Virus genome (UHGV): UHGV-0187105
DNA length: 24,417 nucleotides
Reading direction: 5' to 3' (one strand)
Source: a virus
Shown here: positions 1 through 24,417 of the stretch, one piece after another
Layout: every line of letters begins with the position of its first letter
How positions within the stretch are numbered: the first letter of the stretch is position 1
Notes under the pieces: generated by a model
Database searches by the model: none
Told to the model about the DNA's origin: nothing
What the model saw: the letters and a program-made list of their open reading frames with translations, nothing else
Program-made: the position numbers and the translations under genes

Positions 1-8180: not shown

Positions 8181-9914
8181 TTAAAGCGAGCGGATCCCAT
8201 AGGACTCAATGTGGTCAGACAGCGTGTCTTCTTTCTCGTACAGCATGGCTCTGCCAACCGCCATAATCAGCGCAACTGCACCGTCAATTTTGTTTTCCGC
8301 CTGCTCTTTGACGGGTTTCACCACATCATCGTTACCCGGAATGGTTTTGCCGACCACATTGCCGATACACCAGGTCATGATGGGATTGCCATCATGATGA
8401 AAGCGCCCCGATTCAATTGCCGCTTCCAGCTCTTTCATCGGGTCGGACATGTTGGTGTAGTTCTGAATGATAGTGACGGGATTCAGGTCTTCATCAGCAA
8501 GGTCATGTGACAACCCGGTCGCCCCGAAGGGGTCGATGGGTGACTCGCTGACCGGGCTGATTTTGTTCGCCGCTTTGGCCTCTTCGAGGATGTAGCGATA
8601 ATCCACCTCTGCACCATCGGTAACGGTCAGGACGCCCATTTCCACCCATTTCTGAAAGCGTTCGGCTGTCCGTCGATCTTCATTTTTCTCGACGCTGTAC
8701 ACCGTGTCATACGGTACCCAGAAACGCGGGGCCACACTGTAGTAATGCGTTTTACCGTCAATCTCGCGGGTATAAAGTCGCGCCATGCTGTTCATATCCA
8801 GCTTACGCGCCAGGTCAAAGGCCAGAATGCACGGTTGCCCCTCGAACTGCTCAAGGGTCAGTGATTTATCCTCGCAGCTCTGCCAGCTCACCAGGTTGAA
8901 ATACGCCGAACGCGCCGACACCCAGATATTGAGGTGTTTTGTTTTAAAGACGTTTGCCAGACGGGCGTTATTTTTCGCACGCTGCTGCTGACTTAACAAA
9001 AATTCGCGATAAACCGACACGCCAATATTCGGGTTAGCTTTTTCCAGCACCTGCGGGTCGGTCCAGTCATCGCCTTCGTCAACTGTATAGATGATCCCGA
9101 ACAATTCATCGTTGGGTACCGAACCGTTGAGCATCTCGATAACTTCCCGCCGCTTGTCGTAGCACGGCCCCTCAATGTTGTACCCGGCGGTGGTGATGGC
9201 CCACATCAGTGGCTGACGTCGCGCGCCCATCCCGGTAAGCATCGTGGTATAAAGCGCATCGGTGGCGTGCTCGTGATATTCATCCACCACGGCACAGTGG
9301 GGTGATGAACCATCACCGGGGTTACCGATCAGCGGTTCAAACCGCGCGCCATCCTCCGGACGGTTCATGTTTGAGGCGTTAACCTCAATCCCGAACGCTT
9401 CCGTCAGCATGGGTGTGCGTTTACACATCAGTCGCGCCGGGCGAAAGACTTCCCACGCCTGTTTCTCTGTCGTGGCACCGGAATACACTTCCGCGCCAAA
9501 CTCGTTATCACAGGCAAAACAATACAGGGCAACACCGGCAGAGATTGCCGATTTGCCGTTCTTACGGGGGATTTCGGTATACACCTCCCTGAAGCGGCGC
9601 AGCCGGGAGCCTTTATTGACCCAGCCAAACGCACAGCAGATCACAAAGAGCTGCCACGGTTCCAGCGTGATGGGCATCCTCTTGAATGCCCACTCCCCCT
9701 TGGTGTGTGGCAACAGCTGAATAAATTTCGCGGCCCGTTCAGCCAGGTCCTTGTCGAAGCGGTAACGAAACGACTTACTTTTTTCCGCCATCAGGTCATC
9801 AAGATGGCGCTGGCAGGCCTGAATCACAAACTGGCAGGCCACAATCTTTCCGCGCACGACATCACGGGCATACTGATTGGCAGCATTTACGTTGGGGTAA
9901 GATTTCCGGCTCAT
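8181..9914 (-). CDS. Terminase large subunit
   Basis: 577 aa ORF immediately after the terminase small subunit with a 4-nt overlap; size and position typical of HK97-like terminase large subunits. Confidence 0.85.
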
Positions 9915-10414
9915 GATTCGATGATTTTCAGAAACGGGTTAGTGGCTTTCTTCTGCCCCGCCAGGCCAATCAGACGCTGGCGGCTGCTGGGGTCGAGTCC
10001 GAGCATTGCCCCCGTGCTGCTCATCTCGGACTCCTGTTCTTTCTTGGCGGTCAGCTCCGGATTTTTGACCATGCCACCCATTGCACCGGTGATGGTGTTG
10101 CCCTGTCTGGCAATATTTTTCACGGCACGTCGCCAGAACTCGTAGGCCACGCACCACCGCTCAAGTACCGCCAAGTCAGTCACGCACAGCAGGCCCTGAC
10201 CGCAGAGTTCTTTGGTTGTCAGTTGCCACATGATCGTGGCGAGAGGGAGATCTTCTTCAGCGAACCACTCCGGTGGCTCAACACCTTTGATGGGCGTAAA
10301 AACAGGTTCATCTTTGTTCAGGGCTCGCTTGCCGGGGTTTCCGGCCAGCGCCTTGCGCGCCGTTGGCTTGGGGCGACGCCCGGAACGCCCCGCCGTTCCA
10401 GCCATATGCGGCAC
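9911..10414 (-). CDS. Terminase small subunit (P27-family-like)
   Basis: 167 aa basic N-terminus; the track start is GTG at 10414, but an in-frame ATG at 10405-10403 has AGGAG 8 nt upstream and is the more likely start. Confidence 0.75.
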
Positions 10415-10530
10415 TCCTGGTTAAATTTCATTTTTCGCGGGTATAAAAAAACGATGGGGCGGGCAGTCCGGAAGACGTCAGGTCACAGGGATTTGACCCG
10501 CCCCTCCCCTCTGGCAATGGGAACTGGTTC
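10415..10530. other. Candidate cos / packaging-recognition region
   Basis: 116-bp non-coding gap between the HNH endonuclease and terminase small subunit genes, where cos lies in HK97-like genomes. Contains a perfect 8-bp inverted repeat ggggcggg (10456-10463) / cccgcccc (10497-10504) and an A-tract at 10444-10450. Confidence 0.3.
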
Positions 10531-10881
10531 TTACTTCAGCCGTTCACGGGCCGTCTTCGCCTTATGACACGGCCAGCACAGACTCTGCAGGTTACTGTCG
10601 GCATCGGTGCCGCCATGCGCTTTGGGAATGATGTGGTCAACGGTTTTCGCCTCACGCACCACACCAGCACGCAGACATAACTGACATAAACCTTTATCAC
10701 GCTTCAGCACACACGCGCGGATAACATCCCACTTCGAACCATAACCGCGCTGGTGTCGGGACTGTCCAGGTTTGTACTGCTTCCAGCCTTCGCTTTTGTG
10801 GCTTTCGCAGTAGCCTGACGGGTCTGTGGTGGTATTACGGCAACCTCGAGCACGGCAGGCTTTCGGGATTCGTGGCGGCAT
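10531..10881 (-). CDS. HNH endonuclease (terminase-associated)
   Basis: 116 aa with Cys pairs and H-N-H core (VDHIIPKAHGGTDADSNLQSLCWPCH); sits immediately upstream of cos and the terminase genes, the usual arrangement in HK97-like phages. Confidence 0.85.
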   Translation of the reverse strand: MPPRIPKACRARGCRNTTTDPSGYCESHKSEGWKQYKPGQSRHQRGYGSKWDVIRACVLKRDKGLCQLCLRAGVVREAKTVDHIIPKAHGGTDADSNLQSLCWPCHKAKTARERLK

Positions 10882-11215
10882 ATGTACTAATCTCCGATTT
10901 ATCCAAATTTAACTGCCATAATGCCGACATTCTCTGCCATTATTGGCTCCGTTTATCCGTTAAAAGGGATATCAGTTAAGTTATCCCGTGCAGGGTATAA
11001 GTCATTGTCGAGACCACTTATTGAATGGCCTCTGCAATAACCGATGTCTTTCCATCAGTCCGCCACCACAAAGAATCTTTTTTGCCATAAGGCAGGAGGT
11101 TCATCTTTCAGTGGCTGCCAGTGTTATTTCCCCACTTACTGGCTTGGGTTGTTTCGCTGTACTGCCGTAACTGGTTACCCAGAATAAATTCCGGTTTCAT
11201 TATCGAAGCCCCTCA

Positions 11216-11896
11216 ATGAAGGGCTTCTGTAATGCCTTACTTCATGAAATTATTTCATCCGGGTTTACGCAGAAAACTTTTCACTTTATGTGCATTATGA
11301 AAATGCCAATTGCGGCATATCTCTGGGAAACTGAAATGATCCATACCGTACACTTCATGACAGATGTGACAGTTGCTTCTGTATCCAGCCTTATGGATGT
11401 TTGCCTCAAAGCGATATCAAGCCCTAACCAACCAGCCTCTGAGATCAGGATTTACATCTCTAGTAAAGGTGGAGATACCGTTGCAGGTTTTACCGCATAC
11501 AACTTTCTTAAGTCTCTTCCTGTAAAGGTGAAGACACATAACCTTAGTAACGTGGAATCTATAGCAAATGTTATTTTCATGGCTGGATCTGAGCGGTTTG
11601 CTAATCCTCTCTCGCGATTTTTATTACATCCTTTACATTGGGGATTTGCCGCCCCACAAGCAGATCACCTCAGGCTTAGGGAATGGGCGGCATGTCTGGA
11701 TGACGACTTGCAAAGATTTGTGCAGGTGATGAATATCGAGGCTCTCGCTGTAGCCCCAGATGAGCAAATTGACTGGGCTAATTTGATCACTTCTGCAACC
11801 ATCATTGATCCGGGAAGGGCCACCGAGTTGGGTATGATCCAGAATGTCGAGGCTGCAACCATACCCACAGATTCGATCAGGTGGTGGGTTCTGTAA
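11216..11896 (+). CDS. ClpP-fold serine protease-like protein (stand-alone moron gene)
   Basis: Core region IRIYISSKGGDTVAGFTAYNFLKSLPVKVKTHNLSNVESIANVIFMAGSERFANPLSRFLLHP aligns by eye to E. coli ClpP [66 protein letters not shown], with Ser and His at the catalytic positions. Opposite strand to all flanking genes; visibly more AT-rich than neighbours (not computed); own downstream terminator. True start uncertain: the 11216 ATG sits in a hairpin loop and an in-frame ATG at 11336 has GGGAAA upstream. Confidence 0.6.
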   Translation: MKGFCNALLHEIISSGFTQKTFHFMCIMKMPIAAYLWETEMIHTVHFMTDVTVASVSSLMDVCLKAISSPNQPASEIRIYISSKGGDTVAGFTAYNFLKSLPVKVKTHNLSNVESIANVIFMAGSERFANPLSRFLLHPLHWGFAAPQADHLRLREWAACLDDDLQRFVQVMNIEALAVAPDEQIDWANLITSATIIDPGRATELGMIQNVEAATIPTDSIRWWVL

Positions 11897-11917
11897 CATT
11901 TTGAATCCTCCATAAGT

Positions 11918-11945
11918 GCGGGCTTATTGGCCCGCTTGTTTCTTT
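11918..11945 (+). terminator. Rho-independent terminator after the ClpP-like gene
   Basis: gcgggc-ttattg-gcccgc hairpin followed by ttgtttcttt on the plus strand; lies between the convergent ClpP-like and Rz1 genes. Confidence 0.5.
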
Positions 11946-12247
11946 ACAGTTTGCCTAATATCTGCCTTATCCCGGTTGCACTGCCCAAGCGCTGATAGGA
12001 GACTGACGTTTAAATCTAGGCTCTGGCCCCACGTCAGGTTGTCAGGGATTTCCGGTTGCGGGGTGTCAGCCGTCAGGCTGGCCGGTAACGGGACTACCGG
12101 CACTTTGACGTAGACCGTTCGCGAATTGTTGCAGCCGCTTAACTGCGCCAGCAGGGACAGGGCGATTAGTGCAATCATCATTCGCAACAGCAACCCGGAT
12201 ATCAGCCGAGGCTCCCGATGCGTCCAGTGCGATCTGCTCTTTTGCAT
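11924..12247 (-). CDS. o-spanin (Rz1-like outer-membrane lipoprotein), overlapped architecture
   Basis: Lipobox LAQLSGC after a hydrophobic signal peptide; Pro-rich mature part; different frame from the i-spanin gene; begins inside it and extends past its stop. Likely real start at the internal Met pair (12181 or 12178). Confidence 0.55.
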   Translation of the reverse strand: MQKSRSHWTHREPRLISGLLLRMMIALIALSLLAQLSGCNNSRTVYVKVPVVPLPASLTADTPQPEIPDNLTWGQSLDLNVSLLSALGQCNRDKADIRQTVKKQAGQ

Positions 12248-12458
12248 GCTGGTTAGCCTCTATAACTGTATTGATGATTTGCAGTGATTGCAGAACGTTA
12301 CGGGTAATGGCAGTTGCTGATTCAGCATTTCGTACAGCCTCATCAGCACGCTCCTTTTCGTGCTGATATTTGCTGTAGTAATGCCCAGCAGACCAGATGA
12401 AGGAACCAATGACGGTAACAACGAAGGCAACAATAACCAGCCTATATCTCAGCTTCAT
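12066..12458 (-). CDS. i-spanin (Rz-like)
   Basis: 130 aa with an N-terminal transmembrane segment (LVIVAFVVTVIGSFIW) followed by a charged periplasmic domain; immediately downstream of the endolysin with a 17-nt overlap. Confidence 0.6.
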   Translation of the reverse strand: MKLRYRLVIVAFVVTVIGSFIWSAGHYYSKYQHEKERADEAVRNAESATAITRNVLQSLQIINTVIEANQHAKEQIALDASGASADIRVAVANDDCTNRPVPAGAVKRLQQFANGLRQSAGSPVTGQPDG

Positions 12459-12918
12459 TTACTACCCCACCAGCTTTTTTAAATCGGGCAATCAGGTCAC
12501 CGATTTTATGTTCATACTGACCGTAACCTGCACCAGGTAACGACGCCCAGATATTGCTGCAACGATCGATAGCCTGACGGATATCACCGCGATCAATCAT
12601 CGGTAAAGCGCCACGCTCTTTAATCTGCTGCAATGCCACAGCGTCCTGGCTTTTGGGGGAGAAGTCATTCAAACCAAGCTGTTTACGGTAAGCATCCCAC
12701 CAACGGGAAAGAAGCTGGTAACGTCCGGCTGCTGTTGATTTGAGTTTTGGGTTTAGCGTGACAAGTTTGCGAGGATGATCGGAGTAATCAGCGAATAGTT
12801 CGCCACCGACAATAACGTCATAACCGTGGTTACGTGTCGGTTGTCGCCCGTTATCCGTTCCTTCTGACCAGGCCACCATATCAAGGAAAGCTTTACGCTG
12901 AGGATTTAGTACCTGCAT
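12442..12918 (-). CDS. R: Endolysin, lambda R-type lytic transglycosylase
   Basis: 158 aa, near-identical over most of its length to my recollection of phage lambda R (…QRKAFLDM.AWSEGTDNGRQ.TRNHGYDVIVGGELF.DYSDHPRKLVTLNPKLKST.AGRYQLLSRWWDAYRKQLGL.DFSPKSQDAVALQQIKERGALPMIDRGDIRQAIDRCSNIWASLPGAGYGQ…). Confidence 0.9.
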   Translation of the reverse strand: MQVLNPQRKAFLDMVAWSEGTDNGRQPTRNHGYDVIVGGELFADYSDHPRKLVTLNPKLKSTAAGRYQLLSRWWDAYRKQLGLNDFSPKSQDAVALQQIKERGALPMIDRGDIRQAIDRCSNIWASLPGAGYGQYEHKIGDLIARFKKAGGVVNEAEI

Positions 12919-12921
12919 AAA

Positions 12922-13344
12922 TTACTCCTTCGAGCTACCAAATTTGTTACCGATTACTCGCATTGCAGCCCCACGAATAGCATCGACACCGATCAGCCCA
13001 ACGCCGCCACCAATGGCAACAGAAAGCGATTTGGGCCATCCGACATACTCAAGAGCGGATGCAAAAGTCAGCGTCAGAGCACCACAGAGCAAAATCTCGA
13101 GCGTTTTTCGCTTCCAGCCCCCTCCCCCGCCAAAATAGGCAATGCGCAAGCCAGCCATAACGATCGACATAATCACTGCACCCAGCGGTGTGTCTCCACG
13201 CCACCAGCTCTGTAACAGTTCAAGTAAATCAGGCCAGGAATGAGGATCGTTGTGCATTTCATAATTCCCACCTCCGATTACCGGAAGTGCCACAAGTAAA
13301 AGGGAAAGAAGCTGGTTATAACGCTGATTTGCAGAAGTGCGCAT
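12922..13344 (-). CDS. Putative holin (multi-pass membrane protein)
   Basis: Hydrophobic multi-TM protein immediately upstream of the endolysin with a 4-nt gap. The ATG at 13344 has no SD because a terminator hairpin abuts it; an in-frame ATG at 13257 has GGAGGTGGG about 9 nt upstream and would give a 111 aa product. Confidence 0.55.
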   Translation of the reverse strand: MRTSANQRYNQLLSLLLVALPVIGGGNYEMHNDPHSWPDLLELLQSWWRGDTPLGAVIMSIVMAGLRIAYFGGGGGWKRKTLEILLCGALTLTFASALEYVGWPKSLSVAIGGGVGLIGVDAIRGAAMRVIGNKFGSSKE

Positions 13345-13368
13345 AAAAAAGGCCGCCCGTAGGCGGCC
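13345..13368 (-). terminator. Intrinsic terminator directly upstream of the holin gene (tR'-like)
   Basis: Perfect hairpin ggccgcc-tacg-ggcggcc followed by TTTTTT on the minus strand, between the 67 aa ORF stop and the holin ATG; position matches lambda tR', which Q-modified RNA polymerase reads through. Confidence 0.6.
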
Positions 13369-13386
13369 TCAAAAATCTTATTTTCA

Positions 13387-13590
13387 TCATCGCGAAGGAT
13401 GGAGGGTTTTATGACGAGGTTTAATGTAAACCTCATAGGAATGAGACAGCTTGTCTACTTCTCTAATTGGTAATTCCCAACCAGTATTCAGCAGAATACT
13501 TTTCTGAGTAGCAGACACTAACACTGAGCCAATCTCAATATTATTTGCAATTGCCACGACCTTCTTGGTCGTGTGTTTACTATTTTGCAT
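13387..13590 (-). CDS. Hypothetical 67 aa protein in the Q-to-holin interval
   Basis: ATG at 13590 preceded by GGAGAT-cacc; lies in a visibly AT-rich stretch between a candidate promoter and the tR'-like terminator. No family recognised. Confidence 0.5.
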   Translation of the reverse strand: MQNSKHTTKKVVAIANNIEIGSVLVSATQKSILLNTGWELPIREVDKLSHSYEVYIKPRHKTLHPSR

Positions 13591-13591
13591 G

Positions 13592-13634
13592 GTGATCTCC
13601 TTTCAACCAGCATCACAAATGTGATGGAGATCAC
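13592..13634 (-). promoter_or_regulatory. Nested inverted repeat in the 5' leader of the 67 aa gene
   Basis: Outer perfect 9-bp inverted repeat gtgatctcc (13592-13600) / ggagatcac (13626-13634) enclosing an inner palindrome CATCAC-aaat-GTGATG (13611-13626); sits between the candidate promoter and the RBS. Confidence 0.4.
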
Positions 13635-13661
13635 AATATCACTTGTTCAAAAAACATGCAA
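13633..13661 (-). promoter_or_regulatory. Candidate sigma70 promoter (pR'-like late promoter or moron promoter)
   Basis: Minus strand TTGCAT - 17 nt - TATTGT, about 120 nt downstream of the Q stop codon. Confidence 0.4.
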
Positions 13662-13782
13662 CATAAAACCCACCTGAGCGGGTTTATAAAAGTTAGACAT
13701 TCAATGCCCATCTTTACGTTAAGGCTAACCATATTTTTTGAAAATTGCAAGCATTGTGCGGAGAAAATCATTAAAAATGTAG

Positions 13783-14535
13783 CTATCGTGTCACTTTTTG
13801 CAACTGTAACTCTGCGAATGCTTCTTCCTGCCAGCACTTTGTTACCAGTTTATCAATGACGTCTGCATATCCTTTGTACCACTGATAATCCGTCAGGTCT
13901 GGTACCAGCTTCTGGACATGATGCCGCGCCAGTGTGGTTGGTAAACGGCTAAACCGGTTTCCATTGCAACGCCCACAAATCTTATAAACAGGCGTGCCAT
14001 GAAGCCGGGTCCTTTTTTCATCCAGGACAATACCTTTACCCTTACACCCTCTGCACGCTGTGCTGACTTCTCCCTTACCATGACAATGCTGACACAGTTC
14101 CTTCACCCACTCTTCCTTGATAACAGATTCCCCGCTTCTGGAGTGTTTTACCACCTCGCGCAATACATCATGAAATCCAGTACCAGCACAATGCTCACAG
14201 CGAGCCTTACTTGCCGCAGACCTGGAATAATCAGCAAAGGCAAAATTCACAAGGTAAGGGATGATCTGTAACCGGATTTCTTCACTCAATTTGTTCAATG
14301 TCGGGTTATTCAGTGCCATCGCGTAATTGAGCAGACCTTCAATCGCAAACTGAGGGTCCTGAACGCCAACTTTTGCCAGGAATAAGGCAAACCCAAGCGG
14401 TGCTTTCGACTGCACCATCCCCTGCGCAGCCATTACATCCGTAATTGTTAAACCACCCGAGCCTGTCGCCGGTGCGTCATCGCTCAGTTTTGGAGATTTC
14501 GGGGAGTAATATTTCGGTAAGGCTTCAAGGTTCAT
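13783..14535 (-). CDS. Late-gene antiterminator Q (QuuQ-type, zinc-finger repeats)
   Basis: 250 aa with four CxxC-type motifs (CEHCAGTG, CQHCHGKG, CRGCKGKG, CGRCNG), immediately upstream of the promoter/terminator/lysis-cassette arrangement. I recall the family as the 250 aa Qin-prophage QuuQ type. Confidence 0.7.
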   Translation of the reverse strand: MNLEALPKYYSPKSPKLSDDAPATGSGGLTITDVMAAQGMVQSKAPLGFALFLAKVGVQDPQFAIEGLLNYAMALNNPTLNKLSEEIRLQIIPYLVNFAFADYSRSAASKARCEHCAGTGFHDVLREVVKHSRSGESVIKEEWVKELCQHCHGKGEVSTACRGCKGKGIVLDEKRTRLHGTPVYKICGRCNGNRFSRLPTTLARHHVQKLVPDLTDYQWYKGYADVIDKLVTKCWQEEAFAELQLQKVTR

Positions 14536-14548
14536 GCTCGTTCTCCAC

Positions 14549-15544
14549 TTACGCCAGTACGCCTATTGCCAGCGCACGATCGATAAAACGAAATATCAGC
14601 TCCAGCTGGGAACCATACTTCTCTTCAAATGCCACGGTATCCGCATGCAGCTCGTCGTGATGCTTTCTGCACAAAGGCAACACAAAGAGGTCATGCGCTT
14701 TTGTACCCATTCCACCCTGACCGTGGCCTATCAGGTGGTGGGGATCATCAGCAGGCTTTCCACAACATGCACACGGCTGCGTCTTAACCCAGCGCGTGTA
14801 CTTTTCATTAACCCAGCGGCGACGTTTGGGGCGTAACATAAAAGACTCCGGCGACTCCGGATCCACTTTCAGCGCCAGCACCTTTTTCGCCTTATCCTGG
14901 ATGATGCAGGTGGCAGGAACCGAAGGCACAAGGTCACTTTCCCGGGTAACAGACGGCACAACAGGCTTCGGTAATCTCAGTGCCTTACGGGCTGCACTTT
15001 CCGGTAAGGCATCCGCCAGATCATTACGAATCAGCCACCAGCACAGTTCCGGCATTGTCACAACATGACTGTCATCAAAACCGAGATCCCGACGCACAAC
15101 AGACAACACCCAGCGGGCACTGTTATCCGTTGCCATTGATTCCAGCCGTTCCGTGAACTGATCGCGCAGCTGGTTATCGCAGTGCCAGCACAAACGGATT
15201 GCGCCCGGAGCGTGTCGCATTGTTGTCATGTTCTCGCTGTGCCAGTCGGAATGAGGCCACTGGCAGCCTTTTTCACGAAGTAACCAGCTTTCAAGACATT
15301 CCACGCCACCAGCACGATGGATCACTGCCTCATTGCGGAACACGGCCCGAACGGCAGGATCATCCGCCAGCGGTTGTGATGCCGCCGGAACGGCACCACT
15401 GGCGAAAGATGAATAACGTTCCGGCTCAGGCTCCAGCAAGACACGCCCCTGCATAAACAAGGGCATCAGCTCTGAACCTGGTCTGAACAATACGATCCCC
15501 ATACGCGGGGCAATTTCAGGGGTCAGTAGTGCTCTCACGGTCAC
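14549..15544 (-). CDS. DUF968-like protein (YdfU-like) with C-terminal HNH-like Cys/His motif
   Basis: 331 aa; C-terminus PCACCGKPADDPHHLIGHGQGGMGTKAHDLFVLPLCRKHHDELH; position upstream of Q is typical for this family in lambdoid prophages (from memory). Track start is GTG. Confidence 0.6.
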   Translation of the reverse strand: MTVRALLTPEIAPRMGIVLFRPGSELMPLFMQGRVLLEPEPERYSSFASGAVPAASQPLADDPAVRAVFRNEAVIHRAGGVECLESWLLREKGCQWPHSDWHSENMTTMRHAPGAIRLCWHCDNQLRDQFTERLESMATDNSARWVLSVVRRDLGFDDSHVVTMPELCWWLIRNDLADALPESAARKALRLPKPVVPSVTRESDLVPSVPATCIIQDKAKKVLALKVDPESPESFMLRPKRRRWVNEKYTRWVKTQPCACCGKPADDPHHLIGHGQGGMGTKAHDLFVLPLCRKHHDELHADTVAFEEKYGSQLELIFRFIDRALAIGVLA

Positions 15545-15545
15545 C

Positions 15546-16376
15546 TCAATGAACGGTATCGAGCAGCTTTAACAGCTCAGGGAATCGGGATTCGAAGAAA
15601 TGCGGCTGCGTCTCGCGCGGATTTGCGGGACTGGTGATGTTCTTGCCGAACATGCAGCCTTTCGCCGTCAGCGACCAGAATTTTTTGATGTTGTTAATCG
15701 CGGTACGGCTGTATCGTTCGCGCTGTTCGACGATCCCCAGCTTCACCATCTGGTGATATGCCTGATTAGCCGTAAGGCGGATACCATACTGCTTCAGCAG
15801 TGCACTCAATGATAGCGTAGGGCGGCTTGAGCCATCGAGTGCATCAGCAGGAGCATCAATGGCATAGCGCGGTGCCAGATTCGGTAAGCCAACAGCCTCC
15901 TGGTGTTTCTGACAGGCACCAAGCACAGATGAGTTAGACAGGTTTAACTCCCGACGCATAAAGTCCAGCAGAATCACACCAGCCTGCATCTTGTCAGCAG
16001 CCTGTCCGGATAATTTTTCCGGTGCGCTGGTTACCATGTCGAAAGTACGGATCACCTTCAGATGGAATGACGGGCTGATCCACATTGCATAGGCATACAC
16101 CAGTTCTTTGCAGACATACGTCCCCTGGTTATTTCCGCCACGAATAACGTTAACTGGCTCTATATTGACCGAGTTGCAAATCTGCAACTCGCTTATTAAA
16201 CGTTCAGTTTGCTCATTGCGGAGCCAGAATGCAGGCTTATGCTTATCCAGAGAACCGGCAGCCCTGTGCAGATCGTTCAGGCTGTAACGACCATAAGCAT
16301 CACGACGAACTTCAATACCATCAATGACCATCAGATTATTCATACTTCGTTTCTCCTCTTGATCAGGCGGCTGCAC
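15546..16376 (-). CDS. KilA-N domain protein (antirepressor-like)
   Basis: N-terminal region NNLMVIDGIEVRRDAYGRYSLNDLHRAAG...KPAFWLRNEQTERLISEL fits the KilA-N pattern. Track start is GTG at 16376; an ATG at 16343 with GAGGAG about 9 nt upstream is more likely and removes the overlap with rusA. Confidence 0.6.
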   Translation of the reverse strand: MQPPDQEEKRSMNNLMVIDGIEVRRDAYGRYSLNDLHRAAGSLDKHKPAFWLRNEQTERLISELQICNSVNIEPVNVIRGGNNQGTYVCKELVYAYAMWISPSFHLKVIRTFDMVTSAPEKLSGQAADKMQAGVILLDFMRRELNLSNSSVLGACQKHQEAVGLPNLAPRYAIDAPADALDGSSRPTLSLSALLKQYGIRLTANQAYHQMVKLGIVEQRERYSRTAINNIKKFWSLTAKGCMFGKNITSPANPRETQPHFFESRFPELLKLLDTVH

Positions 16377-16752
16377 CCGCCGTTTTCTCGTACTTACTGA
16401 TAGTGATCTCGACCTTCCCTTTCGGGATAACCGGTCCCCACTCCACCAGCATTCTTTTCACCTGACTGTCGTCTTCCCACACACCCGCGTGGGTCAGGGC
16501 GTCAAACAGCGCCTTGTTATAGTTGTCCAGATCGCGGATCCGGTTATCCGGAGGAAACAACACGATCTCCACTGAAGCAGGTGCCGACGTTGGTTTCGGC
16601 AGACGACGTAACTGCTCAACTATTGCTGCACACGCCGCGCTCTGGAATTTGCGCCCCGCTGCGCTTATCAGGCTCTTACCAGCAAACGCCCCTTTGTTGG
16701 GGTGTCGCCAGTACGTGTTCACGCTGGGCGGAAAAGGCAGTATTAGCTTCAT
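16363..16752 (-). CDS. rusA: Holliday junction resolvase RusA
   Basis: 129 aa; motifs LPFPPSVNTYWRH and RIRDLDNYNKALFDALTHAGVWEDDSQV match my recollection of E. coli RusA ([36 protein letters not shown]). Confidence 0.85.
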   Translation of the reverse strand: MKLILPFPPSVNTYWRHPNKGAFAGKSLISAAGRKFQSAACAAIVEQLRRLPKPTSAPASVEIVLFPPDNRIRDLDNYNKALFDALTHAGVWEDDSQVKRMLVEWGPVIPKGKVEITISKYEKTAGAAA

Positions 16753-17075
16753 ACTTTCAGGCCCCTCTCATGTAACCAGTGGGCTGCACGCAGCCTGGCG
16801 TTTTCCTCACCGGCAAGCAGTGAGCGGATAATCCCGACCGCCTCGCTGTCGTCGTCCTTCACCGCGGTATGAAGAGTGATACCACGGGCCACGCCACGCT
16901 TTATCGTGATGACGCCTTTTTTCTCCAGTGCTCTAAGATGCTCCACCGCTGCATTCACTGAACGGTATCCCAGCATGGTTGCCACCTCCTGATTGGTTGG
17001 CGGGAAGCCACGTTCTTTCTGATAAGAAATCAGCATATCCAGCACCTGCTGCTGGCATTGAGTTAACGTCGTCAT
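16749..17075 (-). CDS. LexA-N-terminal-like winged-helix DNA-binding protein (no protease domain)
   Basis: 108 aa; QQQVLDMLISYQKERGFPPTNQEVATMLGYRSVNAAVEHLRALEKKGVI resembles the LexA N-terminal DNA-binding domain ([49 protein letters not shown], from memory). Confidence 0.55.
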   Translation of the reverse strand: MTTLTQCQQQVLDMLISYQKERGFPPTNQEVATMLGYRSVNAAVEHLRALEKKGVITIKRGVARGITLHTAVKDDDSEAVGIIRSLLAGEENARLRAAHWLHERGLKV

Positions 17076-17758
17076 GCCGCCATCTCCCTGACAAGTTTTT
17101 CTGCCTGCTGGCGAACCTGCGCCAGAAAGGCCTCACCACATGCCTCAAGTTCATCGCGCCCGATGTAGCTGATTGCCGGTCCCTTCCAGGTCTTGTCGAA
17201 AACAGCAATAGCACCAGCGAAGAACGCTCCTGTCGGCACCTGCTTCTCGTCCTTCGGGATAAACCAGGCAGGCAGTTCAAAACCAATACGCCCGCGAATA
17301 AAAGCAATATGGTCCGCATCTTCCGGCCACCACACTTCGCTGGTGGCAGCTTTGATCAGGAAAACATAGCGCCCGCCCTTATCACGCATGGCACTGGCAT
17401 GTTTCATGATGTAACGCATGCCGGTGATGTATTGCCCCTCATGCTGACTGGCGCGGCTGTATGGGGGATTACCAAAGGCAGCACCTTTAAGCTCCGCAAG
17501 ACGTTCTGACCAGTCATGCGCCAGCGCGTTGTCTTCCGCCGTGTAATACGCGGCACATTTGGCGTTATCACCGTCAGTGAACAGATCCAGAACAAACGGG
17601 CCAAACAGGGTGTTAATTCCCCAGAAAATGTTGTCCGGCGTGCGCCACTGATCGCCCACTTCCTTCAGTTCATGGGCTGGTTTGTTCCGCAGTTCCACCA
17701 GCGTCTGGCAATATTTATTACTCATTAAGCCCCCACGTAATTCCCTGACAGATACCAC
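17072..17758 (-). CDS. DNA N6-adenine methyltransferase (phage Dam-type)
   Basis: Contains the NPPY catalytic motif (AFGNPPYS). Track start is GTG at 17758; ATG at 17725 overlaps the upstream gene stop (TAATG) and is the likely start. Confidence 0.75.
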   Translation of the reverse strand: MVSVRELRGGLMSNKYCQTLVELRNKPAHELKEVGDQWRTPDNIFWGINTLFGPFVLDLFTDGDNAKCAAYYTAEDNALAHDWSERLAELKGAAFGNPPYSRASQHEGQYITGMRYIMKHASAMRDKGGRYVFLIKAATSEVWWPEDADHIAFIRGRIGFELPAWFIPKDEKQVPTGAFFAGAIAVFDKTWKGPAISYIGRDELEACGEAFLAQVRQQAEKLVREMAA

Positions 17759-18219
17759 TCTTCACCCGATGCAGCGCGCTTGCTGCTTTTCCGTAAGCAC
17801 CGCTCACGACGCGCCAGAAAATTGTTTCGTTCTGGCTGGGAGTGGCTTTCACGGAATGCCGCCATCCACACGGTTGCAGCACGACGGTATAAGCCCCTGG
17901 ACTCCAGTTCTTCCGCCTGGCGGGTCAGGCACAAAATCACACGGGGATCGTTAGTGCCGACATAGAAATTGCGCACAGGTCTGGTTTCACGAACTGGTTG
18001 TGGTTCCGGTTCCTGCGCTCTCTCAGTCAGGCGCGGGAAATGTCTGCGTGTATCTCCTTCACAACGGTGAGCCACACGCCCACTCTGACGTAACTTGCTT
18101 GCTGACTGCAGAACTCGCTGCCGTGAGTAACCTGCAAAAGCATCCGCAATGTCTCCGGAAGTACACCCCGGATGGGCTTCAATGAATTTCTGAACGTCAT
18201 TCAACAGACTCATGATCAC
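17725..18219 (-). CDS. Two-domain regulator: N-terminal winged-helix-like region plus C-terminal PerC-like motif
   Basis: C-terminal QAEELESRGLYRRAATVWMAAF resembles the conserved GL(W/Y)RRAA..W core I recall for PerC/Pch-family activators; the N-terminal half looks like a winged-helix domain. Likely start ATG at 18213. Confidence 0.4.
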   Translation of the reverse strand: MIMSLLNDVQKFIEAHPGCTSGDIADAFAGYSRQRVLQSASKLRQSGRVAHRCEGDTRRHFPRLTERAQEPEPQPVRETRPVRNFYVGTNDPRVILCLTRQAEELESRGLYRRAATVWMAAFRESHSQPERNNFLARRERCLRKSSKRAASGEEWYLSGNYVGA

Positions 18220-19157
18220 CCCCTGAATCCTGCCGGGATCTGGCTGTAGTCCACGTTGTCGTAACTGGCTTTGAAGTACGGGTCTTCGCGTTTTTCGGTG
18301 TACGTGCTGACGGACGGCGATAAGCGCAGGGAAAGCTCATCCCATTTTTCCCGCAGCTTCGACGGGCTGAGCACGTTACGGCACCAGAACGGATCGCGAC
18401 TGACGCGGCTGTACATCTCGCAGATTTGTTTATGAGTACGACCATCCTGCACACACATCAGGCGAATTTCGTTTGCCCAGGCTGTCCAGTTCGGTTCTTT
18501 GGGACGAACCACCTCGCCGTCACATTCGGCGGCCTGCTCGTACAGGGCGATGATTTTTTTCCAGAGCCACTGTGCGCAGGTCAAATCATCCTGCGTTCCC
18601 CACTGGCGCTTTTTAGGGCTGAATACAACCGCATCAGGATGGCGAGTTAAAAACTCCTGTTCAGCCGTCTGCGTGTCCGGTTGCGAAGCGTCCGGACGAG
18701 AAGTTTTTTTATCTGACGGATCATGTTTTGATTTTACTGACGGATCCCCGCCAGATTCTGACGGGTGAAAAACCGCTTTTTTGCCAGATTTCGACGCATC
18801 AAATTTTGACGGGTCAGATTTTGATGCGTCAGATTTTGACGGGTCAGAATCTGACAGTTGAGAAAATGCCGCTGCCTGAAGCTTCGCAACGTTAAGCTGA
18901 TAAACATTCGACGCATTGCGGTTACCCTGGCGACGCGCCTTACGCGTTAACCAGCCTTCTGCTTCCAGCCGTGCGATAGCCGTTCTGACGGTACTCATCC
19001 CCGCGCCAATCTGGCGGGCAATGGTTTCAATTGATGGCCAGCACACACCTTCGTCATTACTGAAATCAGCTAGGCGGGCCATAATTGCCACGCTGGATAA
19101 TTTCATGCCTGACGCAGCGCAACCATCCCATACATAGCCGGTTAATTTAGTGCTCAT
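18216..19157 (-). CDS. Replication initiator, O-like (N-terminal HTH; iteron array inside coding sequence)
   Basis: 313 aa at the position of lambda O, after the cro-proximal genes; N-terminal winged-helix-like domain; the central linker SDPSKSDASKSDPSKFDASKSGKK is encoded by tandem 15-bp DNA repeats, as the lambda ori iterons are inside O. Confidence 0.55.
   Translation of the reverse strand: MSTKLTGYVWDGCAASGMKLSSVAIMARLADFSNDEGVCWPSIETIARQIGAGMSTVRTAIARLEAEGWLTRKARRQGNRNASNVYQLNVAKLQAAAFSQLSDSDPSKSDASKSDPSKFDASKSGKKAVFHPSESGGDPSVKSKHDPSDKKTSRPDASQPDTQTAEQEFLTRHPDAVVFSPKKRQWGTQDDLTCAQWLWKKIIALYEQAAECDGEVVRPKEPNWTAWANEIRLMCVQDGRTHKQICEMYSRVSRDPFWCRNVLSPSKLREKWDELSLRLSPSVSTYTEKREDPYFKASYDNVDYSQIPAGFRG
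18713..18855. repeat. Iteron-like tandem direct repeats (candidate origin of replication)
   Basis: At least six degenerate 15-bp units of form TGAYGSRTCAGATTT (e.g. cgacgcatcaaattt, tgacgggtcagattt, tgatgcgtcagattt, tgacgggtcagaatc) in phase with the O-like reading frame; short T-rich tract at 18700-18711. Confidence 0.6.
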
Positions 19158-19166
19158 GACCGACCT

Positions 19167-19505
19167 CTATTTCCCTGAATTTACGACGAAACTGTTCGAG
19201 CGGGCTGAAGCACTCATGCTCATAGCCTTCGCGGAGGTAGATAACCCGTTGTGTTTCCGGTTCCCAACGAATGACTCTGACGGGCACTCCGTAGTGATCT
19301 TTGAACCAGCGGTTAACTTGTCGCAAAGGACTGTCTCCTTCTGCCGGTTGAAATCACCCACAGCCCACTCAGCAAAGCTGTGGGTTACAATTTCCCTGTC
19401 ACCTGGTACATTCACTGCATAGCAATACTCCACCTTCGCTTTTCCACCCGGTACAGGAAGTGCAATCAGTTGCGAGCGACGGTAGTGTGTTGTTAAACTG
19501 TTCAT
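19167..19505 (-). CDS. Hypothetical protein (112 aa)
   Basis: ATGA start/stop overlap with the upstream gene and 10-nt gap to the O-like gene suggest translational coupling in the early-right operon. No family recognised. Confidence 0.45.
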
Positions 19506-20167
19506 GCGTTAGTTTCTCCACAGTCACGACACGCCACGGCGCCCGGAGCTGCACACTCGCGGGCGTCATTACTTTCTGAAATGCAAAAAATTTTGTAGAC
19601 CAGTGCTGCATGCTCCTGCAGCTTCGAAATTGAGAGATACAGCTCGTCGTTAATTGCTGTCTTCTCATGCGGTTCCACCACACCGTCTTCGATTGCCGAA
19701 CGAATCTGTCTGGAATAACTGCCAATCTGTTCAATGACTTCCAGCAGGCGCTGGTTAATATCGGCGTTGTCCACATCCTCGACGTCAGGAAGAGACACAA
19801 AGACGCCATTTGCAGACTGCGCCACAGCGTCAGCAATGAAGTGAGTTCCACCAGCACGTTGCAAAATCATTGCCCATCCCAGCGGGAAAATCTGATCGCC
19901 ATCGGCACGAAGGCGGTTAAATAATGCGTTTTCTGTTACATCCAGCCAGTCAGCTGCTTCAGCGTAACCACCCGGCAACGCTGCGATAGTTTTTCTGACA
20001 GCTTTCACGTACCACTCAGGCTGTTTTTCTACTTTCCAGTGATGCTTACCCACGGTTAGCCTCATCGTTCTGTGGTTTCTGTTAATCGATTTATCCATTA
20101 GATTTTTCATAAAGCTCAGGTTTAAATGGCAACCGTCCGCAAGTTCTATATGCAGCTTCTGCTGCAC
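19502..20167 (-). CDS. Early regulatory protein, CII/YdaT-like by position (family uncertain)
   Basis: 221 aa ORF directly downstream of the cro-like gene; annotated start overlaps cro by 77 nt, so the true start may be an internal Met (20110 or 20098). Confidence 0.4.
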
Positions 20168-20291
20168 GTCCTTTTGGAATTAACTGGCCCGGACGGTTTC
20201 GCCACTGATAAACGGCTTCAGTTGTTATGCCGAAAAAAGCAGCAACTTTCTCAATACTGCCGAAGTAGCTTTCGATATCGTCAGTTGTCAT
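20091..20291 (-). CDS. Cro-like HTH repressor (Cro/YdaS-type)
   Basis: 66 aa; HTH segment VAAFFGITTEAVYQWRNR; divergent from the CI-type repressor across a 97-bp operator region; GGAGG 4 nt upstream of the ATG. Confidence 0.7.
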   Translation of the reverse strand: MTTDDIESYFGSIEKVAAFFGITTEAVYQWRNRPGQLIPKGRAAEAAYRTCGRLPFKPELYEKSNG

Positions 20292-20388
20292 ACGCCCTCC
20301 AAACTAAGTTTTATTAGATGCTAATTACAAATCTATCTTTGGTCAATAAAAACTAAGATTACTTAGCAATTCAAGAAATGGTGCTCCT
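20292..20388. promoter_or_regulatory. Divergent immunity control region (OR-like operators with candidate pR)
   Basis: Repeated ACTAAG-core motifs (aaactaagtttt at 20301-20312; palindrome CTAAG-atta-CTTAG at 20353-20366). Candidate rightward promoter on the minus strand: TTGACC (20346-20341) - 17 nt - TAGCAT (20323-20318). Confidence 0.55.
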
Positions 20389-21015
20389 ATGGAAACGGTT
20401 GGTCAGCGTATAAAAGCTCTGAGAAGAGTTACCGGAACGTCCCAGAAAGAATTGGGTAAATTTTGTGGAGTAAGCGACGTTGCTGTGGGGTACTGGGAGA
20501 AAGACATCAATACCCCTGGTGGGGAGGCACTTTCGAAATTAGCGAAGTTCTTCAATACGTCAATAGATTACATTCTTTATGGTGCTGAGTTTGAAGGCAA
20601 ACTCGTCACAAACATGCGCAGAGTTCCTGTAATATCGTGGGTTCAGGCTGGGCAGTTTACTGAGTGCAGGGCAGCAGAAGTGTTTAGTGAAGTGGACAAG
20701 TGGGTAGATACATCATTAAAGATTGGTGATAACTCATTTGCATTAGAGGTTAAAGGTGACTCCATGACTAACCCTAATGGCCTCCCAACAATACCAGAAG
20801 GCGCAACAGTGATTGTAGATCCAGATGCAGAACCTCGTCATGGAAAAATAGTCATCGCTCGACTTGATGGAACAAACGAAGCTACAGTTAAAAAATTAGT
20901 CATCGATGGCCCTCAAAAGTTTTTAGTGCCATTAAATCCTCGGTATCCCAACATCCCTATCAATGGTAATTGCCTTATCATTGGTGTAGTCAAAGGAGTT
21001 CAATACGAACTCTAA
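20389..21015 (+). CDS. CI-type phage repressor (N-terminal HTH, C-terminal S24 LexA-like autopeptidase)
   Basis: 208 aa; N-terminal HTH (GTSQKELGKFCGVSDVAVGYWE); C-terminal domain with GDSM serine motif and a downstream Lys (VKKL) consistent with the Ser-Lys dyad of self-cleaving repressors. Confidence 0.85.
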   Translation: METVGQRIKALRRVTGTSQKELGKFCGVSDVAVGYWEKDINTPGGEALSKLAKFFNTSIDYILYGAEFEGKLVTNMRRVPVISWVQAGQFTECRAAEVFSEVDKWVDTSLKIGDNSFALEVKGDSMTNPNGLPTIPEGATVIVDPDAEPRHGKIVIARLDGTNEATVKKLVIDGPQKFLVPLNPRYPNIPINGNCLIIGVVKGVQYEL

Positions 21016-21100
21016 GACCTCTCTTCTCTAACTAAGGCACCGAACTAAGAAAAGTTTGGTGTTTTCTCTTGCCATAATAACTAAGTTAAGTTAGATTTTA
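21016..21100. promoter_or_regulatory. Second cluster of operator-like ACTAAG motifs immediately 3' of the repressor gene
   Basis: taACTAAGg (21030-21037), gaACTAAGaaaAGTTt (21043-21058), taACTAAGttaAGTTag (21079-21094): same core as the cro-proximal sites, two with an AACT-N6-AGTT inverted arrangement. Confidence 0.4.
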
Positions 21101-21221
21101 TATCAAAGATAACGAACAGGCAGGACGCCCACGAAGTAGCCGCCTGGGGCATATGAAGTCCAGGATGATTCGTTGAGTCATGTTGTGCCACCAGGCACTC
21201 ATGTTAAAGCAGGTGTATGAA

Positions 21222-21497
21222 ATGAAAGTCCAGATTTTAAACAATAACTGTGAAGTCGTTTGGTCATACGACATAGCCGCCCCTGTAGATCAGAGCGGCG
21301 ATAGCTGGACCAATGGGAAACATCAGATTATGGCTGGAGTTGTGTTCTCTTTACGCCGTGCTTTGGAACAGGCTGAAGTATTTCCATCAGACCCTGAATG
21401 GAAATGGCCTTTTTCTATTTGTCCAAATTCGGAGAGCACATTTCAGAAAATTGGTCAGAAAGTCGCACTCGAAGAGCATCAGCCAACTGTTTCCTGA
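21222..21497 (+). CDS. Hypothetical protein at the rex-equivalent position downstream of the repressor gene
   Basis: Track ORF 21180..21497; in-frame ATG at 21222 has AGGTG 6 nt upstream and is the likely start (91 aa). 3' end overlaps a minus-strand ORF by 83 nt. Confidence 0.4.
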   Translation: MKVQILNNNCEVVWSYDIAAPVDQSGDSWTNGKHQIMAGVVFSLRRALEQAEVFPSDPEWKWPFSICPNSESTFQKIGQKVALEEHQPTVS

Positions 21498-21660
21498 TTT
21501 TTTCAGGTAACTCGTCGGCATCGCAGAAACAACAACGCTCGATCATGTTGAAAGCCGATTCGTAGAACTGTTTCTGCTGAGTGTCGCTGAGACAGGAAAA
21601 GAGCGACGTTACGATGATTTTATTAATTGCATTATCAAGTTCTTTTTCATCAAAAGTCAT
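21415..21660 (-). CDS. Hypothetical acidic 81 aa protein, antisense-overlapping the previous ORF
   Basis: ATG at 21660 preceded by AAGGAAAA about 8 nt upstream; balanced protein-like composition; transcribed toward the repressor gene. Confidence 0.4.
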   Translation of the reverse strand: MTFDEKELDNAINKIIVTSLFSCLSDTQQKQFYESAFNMIERCCFCDADELPEKIRKQLADALRVRLSDQFSEMCSPNLDK

Positions 21661-21779
21661 TTGATTTTCCTTTTATGTATACGGGCTTAAAAGGATACCA
21701 CCGAGCCTGAAGTGGTGAAAAGACAGGCACATAACAGCTAAGTATTTTCAACCAGAGAGAATCCTTAGCGTTGTGGTGA

Positions 21780-22090
21780 ATGCGGCTCAGCGCACGCGGG
21801 TTAAGGTTGAGGCTGACAGTCGACCTTCTGTGGATACCCACCCGCCTGGTGTGCAACCTTCGCCAGGCACCGGGAGGCACCCGGCACCACAACTTTATGC
21901 TGTGTGTAGTCCTGGCGGTACCAGTTTGTACCCTTGCTTCCGGCTGGTACCGTCCTTTTTACAAAACAGAGAAGAGCATCACCGGACGACGGGCTCATAA
22001 CCCAATCCATCCGGGCGGCAGTCACCGCAGGTGTTCTTCTCTGTTTTGTGGAGAAACTAACCGACCTTGCAGGGTCGATATGATGAGGAG
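21780..22090 (+). promoter_or_regulatory. GC-rich, hairpin-dense non-coding leader of the early-left operon (candidate cis-acting antitermination or attenuator RNA)
   Basis: No credible ORF; successive hairpins (tcagc...gctga 21786-21815; gcctgg...ccaggc; ccggg-aggca-cccgg), an internal terminator-like hairpin, then a 17/18-bp long-range stem acaaaacagagaagagca (21961-21978) / tgttcttctctgttttgt (22032-22049) just before the RBS of the first gene. Confidence 0.35.
21916..21960 (+). terminator. Terminator-like hairpin plus T-run inside the leader
   Basis: 9-bp stem cggtaccag / ctggtaccg with a 19-nt loop followed by tccttttt on the plus strand. Confidence 0.4.
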
Positions 22091-22097
22091 CAGCAAA

Positions 22098-22460
22098 ATG
22101 GCTAGCGAACGCAGTACTGATGTGCAGGCATTTATCGGGGAGCTGGACGGCGGCGTATTTGAAACCAAAATCGGCGCAGTTCTCAGTGAAGTCGCTTCCG
22201 GTGTGATGAACACGAAAACCAAAGGTAAGGTCTCACTCAACCTGGAAATCGAACCATTTGATGAAAACCGTGTGAAAATCAAACACAAACTCTCATATGT
22301 TCGCCCGACTAACCGCGGGAAAATTTCCGAAGAAGACACCACCGAAACGCCGATGTATGTCAATCGCGGTGGTCGCCTGACTATTCTGCAGGAAGACCAG
22401 GGACAATTACTGACTCTTGCCGGTGAACCTGACGGAAAACTCCGCGCAGCAGGTCATTAA
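22098..22460 (+). CDS. Hypothetical early protein (first gene after the leader)
   Basis: ATG at 22098 with GAGGAG about 9 nt upstream; the upstream part of track ORF 21780..22460 reads as translated non-coding sequence. Confidence 0.55.
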   Translation: MASERSTDVQAFIGELDGGVFETKIGAVLSEVASGVMNTKTKGKVSLNLEIEPFDENRVKIKHKLSYVRPTNRGKISEEDTTETPMYVNRGGRLTILQEDQGQLLTLAGEPDGKLRAAGH

Positions 22461-22525
22461 TATCGTTCTTAATTAACCGATTATTTATCTCATCACTGAA
22501 TATCTTAATATAGTGAGGACTTATT

Positions 22526-23350
22526 ATGTCTCAAAACTTAGACGCAACCGCATTTAATCAAATCCATGCCCTTATTTCTGCTCAGGGTGTTAATGAAATT
22601 ATCAGTAAGATTGGTGCCGATGCTGTGGCATTGCCTGAGAATTTCCGCATTCATGATCTGGAAAAATTTAATTTAAATCGCTTCCGTTTCCGTGGTGCGC
22701 TTTCCACTGCCAGCATCGATGACTTTACCCGTTATTCTAAAGATCTTGCAGATGAAGGCACCCGCTGCTTTATCGATGCTGATAATATGCGTGCCGTCAG
22801 TGTGCTTAACCTGGGTACTATTGATGAACCAGGTCACGCAGATAACACCGCCACACTCAAACTGAAAAAGACAGCACCGTTCTCTGCTCTGTTGTCTGTT
22901 TACGGCGAGCGTAACTCCCAGAAGTCACTGGCAGAATGGATTGAAGACTGGGCCGACTACCTTGTGGGCTTTGATGCTAATGGTGACGCTATTCAGGCAA
23001 CAAAAGCGGCTGCGGCTGTCCGTAAAATCACGATTGAAGCAAACCAGACCGCTGATTTTGAAGATAATGACTTCAGCGGCAAACGCTCCCTGATGGAGTC
23101 TGTCGAAGCGAAGACCAAAGACATTATGCCAGTGGCATTTGAATTTAAATGCGTTCCGTTTGAAGGTCTGAAAGAACGTCCGTTTAAATTACGCCTCAGT
23201 ATTATCACTGGCGATCGTCCTGTACTGGTTCTACGCATTATTCAGCTGGAGGCGGTGCAGGAAGAAATGGCTAACGAATTTCGTGATCTGCTTGTTGAGA
23301 AATTCAAGGACAGCAAAGTAGAAACCTTTATTGGTACTTTCACCGCCTGA
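22526..23350 (+). CDS. YfdQ-like protein (DUF2303-like), early-left operon
   Basis: 274 aa; GTGAGGA SD 6 nt upstream of the ATG; size and neighbourhood match my recollection of CPS-53 prophage YfdQ followed by YfdR and YfdS. Confidence 0.55.
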
Positions 23351-23477
23351 TTTCATTACTGCAAATGCCCCTGCGGGGGAATTTATGGAAACGTAATTAA
23401 CTCAATAATCGCCGGATGGTGAGGACTTCCTTTTACCAGAATTCAGCGCGGTGCAGCGCATATACGTGGAGAACAAA

Positions 23478-24014
23478 ATGTCATTTATTAAAACTTTTTC
23501 CGGGAAGCATTTTTATTATGACAGGATAAATAAAGACGACATCGATATTAACGATATCGCGGTTTCCCTTTCAAATATCTGTCGCTTTGCCGGTCATCTT
23601 TCGCACTTCTACAGCGTCGCCCAACATGCGGTTCTTTGCAGCCAGCTGGTGCCGCAGGAATTTGCTTTTGAAGCATTAATGCATGATGCAACAGAAGCGT
23701 ATTGCCAGGACATTCCCGCACCACTGAAACGCCTTCTTCCTGACTATAAACAAATGGAAGAAAAAATAGACGCCGTAATCCGTGAGAAATACGGGTTACC
23801 CCCAGTTATGAGTACGCCCGTGAAATATGCCGATCTCATCATGCTGGCAACCGAACGCCGCGATCTCGGGCTTGATGATGGCTCTTTCTGGCCTGTACTG
23901 GAAGGTATCCCGGCAACAGAGATGTTCAACGTGATTCCACTGGCTCCGGGCCATGCCTACGGGATGTTTATGGAACGCTTTAACGAGTTATCGGAGTTAC
24001 GCAAATGCGCATGA
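23478..24014 (+). CDS. HD-domain phosphohydrolase (YfdR-like 5'-deoxynucleotidase)
   Basis: HD motif (EALMHDATEAY) with upstream His (RFAGHLSHFYSVAQH). Track start is GTG at 23451; ATG at 23478 with GGAGA 6 nt upstream gives the 178 aa product I recall for YfdR. Confidence 0.6.
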   Translation: MSFIKTFSGKHFYYDRINKDDIDINDIAVSLSNICRFAGHLSHFYSVAQHAVLCSQLVPQEFAFEALMHDATEAYCQDIPAPLKRLLPDYKQMEEKIDAVIREKYGLPPVMSTPVKYADLIMLATERRDLGLDDGSFWPVLEGIPATEMFNVIPLAPGHAYGMFMERFNELSELRKCA

Positions 24015-24367
24015 ATGTTTTCGAAATGGAAGGGTTTCTTCGTGGGAGATGTGTACCGCGAGATCTGAAAGTAAATGAAACAGATGCTGAATACCTAGTG
24101 CGTAAATTCGATGCGCTTGAAGCTAAATGTGCAGCACAGGAAAACAAAGTAATACCAGTGTCAACTGAACTGCCACCAGCAAATGAAAGTGTTTTGTTAT
24201 TCGATGCTAACGGAGAAGGCTGGCTAATTGGCTGGCGTTCTCTCTGGTACACCTGGGGACAAAAAGAAACCGGAGAATGGCAGTGGACATTTCAGGTCGG
24301 GGACCTTGAAAACGTCAATATCACTCACTGGGCAGTAATGCCAAAAGCACCGGAGGCTGGAGCATAA
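24005..24367 (+). CDS. YfdS-like protein (DUF551-like), Trp-rich C-terminal domain
   Basis: 120 aa; overlaps the HD-protein stop; C-terminus GWLIGWRSLWYTWGQKETGEWQWTF; size matches my recollection of CPS-53 YfdS. Confidence 0.5.
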   Translation: MRMNVFEMEGFLRGRCVPRDLKVNETDAEYLVRKFDALEAKCAAQENKVIPVSTELPPANESVLLFDANGEGWLIGWRSLWYTWGQKETGEWQWTFQVGDLENVNITHWAVMPKAPEAGA

Positions 24368-24417
24368 TGACCACTTTTACCGACAAAGAACTGATTAAAG
24401 AAATTAAAGAGCGTATC
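24368..24417 (+). CDS. 5' end of the next early-left gene (partial, runs off window)
   Basis: ATG at 24368 overlapping the previous stop (TAATG); translation MTTFTDKELIKEIKERI...; open to the window end. Confidence 0.4.

What the first reader, a model, noticed from the sequence alone, without database searches (positions are those of the whole stretch)
10882..11945. Stand-alone ClpP-fold serine protease gene inserted on the opposite strand between the lysis and packaging modules
The phage already has an HK97-type prohead protease (6118..6804), so this second protease is not the capsid maturation enzyme. Its core aligns by eye to ClpP with Ser and His at the catalytic positions. It is the only plus-strand gene in about 20 kb of minus-strand late genes, looks AT-rich relative to its neighbours, and has its own terminator (11918..11945). 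These are hallmarks of an independently expressed moron at a known accessory hotspot. A lone ClpP-like protease here could act in defence or superinfection exclusion, or could degrade a host or phage regulator; I do not recognise a described system of this type. The start is ambiguous: the first ATG sits in the loop of a perfect 7-bp hairpin (gaagccc / gggcttc, 11205..11227).
Basis: partly seen in the sequence, partly recalled or inferred. Interest (0 to 1): 0.75.

Follow-up and report, generated by a model that had tools for sequence, protein, structure and literature searches.

The report
Prophage accessory gene: short ClpP-like protease
Between its lysis and packaging genes, facing the other way, this temperate phage carries an intact stand-alone gene for a shortened ClpP-type protease that is not its capsid protease; the same gene turns up at accessory-gene sites in many prophages, so it probably serves the lysogen, but what it degrades is untested.

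Summary
Window 11336..11896 (+) encodes an intact 186-aa ClpP-fold protein: Pfam CLP_protease E=7e-12, AlphaFold pLDDT 93, TM 0.80 to E. coli ClpP. Catalytic Ser75 and His98 are invariant, and dN/dS is about 0.08. The true start is ATG 11336, not the ATG in the hairpin loop.

The protein belongs to a small subfamily of short ClpPs. These lack the N-terminal axial loops and have Ala where canonical ClpP has the catalytic Asp. The only characterised member is chromosomal Pseudomonas plecoglossicida ClpP1 (PDB 9UXT; E=2.6e-30, TM 0.90).

The host is an SfV-like lambdoid prophage with its own HK97-type prohead protease. The gene fills a variable slot (10882..11954) between the HNH/terminase genes and Rz/Rz1. 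It points the same way as cI and has its own terminator. A sister phage carries a different gene in this slot.

Relatives occur in at least 131 viral contigs, at five or more insertion sites, and on the strand opposite to at least one flanking gene in 77 of 78 loci. In 41 of 78 loci the gene forms an operon with the Mnt repressor of a P22-type immI region.

So the "moron" reading is supported. No clear promoter was found, no defence-system model matches, and function is untested. I rate it a new member of a known kind, of moderate interest.

The parts
10882..11954 (.). Variable cargo slot between the HNH endonuclease start codon and the 3' end of Rz1/Rz.
   Evidence: Homology to sister phage vB_EcoM-689R6 stops at 10881 and resumes at 11955. 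That phage carries an unrelated 168-aa minus-strand ORF here. Slot GC is 0.444 against 0.554 for the packaging genes.
10931..11243 (-). Conserved 313-nt non-coding element of the lambdoid late operon. It is not specific to the ClpP gene and occupies the upstream part of the slot.
   Evidence: It is 91-97% identical in full-length copies in HK97, HK022, mEp234, Dewey and P22-like Kapi1, and matches about 2,500 complete E. coli genomes, in unannotated gaps. The minus-strand RNA fold gives z=-5.6. There is no Rfam hit.
11198..11945 (+). Mobile cassette shared with unrelated prophages: hairpin, 5' region, ClpP-like gene and terminator.
   Evidence: It is 98.7% identical over 11198-12260 to E. coli ECCTRSRTH03 (L001) and to L005, 96% to L009 and 85% to L010. 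Those backbones have different packaging modules.
11205..11227 (.). Perfect 7-bp hairpin (GAAGCCC, 9-nt loop, GGGCTTC). The first in-frame ATG (11216) lies in its loop.
   Evidence: Read directly from the sequence. Other copies have a different stem sequence that still pairs: GAGCCAC/GTGGCTC in L009 and L010, AAGCCCA/TGGGCTT in Dewey and Kapi1. The flanks ATTATC and TGTAATG are conserved.
11245..11253 (+). Weak candidate extended -10 element (TGaAATTAT). This is the only recurrent promoter-like motif upstream of the gene, and it is unverified.
   Evidence: A relaxed scan finds it. It is conserved in cassette copies L001, L009 and L010, and reads TGAAATAAT in L004. The strict sigma-70 scan found nothing in 10500-12500.
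11336..11896 (+). Gene for a short ClpP-family peptidase, 186 aa, stop codon included. Catalytic Ser75 is at 11558-11560 and His98 at 11627-11629. Ala162 (11819-11821) sits at the canonical Asp position.
   Evidence: Pfam, PHROG and NCBIfam hits. Family alignment A1. PDB sequence and profile hits. Structure model and fold search. dN/dS 0.07-0.08. Start supported.
11918..11945 (+). Intrinsic terminator of the ClpP-like gene. The stem is 11918-11935 and is followed by a T-rich tail. It overlaps the stop-codon region of Rz1 on the other strand.
   Evidence: Terminator scan. The minus-strand side has no T-run, so it should act on plus-strand transcription only.
10531..10881 (-). Left flank: HK97 gp74-type HNH endonuclease, the first gene of the packaging module.
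   Evidence: PHROG 144, E=2.6e-45.
11924..12458 (-). Right flank: the Rz spanin (12066-12458) and the embedded Rz1/LysC (about 11924-12178). This is the end of the lysis cassette the gene travels with.
   Evidence: PHROG 214, E=2.5e-42. LysC and DUF2570 are annotated beside the 99% allele in E. coli and Klebsiella prophages.

Best explanation
**What it is.** The feature is a moron, a self-contained accessory gene carried by the prophage. It encodes a short ClpP-family serine peptidase of the PpClpP1 type.

**Shown here.**
- The gene (11336..11896, 186 aa) is intact and under strong purifying selection.
- It has the ClpP fold with invariant catalytic Ser75 and His98.
- It lacks the roughly 25 N-terminal residues that form ClpP's axial gate and couple the barrel to ClpX/ClpA.
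- It has Ala at the catalytic Asp position.
- It is not the capsid protease.
- It moves as a cassette between unrelated temperate phages.
- It sits antisense to the surrounding operons, in the orientation of cI, with its own terminator.

**Inferred expression.** I infer that it is transcribed from the repressed prophage, like lambda bor or P22 sieA, and is silenced by convergent late transcription during lytic growth. In about half of the relatives the gene is translationally coupled to mnt, the immI maintenance repressor made in lysogens.

**Inferred mechanism, by homology to PpClpP1.** The protein assembles into ClpP-like heptameric rings with a wide ungated pore and cannot dock ClpX or ClpA itself. 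It then acts in one of two ways. My preferred version (about 0.35) is that it stacks on a ring of the host's single canonical ClpP and so re-tunes ClpXP/ClpAP proteolysis in the lysogen. The alternative (about 0.30, listed as a rival) is that it works as an ATPase-independent homo-tetradecamer.

**Open.** The biological pay-off is not established. It could be protection of the lysogen against other phages, or control of the turnover of phage or host regulators.
For: **Identity.**
- Pfam PF00574 E=7e-12.
- Model pLDDT 93.3.
- TM 0.90 to 9UXT and 0.80 to E. coli ClpP.
- Full-length match to PpClpP1, E=2.6e-30, and 7.6e-56 with the family profile. Canonical ClpPs score no better than 1.7e-12.
- Ser75, His98 and the GG motif are invariant.
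- Canonical ClpPs align from their residue 23-36 onward, and their catalytic Asp column is Ala in this family.

**Constraint.** dN/dS is 0.07-0.08.

**Not the head protease.**
- A separate HK97-type protease lies at 6118-6804.
- The NCBIfam head-maturation model scores 47.5 against a cut-off of 120.
- The best viral structures are at most 25% identical and mostly much longer.

**Moron behaviour.**
- The slot is variable between sister phages.
- The 99% allele occurs in four different Klebsiella prophage backbones and in an E. coli prophage with an S49 head protease.
- 131 viral contigs carry relatives.
- In 77 of 78 loci at least one nearest large neighbour is on the opposite strand, and both are in 56.
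- Insertion sites include Rz|terminase, the P22 immI/sieA region, N|erf, tail fibre|lysis and tape measure|baseplate.
- The gene has its own terminator.
- The cI-like repressor is on the same strand.

**Link to lysogeny.** The mnt stop codon overlaps the clp start codon (TAATG), and the pair is divergent from arc-ant.

**Mechanistic precedent.** PpClpP1 forms a tetradecamer with a 42.7 A pore and does not bind ClpX. It forms a more active heterotetradecamer with canonical ClpP2 that ClpX engages through ClpP2. Its Ser and His are essential, and the third triad residue is dispensable (PMC12900304).
Against: - No sigma-70 promoter meets the consensus anywhere in 10500-12500. Only weak motifs exist. 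Independent or lysogenic expression of this copy is therefore not shown.
- Identity to PpClpP1 is only 34-40%, so oligomeric state, failure to bind ClpX and mixing with a canonical ClpP are extrapolations. None could be computed here because no multimer prediction was available.
- PpClpP1 is a vertically inherited chromosomal gene, not a phage gene, so its physiology may not transfer.
- GC3 matches the adjacent lysis genes, so composition alone does not mark the gene as foreign to that module.
- The window copy has no Mnt partner, so the immI link does not apply directly to it.
Confidence: 0.5

Rival explanations
1. It is a stand-alone superinfection-exclusion or anti-phage defence protein. 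The prophage-expressed, gate-less ClpP barrel works without any ATPase. It degrades unfolded or disordered proteins of incoming phages, such as ejection proteins that enter the cell unfolded, or it arrests the infected cell.
For: The insertion sites are the classic homes of prophage exclusion genes. These are the P22 sieA position downstream of mnt next to ejection-protein genes gp7/gp20/gp16 (PMC10883804), the N-proximal region, sites inside tail operons as for HK97 gp15 (PMC3594210), and the bor position in the window. The 42.7 A ungated pore of PpClpP1 would admit unfolded chains. No obligatory partner gene is conserved across contexts.
Against: No PADLOC model matches the protein or its slot-mates. 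No literature links a phage ClpP-like gene to defence. The PpClpP1 homo-tetradecamer has low peptidase activity. Location at hotspots is only circumstantial, since bor and lom sit at such sites without being defence genes.
Confidence: 0.3
2. It is a component of the phage's own immunity or anti-immunity circuit. It is co-expressed with Mnt and removes leaked or incoming antirepressor (Ant/Bro-N) or Arc, or another phage regulator. This would stabilise lysogeny or tune induction.
For: In 41 of 78 loci the gene is the second cistron of the mnt operon (stop and start overlap as TAATG), divergent from arc-ant. The pairing persists when the antirepressor type changes (P22_AR in E. coli phages, Bro-N in Pectobacterium) and when the whole cassette sits in a lambda-type tail operon. 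A 35%-identical homologue lies beside an HTH_3 regulator and a Bro-N gene.
Against: The window copy and all Rz-linked copies lack any Mnt/Arc/Ant neighbour, so the function cannot depend on immI. The slot downstream of mnt is a general lysogen-expressed cargo site, occupied by sieA and orf59a in P22. Many of the 41 loci are near-identical copies of one cassette, so they are not independent observations.
Confidence: 0.12
3. It is a second or alternative prohead (head-maturation) protease or scaffold-processing enzyme, as the best PHROG hit and some database annotations suggest.
For: The best PHROG family is phrog_94, head maturation protease, E=1.2e-22. NCBIfam Clp_rel_HeadMat matches at E=1.8e-12. 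Phage phiv205-1 annotates its homologue as a head maturation protease.
Against: The NCBIfam score of 47.5 is far below the 120-bit cut-off. Only the ClpP core of the 622-column PHROG profile is matched, with no scaffold or delta domain. The gene lies outside the head module on the opposite strand. The phage already has an HK97-type protease. The same allele sits in phages with S49 or other head modules and in P22-like phages, which need no prohead protease (my own knowledge). The closest structure is a bacterial ClpP1, not a viral protease.
Confidence: 0.03
4. It is an ordinary ClpP captured from a host that docks ClpX/ClpA like the cellular enzyme, or else a decaying remnant without function.
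For: PGAP names it 'ATP-dependent Clp protease proteolytic subunit'.
Against: The N-terminal axial-loop region and the catalytic Asp are absent throughout the family. All NCBIfam ClpP equivalog scores are 5-20 times below their cut-offs. dN/dS of about 0.08 and intact ORFs in all 80 sampled viral loci argue against decay.
Confidence: 0.05

Closest known systems
Pseudomonas plecoglossicida ClpP1 (PpClpP1; PDB 9UXT; PMC12900304)
   Same: Homologous over the full length: E=2.6e-30, or 7.6e-56 with the family profile, 34-40% identity and TM 0.90. Similar size (183 against 186 aa). Both start directly at the first beta-strand with no axial loops. Both have catalytic Ser and His with a non-acidic third residue.
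   Different: PpClpP1 is a chromosomal gene, syntenic across the P. putida group and flanked by PLD, Exo_endo_phos and KGG stress-protein genes rather than phage genes. Its third residue is Pro, against Ala here. Its partner ClpP2 is encoded by the same genome, whereas the phage protein would have to work with, or beside, the host's single ClpP. The phage-borne clade has not been studied.
Canonical ClpP (E. coli ClpP, 1TYF/1YG6; MEROPS S14, Pfam PF00574)
   Same: Same fold (TM 0.80). The Pfam hit is above the gathering score. The Ser and His positions and the GG motif are shared.
   Different: About 18% identity. The first roughly 25 residues, which form the axial gate and couple to the ATPase, are missing. 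The catalytic Asp is replaced by Ala. All NCBIfam ClpP models fall far below their cut-offs. The gene is not in a clpP-clpX operon.
Alternative ClpP isoforms that form hetero-complexes (P. aeruginosa ClpP2, Listeria ClpP1, Mycobacterium ClpP1P2)
   Same: The concept is the same: a second, less active ClpP isoform modulates the main ClpXP machine by ring mixing (abstracts listed).
   Different: In sequence they are no closer to this protein than ordinary ClpPs; PaClpP2 (7M1L) scores E=3.7e-10. They are cellular genes, not phage cargo.
ClpP-related phage prohead proteases (PHROG 94; NCBIfam NF045542)
   Same: Shared ClpP core, with weak-to-moderate profile matches.
   Different: The match is below the curated cut-off. 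There is no C-terminal scaffold domain. The gene lies outside the head module on the opposite strand, and the phage has its own HK97-type protease.
Classic lambdoid morons: lambda bor (Rz|cos, antisense to late genes), P22 sieA/orf59a (downstream of mnt), HK97 gp15
   Same: The genomic logic is the same: one gene, opposite orientation, its own terminator, presence or absence between sister phages, sites shared with these genes, and bacterial chromosomal homologues, as gp15 has in YebO (the position of bor is my own knowledge).
   Different: Those products are small membrane proteins or lipoproteins. This one is a cytoplasmic self-compartmentalising peptidase with no signal peptide or transmembrane segment evident in the model.

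Membership tests
ClpP / peptidase S14 (Pfam PF00574) | Profile match above the curated threshold | tested here: met
   46 bits against a gathering score of 20.2, E=7e-12.
ClpP / peptidase S14 (Pfam PF00574) | ClpP alpha/beta fold with a handle helix | tested here: met
   Model pLDDT 93.3. TM 0.80 to 1YG6 and 0.90 to 9UXT.
ClpP / peptidase S14 (Pfam PF00574) | Catalytic Ser and His at the canonical positions | tested here: met
   S75 and H98 are invariant in 33 sequences and aligned to the catalytic Ser/His motifs of PpClpP1 (its S73 and H96) and of canonical ClpPs.
ClpP / peptidase S14 (Pfam PF00574) | Catalytic Asp completing the triad | tested here: not met
   The Asp column of T. thermophilus and S. 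aureus ClpP aligns to Ala162, nearly invariant in the family, and to Pro in PpClpP1.
ClpP / peptidase S14 (Pfam PF00574) | N-terminal axial loops that gate the pore and couple to ClpX/ClpA | tested here: not met
   The protein starts at the first core beta-strand. Canonical ClpPs align only from their residue 23-36 onward.
ClpP / peptidase S14 (Pfam PF00574) | Double-heptamer (tetradecamer) assembly | not testable with these tools
   Inferred only from PpClpP1 cryo-EM. No multimer prediction was available.
PpClpP1-type short ClpP subfamily | Full-length homology that is much stronger than to canonical ClpPs | tested here: met
   9UXT scores E=2.6e-30 and 7.6e-56, against no better than 1e-6 and 1.7e-12 for all other PDB ClpPs. 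About 120 clusters reach E<=1e-30 among 1.84 billion representatives.
PpClpP1-type short ClpP subfamily | Truncated N-terminus and a non-acidic third triad residue | tested here: met
PpClpP1-type short ClpP subfamily | No ClpX binding, and hetero-tetradecamer formation with a canonical ClpP | not testable with these tools
   This is a biochemical property of PpClpP1 and is untested for the phage protein.
ClpP-related phage head-maturation protease (NF045542 / PHROG 94) | Score above the curated NCBIfam cut-off | tested here: not met
   47.5 bits against 120.
ClpP-related phage head-maturation protease (NF045542 / PHROG 94) | Encoded in the head module between the portal and major capsid genes, co-oriented with them | tested here: not met
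   The gene lies between the HNH and Rz1 genes on the opposite strand. The head module has its own protease at 6118-6804.
Moron (Juhala/Hendrix definition; PMC3594210) | Present or absent between otherwise similar phages | tested here: met
   689R6 and SfV share the backbone at 96-97% identity but not the gene.
Moron (Juhala/Hendrix definition; PMC3594210) | Own terminator | tested here: met
   11918-11935 plus a T-run. The immI-linked homologue also ends in a terminator.
Moron (Juhala/Hendrix definition; PMC3594210) | Own promoter | tested here: inconclusive
   The strict scan found none. Only weak motifs exist, for example TGaAATTAT at 11245-11253.
Moron (Juhala/Hendrix definition; PMC3594210) | Base composition different from the neighbours | tested here: inconclusive
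   GC is lower than the packaging genes (0.444-0.462 against 0.554), but GC3 equals that of the adjacent lysis genes.
Moron (Juhala/Hendrix definition; PMC3594210) | Expressed from the repressed prophage | not testable with these tools
   Suggested by orientation (same strand as cI) and by the operon with mnt in relatives.
Known anti-phage defence systems (PADLOC-DB 2.0) | Match to any defence-protein model | tested here: not met
   No family matched the protein at E<=1 or at E<=0.01.

The most novel reading that the evidence does not exclude
Temperate phages of Enterobacterales spread a gate-less, ATPase-uncoupled ClpP subunit as a single-gene lysogenic-conversion factor. It would either co-assemble with the host's ClpP to reprogramme ClpXP/ClpAP substrate flow, or act alone as an exclusion or defence protease against incoming phage proteins. 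Either way it would be a previously unrecognised way for a prophage to take over or supplement the host's compartmentalised proteolysis. Its operon partnership with the Mnt repressor would mark it as part of the lysogenic programme.
Probability: 0.25. Interest if true: 0.75.

Novelty: new member of a known kind. Interest (0 to 1): 0.45.

Why it matters
ClpP-like genes in phages are routinely taken for capsid proteases or auto-named 'ATP-dependent Clp protease proteolytic subunit'. This one is neither. It is a conserved, mobile accessory gene, found in 131 viral contigs. The mnt-linked form matches 78-149 of 5,426 complete E. coli genomes (78 with at least 80% of the operon). The window allele occurs in several Klebsiella and E. 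coli prophages.

It sits at the same sites as known lysogenic-conversion and exclusion genes. Its only characterised relative modulates the cellular ClpXP machine by ring mixing. If the phage version does the same, or acts as an exclusion protease, it would be a new type of prophage-host interaction through compartmentalised proteolysis.

It would also be simple to test: one small gene, clear active-site mutants, and a genetically tractable host with a single ClpP. If it has no phenotype, it remains an ordinary uncharacterised moron.

Tried and rejected
- **PADLOC.** No hit for the protein. Among alternative or neighbouring cargo genes (the 182-aa ORF of L011-17, the 689R6 slot gene, HK97 gp73 and others) there were no hits apart from two weak ones, PDC-S22 for HK97 gp73 and NsnC for a neighbour of the immI-type loci.
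- **Rfam.** Nothing credible over 10400-12400.
- **Promoter scans.** The strict sigma-70 scan and my own relaxed scan gave no convincing promoter.
- **Literature.** Five searches for phage- or prophage-encoded ClpP, morons, immI or defence found nothing on this gene type. The P22 SieA paper does not mention it.
- **Is PpClpP1 itself prophage-borne?** Rejected. Its locus is syntenic across P. putida-group species and flanked by housekeeping and stress genes.
- **Mnt-like RHH plus ClpP as a toxin-antitoxin pair?** This was suggested by a weak FitA-like RHH hit and the overlapping stop and start codons. I consider it unlikely. The RHH protein also matches Pfam Repressor_Mnt and sits divergent from arc-ant, and many copies, including the window's, have no RHH partner.
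- **The ATG at 11216 or PGAP's ATG at 11297 as the start.** Rejected in favour of 11336.
- **Covariation in the 313-nt conserved element.** The copies are too similar to decide: 1 of 88 pairs shows a compensatory change.
- **Not possible here.** No multimer prediction was possible.
Full report
**1. What is in the sequence**

It lies between a minus-strand HNH endonuclease (10531..10881) and the minus-strand Rz/Rz1 spanin genes (11924..12458).

The hairpin is real: GAAGCCC at 11205-11211, GGGCTTC at 11221-11227, with ATG 11216 in the loop. So is the terminator: a 7-bp stem at 11918-11935 followed by TTGTTTCTTT. The reverse-strand side of that stem has no T-run, so it should stop only plus-strand transcription.

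GC falls to 0.44-0.47 across 10751-12000. The slot is 0.444 and the CDS 0.462, against 0.554 for the packaging genes. The lysis cassette is 0.506, and its GC3 (Rz 0.458, endolysin 0.428) equals that of the gene (0.455). The compositional step is therefore on the packaging side only.

**2. Gene model**

Thirty-three homologues at 35-82% identity are 178-199 aa long, and most begin M[LI]HT[VI]HF. This corresponds to ATG 11336. Two further results support that start.
- A 78%-identical allele in the same phage backbone (L011, L013) loses homology at 10881 and regains it at 11334, two bases before this ATG.
- A more divergent allele has a GAGGAA Shine-Dalgarno sequence at the matching position.

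The gene is therefore 11336..11896 (186 aa). The ATG at 11216 and PGAP's 11297 are upstream in-frame codons. dN/dS against alleles at 89% and 78% identity is 0.07-0.08. All 80 sampled viral loci match over residues 1-185 or 1-186.

**3. Protein identity**

- Pfam CLP_protease matches above threshold, E=7e-12.
- The AlphaFold2 model is confident, with pLDDT 93.3 and pTM 0.89.
- It superposes on E. coli ClpP at TM 0.80 and on PDB 9UXT at TM 0.90.
- Ser75 (VESIAN), His98 (RFLLHPL) and the GG motif are invariant and align to the catalytic residues of ClpPs.

Two canonical features are absent throughout the family. The protein starts at the first core beta-strand, and canonical ClpPs align only from their residue 23-36, so the axial loops are missing. 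The catalytic Asp column is Ala162.

Every NCBIfam ClpP and head-maturation model scores far below its cut-off. PADLOC has no match.

**4. Family and closest characterised relative**

A family profile finds about 120 clusters at E<=1e-30 among 1.84 billion representatives. ClpP-like proteins in general number 17,760 at E<=1e-3. This is a small, distinct subfamily of short ClpPs.

Its one characterised member is Pseudomonas plecoglossicida ClpP1 (9UXT). It scores E=2.6e-30, or 7.6e-56 with the profile, while all other PDB ClpPs score no better than 1e-6 and 1.7e-12.

The paper (PMC12900304) reports the following for PpClpP1:
- a truncated N-terminus and a Ser-His-Pro triad;
- a homotetradecamer with a 42.7 A pore and low peptidase activity;
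- no ClpX binding;
- a more active heterotetradecamer with canonical ClpP2, which ClpX engages through ClpP2.

PpClpP1 is chromosomal. Its locus is syntenic across P. putida-group species and flanked by PLD, Exo_endo_phos, KGG stress-protein and DUF6555 genes. A 42%-identical Massilia homologue is also in a non-phage context.

**5. The host element and the slot**

The window is an SfV-like lambdoid prophage. It is 97% identical over 88% of its length to vB_EcoM-689R6 and 96% to SfV.

The minus strand carries these genes, in window order:

| Gene | Coordinates |
|---|---|
| Tail sheath | 1218..2714 |
| Major capsid protein | 4898..6103 |
| HK97-type prohead protease | 6118..6804 |
| Portal | 6746..7987 |
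| TerL | 8181..9914 |
| TerS | 9911..10414 |
| HNH endonuclease | 10531..10881 |
| Rz / Rz1 | 11924..12458 |
| Endolysin | 12442..12918 |
| Holin | 12922..13344 |
| Q antiterminator | 13783..14535 |
| Replication protein O | 18216..19157 |
| cII | 19502..20167 |

The cI-like repressor (20389..21015) is on the plus strand, like the ClpP-like gene.

Homology to 689R6 breaks exactly at 10881 and 11955. That phage has an unrelated 168-aa minus-strand gene in the slot. No record in the phage collection carries this allele.

The left part of the slot (10931-11243) is a 313-nt non-coding element. Full-length copies in HK97, HK022 and P22-like phages are 91-97% identical, and it matches about 2,500 complete E. 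coli genomes. The hairpin is its distal end.

**6. Mobility**

A cassette at 11198-11945 (hairpin, 5' region, gene, terminator), together with the adjoining Rz1/Rz end, is 85-99% identical in prophages with quite different packaging and head modules. These include an E. coli prophage with an S49 head protease and four Klebsiella backbones. In each it is the lone gene antisense to its neighbours and adjacent to LysC/DUF2570.

More diverged relatives occur in 131 IMG/VR contigs. Of 78 loci analysed, both nearest large ORFs are on the opposite strand in 56, and one of them in 21.

Other insertion sites:
- **P22-type immI region.** The arrangement is ant(-) arc(-) | mnt(+) clp(+), seen in 41 of 78 loci. 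The components were verified by Pfam Arc, Repressor_Mnt and P22_AR/Bro-N hits. The mnt stop overlaps the clp start (TAATG), and a terminator follows clp.
- **The same cassette inside a lambda-type tail operon**, between genes K and L in PhiR12_1.
- **Between N and erf/ssb** in a Proteus prophage.
- **Between tail-fibre and lysis genes** in Chromobacterium.
- **Next to tail-fibre assembly and invertase genes, and between tape-measure and baseplate genes**.

The mnt-clp operon matches 149 of 5,426 complete E. coli genomes, 78 of them over at least 80% of its length. The window allele occurs in about 7.

**7. Expression signals**

No sigma-70 consensus promoter is found in 10500-12500. A relaxed scan gives only weak candidates. 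The most recurrent is an extended -10-like TGaAATTAT at 11245-11253, conserved in the cassette copies.

Expression from the prophage is therefore inferred from three things:
- orientation (same strand as cI, convergent with the late operon);
- the private terminator;
- the operon with mnt in relatives.

By the P22 paradigm, mnt is made in lysogens to keep Pant off; that point is my own knowledge. Its adjacency to sieA and orf59a is from PMC10883804.

**8. Mechanism**

The shown steps are:
- an intact, constrained ClpP-fold Ser/His peptidase without a gate or an acidic triad residue;
- a gene that is not the capsid protease;
- a mobile, antisense, terminator-equipped accessory gene.

The inferred steps are:
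- assembly into ClpP-like rings with an open pore and no direct ATPase docking, by homology to PpClpP1;
- action through co-assembly with the host's single canonical ClpP (my preferred version, about 0.35), or as an ATPase-independent homo-oligomer (about 0.30).

The biological role is unresolved between three options: exclusion or defence, control of phage regulators such as Ant and Arc, and general re-tuning of Clp proteolysis. The insertion sites are those of bor, sieA and gp15-type genes, which leans towards a lysogen-benefit or exclusion role. This is circumstantial.

A head-protease role is effectively excluded by sections 3, 5 and 6 and. An ordinary ClpX-docking ClpP or a decaying remnant is also unlikely.

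**9. Comparison and novelty**

The protein is a member of the ClpP/S14 clan and of the PpClpP1-type short-ClpP subfamily. It fails the tests for canonical ClpP (Asp, N-terminus) and for ClpP-related prohead proteases.

As a genetic element it meets most criteria for a moron (PMC3594210). The promoter is unproven and the composition test is only half met.

No paper in the searchable library describes a phage-borne member or assigns it a function.

I rate it a new member of a known kind and moderately interesting. It is a clean, testable lead, but I would not call it a surprise.

Noticed in passing
window 10931-11243 (minus strand is the late-transcript sense): A 313-nt non-coding element sits in the late operon between the post-lysis cargo and the first packaging-module gene. 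Full-length copies in HK97 (38655-38966, an unannotated gap), HK022, mEp234, Dewey and P22-like Kapi1 are 91-97% identical. Part of it lies in the P22 orf201-orf80 gap, and it matches about 2,500 of 5,426 complete E. coli genomes. It has long invariant runs and no conserved ORF. The predicted minus-strand fold is -103.6 kcal/mol (z=-5.6). There is no Rfam match. The copies are too similar for covariation to decide (1 of 88 pairs compensatory). It may be an unannotated structured leader or processing element upstream of orf80/DUF2560 or the HNH gene.
   Followed up: partly
window 11205-11227; L009/L010 about 5870-5895; Dewey L169 about 1300-1325: The 7-bp hairpin at the end of that element has different stem sequences in different phages but stays perfectly paired: GAAGCCC/GGGCTTC, GAGCCAC/GTGGCTC and AAGCCCA/TGGGCTT. 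The flanks ATTATC and TGTAATG are conserved. It is also the left breakpoint of the ClpP cassette in unrelated prophages, so it may be a functional RNA or DNA hairpin or a preferred recombination boundary.
   Followed up: partly
L011-L017 (e.g. L016:3760-4308, plus strand), the same SfV-like backbone as the window: In sister prophages the slot holds a 182-aa ORF (MFDFTHFEELTLASHQ...) directly upstream of, and co-oriented with, a 78%-identical ClpP-like allele. It has no Pfam or PADLOC match. It could be a second cargo gene or an operon partner.
   Followed up: partly
L084 (Escherichia phage PhiR12_1, PV340549.1 about 39120-41132); L066-L068: A complete P22-type immI module (ant, arc, mnt) plus the ClpP-like gene is inserted inside a lambda-type tail operon, between tail genes K and L. 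This is an unusual place for an immunity/anti-immunity cassette.
   Followed up: partly
L047, L048, L051, L055 (e.g. L051:1661-2110, minus strand): In some P22-like loci the gene next to the ClpP-like gene is a YafO-type toxin (Pfam YafO_toxin, E=3.4e-22) followed by a 198-aa unknown ORF. In other loci that neighbouring position holds a lipoprotein-like ORF or a 350-aa ORF. This is a highly variable cargo site.
   Followed up: no
L088:9965-10543 and flanks (Pseudomonas plecoglossicida NBRC 103162): The published 'ClpP1' of P. plecoglossicida lies in a locus conserved across the P. putida group. It is next to a KGG-repeat stress-induced protein, DUF6555, a PLD-family protein and an Exo_endo_phos protein. 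It is not near clpX or any phage genes.
   Followed up: partly
window 13251-13750 and 20001-21750: There are two further AT-rich stretches (GC 0.40-0.43). One lies between the holin and Q genes. The other covers the cI-like repressor region. A 331-aa 'HNH endonuclease' family protein (14549-15544) and a PAPS-reductase/DNA-methyltransferase-like protein (17072-17758) sit in the nin region.
   Followed up: no

Follow-up and report, generated by a model that had tools for sequence, protein, structure and literature searches.

The late control unit of lambda consists of the antiterminator gene Q, the late promoter pR′, a pause element with the sequence AACGAT, the 6S RNA, and the terminator tR′, where a late transcript of 194 nt is terminated. 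In lambda pR′ the -10-like pause element is followed by GGG at positions +7-9 (PMC5001585). Several phages have cargo in the slot that separates pR′ and tR′ from the holin gene: stx in Stx phages, cspB / cspF in Qin, and orf47 together with a DNA methyltransferase gene in SfV. A moron is defined as extra DNA with respect to related phages, which has its own promoter and terminator and a deviant GC content, is expressed from the repressed prophage, and benefits the host (PMC3594210); examples in lambdoid phages are HK97 gene 15 and lambda bor and lom.

The window analyzed here, a stretch of 24,417 nucleotides of the virus genome UHGV-0187105, includes a 67-aa gene (nucleotides 13387..13590, minus strand) in this slot. 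The order on the minus strand is Q, pR′, a pause element, a first terminator (tR′a), the cassette promoter with a CRP-type site, a 5′-terminal hairpin, a Shine-Dalgarno sequence, the 67-aa ORF, a second terminator (tR′b), and the holin leader. The cassette is probably a classic moron in the Q-S hotspot of a lambda-like E. coli prophage, and as a kind of element it is ordinary. As judged from the sequence, the 67-aa gene is probably the cargo of this moron, lodged between two tandem intrinsic terminators of the late-operon leader. Sequence comparison showed that the whole layout of the cassette is kept in 13 diverged versions, which are found beside all three Q families and several holin types. 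The regulatory layout common to them includes a TTG...-17-TAnnnT promoter, a CRP-consensus site overlapping the -10, a hairpin at the predicted 5′ end, and a stereotyped terminator. The elements listed in the first-pass annotation of this DNA, i.e. TTGCAT-17-TATTGT, a nested inverted repeat, the 67-aa ORF and a strong terminator, were all found where it had placed them, on the minus strand.

The antiterminator gene (13783..14535, minus strand) encodes a 250-aa Q protein of the lambda-Q family (ydfT / Qin type) that matches Pfam PF03589 with E=9e-53; PF03589 is the Q-lambda family (PMC9388147). Its amino acid sequence is 97.6% identical to the Q of SfV, mEp460 and Stx2c phages and 96.8% identical to that of phiSTEC1575-Stx2k. 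Among the phages with cargo between Q and holin, phiSTEC1575-Stx2k and SfV have a nearly identical Q, and the Qin Q is linked by its annotation as ydfT. Directly after Q, on the same strand, a promoter composed of a -35 TTGCAA (13750-13745), a 17-nt spacer and a -10 TAGCCT (13727-13722) occupies nucleotides 13722..13750 and is conserved after every Q of this type. Alignments place a lambda-like, sigma-dependent pause element, AAAGATGGGC, at its predicted positions +1 to +10 (13706..13715); in the relatives this element reads AACGATGGGC. A terminator with the structure AAACCCGC-TCAG-GTGGGTTT followed by TTATG is predicted by folding at nucleotides 13662..13685, a position that is conserved in all relatives and for which the SfV record lists a rho-independent terminator. 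Its stem has one G.U pair in this allele and is perfect in most E. coli copies and in Citrobacter (the allele difference is 13672 T->C). We infer that these three elements, at 13750-13662, are the true pR′, its pause site and the first late terminator, tR′a. All three are also conserved in Qin, SfV, mEp460, strain 94EC and Citrobacter prophages, irrespective of the sequence downstream, and similarity between phages stops just past this unit.

The segment 13750-13662 resembles the lambda late unit in the PF03589 Q, the promoter directly after it, the -10-like element and GGG at the start of the transcript, and the intrinsic terminator that follows. The interval between pR′ and tR′a, about 52 nt, is non-coding as it is in lambda. 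On the other hand, the terminated transcript would be only about 52 nt long, there is a second terminator downstream, and the cassette promoter and the 67-aa gene are not part of the late unit. The first-pass annotation had considered TTGCAT-17-TATTGT (13661-13633) as the constitutive late promoter and the 67-aa gene as located in the equivalent of the lambda pR′-tR′ interval. Neither assignment is supported; pR′, the pause element and the first terminator all lie upstream. The pause element that marks a Q-loading promoter follows the promoter in 13750-13706, as AAAGATGGGC, and does not follow 13661-13633.

The second late terminator, tR′b (13343..13370, minus strand), is predicted by folding to consist of a 9-bp GC stem and a T6 tract (GAGGCCGCC-TACG-GGCGGCCTT followed by TTTTAT), with an energy of -20.5 kcal/mol (z = -4.5; 0/200 shuffles as stable). 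It is located 17 nt past the stop codon of the 67-aa gene; a terminator is present after all 13 homologues, and at least 120 viral contigs contain the stereotyped tR′b. In cargo-free relatives tR′b follows tR′a after about 10 nt, just before the holin leader, and therefore the gene can be considered an insertion between two tandem late terminators. The empty site L054 consists of tR′a, 9 nt and tR′b, and in the filled sites L024 and L025 the cassette is located between both. The terminator of its own that is expected of a moron is thus present, but tR′b is generic and already found at empty sites, and it can be called the cassette's own only insofar as the unit ends at a terminator. The earlier description of this hairpin as tR′-like is defensible, as the same terminator is found behind tR′a in cargo-free relatives, although it is not the first terminator of the leader. 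It was also said to abut the holin start; it does abut the first ATG (13344) of the longest open frame, but the holin start is at 13257, 86 nt further on. The gene for this lambda-family holin of 111 aa occupies nucleotides 12922..13257 of the minus strand in the RefSeq annotation, and the start at 13257 is supported by the Pfam Phage_holin_3_1 match, which begins at residue 31 of the 140-aa frame. A search of Rfam over nucleotides 12800-14300 produced only two sub-threshold leader-peptide matches, located on the terminator (25 and 19 bits, with gathering thresholds of 55 and 41), which were taken as chance, and no tRNA was found in the Q-to-holin interval.

Members of the 67-aa family are always located between Q and holin, with Q genes of the PF03589, PF06323 or PF06530 families. 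The proposal that this interval is a hotspot is supported by the phage with the 96.8% identical Q, in which the same slot holds stx2. The cassette shares this slot with the stx, csp and SfV cargo and differs from them in its gene content, a single 67-aa gene. Qin, 94EC, SfV and mEp460 have Q, pR′ and tR′a in common with the window and then diverge, i.e. the cassette is extra DNA with respect to them; similarity to the Citrobacter copies stops right after tR′b. The GC content is 39.8% for the cassette and 39.7% for the ORF, values that deviate from those of Q (48.3%), the holin gene (52.7%) and the whole window (51.9%). Taken together, the extra DNA, the candidate promoter of its own, the terminator and the deviant GC content agree, at the sequence level, with the earlier designation of the cassette as a moron. 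Like the morons of lambdoid phages, it can be considered extra DNA with these attributes that related phages lack at the same site, and it includes a small gene that would be expected to be active from the repressed prophage. The differences are that the cassette is flanked by two resident late terminators, one of which it uses, that a CRP-type site is located on its promoter, and that the cargo protein has no known relatives. It is carried by 32 of 5,426 complete E. coli genomes.

The 67-aa gene encodes the hypothetical protein WP_001181554.1 (RefSeq), which matches phrog_25981, a family with no function assigned, with E=4e-51. A GGAG is found 6 nt upstream of the ATG, and the Shine-Dalgarno sequence is conserved at the proper distance among the cassettes. 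The family comprises about 13 versions of 61-70 aa that are 36-78% identical, all of them intact, and includes the conserved motifs TGW.[IL]P, H.YEV, P[RH]H and HPS.W. Pairwise dN/dS values are 0.28-0.85, with synonymous change saturated. In the annotations of all 32 E. coli carriers the product is a hypothetical protein, and the two E. coli alleles that were translated are intact. As indicated by sequence conservation, the ORF is a real, conserved protein-coding gene. In the first-pass annotation the ORF was taken for an accessory gene that encodes a protein, is followed by a strong terminator and plausibly has its own promoter, and this is supported; the annotation had also mentioned a structured RNA, to be expected if the ORF were absent or disrupted in relatives that keep the hairpins, and this is contradicted by the intact frame in all 13 versions.

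The product is predicted to be a small, basic, cytoplasmic, all-beta protein without detectable relatives; its net charge, by our own count from the sequence, is about +5. It had been described as having no recognized family, and sequence searches of Pfam, NCBIfam, PADLOC and PDB were indeed empty, with phrog_25981 as the only match. Structure searches with the predicted model gave no informative match and no recognizable fold, tblastn against GenBank phages and against plasmids found nothing, and a profile scan of one genome per species, based on a 5-sequence alignment, revealed no relative. The family was found only in prophages and metagenomes. A scan of viral contigs for the leader pattern returned mostly noise, yet it identified two further family members. 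A cold-shock or OB fold, an idea that came from cspB / cspF in the Qin slot, was discarded as no such motifs and no such match were found. The 64-aa orf47-like gene located in the same slot in SfV and 94EC, and a second 68-aa ORF upstream in L025, were considered as a homologue and a paralogue, respectively, and are unrelated in sequence. It can be guessed that the protein binds a host or phage macromolecule to the benefit of the lysogen, for instance in phage exclusion or in the tuning of late expression or lysis.

A candidate promoter for the cassette was located by conservation at nucleotides 13633..13661 of the minus strand. It includes a -35 TTGCAT (13661-13656) immediately after the T-tract of tR′a, a 17-nt spacer, an extended -10 TG (13641-13640), and a -10 TATTGT (13638-13633). 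The hexamers match the consensus at 7/12 positions, both of them being poor, and the promoter was not called by a generic promoter scan; its support comes from conservation and not from the match to the consensus. In 12 diverged cassettes (36-78% protein identity) the TTG of the -35 is kept, with its T and G invariant, all of them share the T, A and T of the -10, and the length of the spacer is kept while its sequence is free to vary. The thirteenth cassette, read by eye, has the same layout with a spacer of 16 or 17 nt. The promoter is retained by the cassette in L016, L026 and L027, and in L016, where about 700 nt and an antisense gene separate tR′a from the cassette, the hexamers are still kept. 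It accompanies the 67-aa gene beside three unrelated Q families that use different loading sites, and therefore it cannot be the loading promoter that each of these Q proteins would require. No -10-like pause element was found downstream of it, a CRP-type palindrome being present there instead. The cassette is apparently driven by this sigma-70 promoter of its own.

The cyaA P2 and spf promoters are repressed by cAMP-CRP via a site that overlaps the core promoter. The cassette promoter has a comparable arrangement: the CRP-consensus core TGTGA-TCTCCA-TCACA (13620..13635) is the sole perfect match in the window, and as in cyaA P2 and spf a near-consensus TGTGA-N6-TCACA extends over the -10 and the start, a position at which CRP, when bound, would keep out the polymerase. 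This core lies inside the inverted repeat and had been overlooked in the first-pass annotation. Using the CRP consensus site of PMC2504297, the 22-mer 13638-13617 agrees with AAATGTGATCTAGATCACATTT (ICAP consensus) at 18 of 22 positions, and it has both the 22-bp length and the TGTGA-N6-TCACA cores of a CRP site. At least 9 of the 10 core bases, at a constant 6-nt spacing, are found in 12 of the 13 cassettes; about 2 unrelated sites were found in 81 kb of prophage DNA. The center of the site is at about -1.5 of the predicted start and 37 nt before the ATG, away from the activating positions (about -41.5 or -61.5), and no usable start for the 67-aa gene lies at least 41.5 nt downstream of it; therefore the geometry fits repression only. 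An activator role for CRP was rejected because a class I or class II site would have to lie farther from the ATG. A CRP-activated antisense promoter was also rejected: on the opposite strand, the sequence at the appropriate distance is the -35 in reverse complement and does not look like a -10. Three copies of TGTGA / TCACA are present (13635-13631, 13624-13620 and 13617-13613). The left half-site of the CRP core overlaps the -10 and the right one, in a departure from cyaA P2 and spf, doubles as the 5′ arm of a conserved hairpin, so that one constraint could imitate another. The cassette promoter is apparently controlled by sugar status through CRP.

This hairpin, CATCAC-ATTT-GTGATG (13611..13626, minus strand), is located at the predicted 5′ end of the cassette mRNA, and its pairing is conserved: 95.8% of cells are paired in 12 sequences, a value equaled by 0/500 shuffles, while controls slid along the alignment gave 12-62%. 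The substitutions include two independent changes from A-U to G-C; G.U pairs are common, and the length of the loop ranges from 3 to 10 nt. Covariation is modest, with double changes at 2 pairs in a sequence that is nearly invariant. An outer inverted repeat, ATTGTGATCTCC / GGAGATCACCAT (13589..13637, minus strand; -17 kcal/mol, z=-2.55), has 12-nt arms that are 92% complementary (13637/13634-13626 with 13600-13589/13592) and spans the Shine-Dalgarno GGAG (13600-13597) and part of the ATG. As drawn from the sequence, it would sequester both only in transcripts begun upstream of the cassette promoter. The outer repeat is not conserved in Citrobacter or in other cassettes; therefore it is specific to the E. 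coli lineage and was given little weight, and the idea of a conserved, riboswitch-like stem was dropped.

A possible mode of expression can be proposed, for which we infer the promoter, the start site, CRP binding and the function of the hairpin from the sequence. In the lysogen, constitutive pR′ transcripts would halt at tR′a, and the cassette would be transcribed from its own promoter, with the purine that opens the hairpin as the first base. The mRNA would thus open with a stem-loop of the type that protects E. coli mRNAs from 5′-end-dependent decay. Cassette transcripts would end at tR′b, and as a consequence the lysis genes would stay silent. Binding of cAMP-CRP at about -1.5 would block access to the promoter, and the gene would be on at low cAMP, i.e. 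in sugar-replete growth, and off under carbon limitation. After induction, Q-modified polymerase would pass both tR′a and tR′b, and therefore the 67-aa gene may also be the first late gene.

Other explanations were considered. The gene could lack a promoter of its own and be expressed as the first late gene by Q-modified polymerase from pR′ or by leakage through tR′a, the conserved bases being a protein site or a leader RNA element. The poor hexamers, which the scan did not call, the strictly kept position ahead of the lysis genes, and the weakening of tR′a by a G.U pair and an interrupted T-tract are consistent with this possibility, and the location of the TGT of the -10 within a CRP-like half-site provides another possible cause for part of the -10 conservation. 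However, the CRP core does not include the T and A of the -10 or the TTG of the -35, which are conserved at a constant separation of 17 nt although the spacer sequence is not, the hexamers are kept in L016 despite the intervening antisense gene, and a strong terminator after a lone small gene is expected of an independently transcribed unit, all of which makes expression without a dedicated promoter an unlikely, if still serious, alternative. The three TGTGA / TCACA copies might instead be operators for a phage protein, possibly the 67-aa protein acting as an autorepressor, and neither a CRP site nor an RNA hairpin. We regard this as rather improbable: half-site sequence is conserved and not merely complementarity, the protein is basic, and small phage regulators often adjoin their own operators, but the first pair is the exact E. 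coli CRP consensus in sequence and 6-nt spacing, the variable spacing of the second and third copies (3 to 10 nt) and the G.U pairs fit an RNA better than a rigid dimer site, and the all-beta model has no recognizable DNA-binding fold. The strict placement beside the lysis genes could also mean that the protein serves late expression or lysis and not the lysogen. A more far-reaching view is that the placement between the two late terminators has a function, the site being no mere permissive one, and that the small basic beta protein is a lysogen-expressed, cAMP-CRP-gated factor that acts on late transcription or lysis. This is a doubtful proposition at present; if it were correct, the protein might be a safety brake on leaky late or lysis expression, or superinfecting lambdoid phages might be excluded via their Q-modified polymerase or holin.

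The version in which TTGCAT-17-TATTGT is the Q-responsive constitutive pR′, the gene lies in the pR′-tR′ interval and 13370-13343 is the single tR′ accounts for the promoter-like hexamers and the terminator, and 13370-13343 is indeed the last terminator ahead of the holin gene. It seems very improbable, as another promoter with AAAGATGGGC / AACGATGGGC and a terminator, annotated as such in SfV, are conserved directly after Q independently of what follows, and the promoter at 13661-13633 moves with the 67-aa gene across three Q families with different loading sites and is followed by a CRP-type palindrome in place of a pause element. That the ORF is spurious and the region a structured non-coding RNA is hardly credible: there are several hairpins in and around the ORF, and weak Rfam leader-like matches over the terminator, but these score far under gathering on a generic terminator, while the frame is intact, the motifs are kept down to 36% identity with synonymous change saturated, and the Shine-Dalgarno sequence is conserved at the right distance. 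A moron with its own promoter, inserted between tR′a and tR′b, is the reading that we consider most probable.

These results correct the late-control map of this prophage, in which pR′, the pause element and tR′a are placed at 13750-13662, the second terminator at 13370-13343 and the holin start at 13257. They indicate that in many enterobacterial phages two tandem terminators close the late leader, with room for cargo to lodge between them, and they define a rare, conserved family of 61-70-aa proteins without a recognizable fold. As the regulatory signals of the cassette are unusually well conserved, its expression and phenotype are easy to test. Control by CRP, if true, would clearly tie an accessory gene of a prophage to the carbon status of the host, and a role of the protein as a safety brake or in the exclusion of superinfecting phages, should either be correct, would make it a new single-gene control or defense module.

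The 67-aa ORF (nucleotides 13387-13590, minus strand) is located between the gene for the late antiterminator Q (13783-14535, minus strand; Pfam PF03589, E=9e-53) and a lambda-family holin gene, in the minus-strand order DUF968 gene, Q, 67-aa ORF, holin, lysozyme, Rz/Rz1. PF03589 is the Q-lambda family (PMC9388147). RefSeq gives this Q the name ydfT, i.e. that of the Qin prophage gene, and the Q proteins of SfV, mEp460 and several Stx2c phages share 97.6% identity with it. An identical region is found in E. coli YZ3E2001, in an annotated complete prophage that includes an integrase, a repressor region, Q, lysis genes, terminase, HK97-type head genes and a tail sheath. The window also has a plus-strand ORF of 226 aa (11216-11896), which lies downstream of the Rz genes.

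Alignment of the DNA 3' of Q with Qin of K-12 and strain 94EC, both of which carry other downstream genes, revealed a conserved block directly 3' of Q consisting of TTGCA(A/T), 17 nt and TA(G/A)nnT, followed by AA(C/A)GATGGGC from 7 nt past the -10 and, about 30 nt further on, by a GC hairpin with a T-tract. On the minus strand of the window these are the late promoter pR' (-35, 13750-13745; -10, 13727-13722), a pause element (13715-13706) and a first terminator, tR'a (13685-13662). The lambda pause element has the sequence AACGAT. At lambda pR' a -10-like pause element at the transcript start is followed by GGG at +7-9 (PMC5001585), and the window late unit resembles it in both features. SfV and mEp460 share the block, and the SfV record has a rho-independent terminator annotated at its hairpin. 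The transcript from pR' to tR'a would be about 52 nt long and non-coding. The similarity among Qin, 94EC and the window ends immediately past the hairpin, and one base past its T-tract begins the promoter TTGCAT-17-TATTGT, which the first-pass annotation had taken as a possible constitutive late promoter; the real pR', with its pause element, lies upstream, and TTGCAT-17-TATTGT is a separate element.

The elements described in that annotation are all present on the minus strand: the promoter hexamers (-35 TTGCAT, 13661-13656; 17 nt; -10 TATTGT, 13638-13633, preceded by an extended -10 TG), an outer inverted repeat (13637-13626 / 13600-13589; 12 nt, 92% complementary) spanning part of the ATG and the Shine-Dalgarno sequence GGAG located 6 nt 5' of it, an inner palindrome CATCAC-ATTT-GTGATG (13626-13611), the ORF, and a terminator, tR'b (13370-13343; -20.5 kcal/mol, z=-4.5). 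Their interpretation is supported in part. The promoter matches 7 of 12 consensus positions and is absent from the promoter-scan output. The outer stem would form only in transcripts arriving from upstream, and comparison of the cassettes found no conservation of it beyond the E. coli lineage. The terminator abuts the holin start when the first ATG of the longest frame is taken, but not when the start is placed at 13257, as by the Pfam match and RefSeq. The ORF itself contains two short, perfect hairpins: CACGACC-AAGAA-GGTCGTG in codons 6-12 (13555-13573), listed by the scan as terminator-like on the plus strand, and GAGGTTTA-CAT-TAAACCTC in codons 53-59 (13416-13434). Citrobacter retains part of each, and the hairpins may be coincidental.

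A terminator of the form GGC(T/C)GCC-N4-GGCGGCC-T4-6 follows 13 of 13 homologues, reading GGCCGCC in the window and with T as the fourth base in the other 12. At least 120 viral contigs (IMG/VR) have the T version, none of them with the 67-aa gene family, and in several of these contigs it lies about 10 nt past a tR'a-type hairpin and directly before the holin leader. In locus L054 the order is pR', tR'a, 9 nt, a tR'b-type terminator and the holin leader, with the cassette absent; L025 shares both of these flanks and has the promoter and ORF inserted between the two terminators, and L024, which clearly shares the downstream flank, has the same insertion. Two tandem terminators are therefore the normal end of the late leader, with the cassette lodged between them. 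The label "tR'-like" is therefore defensible for tR'b, as the resident second late terminator, with tR'a preceding it. The Citrobacter-window similarity stops just past tR'b. GGCTGCC-N4-GGCGGCC-TTTT is a stereotyped, portable terminator at many different junctions between modules in enterobacterial phages, and it frequently forms the second member of a tandem terminator pair ahead of the holin. Directly before it, an element some 50 nt long, ggttctgtggtctagcgcagggtcaccgggaggcacccggcaccacaa, recurs in several viral contigs (L046, L053, L055, L080 with two copies, L119, L151 and L152); this element looks like a small structured RNA gene in a cargo slot.

When 12 cassette leaders were aligned with the ATG as anchor, the invariant promoter positions were T and G in the -35 TTG and T, A and T in the -10 TAnnnT, and the spacer was constant in length (17 nt) and free to vary in sequence. 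A 13th leader, inspected by eye, shows the same arrangement, its spacer counting 16 or 17 nt. This comparison supports a candidate sigma-70-like promoter belonging to the cassette itself. A CRP-type site, TGTGA-N6-TCACA, begins within the -10 and is conserved across cassettes, with at least 9 of 10 core bases at the fixed 6-nt spacing in 12 of 13; the background is about two unrelated sites of equal quality in 81 kb of prophage DNA. The window copy is perfect, the sole perfect match in the window, and over its 22-mer it agrees with the ICAP consensus AAATGTGATCTAGATCACATTT (PMC2504297) at 18 of 22 positions. The G at the fifth -10 position and the GA past the hexamer are conserved without being needed by a promoter, which points to constraint from the CRP-type half-site itself. 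The site is centered 37 nt 5' of the ATG, about -1.5 from the predicted start, a position that rules out CRP as an activator in the known geometries and fits repression by occlusion.

The TCACA half also pairs with a downstream GTGA(T/C). In the 12 leaders 95.8% of cells were paired, a level equaled in 0 of 500 shuffles (slid controls, 12-62%); two unrelated members have each changed A-U to G-C, G.U pairing is frequent, and loop length ranges from 3 to 10 nt. An RNA hairpin accounts for this variable spacing and wobble pairing better than a protein site of rigid geometry would. Since the stem starts at a purine 8 nt past the -10, the mRNA would open with a stem-loop. Stem-loops at the 5' end stabilize E. 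coli mRNAs, and we infer such a role for this hairpin in the cassette mRNA.

The 67-aa ORF is a real, rare gene. Its product matches phrog_25981 over the full length and corresponds to the hypothetical protein WP_001181554.1 in RefSeq; exhaustive protein searches turned up only 11 clusters of homologues (90% identity) in 5.8 billion proteins and five representatives in 1.8 billion. Scanning for a DNA pattern contributed a further complete member, as well as a truncated copy that is identical across its length to the homologue P0007. Members are 61-70 aa long, 36-78% identical, and share the motifs G.V, L.TGW.[IL]P[IV], H.YEV, P[RH]H[KN] and HPS.W. All reading frames are intact, with pairwise dN/dS of 0.28-0.85, synonymous sites being saturated in distant pairs. 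GenBank phage records and plasmids yielded no member of the family. The cassette is present in 32 of 5,426 complete E. coli genomes, annotated as a hypothetical protein in every one, and the two E. coli alleles translated are both intact. The common allele differs from the window at seven positions, the sole change in the ORF being synonymous. Set against L034 and L035 (positions 13672, 13627, 13611, 13642-13643 and 13717), the window carries the minority allele. A tR'a pair that is G-C in most E. coli copies and in Citrobacter is G.U in the window, and this terminator may therefore let more transcription leak into the gene. The ECCHD184 allele has R59C.

All homologues lie between Q and holin, with varying neighbors (the L025 contig stops before any holin). 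The window and Citrobacter have a PF03589 Q and a lambda-type holin, Citrobacter adding a DNA methyltransferase 3' of the small gene; L013 and L014 have a PF06323 Q (Q82 family), and L016, L017 and L021 a PF06530 Q (Q21 family) with holin_8 or holin_3_7, PF06530 being also the Q of L025. The phage 82 pause element has a good -10-like sequence, an extended -10 and a GCC discriminator (PMC5001585), a description that fits TGATAGTGTGCC in the post-Q sequence of L013, so with each Q type the cassette follows the late unit cognate to that Q. Where Q is of the Q21 family, the prophages have an antisense gene between Q and the cassette, encoding a 159-aa protein of no named family (L016, 2785-3264), a 263-aa methyltransferase-like protein (L021, 2505-3296) or a DUF6650 protein (L025, 2117-2416); in L021 and L025 the late promoter-like sequence appears to be located 3' of it, away from Q. 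In Citrobacter a 70-aa homologue replaces the unrelated 64-aa, orf47-type gene of SfV and 94EC, each directly preceding the same N6/N4 DNA methyltransferase gene (Citrobacter and metagenome prophages L004-L012 and L019, 4416-5468; SfV, L028, 2503-3750), so this small-gene position is itself an exchange point.

A moron, as described in PMC3594210, is an addition that related phages lack; its GC content is deviant, and a promoter and terminator of its own permit its expression from a repressed prophage. The cassette is an addition by the Qin/94EC alignment and by L054 versus L024 and L025, its GC content is 39.8% against 48-53% in the flanks, a terminator is present, and comparative sequence backs the putative promoter. 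The same slot carries cspB and cspF in Qin, orf47 and the methyltransferase in SfV, and tRNAs and stx2k in phiSTEC1575-Stx2k, whose Q is 96.8% identical, in agreement with the earlier suggestion of a hotspot.

As in the first-pass annotation, no family or function could be assigned to the protein: searches of Pfam, NCBIfam, PADLOC and PDB sequences gave no match, and phrog_25981 has no assigned function. An AlphaFold2 model (alignment of 12 sequences; mean pLDDT 80.7) is all-beta with five strands and a weak C-terminus; the protein is basic, with a net charge of about +5 counted from sequence, and has no hydrophobic segment. In a lysogen, pR' would fire constitutively with transcripts halting at tR'a, and the cassette promoter would give a short hairpin-capped mRNA ending at tR'b, keeping the lysis genes silent; under carbon limitation cAMP-CRP would turn this promoter off. 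Upon induction, Q-modified polymerase would pass both terminators and the 67-aa gene would be co-transcribed with the late genes. Our guess is that its product acts by binding, either to the benefit of the lysogen or to tune late functions.

What the first reader, a model, noticed from the sequence alone, without database searches (positions are those of the whole stretch)
17725..19157. No helicase-loader gene follows the replication initiator; a PerC-like regulator occupies that slot
In lambda-type replication modules the initiator is followed by a P or DnaC-like helicase loader. Here the next gene (17725..18219) has no Walker A motif and instead carries a C-terminal segment resembling the PerC/Pch activator core, after an N-terminal winged-helix-like region. 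Prophage-encoded PerC homologues are known to cross-regulate host virulence loci in pathogenic E. coli. Either replication uses host loading factors directly, or the module is non-canonical.
Basis: partly seen in the sequence, partly recalled or inferred. Interest (0 to 1): 0.45.

Follow-up and report, generated by a model that had tools for sequence, protein, structure and literature searches.

The report
Loader-less phage replication module with YfdN
This is the well-known SfV/SfII-type prophage replication region, where the origin-binding protein is followed by the already-annotated PerC-family gene yfdN instead of a helicase loader; the initiator ends in the same short tail as the host protein DnaT, which suggests it borrows the host's own loader DnaC.

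Summary
On the minus strand, 18216-19157 encodes a 313-aa initiator with origin repeats inside the gene. 17725-18219 encodes a 164-aa protein with no Walker A motif, an N-terminal winged helix and a C-terminal PerC core (Pfam PF06069, 36.1 bits against a cut-off of 22.6). No helicase or loader gene lies anywhere in the window.

None of this is new. The gene is yfdN, named "PerC family transcriptional regulator" in RefSeq. It is matched in 2733 of 5426 complete E. coli genomes and in the viable phages SfII, SfIV, SfV and mEp460.

What I add concerns the initiator's tail. Its body resembles the lambda O C-terminal domain, and it ends in a disordered tail, ...QIPAGFRG, that matches the end of E. 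coli DnaT (...QIPPGFRG).
- Every initiator upstream of a DnaC-type loader carries this tail (78 of 78 viral loci).
- No initiator upstream of lambda P does (0 of 79), nor upstream of an IstB-like loader plus DnaB (0 of 38).
- Close relatives of this initiator with a lambda-type tail are followed by P. Those with the GFRG tail are followed by dnaC, by yfdN, or by neither.

Most likely the module uses host DnaB-DnaC, and YfdN is an accessory regulator rather than a loader substitute.

The parts
18216..19157 (-). Replication initiator, 313 aa. It has an N-terminal HTH_36 winged helix, a disordered linker encoded by the origin repeats, a lambda-O-like helical C-terminal domain and a disordered tail.
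   Evidence: Pfam HTH_36 E 4e-11. PHROG 391 'replication initiation O-like' E 7e-135. Residues 131-277 are 35% identical to lambda O residues 139-270, E 6e-25. AF2 model m3bb40327f855: 1-98 folded, 102-161 pLDDT below 40, 162-280 pLDDT 85-95, 283-311 pLDDT about 45.
18708..18864 (.). Putative origin. An array of about 8-10 repeats with a 15-bp period (consensus about CCGTCAAAATCTGAC, with internal dyad symmetry) lies inside the initiator gene and is followed by an A-rich tract. It encodes the DPSKSDASKS linker.
   Evidence: the repeat finder families D1-D4 and D7 and inverted repeats I1-I7; sequence read; GC drops to 0.30-0.43. The arrangement is the same as the lambda ori iterons inside gene O (annotation). 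Origin function is inferred, not shown.
18219..18311 (-). Flexible C-terminal tail of the initiator (residues 283-313). It ends in ...VDYSQIPAGFRG, the same terminal motif as E. coli DnaT (...EPDSQIPPGFRG). Proposed recruitment peptide for the DnaC-type loader.
   Evidence: In the alignment with DnaT, D, I, P, G, F, R and G are invariant. Low pLDDT. Codons vary synonymously between lineages. Association with DnaC-type loaders: 78/78 against 0/79 and 0/38. Binding itself is inferred.
17725..18219 (-). yfdN, 164 aa: a winged helix (residues 2-62), a disordered acidic and proline-rich linker (65-85), a three-helix PerC-like domain (92-151), and a conserved C-terminal YLSGNYVG motif.
   Evidence: Pfam PerC above threshold. 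RefSeq names it 'yfdN: PerC family transcriptional regulator'. AF2 model. Family alignment A8. Its start overlaps the initiator's stop codon.
17072..17758 (-). Phage N6-adenine DNA methyltransferase (Dam family), the next gene downstream. RefSeq starts it at about 17725.
   Evidence: Pfam Dam E 1e-45 and TIGR01712 E 2e-76. RefSeq annotation.
19147..19326 (-). Small DUF4222 gene whose end overlaps the initiator's start. It is kept upstream of related initiators in other genera.
   Evidence: Pfam DUF4222 E 9e-19. Found in the same position in Klebsiella and Pantoea loci.
19502..21015 (.). Immunity and early-control region that drives the operon: cII/YmfL-like (19502-20167, -), cro-like (20091-20291, -) and a cI/LexA-like repressor (20389-21015, +).
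   Evidence: Pfam Phage_CP76 and NCBIfam YmfL. Annotation of near-identical records.

Best explanation
The region is the early-right replication module of an SfV/SfII/mEp460-type temperate phage.

Proposed mechanism:
1. The 313-aa initiator binds the repeats inside its own gene through its winged helix. This is inferred by analogy with lambda O.
2. The phage encodes no helicase and no loader, so it must use host DnaB. That much follows directly from the gene content.
3. The initiator recruits host DnaB-DnaC through its flexible C-terminal IPxGFRG tail. This tail is the same peptide that ends E. coli DnaT, and it ends every phage initiator found upstream of a DnaC-type loader. The module is therefore a DnaC-class lambdoid replicon that has lost, or never needed, its own dnaC copy. 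This is inferred from comparative association.
4. YfdN, translated from an overlapping start, is a winged-helix plus PerC-domain protein. It most likely acts as an accessory transcription regulator or protein-binding modulator expressed early in lytic growth. It is not a helicase loader and is not obligatory for this class of initiator. This is inferred from its domain content and from relatives that lack it.
For: Gene content:
- No loader or helicase in the window.
- None among the annotated early genes of phage SfII.

The module works. Near-identical copies occur in isolated phages SfII, SfIV, SfV, mEp460, Ayreon and PhiR49.

Tail evidence:
- The tail matches the DnaT terminus.
- DnaT's last 20 residues or so are a flexible tail with no assigned role (PMC5778457 section 18). 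How DnaT recruits DnaB/DnaC is still unknown (PMC13377028 section 12).
- Upstream of DnaC-type genes, 78 of 78 ORFs end in [IV]PPGF[RK]G, across at least four initiator architectures plus DnaT itself.
- Upstream of lambda P, 0 of 79 do; they end in TDWIYGV[DE]L. Upstream of an IstB-like loader plus DnaB, 0 of 38 do; they end in DYGxxxxNW.

Series within the window initiator's own family (A10):
- 59-62% identical E. coli relatives with the EIPPGFRG tail are followed by a PF01695 DnaC-type gene.
- A 75% identical Pantoea relative with a lambda-O-like tail, and a 58% identical Rahnella relative with another non-GFRG tail (...SPEAWENTL), are each followed by Phage_lambda_P.
- GFR-tailed relatives with no loader are followed by yfdN (Salmonella), a D12 methylase (Klebsiella) or a ParB-like protein (Pantoea).

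Other support:
- POCJ13-type initiators with the same tail occur both with dnaC (about 30 loci) and without it (about 45 loci).
- Phage DnaC is 50% identical to E. coli DnaC.
- The named hits to the initiator and YfdN families come from Enterobacterales. In this order dnaC is a domesticated phage gene (PMC5109545).
- Tail codons vary synonymously, and the tail is kept even where a 40-nt spacer follows it.

YfdN: no ATPase motif; only winged-helix and PerC matches.
Against: - No experiment or complex prediction shows the tail binding DnaC. The association comes from samples dominated by close relatives and is not phylogenetically corrected.
- The tail could bind DnaB, PriA/PriB or something else.
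- yfdN-type genes were always found directly after a GFRG-tailed initiator, usually with overlapping stop and start codons. This holds even at 25% YfdN identity in Klebsiella phages and fits a functional partnership.
- yfdN occupies the exact position that P holds in the Pantoea and Rahnella relatives.
- Many loader-less relatives are prophages whose viability is unknown.
- YfdN's regulatory activity has never been measured in the papers I could read. It was only deleted as a precaution in a ler reporter strain (PMC5931665).
Confidence: 0.6

Rival explanations
1. YfdN is a replication protein. It would act as a non-ATPase adaptor playing the role of lambda P, bridging the initiator and host DnaB or DnaB-DnaC, or remodelling the origin complex. 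The PerC-like domain would be a protein-interaction module.
For: - Strict synteny and overlapping stop and start codons with GFRG-tailed initiators of several architectures, across YfdN divergence down to 25% identity.
- It lies between initiator and dam, exactly where P lies in the Pantoea and Rahnella relatives.
- Lambda P is also a non-AAA+ protein (established knowledge).
Against: - Homologous GFR-tailed initiators exist with neither loader nor yfdN: Klebsiella P0261 with 1615 member sequences, Pantoea, and about 45 POCJ13-type loci.
- The domain content is that of a regulator.
- No similarity to P, DnaC, DnaT_C or DciA.
- Other lambdoid modules place winged-helix proteins such as Ren, LygF/DUF977 and DUF1627 after their loaders.
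Confidence: 0.2
2. The tail does not contact DnaC directly. Instead it plugs the initiator into the PriA/PriB restart primosome, mimicking DnaT, so that helicase loading at the phage origin depends on PriA.
For: - The tail is shared with DnaT.
- DnaT's known partners are PriA, PriB and ssDNA (PMC13377028 sections 7-9; PMC5778457).
- SfV- and POCJ13-type initiators also carry a domain resembling the DnaT C-terminal domain in alignment A4. The DnaT_C motif has been noted before in O-like proteins (PMC5509034).
Against: - The mapped PriA and PriB contacts use the DnaT three-helix domain and the linker, and the sections I read do not mention the tail (PMC13377028 sections 6-9).
- The window initiator has a lambda-O-like C-terminal domain, not a DnaT_C domain.
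- The tail tracks with the type of loader gene next door. That is hard to explain if the partner were PriA, which every host has.
Confidence: 0.12
3. The shared tail is a nucleotide-level constraint or a recombination scar, for example a ribosome-binding site for the downstream gene. It would have no protein function, and the missing loader would simply mark a defective or helper-dependent prophage.
For: - The codons ...TTC AGG GGG TGA contain a Shine-Dalgarno-like AGGGGG just before the next start.
- Stx2c and SfV phages share 98% identical DNA from yfdN into the last 27 codons of a different initiator, which indicates a recombination joint there.
Against: - Synonymous differences occur at most tail codons across lineages (ATC/ATT, CCG/CCA, GGA/GGG/GGT/GGC, AGG/AGA/CGG). 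The tail is also kept in 640R1-type phages, where a 40-nt spacer and a separate RBS follow it, and in host dnaT.
- Phages with this module have been isolated and propagated: SfII, SfIV, SfV, mEp460 and Ayreon on K-12 (PMC3851460).
Confidence: 0.05

Closest known systems
Replication modules of Shigella/E. coli phages SfV, SfII, SfIV and mEp460, and the K-12 CPS-53 remnant (yfdO-yfdN-yfdM)
   Same: DNA is 97-99% identical over initiator, yfdN, dam and the LexA-like gene, in the same order. RefSeq labels the genes 'helix-turn-helix domain-containing protein' and 'yfdN: PerC family transcriptional regulator'.
   Different: Essentially nothing; the window is another copy. SfV and the Stx2c phages pair the same yfdN with a different 272-aa initiator that keeps the same last 27 residues. 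SfIV lacks dam (PMC3851460).
Lambda O-P replication module
   Same: The initiator gene contains the origin repeats. The window initiator's C-terminal domain is homologous to the lambda O C-terminal domain (35% identity, E 6e-25). The position after cII in the rightward operon is the same.
   Different: There is no P gene. The N-terminal DNA-binding domain is HTH_36 rather than the lambda O type. The extreme C-terminus is IPAGFRG rather than TDWIYGVDL. A wHTH-PerC protein follows, rather than P and then Ren.
DnaC-type lambdoid modules (POCJ13, many E. coli prophages) and the host dnaT-dnaC operon
   Same: The same C-terminal tail on the upstream protein. Full-length homologues of the window initiator (59-62% identity) are followed by a DnaC-type gene. 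Phage DnaC is 50% identical to E. coli DnaC.
   Different: The window has no dnaC copy. DnaT has no origin-binding domain and works with PriA and PriB.
PerC of EPEC and PchA-C of EHEC (Pfam PF06069)
   Same: The C-terminal helical core matches the family model above threshold, and the gene is prophage-borne.
   Different: YfdN is 164 aa, with an added N-terminal winged helix and linker, and only model positions 5-56 of 90 are matched. No activity on ler or LEE has been reported for it. PchE and PchD, the other divergent members, have little effect on ler (PMC5931665). PchE lies on a P4-like element and is not the YfdN orthologue (PMC3378721).

Membership tests
PerC family (Pfam PF06069) | Sequence match to the family profile above the curated gathering score | tested here: met
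   36.1 bits against a cut-off of 22.6, E 7.8e-9, residues 100-151 on model positions 5-56 of 90. Precomputed PF06069 on nearly all homologues.
PerC family (Pfam PF06069) | Small single-domain protein of about 90-105 aa, as in PerC and PchA-C | tested here: not met
   164 aa, with a separate N-terminal winged helix (residues 2-62) and a disordered linker. PerC-only proteins of 80-92 aa match only residues 96-163.
PerC family (Pfam PF06069) | Activates the LEE1/ler promoter | not testable with these tools
   No assay of YfdN was found. It was only deleted from a ler::lacZ reporter strain (PMC5931665).
ANR (AraC negative regulator) family, NF033650 | Match above NCBIfam's curated cut-off | tested here: not met
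   23.6 bits against a cut-off of 32, residues 98-144. This is a resemblance only.
DnaC/IstB-type helicase loader (PF01695) | AAA+ domain with a Walker A motif and a profile match | tested here: not met
   No Walker A motif in YfdN or the initiator. No PF01695 hit for any ORF tested in the window. Positive controls from other phages do hit.
Lambda P-type loader (PF06992) | Profile or sequence match to lambda P | tested here: not met
   No Pfam hit. BLASTP of YfdN against lambda P gives only 5-8 residue chance matches. PF06992 is found next to relatives of the initiator in Pantoea and Rahnella.
Lambda O-like initiator | Origin repeats inside the gene and a C-terminal domain homologous to lambda O | tested here: met
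   Repeat array with a 15-bp period at 18708-18864. C-terminal domain 35% identical to lambda O 139-270, E 6e-25. PHROG 391 'O-like'.
Lambda O-like initiator | Lambda-type N-terminal DNA-binding domain and a P-binding C-terminus | tested here: not met
   The N-terminus is HTH_36/DnaD_N-like. BLASTP aligns only the C-terminal domain to lambda O. The terminus is IPAGFRG, not TDWIYGVDL.
DnaT (primosomal protein I) | C-terminal flexible tail ending in IPPGFRG | tested here: met
   In alignment A4, D, I, P, G, F, R and G are invariant. The tail is disordered in the model.
DnaT (primosomal protein I) | DnaT three-helix ssDNA-binding domain and the trimerising N-terminal domain | tested here: not met
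   No DnaT family hit in Pfam or NCBIfam for the window initiator. Its C-terminal domain is lambda-O-like. It shares a motif with DnaT but is not a DnaT family member.
Ren-like winged-helix proteins (PHROG 142) | Profile match and a position just after the replication genes | tested here: inconclusive
   PHROG 142 E 0.0097 for residues 3-69. The YfdN profile gives only 9 bits on lambda Ren and 25-27 bits on the DUF1627 proteins that follow DnaC. This is generic winged-helix similarity.

The most novel reading that the evidence does not exclude
Initiators of lambdoid replicons may carry short, interchangeable C-terminal peptides that specify which helicase-loading system they recruit:
- TDWIYGV[DE]L with lambda P;
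- DYGxxxxNW with an IstB-like loader plus phage DnaB;
- IPxGFRG with DnaC.

The IPPGFRG tail of host DnaT would then be the long-sought element by which the restart primosome recruits DnaB-DnaC. It would have been inherited, together with dnaC, from a phage initiator-dnaC cassette. Loader-less modules like this one would be viable only in DnaC-bearing hosts.
Probability: 0.4. Interest if true: 0.6.

Novelty: already known. Interest (0 to 1): 0.3.

Why it matters

The useful by-product is a concrete hypothesis that can be tested cheaply. It would explain why this widespread phage group needs no loader gene. It bears on an acknowledged gap, namely how DnaT hands the restart primosome over to DnaB-DnaC. 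It would also give a simple sequence rule for predicting the host-factor dependence of temperate phage replicons in Enterobacterales.

YfdN itself remains an uncharacterised PerC-family protein present in about half of E. coli genomes. That matters for anyone who uses K-12 as a 'PerC-free' background.

Tried and rejected
- **YfdN's PerC-like domain related to the DnaT three-helix domain.** A 26-residue BLASTP match (E 0.018) suggested this. Profile-profile comparison was negative (probability 0.05), so I rejected it.
- **YfdN is the O157 PchE orthologue.** Rejected. PchE lies on the P4-like island OI-51.
- **Solved structures related to YfdN beyond the winged helix.** None found by sequence, profile or Foldseek. 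None was found for the initiator's C-terminal domain either.
- **AlphaFold database fold search.** The library was unavailable.
- **Defence-system profiles (PADLOC).** Nothing meaningful.
- **Literature.** The SfV genome paper and Porter et al. 2005 are not held. A search for 'initiator-solo' found no paper that uses the term. No held paper assigns a function to the DnaT tail.
- **Defective-prophage explanation.** Rejected, because phages carrying the module have been isolated.
Full report
**What is in the window.** The window is a prophage. On the minus strand it reads tail sheath, capsid, protease, portal and terminase genes, then lysis genes. The early-right genes follow: Q antiterminator (13783-14535), DUF968/HNH (14549-15544), KilA-N (15546-16376), RusA (16363-16752), a LexA DNA-binding-domain protein (16749-17075), Dam (17072-17758), the 164-aa protein (17725-18219), the 313-aa initiator (18216-19157), DUF4222 (19147-19326), a cII/YmfL-like protein (19502-20167) and cro (20091-20291). 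The cI-like repressor lies on the plus strand at 20389-21015.

**Checking the observation.** The ORFs are at the stated coordinates.
- The 164-aa protein has no Walker A motif.
- Pfam places residues 100-151 in PerC (PF06069) at 36.1 bits, above the gathering score of 22.6. PHROGs calls the family a transcriptional activator. NCBIfam's ANR model is approached but not reached, at 23.6 against 32 bits.
- An AlphaFold2 model (pLDDT 77) shows a winged helix in residues 2-62, a disordered linker in 65-85 and three helices in 92-151.
- Foldseek and a family profile find only MarR/ArsR/BlaI-type winged helices among solved structures.
- No ORF in the window matches a helicase or a loader family.

**It is already known.**
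- The 2.4-kb stretch is 97-99% identical to phages SfII, SfIV, mEp460 and several recently isolated E. coli phages. SfV and the Stx2c phages share the yfdN-dam part.
- It is matched in 2733 of 5426 complete E. coli genomes.
- RefSeq names the two genes 'helix-turn-helix domain-containing protein' and 'yfdN: PerC family transcriptional regulator'. SfII annotates 'O protein family protein' and 'PerC transcriptional activator family protein'.
- One paper calls yfdN 'the K12 unique PerC homologue' and deletes it from a ler reporter strain (PMC5931665).
- The SfIV genome paper lists the replication module without commenting on the missing loader (PMC3851460).

**Anatomy of the initiator.** It has four parts.
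- An N-terminal HTH_36 winged helix (model).
- A disordered linker encoded by an array of 15-bp repeats at 18708-18864, each with internal dyad symmetry, followed by an A-rich tract. This is the lambda arrangement, with the origin inside the initiator gene.
- A helical C-terminal domain homologous to that of lambda O (35% identity, E 6e-25).
- A disordered tail of about 30 residues ending in ...VDYSQIPAGFRG.

**The tail.** The same terminal motif ends initiators that are otherwise very different:
- the 272-aa SfV/Stx2c/ST64B type;
- the Phg_2220_C type of Salmonella phage F1055 and Klebsiella phage Kp4866-6;
- the POCJ13 type.

It also ends E. coli DnaT, whose gene lies immediately upstream of dnaC. 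Tail codons differ synonymously between lineages. The tail is kept even where a 40-nt spacer follows it, so the constraint acts on the protein.

In the literature I could read, DnaT's last 20 residues or so are described as a highly flexible tail with no assigned partner (PMC5778457). How DnaT recruits DnaB-DnaC is said to remain unknown (PMC13377028; PMC4132743). A DnaT C-terminal motif in O-like proteins has been noted before (PMC5509034). The terminal peptide itself was not singled out there.

**Tail type tracks loader type.** I fetched IMG/VR loci around each kind of loader gene and read the upstream ORF's terminus.

| Downstream gene | Upstream ORFs ending in the GFRG-type tail | Terminus otherwise seen |
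|---|---|---|
| DnaC-type loader | 78 of 78 ([IV]PPGF[RK]G), at least four initiator architectures plus two dnaT-dnaC loci (DnaT and DnaC 93-100% identical to E. coli) filed in the viral collection | - |
| Lambda P | 0 of 79 | TDWIYGV[DE]L |
| IstB-like loader plus DnaB | 0 of 38 | DYGxxxxNW |

Within the window initiator's own family, the body is conserved up to ...SPSKLREKWDELxLRL and only the tail changes (alignment A10).

| Relative | Identity to window | Tail | Next gene(s) |
|---|---|---|---|
| Pantoea P0254 | 75% | ...DNTDWIYGIEEDL... (lambda-O-like) | Phage_lambda_P, then Dam |
| Rahnella P0309 | 58% | ...SPEAWENTL | Phage_lambda_P, then Dam |
| E. coli P0307 and IMG/VR loci L270, L273, L277 | 59-62% | EIPPGFRG | DnaC-type gene |
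| Salmonella P0229 | 85% | QIPTGFRG | yfdN-like gene, then Dam |
| Klebsiella P0261 | 75% | LPENSGFRT | D12 methylase (no loader, no yfdN) |
| Pantoea P0284, P0286 | 66-67% | TP[AE]GFRGY | ParB-like protein (no loader, no yfdN) |

POCJ13-type initiators with the same tail occur with dnaC in about 30 loci and without it in about 45. Phage DnaC is 50% identical to host DnaC.

**Inference.** The window's module belongs to the DnaC class and lacks its own dnaC. The simplest mechanism is recruitment of host DnaB-DnaC, with the tail as the likely contact.
- Shown: the absence of a loader, the homologies and the associations.
- Inferred: the binding partner and the host dependence.
- Caveat: the samples contain many close relatives and are not phylogenetically corrected.

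**What YfdN is.**
- The two-domain family is small: 99 hits among 1.84 billion representative proteins, of which roughly 25-30 are full-length two-domain clusters.
- Wherever I looked it directly follows a GFRG-tailed initiator, usually with overlapping stop and start codons. This holds even at 25% identity in Klebsiella phages. That linkage keeps alive the rival reading that it works with the initiator.
- Against that rival stand the loader-less relatives without yfdN, the regulator-type domain content, and the habit of other lambdoid modules of placing winged-helix proteins after their loaders. Examples are Ren after P, and DUF1627 and DUF977/LygF after DnaC. The sequence similarity to Ren is weak and generic.
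- PerC-family biology is documented for PchA-C acting on ler. PchD and PchE have little effect on ler (PMC5931665, PMC6265319). Nothing is documented for YfdN.

**Verdict.** The one new lead is the loader-specific C-terminal tail shared with DnaT, which offers a testable account of why no loader gene is needed.

Noticed in passing
Loci L278-L357, L358-L395, L198-L277; window 18219-18239: Initiators seem to carry loader-specific C-terminal peptides: TDWIYGV[DE]L upstream of lambda P, DYGxxxxNW upstream of an IstB-like loader plus DnaB, and [IV]PPGFRG upstream of DnaC-type genes and at the end of host DnaT. The tails are swapped on otherwise conserved initiator bodies (A10).
   Followed up: partly
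window 16749-17075 (-): A 108-aa protein consisting only of a LexA DNA-binding domain (Pfam LexA_DNA_bind E 3e-19; matches LexA residues 1-91), with no S24 peptidase domain. It could be an uncleavable LexA mimic expressed from the early operon.
   Followed up: no
window 11216-11896 (+): A plus-strand ORF with a partial ClpP protease match (E 7e-12) lies between the terminase and lysis genes, in a stretch of lower GC (about 0.45-0.49). It looks like a moron.
   Followed up: no
window 18675-18854; alignment A10 columns about 100-165: The repeat-encoded linker of the initiator varies in length between relatives by whole SKSD(A/T)-type units. Origin repeat number therefore changes together with the protein linker.
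   Followed up: no
Proteins P0026, P0028, P0032, P0039: 234-aa database proteins carry both HTH_36 and PerC Pfam hits. They appear to be in-frame fusions of the initiator's N-terminus to YfdN's C-terminus, arising from deletions or assembly artefacts.
   Followed up: no
window 19147-19326 (-); L397, L398, L400, L408: A small DUF4222 gene overlaps the start of the initiator and keeps that position upstream of related initiators in Klebsiella and Pantoea, whatever follows the initiator.
   Followed up: no
L003 7217-8035 versus window 18216-18300: SfV/Stx2c-type and window-type initiators differ throughout except for the last 27 residues, which are identical. The DNA is 98% identical from there into yfdN and dam, so a recombination joint lies inside the 3' end of the initiator gene.
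   Followed up: partly

Follow-up and report, generated by a model that had tools for sequence, protein, structure and literature searches.

A palindromic repeat array within an O-like initiator gene as the probable replication origin of a prophage

The iterons of the phage lambda replication origin lie inside the initiator gene itself, a textbook arrangement. The stretch of viral DNA analysed here, 24,417 nucleotides long (UHGV virus genome UHGV-0187105; "the window" in what follows), carries on its minus strand a gene for an O-like protein, and within that gene a run of short direct repeats that also encodes a repetitive peptide linker. The question raised by this locus is whether the repeats are part of an origin of replication, a protein-binding site with some other purpose, a signal that acts as folded nucleic acid, or simply a stretch of low-complexity protein.

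The initiator gene and its surroundings

The gene had been called an O-like initiator in the first-pass annotation, and that call holds over the full length of the protein, which matches PHROG 391 (phrog_391, "replication initiation O-like") with an E-value of 7e-135 across residues 1-313. The gene is 98-99.6% identical to genes of the Shigella phages SfIV and SfII and of several E. coli phages, where it is labeled replication protein O or primosomal protein; the RefSeq label is "helix-turn-helix domain-containing protein" only. At a coverage of at least 80%, it is found in 1,576 of 5,426 complete E. coli genomes. The features of the gene and of its presumed promoter are as follows.

18216..19157, minus strand: O-like replication initiator gene, 313 aa (open reading frame; PHROG 391)
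18873..19157, minus strand: N-terminal winged-helix domain, aa 1-95, presumed iteron binder (Pfam HTH_36)
18327..18665, minus strand: C-terminal domain homologous to the lambda O C-domain (BLASTP)
18219..18245, minus strand: C-terminal tail SQIPAGFRG, identical at 8 of 9 positions to the end of E. coli DnaT
20318..20346, minus strand: pR-like promoter upstream of cro (consensus scan, 9/12 positions; a consensus match only)

The two halves of the protein have different affinities. Residues 23-70 match Pfam HTH_36 with an E-value of 4e-11 (42.9 bits; the cut-off is 25), and weaker Pfam winged-helix matches in the same domain are to GntR, MarR, DnaD_N and RepC-N. A sequence search of the PDB with the N-terminal domain returned weak MarR-type winged-helix matches only. 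The lambda-O N-domain family was not found in the protein by Pfam scan at E <= 0.01, nor did BLASTP detect N-terminal similarity to lambda O. At the other end, BLASTP aligns residues 131-277 with residues 139-270 of lambda O, in its P-interacting C-terminal domain (E 2e-25); the alignment covers 149 positions, with 35% identity.

The last nine residues, SQIPAGFRG, differ at one position from those of E. coli DnaT (primosomal protein I), SQIPPGFRG, and homology to DnaT outside this tail is undetectable. The possibility that the lambda-O-like C-domain is a homologue of the DnaT C-terminal domain was considered and rejected, with an hhalign probability of 0.15%; the nine-residue tail alone matches. 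Tails of the GFR[GS] type recur on initiators with differing C-domains, and the resemblance probably accounts for the label "primosomal protein I" given to these phage genes. The role of the DnaT tail has been left unsettled (PMC13377028).

The gene order is cro, a cII-like gene (CP76), a small open reading frame, the initiator gene, a PerC-like gene of 164 aa, Dam, a LexA-DBD gene, RusA, KilA-N, DUF968 and Q. From its position and orientation, transcription from the candidate pR-like promoter would traverse the initiator gene together with the repeats. Gene-product profile searches of the window found no gene for a P-type loader, DnaB, DnaC or primase. The family comparisons below use 66 distinct full-length genes, taken from phage records and from one genome per species, with N-domains 69-100% identical; lambda P is the next gene in just one of these 66 relatives, and roughly half of them encode Dam shortly downstream.

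The repeat array and its conserved unit

Tandem Repeats Finder reports a single strong array in the 24.4-kb window, at 18785-18848, with a period of 15, 4.3 copies and 81% matches; when the same interval is read at a period of 30, the matches come to 88%. The tandem repeat is far beyond chance. With up to one mismatch allowed, the 10-bp core TGAYGSRTCA matches the window 27 times, counted strand-specifically, where shuffled sequence gives 11.9 +/- 4.6, and none of 100 shuffles reaches 27; matches stand at positions 18714, 18738, 18759, 18792, 18807, 18822 and 18837. The longer form TCAAAATCTGAC, with up to two mismatches, has 10 matches in the window against 2.0 +/- 1.6 expected, and eight of the ten fall inside 18750-18855.

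At least six copies at an exact 15-bp periodicity had been proposed in the first-pass annotation, within 18713-18855. The repeat is real, and these coordinates do enclose all of the motif-bearing elements, but the run that keeps the 15-bp spacing without a break has only five units (18783-18855). The repeat-finder run that had been suggested as a check likewise recovers the period-15 array and not six contiguous copies.

18783..18855, minus strand: iteron array of five contiguous 15-bp units (repeat finder, motif scan, family conservation and synonymous constraint)
18843-18855, minus strand: array 13-mer GTCAGATTCTGAC
18828-18840, minus strand: array 13-mer GTCAAAATCTGAC
18813-18825, minus strand: array 13-mer ATCAAAATCTGAC
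18798-18810, minus strand: array 13-mer GTCAAAATTTGAT
18783-18795, minus strand: array 13-mer GTCGAAATCTGGC
18750..18762, minus strand: sixth iteron copy GTCAGAATCTGGC, set apart from the array by 33 bp (motif scan)

Beyond the array, motif-bearing elements occur at 18750-18762, 18738-18747 and 18714-18723, with spacings of 33, 21 and 24 bp. The first of these is the isolated sixth copy, and each position of its core CAGAATCTGG is at least 90% conserved over the 66 loci; after it come two half-site elements that contain GATC.

The array occupies codons 101-125 of the 313-codon gene, and its coding strand reads tca gat tct gac ccg tca aaa tct gac gca tca aaa tct gac ccg tca aaa ttt gat gcg tcg aaa tct ggc. 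It was correctly placed at the outset inside the O-like gene (minus-strand open reading frame 18216-19157) and said to encode an SDxSK-type linker; the peptide is SDSDPSKSDASKSDPSKFDASKS, residues 102-124.

The register of the repeat unit is best judged from the relatives. Across the 66 genes, the invariant coding-strand DNA is TCA-[AG]A[AT]-T[CT]T-GA[CT], while the next codon is free to vary (CCG, GCA, GCG, ACA, GGG, GTA, CGC and others). The unit given earlier, TGAYGSRTCAGATTT, is therefore not the conserved one; the family consensus, judged from these alignments, is the 13-bp palindrome GTCA-RAWTY-TGAC. The register TGAYGSRTCA (TGAC-NN-GTCA), also used before, was replaced for the same reason, since the bases between TGAC and TCA vary and TCA-RAWTY-TGA is fixed in the 66 relatives. 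That the consensus is a palindrome is supported by the more distant relative L199 (N-domain 62% identical), which carries these half-sites around an inverted spacer, GTCAGATTYTGAC, and so keeps the palindrome. Two variable bases separate successive 13-bp copies, thus giving the 15-bp period. The five tandem copies and the isolated one are sites with internal dyad symmetry, and a full palindrome of this kind suggests binding by a symmetric dimer. A reading of the sites as LexA boxes was rejected, as the half-sites, judged by eye, do not fit CTG-N10-CAG.

Constraint on the DNA and linkage with the N-terminal domain

If the repeat were no more than a low-complexity SDxSK linker, expanded by replication slippage and with no function as DNA, one would point to a period that is a multiple of three, to a copy number that varies from 2 to 8, to the 30-bp super-period, which suggests recent duplication, and to the fact that all 293 close-family units share one reading frame. 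A single frame in the close family is, however, what one would expect in any case of units that multiply inside a gene by tandem duplication in frame. Selection on the linker peptide may nevertheless make some contribution. We consider the slippage reading extremely improbable in view of how the motif is distributed and how it is encoded.

The linker windows (270 nt each) of the 66 Enterobacterales genes hold 293 motif matches, or 16.4 per kb, as against 8 matches in the other 411 kb of these loci, both strands counted (0.019 per kb). All but one of the 66 genes have 2-8 copies of the motif; the exception has none at the threshold used. For the codon counts, units were defined at the peptide level, and conserved N-domain columns for the same residue served as the reference. 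The first serine of the unit is encoded by TCA in 341 of 368 cases (93%), while TCA makes up 27 of 323 codons in conserved N-domain serine columns. The lysine is AAA in 233 of 234 cases (99.6%), as compared with 121 of 197 in conserved N-domain lysine columns. The second serine is TCT or TCC in all 254 cases and never has the codon of the first. Synonymous positions in the unit are thus nearly invariant across genera, although the same residues elsewhere in the gene use mixed codons, and the two serines of one unit each keep a codon of their own, which cannot be explained by selection on the peptide.

The changes that do alter the protein follow the same rule. The fifth codon is free (A, G, P, T, V or R) while the half-sites in the DNA stay fixed. 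Non-synonymous changes elsewhere in the unit (Lys AAA to GAA, AAT or GAT; Ser TCT to TTT, CCT or TAT) still fit the DNA consensus, and what is kept through these amino acid changes is R-A-W, plus the T that ends the second serine codon. The relative Stx2_KH16-043, whose N-domain is 64% identical, has one motif copy out of frame with the others; this copy is 32 bp from the previous one and encodes LTLQNLT. These alignments support a constraint on the array at the level of DNA rather than of peptide. The locus would then be a case of dual coding, in which a cis-acting DNA element dictates the sequence of a protein linker, with conservation stronger in the DNA than in the encoded peptide.

A constraint on the nucleic acid could also reflect structure, either an mRNA hairpin that controls translation of the initiator or single-stranded DNA hairpins that serve as a primosome-assembly signal. 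The predicted folding is indeed far stronger than that of shuffled sequences (z of -5.7 for RNA and -4.8 for single-stranded DNA), but any array of palindromes yields such scores. The copy number, and hence any given hairpin, is not conserved, and it is short motifs in a fixed register that are kept rather than pairing partners. The array sequence also changes with the subtype of the N-domain, as would fit specific recognition of DNA by protein. Of the readings that we weighed, folding as the function is the least probable.

The dependence of the array on the N-domain is seen most clearly where the gene has been recombined. In Citrobacter phage phiNP and in at least 33 of the 66 loci, the N-domain, the array and a conserved block downstream of it are kept and the C-domain is different. 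The phage mEp460_4F5 has the reverse combination: its C-domain is kept (97% nucleotide identity), and it is joined to an N-domain that is unrelated and to another array, whose period is 23-24 bp. The junctions of both types lie at about 18690-18700, just past the AT-rich block described below, and therefore the N-domain, the iterons and the block form one unit of exchange.

The converse search gives the same picture. When viral contigs were queried with the tandem motif pair alone, 120 contigs were returned, and in 119 of them the N-domain lies 19-70 nt upstream of the motif pair on the same strand. The remaining contig is L199, so that all 120 carry a member of the N-domain family upstream of the array. 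Other HTH_36 initiators (RAH1, SfV, phi24B and ZF40) have arrays of their own at the same position in the gene, with the following spacings between copies.

RAH1 array: 23, 22 and 24 bp
phi24B array: 21 and 24 bp
SfV array: 24 and 42 bp
ZF40 array: 66 bp (44-nt units)

Some of these periods are not multiples of three, and the sister arrays concerned thus cannot be peptide repeats; along with the out-of-frame copy noted above, the 22-24-bp periods of the sister subtypes speak against slippage of a linker. Plasmids were considered as a source of independent proof of replicon function, and proved uninformative, the matches being chromosome-sized records or excised defective prophages (e14-like circles).

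A probable origin and its relation to known systems

What follows the array in the direction of transcription is also conserved.

18704..18770, minus strand: conserved block TTTnACCCgnCAGAATCTGGnGGgGATCCGTcAGTAAatTCAAaacaaGAtCCAtcAg..Aaaaaa (66-locus consensus; DNA conserved above protein)
18743..18746: GATC (Dam site) number 1, within GGGGATCCGTCAG, at the same position in 66/66 related genes
18719..18722: GATC (Dam site) number 2, within ATGATCCGTCAG, in 57/66 related genes
18699..18740: AT-rich segment, candidate DNA-unwinding element (GC 0.275)

In the block, the third positions of conserved-residue codons carry 1.63 bits of information, compared with 0.65 bits for the N-domain (p 9e-6 by Mann-Whitney test). 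In pairwise comparison the block exceeds the N-domain in nucleotide identity (84% vs 72%) and falls below it in amino acid identity (73% vs 81%). A strongly conserved G+C-rich clamp with a GATC site precedes a 40-bp AT-rich trough. The GC content of 0.275 at 18699-18740 is the minimum for the gene and lies in the lowest 1% of 40-nt windows in the 24.4-kb window, and the least stable 30-step duplex is at 18706-18736. In 56 of the 66 relatives the 40-nt segment of highest AT content in the gene begins 1-8 nt past GATC number 1, with a mean GC of 0.27 +/- 0.03 between flanks of 0.63-0.64. As in origins of the lambda type, then, the iterons are directly followed, along the path of transcription, by an AT-rich candidate unwinding region, and by this analogy the segment sits where an unwinding element would be expected.

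Since the motif is conserved as DNA and is always accompanied by the same DNA-binding domain, we conclude that the array is very probably the initiator-binding part of the prophage replication origin, placed inside the linker-coding part of the initiator gene. The lambda-like origin proposed in the first-pass annotation gains support from the position of the array between the N- and C-domains, from the AT-rich 40 nt that comes after it, from the constraint on the DNA, and from the inheritance of the array with its N-domain, other N-domain subtypes carrying other arrays at the same place.

A cis-acting protein-binding site need not be an origin. The array might instead serve in autoregulation of the early operon by the initiator, in control of copy number or exclusion, or as a target for a linked protein of the DUF4222 type, and the DNA-level constraint and the linkage with the N-domain do indicate a binding site rather than its purpose. 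A DUF4222 gene, next upstream of the initiator gene and overlapping its start, is linked in 59 of the 66 loci; still, six loci with no DUF4222 match retain 3-6 iterons. An operator would have no need of a conserved AT-rich trough directly after the sites. The array also stands where the origins of lambda, P22 and L stand, and the initiator is the only recognizable replication protein in the window, so that an origin would be expected nearby. A purpose other than replication thus seems very unlikely to us.

On the origin reading, the following sequence of events may be proposed. Dimers of the N-terminal winged-helix domain would bind each palindrome; within the family its recognition helix (STVRTAI), its wing (GNRNASN) and the half-sites are all almost invariant. 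Packing at 15 bp would set neighboring dimers about 154 degrees apart around the helix, giving an O-some-like nucleoprotein complex, and this complex, together with transcription from the upstream early promoter, would melt the AT-rich segment at 18699-18740. The C-domain and the DnaT-like tail might then bring in the host helicase, a step suggested because no phage helicase or loader is recognizable in the window, and the weakest of the proposal. The SDxSK peptide would be a flexible linker that tolerates change, and the DNA sites would dictate its sequence rather than the reverse. One may go further and suppose that this very common prophage module works with no helicase or loader of its own, that the tail plugs the origin complex directly into the host primosome or DnaB-DnaC, that the invariant GATC-flanked AT-rich block makes melting responsive to Dam methylation, and that the 15-bp packing produces a continuous filament unlike the lambda O-some, but we regard this fuller version as rather unlikely.

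The likeness to lambda ori and O extends to several features. In both, dyad-symmetric repeats lie inside the initiator gene between the N- and C-domains, with an AT-rich stretch of about 40 bp following; the lambda iterons are at codons 117-145 of O and the present array at codons 101-125. The C-domains are homologous, as described above, and the gene is likewise in an early rightward operon after cro and cII-like genes. The sites themselves share a plan of half-site, A-rich 5-nt spacer and half-site, which in lambda reads TCCCTC-AAAAC-GAGGGA. The differences are in the details of the array and in the partners. Here the sites are 13 bp at exactly 15 bp, a period that is not in helical phase, in contrast to 18-19 bp at 20-24 bp in lambda, and there are five in tandem and one isolated rather than four. 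Unlike in lambda, GATC sites that the family conserves flank the AT-rich part, and the adjacent gene is the PerC-like one instead of P. The first-pass annotation had described the lambda arrangement, with the O N-terminal domain as the binder; the placing of the iterons within the initiator gene agrees with this, but the N-domain is HTH_36 and not that of lambda O. Two features of lambda, the N-domain family and the P partner, are thus missing, and the locus would otherwise work like a lambda-type origin as far as can be told from its sequence.

Plasmid iteron origins (RepA, pi, RepE) also combine a winged-helix initiator with an array of short repeats beside an AT-rich unwinding element. Their iterons are usually 17-22 bp long, about two helical turns apart and outside the rep gene, and DnaA boxes accompany them. 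The present locus differs in its 15-bp period and in having the sites inside the gene, and the DnaA box TTWTNCACA is absent from the whole window.

Closer parallels come from other phages. Repeat arrays in lambda O, in P22 gene 18 and in gene 18 of phage L have been treated as origins (PMC8022706), and the gene 18 proteins belong to the lambdoid initiators as distant relatives, each gene having a repeat family of its own inside the coding region (PMC8022706). The repeats of L gene 18 are six copies of the 11-bp TGTCCAACGGA and those of P22 four copies of about 20 bp, both different from the motif described here; P22 and L also encode a DnaB-type helicase (gene 12) beside the initiator, and such a gene is absent from this locus. 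Stx phages are likewise lambdoid prophages of E. coli, in which the number of iterons inside O varies and six-iteron origins occur (PMC7466680). Their replication regions are reported to be highly lambda-like (PMC7466680), whereas the present module has another N-domain and other iterons.

The same inference of an origin has thus already been published for P22 and L (PMC8022706) and studied for Stx phages (PMC7466680), and this origin was found to be undescribed in the literature searched: we found no published description of an origin or iterons for SfIV, SfII or SfV, or of the motif sequence itself in a phage context, and the SfIV genome paper mentions no origin. The lambda paradigm is not overturned by any of these findings. 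The module is also that of serotype-converting Shigella phages, and with the motif, its boundaries and a candidate unwinding element in hand, the replication module of a large group of prophages becomes open to annotation and to experiment.

Early operon and the reading frames upstream of the initiator

13783-20291, (-) strand: early operon, containing the initiator gene
19147-19326, (-) strand: DUF4222 ORF (family match, E 9e-19)
19167-19505, (-) strand: phrog_1170 ORF, 112 aa (family match, E 4e-70)

We found no recognisable helicase, helicase loader or primase gene in the early operon; where lambda has P, a 164-aa protein with a PerC/ANR-like C-terminal half (yfdN-like) is encoded instead. 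Downstream of the initiator gene, at a distance of up to about 850 bp, 31 of the 66 relatives (distinct full-length genes with an N-domain 69-100% identical) have a Dam methylase homologue. Upstream, the DUF4222 and phrog_1170 ORFs have 160 nt in common, on the same strand and in different frames, each with a strong family match, and annotations differ as to which is called: PGAP gives the DUF4222 ORF, while the SfIV record gives the 112-aa ORF. The DUF4222 ORF also overlaps the start codon of the initiator, and DUF4222 accompanies the initiator's N-domain in 59 of the 66 loci.

Altered copies of the initiator gene and copies in unexpected records

Two related loci on E. coli chromosomes, L065 and L085, carry N-domain residues 1-79 (99% identical) joined in frame to terminase-like sequence (1501-2870 of each locus), resembling the deletion fusion seen in defective e14-type prophages (ymfN). 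In Rouxiella badensis (L060, gene from 1501), a frame change within the conserved GATC block (ESGGIR*) ends the initiator at 143 codons, and because of this truncation the gene is probably a pseudogene.

Two records deposited as E. coli plasmids of 15-16 kb, L096 (OR902851.1) and L097 (NZ_CP148542.1), are actually circular pieces of defective prophages, one e14-like (icd, mcrA, pin, tfaE) and the other covering early and lysis genes of lambdoid type; a typed plasmid replicon is absent from both. Initiator copies 82-89% identical were also found in contigs of Vagococcus sp. (L022), Chryseobacterium sp. (L046) and Martelella alba (L051) assemblies. These organisms are non-enterobacterial, whereas the prophage initiator is enterobacterial, and the contigs most likely represent contamination.

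Short motifs within the initiators

18219-18245, (-) strand: initiator tail SQIPAGFRG

In the SfV and RAH1 initiator genes, GAACCAGTCA occurs three times, spaced by 17 and 12 bp (L012 1811-1851 and L013 1808-1848, respectively), downstream of iteron arrays that themselves differ between the two. The EPV.EP motif that it encodes is common to the SfV, phi24B, SF6, RAH1 and ZF40 initiators. This repeat may be the SfV/RAH1 counterpart of the conserved block in the window's initiator.

The SQIPAGFRG tail shares 8 of 9 residues with SQIPPGFRG, the sequence at the very C-terminal end of E. coli DnaT, a resemblance that is probably the reason for "primosomal protein I" labels. GFR[GS]-like tails also terminate initiators carrying other C-domains. 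One possible role for the SQIPAGFRG tail is that of a short motif for interaction with the host.

Follow-up and report, generated by a model that had tools for sequence, protein, structure and literature searches.

We propose that the hexamer ACTAAG is the operator half-site of a cI-like repressor, and presumably also of Cro, in the viral genome UHGV-0187105, of which a stretch of 24,417 nucleotides (the window) was analysed. We assign a probability of roughly 85% to the reading that these sites form a lambdoid OR/OL switch from which a CTAAG/CTTAG pair further downstream is separate. OR- and OL-type sets around the cI and cro genes had already been suggested in a preliminary description, and this suggestion is borne out: the dyads overlap the predicted promoters PR and PL, are kept together with the same recognition helix, and follow a layout that parallels the annotated OR/OL of phage 21. 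The same description reported one core in three clusters. The two sets flanking cI share this core, whereas the distal pair reads GCTAAG/CTTAGC and contains no ACTAAG. The features, with putative names for the operators, are as follows.

20091..20291, minus strand: cro-like gene, 66 aa, first of the PR transcript (Pfam P22_Cro, E 4e-11)
20304..20317 (18-mer 20302-20319), unstranded: OR1, perfect dyad CTAAGTTTTATTAG (dyad search)
20318..20346, minus strand: predicted PR, -35 TTGACC (20346..20341), 17-nt spacer, -10 TAGCAT (20323..20318) (consensus scan)
20328..20341, unstranded: candidate OR2, weak dyad CAAATCTATCTTTG, overlapping the PR -35 (homology of position)
20353..20366, unstranded: OR3, perfect dyad CTAAGATTACTTAG, adjoining cI (dyad search)
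20389..21015, plus strand: cI-like repressor gene, 208 aa (Pfam HTH_3, N-terminal, and Peptidase_S24, C-terminal)
21031..21036, unstranded: isolated ACTAAG copy without a matching right half
21034..21070, plus strand: hairpin resembling an intrinsic terminator (arms 21034-46 and 21053-65) with a U-rich tail (RNA fold)
21045..21058, unstranded: OL2, asymmetric dyad CTAAGAAAAGTTTG, in the terminator hairpin (dyad search)
21069..21097, plus strand: predicted PL, -35 TTGCCA, 17-nt spacer, -10 TAGATT, start near 21104 (consensus scan)
21081..21094, unstranded: OL1, perfect dyad CTAAGTTAAGTTAG, over the PL spacer and the first half of the -10 (dyad search)
21111..21692, unstranded: variable cargo slot, outside the operator system, here with two convergent, overlapping ORFs
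21201-21497 (plus strand) and 21415-21660 (minus strand): the cargo ORFs, matching phrog_3195 and phrog_3311, function unknown
21737..21769, plus strand: distal pair, hairpin GCTAAGTATTTTC / GAGAATCCTTAGC (inverted repeat I21, RNA fold)

The frequency of the motif elsewhere in the window had been named as a possible argument against operators, and here the result was divided. Over the whole window ACTAAG occurs at chance level (6 copies vs 5.8 expected), and CTAAG is rarer than expected (13 vs 27.9). The signal therefore lies in the clustering: five of the six copies (20303-08, 20352-57, 21031-36, 21044-49 and 21080-85) fall in two intergenic segments flanking the cI-like gene, and the sole further copy is at 11543. 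Within these two AT-rich segments (32% GC) we counted 5 copies of ACTAAG where 0.26 were expected, and 3 dyads of the form CTAA-N6-TTAG where 0.019 were expected; none of 5,000 dinucleotide-preserving shuffles reached either number. The real unit is the 14-bp dyad CTAA-N6-TTAG and not ACTAAG alone. It is perfect at three places in the window (OR1, OR3 and OL1) and degenerate at two (OR2 and OL2). A 16-mer form of the dyad with at most two mismatches gave 3 matches in the window vs 0.44 expected, all of them flanking cI. The predicted binding unit would be A-(A/T)-CTAA-(G/A)-N4-(C/T)-TTAG-(A/T)-T, spanning 18 bp around a core of 14 bp. The palindrome CTAAG-ATTA-CTTAG described earlier is present at 20353-66, and both copies of the AACT-N6-AGTT symmetry were found (21043-56 and 21079-92), but at 21043-56 this symmetry is the top of the terminator-like stem.

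The sites lie beside divergent genes for a cro-like protein, which E. coli genome annotations list as a Cro/CI family regulator, and for a repressor that combines an HTH with a LexA-like S24 domain. The nearest solved structure to the repressor N-terminal domain is the P22 c2 N-terminal domain (E 2e-9), and the C-terminal domain is nearest to lambda cI (E 7.5e-28). With phage 21 cI the repressor shares 49% identity by tblastn (50% in a MAFFT alignment), and with P22 c2 48% in the same alignment. The recognition helix reads SDVAVGYWEKD here and SNVAISQWERS in P22 and phage 21, with 6 of 13 positions different; the changes in P22 c2 numbering are N32D, I35V, S36G, Q37Y, R40K and S41D. In lambda, the cI C-terminal domain mediates cooperativity and OL-OR looping. 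Because the C-terminal domain of the repressor resembles it, looping between OR and OL is plausible here as well.

As a source of diversity we took from a GTDB scan about 24 prophages whose repressors carry the helix GVSDV[AT][VI]GYWE. They come from 12 genera (Serratia, Kosakonia, Enterobacter, Kluyvera, Rahnella, Providencia, Rouxiella, Sodalis, Lonsdalea, Ewingella, Mangrovibacter and Tatumella). A motif search in related prophages, which the preliminary description had recommended, found dyads at kept positions where the recognition helix is the same, throughout these genera. Across the 24 prophages, many of which are closely related, so that the counts are of non-independent events, 72 perfect dyads lie in 6.5 kb of cI-flanking DNA (11.1 per kb) and 6 in 93 kb elsewhere (0.064 per kb), a 172-fold enrichment by cI. 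A search of the heteroimmune loci of SfV, Ayreon and phage 21 returned no such dyads. The sites belong specifically to this immunity type, moving together with the repressor and missing from heteroimmune relatives. The SfV alignment places the boundaries of the exchangeable immunity module at 20078-21110, as both flanks are 95-99% identical and exactly this interval is swapped. In LLS and one Enterobacter prophage OR3 and OL1 are identical to the copies here and OR1 is near-identical. An additional IMG/VR scan with the N-terminal domain served the analysis of the cargo slot and not footprinting, as its repressors are all 99-100% identical; in 80 of these loci the CTAA/TTAG core of OR1 is unchanged.

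Several dyads of the same consensus occupy the cro-cI intergenic region, about two helical turns apart. OR1 adjoins the PR -10 and spans the predicted PR start. Among 24 related loci, 23 have a dyad at this position, 82-87 bp ahead of cI, and the remaining one has it at 97 bp. Both PR and PL are consensus predictions with 9 of 12 matches each; the PR elements GGTCAA and TAnnAT are retained in mEp460, LLS and a Klebsiella phage. The degenerate OR2 was assigned through the position it shares with relatives: it lies 61 bp before the cI start, where the central dyad of the relatives is found at 61-63 bp, and its centre is 24 and 25 bp from those of OR1 and OR3. In the two Rahnella loci this central dyad is perfect (CTAATCTTTATTAG); it carries a single mismatch in Sodalis, an Enterobacterales MAG, Lonsdalea and Mangrovibacter. 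Of the 24 related loci, 22 place a dyad at the OR3 position, 34-38 bp from the start of cI, one has it at 48 bp, and one has none. The central spacer of OR3 is unusually conserved in the related loci (AT[TA][AGT]), yielding TAAGAT or TAAAAT, and we infer TAAGAT at 20354-59 as a candidate PRM -10.

A second set of the same sites is located at the predicted early-left promoter, and its arrangement is kept in relatives. The OL1 16-mer CTAAGTTAAGTTAGAT is shared unchanged by mEp460, LLS, Serratia, Kosakonia, Enterobacter, Kluyvera and Rahnella, despite an identity of only about 77% across the entire module, and the OL1 sequence equals OR1 of Rahnella and Rouxiella. In LLS and in most of the relatives the PL -35 reads TTGACC. 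OL1 follows OL2 at 36 bp, and this distance is 34-36 bp in all 15 related loci having both sites; OL2 aligns with OL2 of phage 21 and forms a perfect dyad in Sodalis, Ewingella and Mangrovibacter. The symmetry of OL2 in the window is confounded with the terminator stem. A third OL site was sought upstream of OL2 and none was found. The ACTAAG at 21031, which lacks a right half, is probably not a functional operator: it reads ACCAAA in mEp460, whose module is 95% identical, only 13 bp separate it from OL2 such that two 18-bp sites would overlap, and its pairing partner in the terminator fold is the U-tract. No significant fold was obtained for the 5' part of the predicted PL transcript. We also noted a resemblance of CAGGCAGGACGCC to CAGCAGGACGC at the PL transcript start of phage 21 and likewise of lambda, which was too short and shifted by about 10 nt, and it was not used as evidence.

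The hairpin at 21034-21070 (-15.1 kcal/mol, z -2.4) is predicted to end the cI transcript. Its stem shows a compensatory change from C-G to U-A in LLS and Enterobacter, and OL2 is enclosed by other flanking arms in LSJC7 and Mangrovibacter. In the covariation test one pair was changed on both sides, and the score was beaten by 26 of 500 shuffles. This covariation around OL2 is suggestive but not strong, and we therefore report the terminator as predicted. A tentative idea, which we regard as possible but somewhat doubtful, is that a single dual-use element serves as both OL2 and the cI terminator, with the operator dyad at the hairpin apex kept across Enterobacterales while the stems differ. 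If this were true, selection would act on one sequence in two forms: as double-stranded DNA, for repressor binding and cooperation with OL1 or OR, and as RNA, where it would insulate the PL operon from PRM/PRE transcription; repressor occupancy could then affect read-through into the early-left genes.

Downstream of PL, the cargo slot holds other content in 689R6 and mEp460, is empty in LLS, and falls into at least 10 length classes among the 80 IMG/VR loci. Its ORFs had been described as lying in the position of rex, which does not agree with the order found: they are not rex-like because PL directly follows cI. OL/PL starts 16-54 bp past the cI stop, a terminator-like hairpin comes after cI, and the ORFs (from 21201) lie beyond PL, one of them antisense. 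While lambda has rexAB between cI and OL, there are no genes between cI and OL/PL here.

One alternative, put forward in the preliminary description, recognizes three operator clusters and takes the distal one (21738-21769) as the true PL/OL, with the intervening ORFs rex-like and transcribed with cI. An inverted pair of CTAAG and CTTAG indeed stands just before a conserved structured leader, and sigma-factor binding at STnc100 copies is reported from a ChIP-exo study in Salmonella (PMC10794520). The sequence comparisons nevertheless already largely refute this model, and we consider it highly improbable. The pentamers, located at 21738-42 and 21764-68 (the earlier positions were one base off), are without ACTAAG and 21 nt apart, compared with 4 in the operator dyads, in a hairpin with 13-nt arms that folds at -19.2 kcal/mol (z -3.4) as plus-strand RNA vs -12.1 for the minus strand. 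A sigma-70 scan of both strands revealed no promoter at the pair, and the sole sigma-70-like plus-strand site within 19900-22600 is PL at 21069-21097. A sigma-54-like GGCAC...GC noticed by eye at the pair has a spacing that is one base wrong. Moreover, the pair lies outside the immunity module, which ends at 21110. The hairpin is kept in heteroimmune SfV with one loop substitution, and 13 of 17 phage records with it do not have this repressor; LLS and the Enterobacter prophage, which keep the operators, are without it and have PL joined directly to the leader. Finally, one of the two supposed rex-like ORFs is on the opposite strand. Positions 21740-21962 match Rfam STnc100 over the full length of the model (RF02076, model positions 1-206) with 43.1 bits against a curated cut-off of 47 (E 2e-7), and the CTAAG/CTTAG hairpin is outside the consensus structure of this family. 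The distal pair thus reads not as an operator but as the 5' hairpin of an STnc100-like leader RNA, a separate module; a secondary promoter near the leader retains a small probability. The STnc100/PasD RNA family likewise has a prophage context, a likeness that concerns the distal pair only; the element here would be the leader between PL and a yfdP-like gene, and the sigma-70 scan detected no promoter of its own. A relationship of the leader to the HK022 put RNA was considered and rejected, as an Rfam scan of HK022 upstream of O (25.5-30.1 kb), the expected place of its immunity/PL region, gave no STnc100 match.

Two other readings concern the sites that flank cI. The cro-cI sites could be the sole operators and the copies after cI by-products of the terminator hairpin and an AT-rich promoter, given that two of the three downstream ACTAAG copies are within the terminator-like fold and the one at 21031 is unconserved. 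This is very unlikely in view of OL1, a perfect dyad outside the hairpin that is the same across seven genera and sits on the PL -10 like OL1 of phage 21, and of Sodalis, whose perfect OL2 dyad and terminator are separate. Even less credible, and in our estimate highly improbable, is that the dyads are bound not by cI or Cro but by another factor, such as a CII-like activator (Phage_CP76) or a host protein. The assignment of the sites to cI is made from sequence, and a CII-like gene adjoins cro, but the CII-like segment is also present in SfV and Ayreon (95-99% identity, up to 20077), which are without the dyads. The dyads travel with the cI/cro module and the type of recognition helix, and in geometry they equal the repressor operators of P22 and phage 21.

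In the OR/OL switch that we favor, a repressor dimer would read each dyad via its P22 c2-type HTH. OR would consist of a strong OR1, a weak OR2 and a strong OR3 spaced by 24-25 bp. The positions, symmetry and conservation of the sites, their association with the recognition helix and the mosaic boundaries are observed; binding itself, the relative affinities, the promoter starts and any cooperativity or looping are what we infer. Repressor on OR1 and OR2 would cover the PR start and -35 and turn cro off, and OR3 would overlap the probable PRM -10. On the other side, OL1 would act over the PL spacer and -10, with OL2 36 bp upstream in the hairpin that would terminate cI transcription. In a lysogen the repressor would block both PR and PL, until RecA-stimulated self-cleavage via the S24 domain lifts repression. 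PL would then transcribe the variable cargo insert, followed by the structured leader RNA of the early-left operon.

This architecture is shared with phage 21 and P22: there too cI and cro diverge, the three OR sites are spaced by about 23-25 bp, cI is followed in turn by a terminator, the OL sites and PL, and the dyads have the same 18-bp geometry with a 4-bp centre (ATTTAAG-N4-CTTAAAT). The N-terminal domain is homologous to that of P22 c2, and an S24 C-terminal domain and a Cro of the P22_Cro family are likewise common to these systems. In phage 21 a terminator is annotated in the same place as the hairpin at 21034-21070, and the series OL2 / TTGACC / AATAA / OL1 / pL is arranged as here; its part from OL2 to OL1 aligns base for base with LLS, with ATTAAG in phage 21 and ACTAAG in this immunity type. 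The specificity differs: the half-site is TTTAAG/ATTAAG in phage 21 and P22 and ACTAAG, in full A(A/T)CTAAG, here, and the helix is different as well. Because the repressor is only about 49% identical, phages of this type and phage 21/P22 should be heteroimmune. Further differences are that phage 21 and P22 have OL1-3 whereas only two OL sites are recognisable here, and that OL2 is fused into the terminator hairpin while the phage 21 terminator is separate. Lambda has the same overall switch logic with a tripartite OR (spacing here 24-25 bp), but its 17-bp operators are unrelated in sequence, and its OR-OL distance is 2.4 kb compared with about 0.7 kb here. The sole CTAAG dyad that we found in the literature is the C-box of C.Csp231I, CTAAG-N5-CTTAG (PMC9638921), which presents the same pentamers as an inverted repeat to an HTH dimer; its spacer is 5 nt instead of 4, and C.Csp231I is a restriction-modification controller and not a phage repressor. 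This likeness might give rise to cross-talk.

The records of 689R6, mEp460_4F5 and LLS carry no operator annotation, and our literature search returned no description of the operators of this immunity type. Of 5426 complete E. coli genomes, 517 carry the module, which also occurs in prophages from a dozen or more further enterobacterial genera. It is a conventional lambdoid switch of a widespread, uncharacterised immunity type and introduces no new principle. The operator consensus and the module boundaries would allow immunity typing of these prophages, and the consensus may be used to predict superinfection immunity and to design reporters. The module would represent a natural specificity variant, with a T to C change in the half-site, of the structurally characterised P22 c2 system.

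The window derives from an SfV-like/lambdoid E. coli prophage, in which a CII-like gene (Phage_CP76) and an O-like replication gene lie to the left of the immunity genes and yfdP-like and yfdQ-like (DUF2303) genes to the right. The nearest phage records are vB_EcoM-689R6 and vB_EcoS-569R4 (99%) and mEp460_4F5 (95%); SfV is a close record for the flanks only. The 1-kb cro-cI segment was found in 517 of 5426 complete E. coli genomes. Within the O-like gene, a 15-bp repeat (4.3 copies, consensus CAGATTTTGACGGGT) at 18785-18848 codes for a repetitive DPSKSDASKS segment of the protein and is probably an origin iteron array.

Immunity genes, putative operator sites and cargo ORFs
20091-20291, minus strand: Cro-like gene (P22_Cro family), divergent from cI
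20304-20317: OR1, abuts the -10 and covers the predicted start of PR, the predicted promoter of cro (minus strand)
20328-20341: OR2, CAAATCTATCTTTG, between OR1 and OR3, overlaps the PR -35, in register with the central dyad of relatives
20353-20366: OR3, 22 bp before the cI ATG
20389-21015, plus strand: cI-like repressor, 208 aa, HTH_3 and Peptidase_S24 domains
21045-21058: OL2, CTAAGAAAAGTTTG, 36 bp upstream of OL1, top of the terminator stem
21081-21094: OL1, fills the spacer and first half of the -10 of PL, the predicted early-left promoter
21201-21497, plus strand: cargo ORF, phrog_3195
21415-21660, minus strand: cargo ORF, phrog_3311

The preliminary description proposed that three clusters around these genes share an ACTAAG core, to be checked by a motif search across the window. 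ACTAAG occurs at chance frequency overall (6 seen, 5.8 expected) and CTAAG is under-represented (13 seen, 27.9 expected), yet five of the six ACTAAG copies lie in two short AT-rich segments flanking cI. When these two segments were subjected to 5000 dinucleotide-preserving shuffles, the mean count was 0.26 and no shuffle reached 5. The dyad ACTAAG-N4-CTTAGT, allowing two mismatches, matched three times against 0.44 expected, always beside cI, and the core CTAA-N6-TTAG is matched perfectly at just three places in the 24.4 kb, namely OR1, OR3 and OL1. Because the shuffles, the dyad excess and the position of the perfect cores agree, we consider the two clusters flanking cI real and non-random; the third, distal one contains only GCTAAG/CTTAGC and does not share the core.

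On the minus strand of the cro-cI region TTGACC, a 17-nt spacer, TAGCAT, OR1, a GGAGG ribosome-binding site and the cro ATG follow in this order, and the centres of the OR sites are spaced by 24 and 25 bp. At the centre of OR3, 4 bp are unusually well conserved between the window and its relatives as AT[TA][AGT], giving TAAGAT or TAAAAT, which suggests that the -10 of the predicted cI maintenance promoter, PRM, is embedded within OR3. On the other side of cI, PL (TTGCCA, 17 nt, TAGATT at 21069-21097) is the sole plus strand promoter-like site within 19900-22600; PR and PL are both predicted as consensus matches. A hairpin 3′ of the cI stop (21034-21046 paired with 21053-21065, -15.1 kcal/mol), followed by TTTTCTCTT, appears to be a terminator-like element, with modest covariation support. 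The AACT-N6-AGTT symmetry noticed earlier at 21043-21056 is present and was identified as the apex of this stem. OR2 and OL2 are weak candidate sites, assigned by position. The hairpin expected to terminate the cI transcript (21034-21070) has the OL2 dyad at its apex; in the distant relatives LSJC7 and Mangrovibacter OL2 is enclosed in a hairpin built from other flanking sequences, and in Sodalis the terminator is separate from OL2.

SfV, which carries a different cI, aligns with the window on either side of the immunity genes (19900-20077 and 21111-22600, 95-99%) and has no match to the segment between, and we therefore delimit an exchangeable immunity module at 20078-21110. It takes in both cI-flanking clusters. 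The module of the co-immune phage LLS shares 77% DNA identity, 90% protein identity and the same recognition helix with the window; its OR3 and OL1 are base-for-base identical, OR1 differs at two non-core positions, and the intergenic DNA around the operators diverges more than the sites. In mEp460 (95%) the ACTAAG of 21031 is lost and reads ACCAAA.

A scan of GTDB species representatives yielded 24 usable loci from Serratia, Kosakonia, Enterobacter, Kluyvera, Rahnella, Providencia, Rouxiella, Sodalis, Lonsdalea, Ewingella, Mangrovibacter and Tatumella, whose repressors have the common helix GVSDV[AT][VI]GYWE; many compared loci are mutually related, making the counts non-independent. A dyad was detected 82-87 bp before the cI start in 23 loci and 34-38 bp before it in 22, and a central one at 61-63 bp in nine (perfect in two Rahnella, one mismatch in the other seven). 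Downstream, 15 of the 24 display OL2, then a -35 hexamer, which is TTGACC in most, and an OL1 that ends in TAGATT; the OL2-OL1 spacing is constant at 34-36 bp. Perfect dyads numbered 11.1 per kb beside cI versus 0.064 per kb elsewhere in the loci, where the six outliers occur in pairs that look like displaced operator sets; the heteroimmune SfV, Ayreon and phage 21 loci contained no perfect dyads. From 45 distinct sites the symmetrised half-site is A-(A/T)-C-T-A-A-(G/A)-(T/A)-(T/A). The proposed OR- and OL-like sets around cI and cro are supported by their place in the module and their conservation in relatives.

The distal pair (21738-21742 and 21764-21768, one base from the original coordinates) was also read as an operator cluster that may mark the true leftward promoter. 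Its pentamers are 21 nt apart, versus 4 in the operator dyads, and form a hairpin with 13-nt arms; RNA of 21725-21785 folds at -19.2 kcal/mol (z -3.4) on the plus strand versus -12.1 on the minus strand. Rfam STnc100 (RF02076) matches 21740-21962 (plus strand) over the whole model with 43.1 bits (E 2e-7), which is below the cut-off of 47. STnc100 RNAs are associated with prophages and form a family related to PasD (bioRxiv 10.64898/2026.05.13.724894), copies lie in other phage operons, e.g. downstream of stx2 (published work), and ChIP-exo in Salmonella found sigma-factor binding at STnc100 copies (PMC10794520). A minor promoter may lie near the leader; none is predicted there in the window. 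The distal hairpin lies outside the module, is kept in SfV with one loop substitution and occurs in 17 phage records, only four with a repressor of the window's type. LLS and an Enterobacter prophage have the same operators but lack it, and in both PL runs straight into the conserved leader hairpin ACCACC...GTGGT. These observations argue against an operator, and the misreading of this cluster therefore also misplaced PL.

The STnc100-like RNA forms a long leader from PL to the yfdP-like gene, and its conserved part (21693-22097) is common to SfV, SfII, SfIV and other heteroimmune phages. At its very start lies a small conserved hairpin, ACCACC-GAGCCTGAA-GTGGT (21697-21716), about 20 nt 3′ of the PL -10 in LLS, with stem CCAC/GTGG and loop GCCTGA retained in 689R6, mEp460 and LLS; a possible role is that of a nut-like or processing signal, and no N-like gene was seen. 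Across 80 IMG/VR loci sharing the repressor, OL1 and the leader are 664-1071 bp apart, with at least 10 length classes represented; we therefore regard 21111-21692, between PL (+7) and the leader, as a cargo slot. It is empty in LLS and here holds two convergent ORFs with an 83-bp overlap. In lambda rexAB sit between cI and OL, whereas these ORFs lie downstream of PL, the opposite of the rex-like arrangement first suggested.

Among solved structures, the repressor N-terminal domain is nearest to that of P22 c2 (1ADR, 2R1J, 3JXB; E 2e-9) and the C-terminal domain to lambda cI (E 7.5e-28), whose C-terminal domains mediate cooperativity and looping. The cI of phage 21, with an N-terminal domain nearly identical to that of P22 c2, is 49% identical to the window repressor (tblastn). 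In the phage 21 record the annotated order is cI, terminator, OL3, OL2, OL1, pL, the operators being 18 bp long, and because its OL segment AATTAAGTTTTCTTCAAA...TTGACCAATAAATTAAGAAGTCTTAAAT aligns directly with AACTAAGTTTAGTTTGAT...TTGACCAATAAACTAAGTTAAGTTAGAT of LLS, we consider the operator architecture homologous. The P22 operator consensus is ATTTAAG-N4-CTTAAAT. The half-site differs, TTAAG in phage 21 versus CTAAG here, in parallel with the recognition helix, SNVAISQWERS in phage 21 and P22 versus SDVAVGYWEKD. The restriction-modification controller C.Csp231I recognises CTAAG-N5-CTTAG, with equal pentamers but one more spacer base, and cross-talks with the Rac prophage repressor region (PMC9638921). 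Judged from sequence, the window thus appears to carry a conventional lambdoid set of OR and OL operators, whose immunity type is common but uncharacterised and would represent a new specificity inside a well-known design.

Follow-up and report, generated by a model that had tools for sequence, protein, structure and literature searches.

A probable excludon-like gene pair, with a short stretch that appears to code on both strands, at the putative early-left start of a lambdoid prophage

The early-left region and its two convergent genes

The DNA analysed here is a stretch of 24,417 nucleotides from the virus genome UHGV-0187105 (hereafter the window). On the evidence of its ORF list and Pfam matches, the region of interest represents the early part of a lambdoid (SfV/e14-like) prophage. 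Beside the repressor gene lie two small ORFs that converge and overlap, here called the plus gene and the minus gene after their strands. The features discussed are as follows.

18216 to 19157, minus strand: O-like replication gene
19502 to 20167, minus strand: CII-like gene
20091 to 20291, minus strand: P22 Cro-like gene
20389 to 21015, plus strand: cI-type repressor gene with HTH_3 and Peptidase_S24 domains (Pfam); context, outside the pair
21030 to 21097, plus strand: OL-like operator copies and pL-like promoter (repeats and promoter scan)
21034 to 21073, plus strand: intrinsic terminator of cI, a hairpin at 21034 to 21065 followed by UUUUCUCUU
21069 to 21097, plus strand: predicted pL-like sigma-70 promoter, TTGCCA (21069 to 21074), 17-nt spacer, TAGATT (21092 to 21097)
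21104 to 21221, plus strand: predicted 5′ leader of the early-left operon, kept from 21111 in many phages with other immunities
21222 to 21497, plus strand: plus gene, 91 aa; phrog_3195, orf33 of SfV, RefSeq WP_021563905.1
21415 to 21660, minus strand: minus gene, 81 aa; phrog_3311
21692 to 21721, minus strand: predicted promoter of the minus gene, −35 TTTTCA (21716 to 21721), 18-nt spacer, −10 TATCCT (21692 to 21697)
21740 to 21962, plus strand: STnc100/DicF-like prophage sRNA, a neighbour of the pair, with a terminator hairpin (21914 to 21954) followed by CUUUUU

The cI protein of the window is identical to one named repressor cI in phage 689R6. Its gene is followed by an intrinsic terminator (ΔG = −15.1 kcal/mol; z = −3.5), and the SfV record marks a terminator at the equivalent relative spot. 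The window contains five copies of the operator word AACTAAG, all on the plus strand: two lie in the cro–cI intergenic region (20302 and 20351), and the other three directly past the cI stop codon (21030, 21043 and 21079). A repeat family, D1/D2, is likewise common to the two regions. The predicted sigma-70 site at 21069 to 21097 probably functions as a promoter. Many phages match the window over 21111 to 21220, and in SfV, which has a different repressor and immunity, 99% identity to the window begins at 21111, as expected for a module boundary just downstream of pL.

Because the cI terminator, the operator words and the pL-like promoter all precede the two ORFs, the plus ORF is best read as the first gene of the pL operon. 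By this reading OL/pL directly follows cI, the plus gene takes the early-left position that N holds in lambda, and the minus gene lies antisense within the pL operon. As the first gene of a repressor-controlled operon, the plus gene should be unexpressed in the lysogen and activated upon induction.

In lambda, the rexAB genes share the transcript of cI and are located between that gene and OL/pL. The first-pass annotation of this DNA had placed the two ORFs at the rex-equivalent position. Like rexA and rexB, they would be accessory genes adjoining the repressor that were proposed to be active in the lysogen; however, they lie beyond the cI terminator, OL and pL, and the positional claim is not borne out. 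Neither ORF gave a significant Pfam match to RexA or RexB, or a PADLOC match. A rexAB-type slot was thus rejected on both position and homology.

The coordinates, ribosome-binding sites and overlap given in the first-pass annotation were confirmed on the sequence. The two ORFs overlap tail-to-tail by 83 nt (21415 to 21497). The plus gene has the ribosome-binding site AGGTG at 21211 to 21215, 6 nt ahead of its ATG at 21222. The longest form of this ORF starts at 21180 and the SfV annotation at 21201. The true start appears to be 21222, because in all lineages described below a Shine-Dalgarno sequence precedes a protein that begins MKV(Q/L)(I/V)(L/I), with unrelated sequence further upstream. 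Both ribosome-binding sites look good. That of the minus gene is the strong AAGGAAAA (reverse complement of 21665 to 21672), and its AAGGAAA is kept in all lineages.

Both proteins are small, acidic (pI 4.6–5.0) and predicted to be soluble; neither has a hydrophobic segment (maximum 19-residue hydropathy ≤0.9 for both) or a nuclease-type signature. Each has a full-length PHROG match, the plus protein to phrog_3195 (E = 3.8e-65) and the minus protein to phrog_3311 (E = 1.2e-55). Both families are labelled ‘unknown function’, which agrees with the earlier statement that neither ORF belongs to a named family. Sequence searches of Pfam, NCBIfam, PADLOC and the PDB with both proteins and their diverged homologues returned no matches, and a search of the literature for SfV orf33 yielded nothing relevant. 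The AlphaFold models are of low confidence, with three helices for the minus protein (pLDDT 58) and a beta-hairpin plus helices for the plus protein (pLDDT 53); a Foldseek search against the PDB with these low-confidence models returned nothing below E = 2, and no fold was assigned. A candidate CCxC metal-binding motif in the minus protein was rejected, as one cysteine only is conserved across the family. A scan of genome contigs with the minus protein alignment found no relatives.

Coding status of the two frames and of their overlap

ORFs of similar size are frequent by chance, with dozens of spurious ones in the window, so the raw ORF pair by itself is not beyond chance and its significance has to come from comparative data. 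Most protein-database matches to either ORF were frameshifted fragments or near-identical copies from E. coli. Five independent lineages of the pair were compared.

Lineage A: the type of the window, in SfV and hundreds of E. coli prophages
Lineage B: loci L003 and L174
Lineage C, with sub-variants F and G: loci L253, L264 and L267
Lineage D: locus L257, a different phage type with no adjoining repressor
Lineage E: Salmonella locus L262, with the order repressor, HSDR_N-domain gene, pair, kilR, gam

Homologues of the plus gene in lineages B–G share 50–68% identity with it; those of the minus gene share 38–62%, and some lie in loci without a plus gene. Both frames are open in all five lineages, at pairwise nucleotide identities of 56–76%, and the distance from the plus ATG to the minus ATG is exactly 439 nt in each of the five, with no indel. 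The ORF overlap in the other lineages ranges from 110 to 173 nt.

Stop codons and pN/pS were analysed in all six frames across four of the lineages. Over nucleotides 1–192 of the cassette only the plus frame looks coding (pN/pS 0.32, zero stops), and over nucleotides 253–438 only the minus frame (pN/pS 0.35, zero stops). The remaining frames carry 5–23 stops each in the single-coding parts and 1–6 in the overlap. Mean pairwise divergence at codon positions 1/2/3, calculated over all five lineages, was as follows.

Plus-only part, plus frame: 0.33/0.17/0.54 (overall 0.34)
Minus-only part, minus frame: 0.32/0.19/0.58 (overall 0.36)
Dual-coding core, nucleotides 218–252 (21439 to 21473), plus frame: 0.27/0.25/0.20 (overall 0.24)

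These patterns argue that both ORFs are real protein-coding genes. The first-pass annotation had cautioned that one of them may be spurious, and had considered that codon-level conservation might be confined to a single frame. The former is contradicted by the coding substitution pattern that each ORF displays where it is alone; both frames show such conservation, so a refutation on the grounds of a single conserved frame fails. The idea of an open antisense frame without a protein product does draw on the frequency of ORFs of this length in the window and on the annotation of the plus ORF only by RefSeq (PGAP) and SfV. It is nonetheless highly improbable in view of the single-coding parts, the stops in all other frames, the conserved ribosome-binding sites, and a minus protein family with members at 38–58% identity, some in loci that lack the plus gene.

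Unlike the plus gene, the minus gene is missing from the SfV annotation; in the two RefSeq genomes inspected it is absent or cut to a 49-aa fragment. It therefore represents a conserved prophage protein that these annotations have overlooked.

In the 35-nt core, plus residues 73–84 and minus residues 63–74 are both conserved. The suppression of divergence at all three codon positions there points to simultaneous constraint in both frames. Among 39 haplotypes of allele A, 43 sites segregate, and none of them falls within these 35 nt. The substitution data thus indicate that the core is truly dual-coding and selected in both frames, which would make the pair a clean natural case of a short antiparallel stretch that codes both ways.

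Beyond the core the plus frame behaves differently. The conserved part of the plus protein spans residues 1–84 (21222 to 21473). Past residue 84 the substitution pattern is purely that of the minus frame, and the stop codon wanders among lineages, giving proteins of 91, 93, 107 or 122 aa with a tail that is not conserved. This suggests that the functional plus protein is the 84-residue core and that what follows is an unconstrained tail, produced by reading through into the antisense of the minus gene. A 35% tblastn match of the plus ORF in SfII was rejected as a diverged homologue; it is a recombination scar, in which the first 14 codons of the plus gene (13 identical) are followed by a stop.

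Genomic contexts and transcription signals of the minus gene

The cassette is carried by the Shigella phage SfV, by 720R4 and SKA5, and is also found in Salmonella. Of 5426 complete E. coli genomes, 404 (~7%) have at least 80% of it. Between conserved flanks, other cassettes take its place in phage 689R6, which has the same cI as the window, and in SfII and SfIV. In O157:H7 PV15-279 the cassette follows the e14-type repressor gene ymfK, where K-12 e14 has ymfJ/ymfI. In lineage C the conserved leader element (from 21111 onward in the window) sits after the pair and not before it. In lineage D the neighbourhood of the pair comprises holin and lysozyme genes, a Fic/Phd pair and an isrK-C4-Bro module; in this unrelated context, too, the plus gene points the same way as the phage operon and the minus gene is antisense. 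Indeed, in every context the plus gene runs with the surrounding lytic operon and the minus gene opposes it.

All homologues of the plus gene that we inspected have a minus partner, and a plus gene without a minus gene was never found among them. The earlier proposal of a sense/antisense pair is in this respect upheld, as a convergent pair that is inherited together. Distant homologues of the minus gene, 39–41% identical to the minus protein, do occur alone elsewhere in phage genomes. Two of these stand-alone genes (L256 and L260) lie antisense to lytic operons and are bracketed by hairpin terminators, in what appears to be the classic moron layout; that of L256 sits between the Q antiterminator gene and the holin gene. 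Since the minus gene can occur alone and the plus gene was never seen alone, this asymmetry allows the idea that the plus protein acts on or with the minus protein. In a second cassette type, found in SfII and in the Qin-like locus L172, the plus and minus genes diverge together too.

Upstream of the minus gene, 12 of the 14 genes examined carry the motif TTT(T)AAC/TTTTCA-17/18-TA[TAC]C[CT]T, with a −10 box that ends 31–33 nt ahead of the ATG and is followed by the AAGGAAA ribosome-binding site. The two exceptions, in lineage E and e14 ymfI, carry near-variants that escaped the strict pattern. The motif or a near-variant spans the five lineages of the pair and the stand-alone homologues L256 and L260, and it is also present ahead of unrelated minus-strand ORFs in the same slot of SfII, e14 and a Qin-like prophage. 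Lineages A and B1 share 100% identity over this promoter block, against ~67% in the adjoining coding DNA. Its hexamers are weak (8 of 12 consensus matches), and the site is absent from the output of the consensus promoter scan.

The spacer of the predicted promoter contains an ACCAC/GTGGT inverted repeat. This was rejected as a terminator hairpin, with a z of about 0 and a T-run that precedes it on the minus strand; the stem is also missing from the stand-alone homologues that retain the promoter hexamers. A hairpin at 21116 to 21132 was unsupported as a minus-strand terminator (z = 0, not stable), and a scan combined with folding found no terminator for the transcript of the paired minus gene.

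The conserved promoter-like motif suggests that the minus gene forms its own, moron-like transcription unit. Morons, defined for HK97-like phages as inserts made up of promoter, gene and terminator, resemble it in having a promoter of their own, and the presence of the cassette varies among otherwise near-identical phages. The paired minus gene differs from a moron in that no terminator was found after it and in that it overlaps its partner in the lytic operon; only the stand-alone homologues are flanked by terminators.

We considered whether the pair consists of two functionally unrelated accessory genes in a hot spot for cassette exchange, with an overlap that reflects mere genome compaction. 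In related phages the slot does hold unrelated convergent pairs with differing overlap lengths (63 nt in e14 ymfJ/ymfI, 29 nt in 689R6 and 32 nt in the Qin-like locus), and the unconstrained plus tail with its drifting stop would also fit. Compaction does not readily account for 439 nt between the starts without an indel at 56–76% identity, for the joint transfer of both genes to another context in lineage D, or for a core that is selected in both frames. That unrelated cassettes, too, repeatedly have convergent genes is in itself a hint of selection for this arrangement. We regard this explanation as distinctly improbable.

Excludon-like expression and its alternatives

An excludon consists of opposite-strand neighbours with overlapping transcripts. 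The coding regions of the two convergent genes overlap by 83 nt, and transcripts of the plus and minus genes must therefore be complementary, which on sequence grounds would give the pair the same arrangement. It differs from an excludon in that its overlap includes 35 conserved nucleotides that appear to be protein-coding in both directions. As the minus gene is transcribed against the pL operon, its expression in the lysogen is most likely. Given the coding overlap and a pL transcript that would cross the minus gene and its promoter, expression of the two genes is expected to be mutually exclusive.

The explanation that best fits these observations, to which we assign a probability of roughly 0.6, is that the two genes are an excludon-like lysogen/lytic gene pair of enterobacterial temperate phages. 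In the scheme that we infer, with its promoter activity, expression timing, antisense coupling and functional link between the proteins, pL would be repressed in the lysogen and the plus gene silent, while the minus gene would be transcribed from its own sigma-70-type promoter. The minus transcript would run antisense through the plus gene towards pL and could damp leaky early expression. Upon induction, transcripts from pL would express the plus gene and then cross the whole minus gene and its promoter, and this crossing may silence the minus gene through collision (transcriptional interference) and duplex RNA. The minus protein would be an accessory factor of the prophage state; the plus protein would serve early in the lytic phase, perhaps by counteracting the minus protein. 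In terms of known classes, the pair is probably an uncharacterised convergent pair of a moron and an early gene wired as an excludon, unusual for its rigid geometry and its 35-nt dual-coding core.

The closest analogue is the ymfJ/ymfI pair of the K-12 prophage e14. It occupies the same slot, directly after an S24 repressor gene (ymfK/cohE), and consists of a plus gene convergent with a minus gene that overlaps it by 63 nt; its minus gene, too, has the conserved block upstream, and an STnc100/DicF-like element comes next. It differs in that neither of our proteins shows sequence similarity to YmfJ or YmfI, and the PHROG families are different. Published expression data concern this non-homologous, positionally equivalent pair and not the cassette of the window: late in the SOS response ymfJ is induced ~28-fold (log2 4.8) along with intE, and the YmfJ protein has been detected (PMC11002266). 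From K-12 RNA-seq, ymfI-ymfJ and sieB-ydaF have been listed as convergent excludons (PMC12288877).

The antisense-in-pL logic of our pair recalls ydaF/sieB of the Rac prophage, along with sieB of lambda and P22, and the Salmonella pair of lineage E lies just before kilR and gam. In Rac, sieB is expressed in the lysogen, antisense within the early-left operon and near kil, and SieB is a membrane protein of 160–190 aa. The minus protein differs from it in being 74–81 aa long, acidic and devoid of a hydrophobic segment, and no homology was detected. Neither a hydrophobic segment nor a family match thus points to a SieB-type exclusion protein.

The first-pass annotation had suggested a toxin–antitoxin or exclusion module. 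This function found no support: the Pfam, NCBIfam, PADLOC and PDB searches gave no match, a hydrophobic segment is lacking, and the convergent layout is atypical. The defining features of a type II toxin–antitoxin system are lacking: the genes are convergent with overlapping 3′ ends and not co-directional, and the searches found no known toxin or antitoxin family. Those of a type I system of the hok/sok kind are lacking as well: there is no hydrophobic toxin and both strands encode conserved proteins; Rfam finds no sok-type RNA in the region.

A looser version would be a toxin–antidote or exclusion-escape pair, in which a minus protein made in the lysogen blocks phage growth or a host process and the early plus protein neutralises it. 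The pair is strictly co-inherited, and its rigid geometry holds in five lineages and in two genomic contexts; this would fit such a design, as would the absence of any plus gene without its minus gene, the occurrence of the minus gene alone, an orientation that predicts opposite expression timing, and the joint divergence of both genes in the cassettes of SfII and L172. Still, neither protein has database matches, a membrane segment or a nuclease-type signature. Protein toxin–antitoxin pairs are normally co-transcribed and not convergent, and the stand-alone minus homologues argue against a protein that is intrinsically toxic to its own phage or host. A toxin–antidote role is in our estimation unlikely. 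A related and rather doubtful idea is a two-protein prophage switch, in which the plus protein is a dedicated antagonist of the minus protein and the dual-coding overlap prevents their joint synthesis. If true, the pair would be an analogue of toxin–antidote systems with convergent genes and antisense wiring.

An excludon-like reading of the pair also fits the wider pattern at this locus. Judging from the genomes compared, lambdoid prophages without N (types e14, Qin, SfV and SfII) appear to carry, again and again, a convergent pair of a lytic gene and an antisense gene at the beginning of the early-left region, and the pairs of these types share one promoter block. Such repeated use singles out the locus as a hot spot in which to search for accessory genes expressed in the lysogen, and the cassette may offer a compact system for studying excludon-type control at prophage induction.

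The neighbouring STnc100-like element gave a full-length match to Rfam RF02076 (43.1 bits, with a gathering score of 47; E = 5e-8) and has a terminator with a ΔG of −23.8 (z = −3.6). It was rejected as a component of the module, as the 6-kb loci of lineages C and D contain no match to it. At the aligned position, the Qin-like locus carries a true DicF.

Cassette exchange at the start of the early-left operon

A comparison of the window at about 21220–21700 with L002, SfII (L009), K-12 e14 (L170) and the Qin-like locus (L172) revealed a hot spot of cassette exchange where the early-left operon begins. Unrelated plus/minus convergent overlapping pairs lie within the same conserved flanks, both in 689R6, which carries the window's repressor, and in phages with other repressors. 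The SfII and Qin-like cassettes are distantly homologous to each other in both genes, with about 30–34% identity. SfII (L009 1501–1548) keeps codons 1–14 of the plus-strand gene in the window (21222–21497), 13 of them identical (MKVQILNNNCEVVWA); a stop follows, and then an unrelated cassette. This stretch marks a recombination junction within the plus-strand gene.

The leader of the operon (21111–21220) is common to dozens of phages of differing immunities, and its fold is unexceptional (z −1.0). In lineage C, a diverged copy of the pair (L253), the order is reversed, with the pair first and this element second, so the pair can insert on either side of the leader.

In the Salmonella lineage E (L262 1052–2206), a gene for a 384-amino-acid protein with an HSDR_N (restriction-endonuclease-like) domain is flanked by the repressor gene and the pair. 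This gene is a candidate defence moron at a true rex-like position.

Elements beyond the exchanged pair

Non-coding and RNA features next to the pair (window coordinates unless stated)
21692–21740 (L170 3501–3549 in e14); between the start of the minus-strand ORF and the 5′ end of the sRNA; non-coding block of about 49 nt
21740–21962; plus strand; STnc100-family prophage sRNA, from the Rfam RF02076 match
21956–22054; plus strand; very stable long hairpin, from its fold energy

The non-coding block is kept in K-12 e14 (98% identity), SfII, 689R6, the Qin-like prophage and the lineage B prophage (L003), independently of which minus-strand ORF adjoins it. It probably carries back-to-back promoters, one for the antisense gene and one for the sRNA.

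RF02076 covers the full length of the sRNA at 43.1 bits, slightly below the gathering score of 47 (E = 5e-8). Its 3′ end is DicF-like, and it is closed by a strong terminator (hairpin 21914–21954, then CUUUUU); the aligned position in the Qin-like locus holds true DicF. In EDL933, 11 STnc100 copies are transcribed without induction (PMC5331693), and a 2026 preprint links STnc100 to PasD.

The long hairpin, placed after the sRNA terminator and before the yfdP-like gene, has an outer stem of 25 bp and a ΔG of −59.7 kcal/mol (z −7.3, computed on 21955–22085). It is also kept in e14, SfII and 689R6. RNase III may process the transcript at this site, or the structure may control transcription of the early-left operon.

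Annotation of ymfH in K-12

The annotated K-12 CDS ymfH (L170 3582–3893) overlaps an STnc100/DicF-like match (L170 3549–3770; 29 and 28.5 bits), and may be an RNA region wrongly annotated as a protein gene. The counterpart of this stretch in the window is GC-rich and has long, implausible ORFs on both strands (21773–22000 and 21780–22460), one of which is joined in frame with yfdP.

Follow-up and report, generated by a model that had tools for sequence, protein, structure and literature searches.

A divergent, operon-embedded STnc100-family RNA precedes the early-left genes of an SfV-like lambdoid prophage

Using a combination of covariance-model searches, RNA folding and comparison of homologues, our work here identifies the interval 21661–22097 of UHGV-0187105 (the window, a 24,417-nucleotide stretch analysed at its full length) as genuinely non-coding RNA: the interval carries a divergent member of the STnc100 family of prophage small RNAs, embedded in an operon and lying before the early-left genes. 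The window represents a lambdoid, SfV-like prophage of E. coli: positions 21400–22200 are 99.9% identical to E. coli chromosomes, and 21661–22097 is 98.6% identical to Shigella phage SfV. The initial annotation had read the interval as the early-left leader of a phage that lacks N, made of structured, non-coding cis RNA and containing an internal terminator, and this general reading holds, its stems covarying. The claimed absence of an N-like arginine-rich antiterminator gene is borne out by an ORF check of the window, which returned only spurious overlapping ORFs of that kind. As to how the RNA works, the best reading, and still a tentative one, is an sRNA-plus-attenuator cassette like DicF, for which we infer the RNA ends, Hfq binding, an RNase III cut and a target in trans.

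At gathering thresholds, Rfam gives no match in the window. The permissive scan (E-value mode) gives one meaningful match, to STnc100 (RF02076), at 21740–21962 and through model positions 1–206 of 206, with 43.1 bits and E 1.4e-7 (2e-6 in the whole-window search); this lies below the 47-bit gathering threshold, and canonical copies score 73–148 bits. The covariance-model search suggested by the initial annotation thus recovers a family end to end, below its gathering score. Of its three options, a small RNA gene is the one that the database search supports, through this end-to-end match, and it falls short in the sub-threshold score and the missing promoter: the promoter scan found no sigma-70 promoter with its +1 at or near helix P1, only GAGAAT at 21757–21762 with no −35 element.

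Two family boxes, which together close helix P1, are present exactly: the 5′ box UGGUGAAU at 21774–21781 and the 22-nt box CACCGGGAGGCACCCGGCACCA at 21868–21889, the latter occurring once in the window. Of 216 unique homologues, all but ~9 carry UGGUGAAU 62–110 nt upstream of the 22-mer. The exact 22-mer occurs in >120 viral contigs and, among species-representative genomes, in 110 stretches (~85 distinct genomes among the matches listed), almost all Enterobacterales. A search for further copies gave none in the PR operon or in the rest of the window and, in related loci, no more than chance would produce; a search of the literature for the motif sequence returned only a qPCR primer. With STnc100, PasD1 and PasD2 the window shares the UGGUGAAU 5′ box, the 22-nt 3′ box and the P1–P5 layout, and, as in STnc100/PasD, a terminator follows the core by ~25–70 nt. 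It differs from STnc100 in a P2 of the GCGGC rather than the CCCCC type, in having no promoter that sets the +1 at helix P1, and in its setting inside the PL operon; STnc100 forms a gene of its own, with Q on one side and the lysis genes on the other.

Folding gives one architecture across the homologues (Table 1), in which helix P1, made of UGGUG/CACCA and covarying extensions, is followed by the AAU junction, P2, a variable P3, P4 and a P5 that stacks directly on P1. Core and terminator together fold modestly better than shuffles (z −2.4, 3/200), so the reality of the core rests on comparative evidence and not on energy. Across 52 sequences less than 80% identical, P1, P2 and P5 together hold 55 compensated (doubly changed) cells against 21.2 ± 3.4 in shuffles, none of 500 being as high, and pairing is 93.7% versus 39–50% when the arms are slid. 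None of the doubly changed cells lies in P5, which the search itself had held constant; all belong to P1 or P2. Evidence on P5 comes from a sample selected through the 5′ box alone: CCGGG/CCCGG switches to CCUGG/CCAGG in 13 unique sequences, the AGGCA loop is kept in nearly all of the sample (with two single-base variants, AAGCA and AGGCG), and helix P1 gains G·U wobbles that pair on the plus strand only. RNAalifold, run on 17 leader-type sequences, independently predicts P1, P2 and P5. The initial annotation's description of the stretch as GC-rich applies to the core (63% at 21771–21892, against 52% for the whole window) and not beyond it.

The segment 3′ of P2 is joined to the P4 loop by a pseudoknot. 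P4 and the pseudoknot, both of which find support, were tested sequence by sequence, because MAFFT alignments put P4 out of register. Different lineages carry pairs that are complementary though different (CCAGUC/GACUGG, ACUGGU/ACCAGU, UAUCAGC/GCUGAUA, CAGUUAA/UUAACUG and UGGUUAU/AUAACCA), and complementarity to the own partner reaches 6.79 bp versus 5.51 ± 0.17 when partners are permuted (z 7.5, 0/20000 as high). The consensus line of Rfam STnc100, as printed by cmscan, shows no pseudoknot, and the STnc100/PasD preprint used RNAalifold (bioRxiv 2026.05.13.724894); since cmscan cannot display pseudoknots and RNAalifold cannot predict them, the pseudoknot is not confirmed as previously undescribed. 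In the MFE fold of the linker that follows the core, 21899–21902 pair with the P1 extension and 21905–21909 with the U-tract. A mosaic boundary falls in the linker as well; Stx and cdtI-type phages are homologous to the window from 21913 onwards.

The surroundings of this RNA correct two details of the initial annotation, which had placed the element immediately after the early promoter and beside operator-like CTAAG/CTTAG motifs at 21739–21743 and 21765–21769. PL is fixed at the site in Table 1 because homology between the window and SfV, whose immunity region differs, starts at ~21112, just 3′ of it; the operator AACTAAGTTAAGTTAGAT found there is similar to the OR sites at 20303–20368. PL lies ~650 nt upstream of the structured region (the interval from 21661 starts ~560 nt past the PL start), and a 91-codon ORF (21222–21497) intervenes. 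The two motifs exist, at 21738–21742 and 21764–21768, and are not operators, because SfV, with a different repressor and TGTACC-type operators, retains both in the same leader. Between 21098 and 22097 the promoter scan found no plus-strand promoter-like site scoring at least 9/12, so the yfdP operon depends on read-through. On the minus strand, the PR operon has no strong intrinsic terminator ahead of Q, and 3′ of Q lie a PR′-like site, a strong tR′ (13370–13349) and a holin gene. The lambda counterpart of the shared 35-bp segment is 34395–34429, in the sieB/orf28-ral intergenic region of the PL operon.

Table 1 Features of the prophage early region and of the RNA in its early-left leader
Feature	Position	Strand	Basis or remark
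Q	13783–14535	−	Pfam Antiterm; reached by rightward operon
cro	20091–20291	−	
Operators, CTAAG-N4/5-(C)TTAG	Clusters 20304–20366 and 21012–21096		Last one overlaps PL
cI	20389–21015	+	
Early-left promoter PL, TTGCCA-17-TAGATT	21069–21097	+	Promoter scan; overlapped by operator AACTAAGTTAAGTTAGAT
35-bp segment with small hairpin ACCAC..GTGGT	21697–21731	+	91–94% identity with lambda, P22 and many other lambdoid phages
boxA position, degenerate AAUCCUUA, 4/8	21760–21767	+	Window/SfV lineage
Core RNA, STnc100-family domain, 124 nt, five helices and pseudoknot	21770–21893	+	Rfam alignment, covariation, MFE fold
Helix P1	21770–21778 / 21885–21893	+	
Junction J1/2, AAU	21779–21781	+	
Helix P2	21782–21797	+	
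Pseudoknot, AAGGUUG with P4 loop CAACCUU	21803–21809 / 21854–21860	+	
Helix P3, variable	21810–21843	+	
Helix P4	21845–21851 / 21861–21867	+	
Helix P5, CCGGG-AGGCA-CCCGG	21870–21884	+	
Linker between core and terminator, 20 nt, mostly unpaired	21894–21913	+	MFE fold
Intrinsic terminator, 13-bp stem 21914–21926/21942–21954, 15-nt loop, U5 21956–21960	21914–21960	+	Fold
Long hairpin, 25-bp stem 21956–21980/22030–22054	21956–22054	+	Fold; 5′ arm starts in terminator U-tract
Small 6-bp hairpin just before RBS	22062–22077	+	Fold
Shine–Dalgarno GAGGAG (22085–22090) and yfdP start codon (22098)	22085–22100	+	PGAP yfdP start agrees
Early-left genes yfdP, yfdQ, yfdR and onward	From 22098	+	

Downstream of the core, the terminator-like hairpin and T-run proposed at 21916..21960 folds as a 13-bp stem followed by T5. 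Its start lies 25 nt from the end of the 22-mer and 21 nt from that of the extended helix P1; it is the only strong terminator between PL and the early-left genes. Among 17 close homologues, five of the seven substitutions in its stem keep pairing, and its 5′ arm and loop start are like those of DicF (UGGCGGUACCAGUUUGUAC versus UGGCGGUAUCAGUUUUAC). The long-range stem of 17/18 bp proposed at 21961..22049 is likewise real and longer, at 25 bp. The stretch 21955–22100 folds at −59.7 kcal/mol (z −6.2, with none of 200 shuffles as stable), and only 2 of the 50 stem positions vary among close homologues. Because its 5′ arm starts in the U-tract of the terminator, the long hairpin could arise only in read-through transcripts; we infer a function in stability or in processing of the RNase III type.

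Most family members are autonomous sRNA genes composed of promoter, core and terminator. Among 190 unique members, 76% have an intrinsic terminator within 130 nt and 41% a sigma-70-like promoter; in 38 of the latter 77, the spacing from the end of the −10 to UGGUG is exactly 7 nt, so that the autonomous RNA would start at the base of helix P1. Stand-alone copies typically lie between Q (Pfam Antiterm, Phage_antitermQ) and KdgM-porin/holin genes, or after stxB. The STnc100/PasD RNAs are expressed, Northern-verified and Hfq-dependent sRNAs (PMC5331693; PMC8550237; bioRxiv 2026.05.13.724894), and autonomous members end at their own terminators and accumulate as ~190-nt sRNAs in lysogens (PMC5331693). 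The window copy belongs to a distinct, promoter-less leader-type subfamily with GCGGCUCAGCGCACGC as P2 (29 instances in the first set), whose copies lie downstream of cI in early-left operons. Some of these have a helix P1 of 15–21 bp and no terminator and stand 30–65 nt before a start codon; Rfam covers only the core of such terminator-less members (model positions 31–147, 32–35 bits). One leader-type copy lies in the ban operon of phage P1, 34 nt before tciA. Another occupies the dicF–dicB spacer of Qin in E. coli K-12 (34.4 bits, E 3.9e-5), with a 21-bp helix P1, the same P2, the pseudoknot CAGUUAA/UUAACUG and a CCUGG/CCAGG P5; the K-12 elements CPS-53 and DLP12 hold no core copy. The dicBF paper (bioRxiv 2023.04.14.536235) makes no mention of the copy in the spacer, and in the part of the literature covered we found neither a mention of the Qin and P1 copies nor RNase III data on the spacer. 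The genes downstream of family members encode unrelated small phage proteins.

Together with family identity, structure and the behaviour of other family members, the comparison with Qin speaks, tentatively, for the sRNA-plus-attenuator cassette. DicF is made from a polycistronic transcript of a Qin operon equivalent to early-left (bioRxiv 2023.04.14.536235). The Qin and window operons share an sRNA and an intrinsic terminator inside a repressor-controlled operon of the early-left type, distal genes that need read-through, a leader-type core, and a long stem that starts right after the terminator U-tract. Their order differs, Qin having the DicF terminator, then the core, then dicB. The Rfam DicF model (RF00039) at 21901–21955 scores 15.7 bits (E 3.2), below its 48-bit threshold, and by eye the ftsZ-pairing loop of DicF is not conserved in the window.

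After prophage induction, PL transcripts would pass the 91-codon ORF and then the core, and most would stop at 21960, releasing a structured RNA, possibly trimmed first at its 5′ side, with the core as the stable body of a trans-acting RNA. A 3′ hairpin with a U-tail is the usual Hfq-binding end. DicF arises in this way within the homologous dicBF operon, and the autonomous STnc100/PasD genes end likewise. The fraction that reads through would fold the 25-bp hairpin, which is probably cut by RNase III to yield the yfdP-yfdQ-yfdR... mRNA, and the terminator would act as an attenuator that sets early-left expression. The STnc100 score under the gathering threshold stands against this model, and, because it has no convincing promoter of its own, the window copy would be silent in the lysogen, unlike the known sRNAs. 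Moreover, some leader-type relatives lack a terminator, so that in those the core has to be more than the body of a terminated sRNA. The recurrence of four unrelated core variants, always before the same terminator and many with a boxA-like motif, hints at a role in cis.

One such role, the main rival, possible and less probable than the cassette, is that of an N-independent processive antitermination element, nut- or put-like, which would read through 21960 and later terminators. In this scheme the structured RNA, while still nascent, would alter the polymerase that is making it, and in most relatives a neighbouring boxA would assist by recruiting NusB/NusE. In many leader-type relatives, boxA-like UGCUCUUU lies 2 nt before the extended helix P1 (GUUG-UGGUG), and every boxA match of at least 7/8 among them falls exactly 14 nt before UGGUG. 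The motif is exact in phage P1 and two other lineages and 7/8 in several more, and UGCUCUCA takes its place in cdtI and Salmonella phage 118970_sal3. Counting both UGCUCUUU and UGCUCUUA, it precedes the extended helix P1 in >100 unique viral sequences and in phage P1. The combined pattern TGCTCTYWYCGTTGTGGTGAAT has matches in >120 viral contigs, and 93 of 104 unique sequences with it have a different 3′ half, with P2 as GCGC-AGGCUGAU-GCGC and the last hairpin as CCGG-AGAUCAGCA-CCGG, the loops of which are mutually complementary in the manner of kissing loops. Four core variants are found in front of this DicF-like terminator and yfdP leader (that of the window, the P5-less one of cdtI, the kissing-loop one of Stx2a_1447 and Lys8385Vzw, and a short one in L444 and similar contigs), and the terminator, long hairpin and yfdP leader are 96–98% identical in phages with the other variants. 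Across many unrelated prophages, leader-type cores keep their position 3′ of cI/PL, and the core of Lys8385Vzw starts ~10 nt after PL. All this speaks for antitermination, as do the lack of an N-like gene in the window, the lack of a promoter-like site (at least 9/12) 3′ of the terminator for the yfdP operon, and near-invariant RNA parts that suggest a conserved host partner; the boxA-like motif of the relatives lends a putative RNA-based antitermination function some indirect support.

Against this stand several observations. The boxA position of the window is degenerate (4/8), and no boxA (CGCUCUUA or UGCUCUUU) occurs on the plus strand of its leader. The relatives share with lambda nut sites and rrn leaders an early-operon leader in which UGCUCUUU or GCUCUUA stands a short, constant distance ahead of the RNA structure; the window differs from lambda nut in this degenerate position and in the lack of an N protein, and inspection of its sequence by eye showed no 15-nt boxB-type hairpin beside it. 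Autonomous members terminate at their own terminators and pile up as sRNAs in lysogens, so the core alone is not an efficient antiterminator. The Qin core sits after the DicF terminator, the PR operon lacks a second copy, and the boxA resemblance was noticed after the fact.

Nor is the element like put in sequence or architecture. The put-like option of the initial annotation, taken as homology, finds no support: blastn-short gave only 7–8-mers in the leader, an nhmmer profile of HK022 putL and putR gave no match there, and the annotated HK639 putL finds its match in HK022 putL rather than in the window core. Rfam gave no match in the HK022 immunity region at E ≤0.01. Judged by sequence, the window core is not a relative of the HK022 put RNAs. 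What it shares with put of HK022 and HK639 is being a cis structured RNA in the PL leader of N-less lambdoid phages, upstream of terminators, and the Lys8385Vzw core, right after PL, has a position like that of putL. However, put is ~70 nt long with two stem-loops (PMC9378689), whereas the window RNA has ~120 nt, five helices and a pseudoknot, and its role in antitermination is putative.

A broader form of this idea, which we regard as unlikely, is that UGGUGAAU-type RNAs constitute a large superfamily of N-independent nut-like elements, usually with boxA 2 nt before the extended helix P1. The superfamily would take in the STnc100-type core of the window, the P5-less cdtI variant and the kissing-loop variant, and would extend to the phage P1 ban and Qin dicBF operons. 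The nascent RNA, together with host NusB/NusE or by direct contact with RNA polymerase, would bring about read-through of the DicF-like terminator by the early-left transcription of N-less lambdoid phages. If so, the abundant STnc100/PasD ‘sRNAs’ would be boxA-less derivatives of a nut-like element.

The core might instead be an RNA processing or stability module only, acting neither in trans nor on the polymerase and insulating what lies upstream in the polycistronic early-left transcript from what lies downstream, which we consider improbable. Its compact knotted domain would shield 5′ ends from RNase E, and the long helix P1 or neighbouring hairpins would serve as RNase III sites. The −10 spacing of the autonomous members agrees with this, as with 5′-terminal stabiliser hairpins, as do the 25-bp hairpin beside the RBS in the window and several leader-type members with a helix P1 of 17–25 bp (21 bp in Qin) 12–40 nt before a start codon. 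Yet a simple stabiliser needs no covarying pseudoknot, no near-invariant P5 loop and no AAU junction fixed across Enterobacterales.

Still less credible, and in our view very improbable, is a riboswitch-like aptamer whose sensing of a small molecule would control the terminator or RBS that follows, an option of the initial annotation that gains no support here. A pseudoknotted multi-helix junction with conserved junction nucleotides, in 5′ leaders before a terminator or RBS, would suit one. However, no known riboswitch family in Rfam matches, the downstream genes encode unrelated small phage proteins, most members are stand-alone sRNA genes, and the Qin terminator precedes the core; by eye, there is no obvious alternative pairing between P1 and the terminator, only a weak 7-bp complementarity between P4 and the terminator.

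PGAP annotates a ‘frameshifted hypothetical protein’ pseudogene over 21773–22083 in a near-identical strain, and an ORF at 21780–22460 is in frame with yfdP. That the region encodes either this protein or an N-terminal extension of YfdP, or that its hairpins are due to chance, can be dismissed in spite of these two observations, since its ORFs have no match in PHROG and other family searches, homologue lengths spread over all three frame classes, stem substitutions are compensatory and the G·U wobbles are confined to one strand. The claim that 21661–22097 is a non-coding leader ahead of the early-left operon is therefore sustained. The initial annotation had named a conserved coding frame in relatives and stems without covariation as grounds against its reading; we looked for both, and found no conserved frame and stems that do covary. 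The region also holds no tRNA or tmRNA-like gene.

The element thus belongs to a known Rfam family, as a variant that is embedded in an operon and scores under the threshold. Within the part of the literature covered, three things may be new: the pseudoknot, the leader-type subfamily to which the K-12 Qin and phage P1 copies belong, and the boxA-linked superfamily. Were the element just another STnc100 copy with a terminator, the result would be an ordinary annotation, plus the correction of a spurious PGAP pseudogene. To our knowledge, it is not established how SfV-, cdtI- and yfdP-type lambdoid phages express their early-left genes without N, and here a conserved pseudoknotted RNA is located immediately ahead of the one strong terminator that separates PL from those genes. 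The same RNA domain is found in two classic systems, the dicF–dicB spacer of K-12 and the ban operon of phage P1, and the widespread STnc100/PasD family, ‘orphan’ sRNAs of pathogenic E. coli, is thereby linked to operon leaders, often with a boxA-like motif. Since K-12 itself carries a copy, whether the RNA acts as a trans sRNA, as a Nus-dependent antiterminator or as both is testable by standard genetics.

Complete copies of the STnc100-family core lie in two further operons. The Qin prophage of E. coli K-12 carries a leader-type core within the dicF–dicB spacer, with the dicB Shine-Dalgarno sequence 12 nt past its end; this copy scores 34.4 bits against Rfam STnc100 (E 3.9e-5), has a P1 of 21 bp and a P2 identical to that of the window, and forms its pseudoknot from CAGUUAA/UUAACUG and its P5 from CCUGG/CCAGG. 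In the ban operon of phage P1, an exact boxA-like UGCUCUUU is followed by a core with tciA 34 nt downstream, and a ‘dicF-like region’ is annotated there as well.

Features in and around the window and in compared sequences (L-numbers)
Feature	Position	Strand	Context
Lambdoid segment	window 21697-21731		lambda 34395-34429, between sieB and orf28/ral
Terminator 5′ arm	window 21914-21925		GGCGGTACCAGT
ORF	window 21222-21497	+	PHROG family, plausible RBS
ORF	window 21415-21660	-	PHROG family, plausible RBS
Late leader RNA, ~220 nt	window 13349-13606	-	between Q and holin gene
PGAP pseudogene	L001 6374-6684 (window 21773-22083)		near-identical strain
Qin core	L341 1640-1797 (NC_000913 about 1649439-1649596)		dicF–dicB spacer
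P1 boxA-like motif and core	L004 2490-2623 (AF234172 about 70066-70199)		ban operon
isrK, C4 / c4-a1b1 matches	L058 2471-2669; L236 26-102		Stx-type and cdtI phages
HK639 boxA-like GCUCUUUG	L460 10240-10255	-	about 55 nt downstream of put-like stems

Upstream of the core in the window, 35 bp containing a small hairpin share 91–94% identity with an intergenic stretch in the lambda PL operon, a segment found too in P22 and many further lambdoid phages. A Lelliottia prophage, L132, has a similar AAAAGACAGGCGCAT upstream of its core. The CTAAG motif is rare in the window (8 found versus about 24 expected), and seven of the eight sites fall at OR, OL or in the leader (compare 20300-21100); operators of the repressor appear to follow the pattern CTAAG-N4/5-(C)TTAG. 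The 5′ arm of the terminator has its first seven bases in common with the RfaH ops element (GGCGGTAG...), and so does DicF, a likeness that is probably due to chance.

In the near-identical strain, PGAP calls a ‘frameshifted hypothetical protein’ pseudogene; it spans the terminator and hairpin as well as the RNA core and is most likely an artefact of annotation. The two ORFs converge, with 83 bp in common, and match phrog_3195 and phrog_3311, one each; probably just one is real, and both PGAP and the SfV record choose the plus-strand ORF. The late leader RNA, bounded on one side by the PR′-like promoter TTGAAA-16-AATAGT and on the other by tR′, a strong terminator, matches no Rfam family. The isrK and C4 / c4-a1b1 families, matched near antirepressor regions of related phages, are absent from the window.

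The annotated putL-like feature of HK639 (L460 10188-10313) holds a boxA-like string in its 3′ part. The pattern TGCTCT[YWY]CGTTGTGGTGAAT is present in more than 120 viral contigs (L342-L459; for example L440, L441 and L454), most of which differ in the 3′ half and have a P2 loop, AGGCUGAU, complementary to the loop of the last hairpin, AGAUCAGCA. Such contigs appear to represent a far larger superfamily of leaders composed of boxA and a structured RNA.

Follow-up and report, generated by a model that had tools for sequence, protein, structure and literature searches.

The early-left region of virus genome UHGV-0187105 raises the question of what an operon encoding an HD-domain phosphohydrolase and its Yfd neighbors contributes to a lambdoid phage. 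The window, by which we mean the entire 24.4-kb stretch of DNA analyzed, derives from an SfV-like temperate phage with a lambdoid regulatory region, an HK97-type head and a contractile tail, and the operon occupies its 3' end (Table 1).

Gene content of the early-left operon

A sequence-only reading had identified the HD-domain protein as YfdR, with YfdQ and YfdS on either side, and had likened the genes to those of prophage CPS-53; profile searches and comparison with Escherichia coli K-12 agree on both points. YfdP, YfdQ, YfdR and YfdS are equal in length to the colinear MG1655 CPS-53 proteins and exhibit 99.2, 98.5, 97.8 and 95.8% identity to them, respectively. YfdQ matches PF10065 (DUF2303) across residues 8-272 (E 5.9e-91; 304.9 bits, cut-off 26.6), while YfdS marginally exceeds the cut-off of PF04448 (DUF551; 22.2 versus 22.0 bits, residues 50-117) and matches PHROG 583 with an E value of 1.1e-82. 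The HD-type assignment of YfdR is weak in Pfam (HD_3; 17.3 bits, cut-off 22.5) yet strong against PHROG 318, named 'deoxyribonucleoside 5' monophosphate phosphatase' (E 2.7e-110), and against the solved HD protein Atu1052 (PDB 2gz4; E 3.3e-14). The description of the flanking proteins as Trp-rich applies to YfdS only, with seven Trp among 120 residues (5.8%), and not to YfdQ, which has two (0.7%); YfdR contains one and YfdP none.

Table 1. Positions in the window of the early-left genes and of other features discussed in the text.
Feature	Coordinates	Strand	Remarks
RusA Holliday-junction resolvase	16363-16752	-	early-right/nin region of the window
cI-type repressor (HTH_3 + Peptidase_S24)	20389..21015	+	Pfam E 9.2e-28 and 1.1e-10; upstream of operon
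Candidate OL/pL	21030..21097	+	three AACTAAG repeats and sigma-70-like promoter; just downstream of cI
yfdP	22098..22460	+	120 aa; PF27127 in precomputed annotations
yfdQ	22526..23350	+	274 aa; DUF2303/YfdQ family
yfdR	23478..24014	+	178 aa; HD-domain phosphohydrolase; 97.8% identical to K-12 YfdR
yfdS	24005..24367	+	120 aa; Trp-rich; C-terminal DUF551; 10-nt overlap with yfdR stop
yfdT, first 17 codons, cut by window end	24367..24417	+	compared with K-12 YfdT

RefSeq relatives of this region are annotated as yfdP, YfdQ family, yfdR, phage protein and yfdT, preceded by a LexA family protein for the cI product, and yfdR begins in these relatives at the ATG at position 23478, as opposed to the GTG at 23451 of the mechanically called ORF. 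The start of yfdT reads MTTFTDKELIKEIKERI in the window and MTTFTNKELIKEIKERI in K-12. In the near-identical complete prophage in NZ_CP195454.1, yfdT is followed by HTH/xis, int and tRNA-Thr. An Rfam scan of the entire window matched no RNA family.

The yfdPQRS module is therefore real but ordinary, consisting of already known and catalogued genes of an SfV-like temperate E. coli phage, and as a genome-scan result it amounts to a re-identification. The contributions of the present analysis are the conservation of the HD residues, a yfdP-yfdQ pairing that is independent of yfdR, and YfdQ and YfdP models that match no solved fold.

Relationship to CPS-53, Shigella phages and Stx2c phages

The gene order yfdP-yfdQ-yfdR-yfdS-yfdT is common to the window and K-12 prophage CPS-53 (KpLE1), with 96.8% DNA identity across window positions 22079-24417 and a dN/dS ratio of 0.09 between yfdPQRST and the K-12 orthologues. 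Because K-12 homology begins only at position 22079, CPS-53 lacks cI, pL and the first early-left ORFs; unlike the window, it has lost its immunity region. The integration sites also differ, as CPS-53 occupies argW and encodes another integrase, TorI being its excisionase, whereas close relatives of the phage studied here are integrated at tRNA-Thr, adjoining proA.

The functional Shigella/E. coli temperate phages SfV and SfIV share 98.9-99.1% DNA identity with the window over the whole 2.3-kb region, and Stx2c-converting phages share 97%. The SfV layout corresponds to that of the window, with cI, a small ORF and the yfdP-like genes (orf32-orf28) followed by xis and int, and SfV covers 68% of the entire window at 96% identity. 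Beyond int, both SfV and SfIV have genes for O-antigen modification, and they depart from the window in parts of their immunity and nin regions. Matching DNA occurred in ~61% of the complete E. coli genomes compared (3336 of 5426); the yfd genes occur in most E. coli genomes, as well as in Shigella serotype-converting phages and Stx2c phages.

Absence of a Rec module and abundance of Chi sites

The sequence-only reading had also reported that the usual recombination genes are absent. This holds for the early-left ORFs, where Pfam, NCBIfam and PHROG scans detected no Exo, SSAP, Gam or SSB, but not for the window, which encodes the RusA resolvase. Likewise, no Rec module gene was found in the operon or elsewhere in the prophage in NZ_CP195454.1. 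The window contains 13 Chi sites where 0.92 are expected, i.e., one per 1.9 kb, of which 12 are on the 'top' strand by lambda convention, and thus in the active orientation, and one is inactive; the related complete prophage has ten active and two inactive sites.

A class of 'no Rec module, high Chi' lambdoid phages has been described by Zheng, Casjens, Davidson, Amundsen and Smith in 2025 (PMC12315714), defined by an early-left operon in which no gene for Exo, SSAP, SSB or an anti-RecBCD protein is recognizable, together with at least eight active and at most six inactive Chi sites, and the window displays both properties. The LLS functional type described in that study resembles the window in possessing early-left yfdP, yfdQ and HD-phosphatase genes without Rec genes, and in its Chi density (one per 1.86 kb, 20 of 23 active). 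The main text of PMC12315714 does not name SfV-type phages, and the virion module of the window is of the contractile-tail type. Judged from these sequence features, the phage probably depends on the RecBCD of its host, acting at the numerous Chi sites in the active orientation.

A candidate pL and the question of superinfection defence

A promoter scan of the region downstream of cI identified a sigma-70-like sequence, TTGCCA-17-TAGATT, at positions 21069-21097 on the plus strand. AACTAAG heptamers at 21030, 21043 and 21079 overlap this candidate pL, and all five such heptamers in the window lie within either the cro-cI intergenic region or the candidate OL/pL. The early-left yfd operon consequently appears to be controlled by repressor at the candidate pL, in which case it should be off in a lysogen. 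In SfV, the depositors' annotation places putative terminators between cI and orf32, an observation that counts against pL control.

This predicted silence bears on the proposal that an early deoxynucleotidase remodels nucleotide pools for defence or counter-defence. That yfd genes protect a prophage against superinfecting phages, or act as an anti-defence, by depleting nucleotides finds an analogy in known nucleotide-depleting defence systems, and would suit both the early-left position, a frequent site of accessory genes in lambdoid phages, and the very wide distribution of the genes. Nevertheless, an operon that is off in lysogens counts against a role in superinfection defence, and searches against PADLOC-DB v2 (E <= 0.01) returned no defence profile for six proteins, namely YfdP, YfdQ, YfdR, YfdS and the products of the two small ORFs adjacent to cI. 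Furthermore, the enzyme would act on dNMPs, whereas known depletion systems target dNTPs, and a preprint (10.1101/413146) reports that deletion of yfdQ in K-12 abolished the lysis zone of a T1-like phage, which a plasmid restored, i.e., the opposite of a defence phenotype. We therefore consider this explanation very improbable; pool remodelling for either purpose is without direct support, and its superinfection-defence part is disfavoured.

The HD domain of YfdR

The YfdR sequence contains the H...HD...D metal-binding residues of the HD metal-dependent phosphohydrolase superfamily, its motif residues being R36-F37, H50, H69-D70, E73, D78 and D119. Among 65 representatives with 39-69% identity, H50 is invariant, and conservation reaches at least 90% at R36, F37, H69, D70, E73, D78 and D119. 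The HD active site is accordingly predicted to be intact, and YfdR may have a catalytic role.

The closest characterized comparison is YfbR, the E. coli 5'-deoxynucleotidase, which belongs to the same superfamily, shares an HDxxE...D...P.P.K block with YfdR, and carries the same RefSeq product name. The two proteins are 24% identical in a largely unreliable alignment, and a phmmer search of the PDB gave an E value of 0.88. YfdR also scored below the cut-offs of the YfbR-like families (PF12917, 25.0 versus 25.9 bits; NCBIfam equivalog NF003009, 20.4 versus 122), which leaves room for a real substrate other than dNMPs. Phage T5 encodes Dmp, a pre-early deoxynucleoside-5'-monophosphatase, which is a functional analogue only; its sequence showed no similarity to that of YfdR (BLASTP E 3.5, with no Pfam match for T5 Dmp), and homology between the two was rejected.

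One explanation of the module places this enzymatic activity at its center. YfdR would then be mainly an early nucleotide phosphohydrolase that alters deoxynucleotide pools, or clears damaged, modified or signaling nucleotides, during lytic growth, and the DnaA binding discussed below would be a side effect of overexpression. The conserved motif residues, the block aligned with YfbR, and the dNMP phosphatase label given by both PHROG and RefSeq are consistent with this explanation, as is the size of the family, which comprises about 23,000 representative clusters and extends to phages of many phyla. Phages of Bacillus, Caulobacter, Rhizobium and Vibrio encode YfdR homologues. The DnaA proteins of these hosts are divergent, which, taken with the conserved catalytic residues, suggests that selection on the family has been for an enzymatic function as opposed to binding of E. 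coli DnaA. Set against this are the scores under the curated PF12917 and NF003009 cut-offs and the nucleotide affinities of K-12 YfdR, which PMC4776307, citing Zimmerman et al. [quoted passage not shown] A mainly catalytic role is, in our assessment, a possible but less likely explanation than control of host replication.

DnaA binding and a proposed control of host replication

The CPS-53 proteins of K-12 are the experimentally studied versions of these genes (Noguchi and Katayama 2016; PMC4776307). Purified K-12 YfdR binds domain I of DnaA in a Phe46-dependent manner and is a moderate competitor of DiaA and DnaB. Inhibition of oriC initiation takes yfdQ and yfdR together with either yfdS or yfdT; it was observed in vivo with multicopy yfdQRT or yfdQRS, and in vitro extracts inhibited the replication of oriC (PMC4776307). 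Deletion of yfdQRST from K-12 left initiation and hydroxyurea resistance unchanged, and the authors themselves acknowledge that what was seen under overexpression could be artefactual (PMC4776307). The window YfdR is identical to the K-12 protein at 174 of 178 residues, the differences being R16K, D23V, Q92R and E170D (window residue first), and from this identity we infer that it, too, would be an initiation inhibitor that binds DnaA domain I.

The explanation that we favor, at roughly even confidence, is that the early-left yfd module is cI-controlled, that YfdR acts with YfdQ and YfdS or YfdT to limit host oriC initiation, and that the phage relies on RecBCD and Chi. In a lysogen, cI would silence the operon via operators overlapping pL, and upon induction or infection the Yfd proteins would be produced early. 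YfdR, a predicted HD phosphohydrolase with an intact active site, would contact the Phe46 surface of DnaA domain I that is used by DiaA and DnaB, and together with YfdQ and either YfdS or YfdT would lower initiation at host oriC. The outcome would be a host takeover comparable to that by lambda P, a phage protein which binds DnaA and inhibits host initiation (PMC4776307); the analogy is functional only, since lambda P is a helicase loader that binds domain III, whereas YfdR binds domain I. YfdR might in addition hydrolyze dNMPs, but a low affinity is reported for the K-12 enzyme.

Orthology and synteny with K-12, the presence of the module in SfIV and SfV, its position downstream of cI and a candidate pL, the intact HD residues, the DnaA data, the absence of a Rec module and the high number of Chi sites all favor this explanation. 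The DnaA steps derive from the 98%-identical K-12 protein under overexpression, and the role in the phage life cycle is one that we infer; the literature searched yielded no phage-infection phenotype of the yfd genes. If DnaA takeover and reliance on Chi and RecBCD were both true, they would constitute a second widespread lambdoid strategy toward host replication and recombination.

The yfdP-yfdQ pair

The first two genes of the module also occur apart from the others. For this comparison diverse YfdQ loci were taken from GenBank phage records, as a scan of IMG/VR gave 99%-identical loci only. Conservation of yfdP-yfdQ as a pair extends to phages of Vibrio, Xanthomonas, Acinetobacter and Citrobacter, in each case without yfdR with the exception of phiNP. 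Genes for a DnaQ-like exonuclease and an SSB flank the pair in Vibrio phage 64E30.1, and in phage P13374 it follows Gam-RecT-Exo-SSB.

This conservation in distant phages and these neighbors would be expected if yfdP-yfdQ were an unrecognized replication, recombination or repair cassette that substitutes for the absent Rec module, with YfdR and YfdS as unrelated passengers. A solved YfdQ homologue, found by sequence, is also in keeping with such a role, since its entry (PDB 9o7m, 'YfdQ Protein') contains 36 chains, suggestive of a large oligomer; no paper mentioning this entry was found. The pair co-occurs, however, with complete Rec modules in P13374 and, according to PMC12315714, in ArgO145, and so does not replace them, a conclusion likewise reached by Zheng et al. 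(PMC12315714). Substitution for the Rec module is thus an improbable explanation. YfdQ as a hidden recombinase was ruled out on the same co-occurrence, and it showed no fold or profile similarity to the single-strand annealing proteins compared (Rad52/Red-beta/Erf, RecA-like Sak4 and gp2.5).

The YfdQ and YfdP models matched no solved fold in the Foldseek copy of the PDB, which does not include 9o7m. A more speculative proposal, rather unlikely in our view though less so than substitution, is that yfdP-yfdQ forms an ancient, self-contained two-gene cassette in which YfdQ, with a fold apparently unlike any solved one outside its own family, would assemble into a very large homo-oligomer with an undescribed function in replication or at DNA ends, and which in the SfV/CPS-53 lineage would act with YfdR to stop DnaA-dependent initiation in the host. 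Of note, from enterobacterial lambdoid phages to those of Vibrio, Xanthomonas and Acinetobacter, yfdP-yfdQ often adjoins exonuclease, SSB or RecT genes.

Identity and conservation of the early-left genes

The four closely packed genes between 22098 and 24367 (Table) correspond to yfdP, yfdQ, yfdR and yfdS of CPS-53, a cryptic prophage of E. coli K-12 MG1655. The YfdP, YfdQ, YfdR and YfdS proteins are equal in length to their K-12 counterparts and exhibit 99.2, 98.5, 97.8 and 95.8% identity to them, respectively, while the DNA is colinear with CPS-53 from position 22079, where homology begins, at 96.8% identity. The sequence-only reading thus named YfdQ, YfdR and YfdS correctly, and the position at which it opens, 22098, is the exact start of yfdP. 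A dN/dS of 0.09 over the four genes, window versus K-12, indicates purifying selection. A megablast search of 5,426 complete E. coli genomes matched 21000-24417 in 3,336, with at least 80% of the query covered in 826; annotations under these matches are yfdP, YfdQ family protein, yfdR (5'-deoxynucleotidase), ‘phage protein’ and yfdT.

In profile searches, YfdQ matched DUF2303 over its full length (E 5.9e-91), YfdS barely cleared the DUF551 cut-off (22.2 versus 22.0 bits), and YfdP was without a family match in the Pfam copy searched; YfdP homologues bear PF27127 in precomputed annotations. The description ‘Trp-rich DUF proteins’ holds for YfdS (7 W in 120 aa) and not for YfdQ (2 W). The G+C-rich stretch at 21773-22083 (+), with ORFs of 75 and 49 aa, is annotated as a frameshifted hypothetical gene in relatives and is missing from CPS-53.

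Coordinates of features in the window and in distant YfdQ-homologue phage loci (L084-L090)
Feature	Position	Strand	Remark
yfdP	22098-22460	+	ORF list
yfdQ	22526-23350	+	ORF list
yfdR	23451/23478-24014	+	ORF list
yfdS	24005-24367	+	ORF list
Fifth ORF (yfdT)	from 24367	+	ORF list; leaves window at its end
cro, CII (CP76)-like, DUF4222		-	strand opposite yfd genes
HTH_36 initiator-like	18216-19157	-	within early-right operon
PerC, Dam, LexA DNA-binding-domain protein, RusA, KilA-N, DUF968/HNH, Q	13783-19157	-	early-right operon
AACTAAG (two)	20302, 20351		region 20302-20357, between cro and cI
AACTAAG (three)	21030-21085		third copy in candidate promoter spacer
Candidate promoter	21069-21097		TTGCCA-17-TAGATT
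YfdP-YfdQ pair, L084	3040-4328
YfdP-YfdQ pair, L085	3074-4328
YfdP-YfdQ pair, L087	3396-4822
YfdP-YfdQ pair, L088	3456-4789
YfdP-YfdQ pair, L089	3573-4828
YfdP-YfdQ pair, L090	3504-4747

Phage context and proposed control by cI

Escherichia phage vB_EcoM-689R6 covers 88% of the whole window at 97% identity and Shigella phage SfV covers 68%; over the 2.3-kb region, SfIV and SfV (orf32-orf28) are 99% and Stx2c-converting phages 97% identical. The near-identical complete prophage in NZ_CP195454.1, whose layout SfV shares, presents on one strand, in order, cI, a small ORF, a frameshifted ORF, yfdP, yfdQ, yfdR, a yfdS-like gene, yfdT, HTH/xis, int, tRNA-Thr and proA. This gene order around cI, together with the opposite-strand genes (Table), shows that the region is an early-left operon; its regulatory module is of lambdoid type and adjoins a virion module with an HK97 head and a contractile tail.

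All five AACTAAG heptamers of the 24.4-kb window lie within the two intergenic regions flanking cI and are probably repressor operator half-sites, representing OR and OL. A promoter scan returned a sigma-70-like promoter starting 54 nt after the cI stop, which taken alone is no better than chance expectation. From the pattern, 21030-21097 may be read as a candidate OL/pL, which would leave the yfd operon silent in a lysogen.

Two convergent ORFs, 21222-21497 (+) and 21415-21660 (-), overlap by 83 nt and strongly match function-unassigned families (PHROG 3195 and 3311, respectively); in RefSeq relatives the plus-strand ORF alone is annotated. The minus-strand gene lies within the early-left operon and might be a ‘moron’ expressed in the lysogen.

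Recombination genes and Chi sites

The absence of the usual recombination genes, as originally claimed for the window, stands for the early-left proteins, which gave no exonuclease, SSAP, SSB or anti-RecBCD family match in profile scans (nor is such a gene annotated in the complete related prophage), but not for the nin region, where RusA is the sole recombination-related gene. Chi (GCTGGTGG) occurs 13 times between 1736 and 24180, versus 0.92 expected, and no shuffle attained that number. Twelve of these sites are on the minus strand, the ‘top’ strand by lambda convention since it encodes the terminase, head and tail genes; given that active Chi lies on the ‘top’ strand with RecBCD entering from the right end (PMC12315714), these twelve are in active orientation relative to the packaging direction (10 active and 2 inactive in the related prophage). 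The window fits the ‘no Rec module, high Chi’ lambdoid class of Zheng et al. 2025 (PMC12315714), whose early-left operons often hold yfdP, yfdQ and an HD phosphatase. Since phages with a complete Rec module carry these three genes as well, the authors considered them unlikely to be hidden recombinases.

YfdR as an HD phosphohydrolase

YfdR falls below the cut-offs of PF12917 YfbR-like (25.0 versus 25.9), HD_3 (17.3 versus 22.5) and NCBIfam NF003009 (20.4 versus 122), but gives a strong match to PHROG 318 and also matches a solved HD protein, Atu1052/2gz4 (E 3.3e-14), and its HDxxE...D...P.P.K block is alignable to YfbR. Among 65 full-length representatives (39-69% identity), H50 is invariant, while conservation reaches at least 90% at each of R36, F37, H69, D70, E73, D78 and D119. 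On these matches and conserved residues YfdR is, as predicted from sequence, a true HD phosphohydrolase whose active site is intact, and it belongs to a subfamily separate from YfbR. An exhaustive HMMER search placed 22,995 representative clusters in the family at E <= 1e-3. Among phages, homologues are carried by those of Bacillus, Caulobacter, Rhizobium, Vibrio, Pseudomonas and Stenotrophomonas. Given the family-wide conservation of the active site and the occurrence of homologues in phages of these hosts, catalysis was probably the ancestral selected function, and the ability to bind DnaA may have been added in particular lineages.

The sole mechanistic study of these genes (Noguchi and Katayama 2016, PMC4776307) employed a K-12 YfdR differing from that of the window at 4 of 178 residues. 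Multicopy yfdQ and yfdR with either yfdS or yfdT suppressed over-initiation mutants and inhibited initiation in wild-type cells; purified YfdR bound DnaA, requiring Phe46 of domain I, and competed moderately with DiaA and DnaB, while extracts inhibited in vitro oriC replication. Deletion of the yfd genes gave no phenotype, and the authors conceded that an overexpression artefact is possible; they proposed lambda-P-like host takeover in the ancestral phage, naming the SfV homologues. In the early-right operon of the present phage, which encodes the HTH_36 initiator-like protein, neither a helicase nor a helicase loader of lambda-P/DnaC type could be recognised; DnaB recruitment is of interest here because YfdR blocks DnaA-DnaB contact.

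As regards the proposed remodelling of nucleotide pools, such a role in lytic growth is possible, with the intact YfdR active site as the one point here in its favour; the same study, citing Zimmerman 2008, gives YfdR nucleotide affinities far below those of YfbR. T5 Dmp offers a functional precedent, yet is no homologue of YfdR. Superinfection defence is disfavoured by the apparent repressor control, by PADLOC returning no defence-profile match for the six proteins scanned, and by a preprint in which K-12 yfdQ deletion abolished, rather than enhanced, lysis by a T1-like phage (10.1101/413146), and a counter-defence role is unsupported. The sequence-only reading was right on identity and weakly supported on mechanism. 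The yfd module is already known: its sequence has been determined thousands of times, and its functions have been characterised in part.

The yfdP-yfdQ pair

YfdQ and YfdR are distributed differently among phage records, YfdQ occurring in Escherichia, Vibrio, Stx2a and Xanthomonas phages and YfdR in those of Bacillus, Caulobacter, Rhizobium and others. Seven distant loci were compared, whose YfdQ is 26-59% identical; tblastn detected a YfdP homologue directly upstream of it in six, and in the seventh the upstream gene is annotated as YfdP-like by its depositors. Of these seven loci, only that of phiNP includes YfdR, which makes yfdP-yfdQ the conserved core and yfdR an add-on in enterobacterial lambdoid phages. 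Phages with YfdP directly upstream of YfdQ include those of Vibrio, Xanthomonas, Acinetobacter and Citrobacter, the HD gene being usually absent.

For YfdQ and YfdP, AF2 gave models of moderate confidence (pLDDT 74 and 75, respectively), neither of which had a whole-fold match in a Foldseek PDB copy lacking 9o7m. That entry, ‘YfdQ Protein’, for which no associated publication was found, matches window 22526-23350 in sequence and contains 36 chains that share a single sequence, pointing to a very large homo-oligomer for this YfdQ homologue.

DNA-metabolism genes are frequent neighbours of the pair: Vibrio phage 64E30.1 has genes for a DnaQ-like exonuclease and for SSB beside it, and Stx2a phage P13374 has Gam-RecT-Exo-SSB. 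In the latter (L086 4091-4437), yfdP is broken into two small ORFs.
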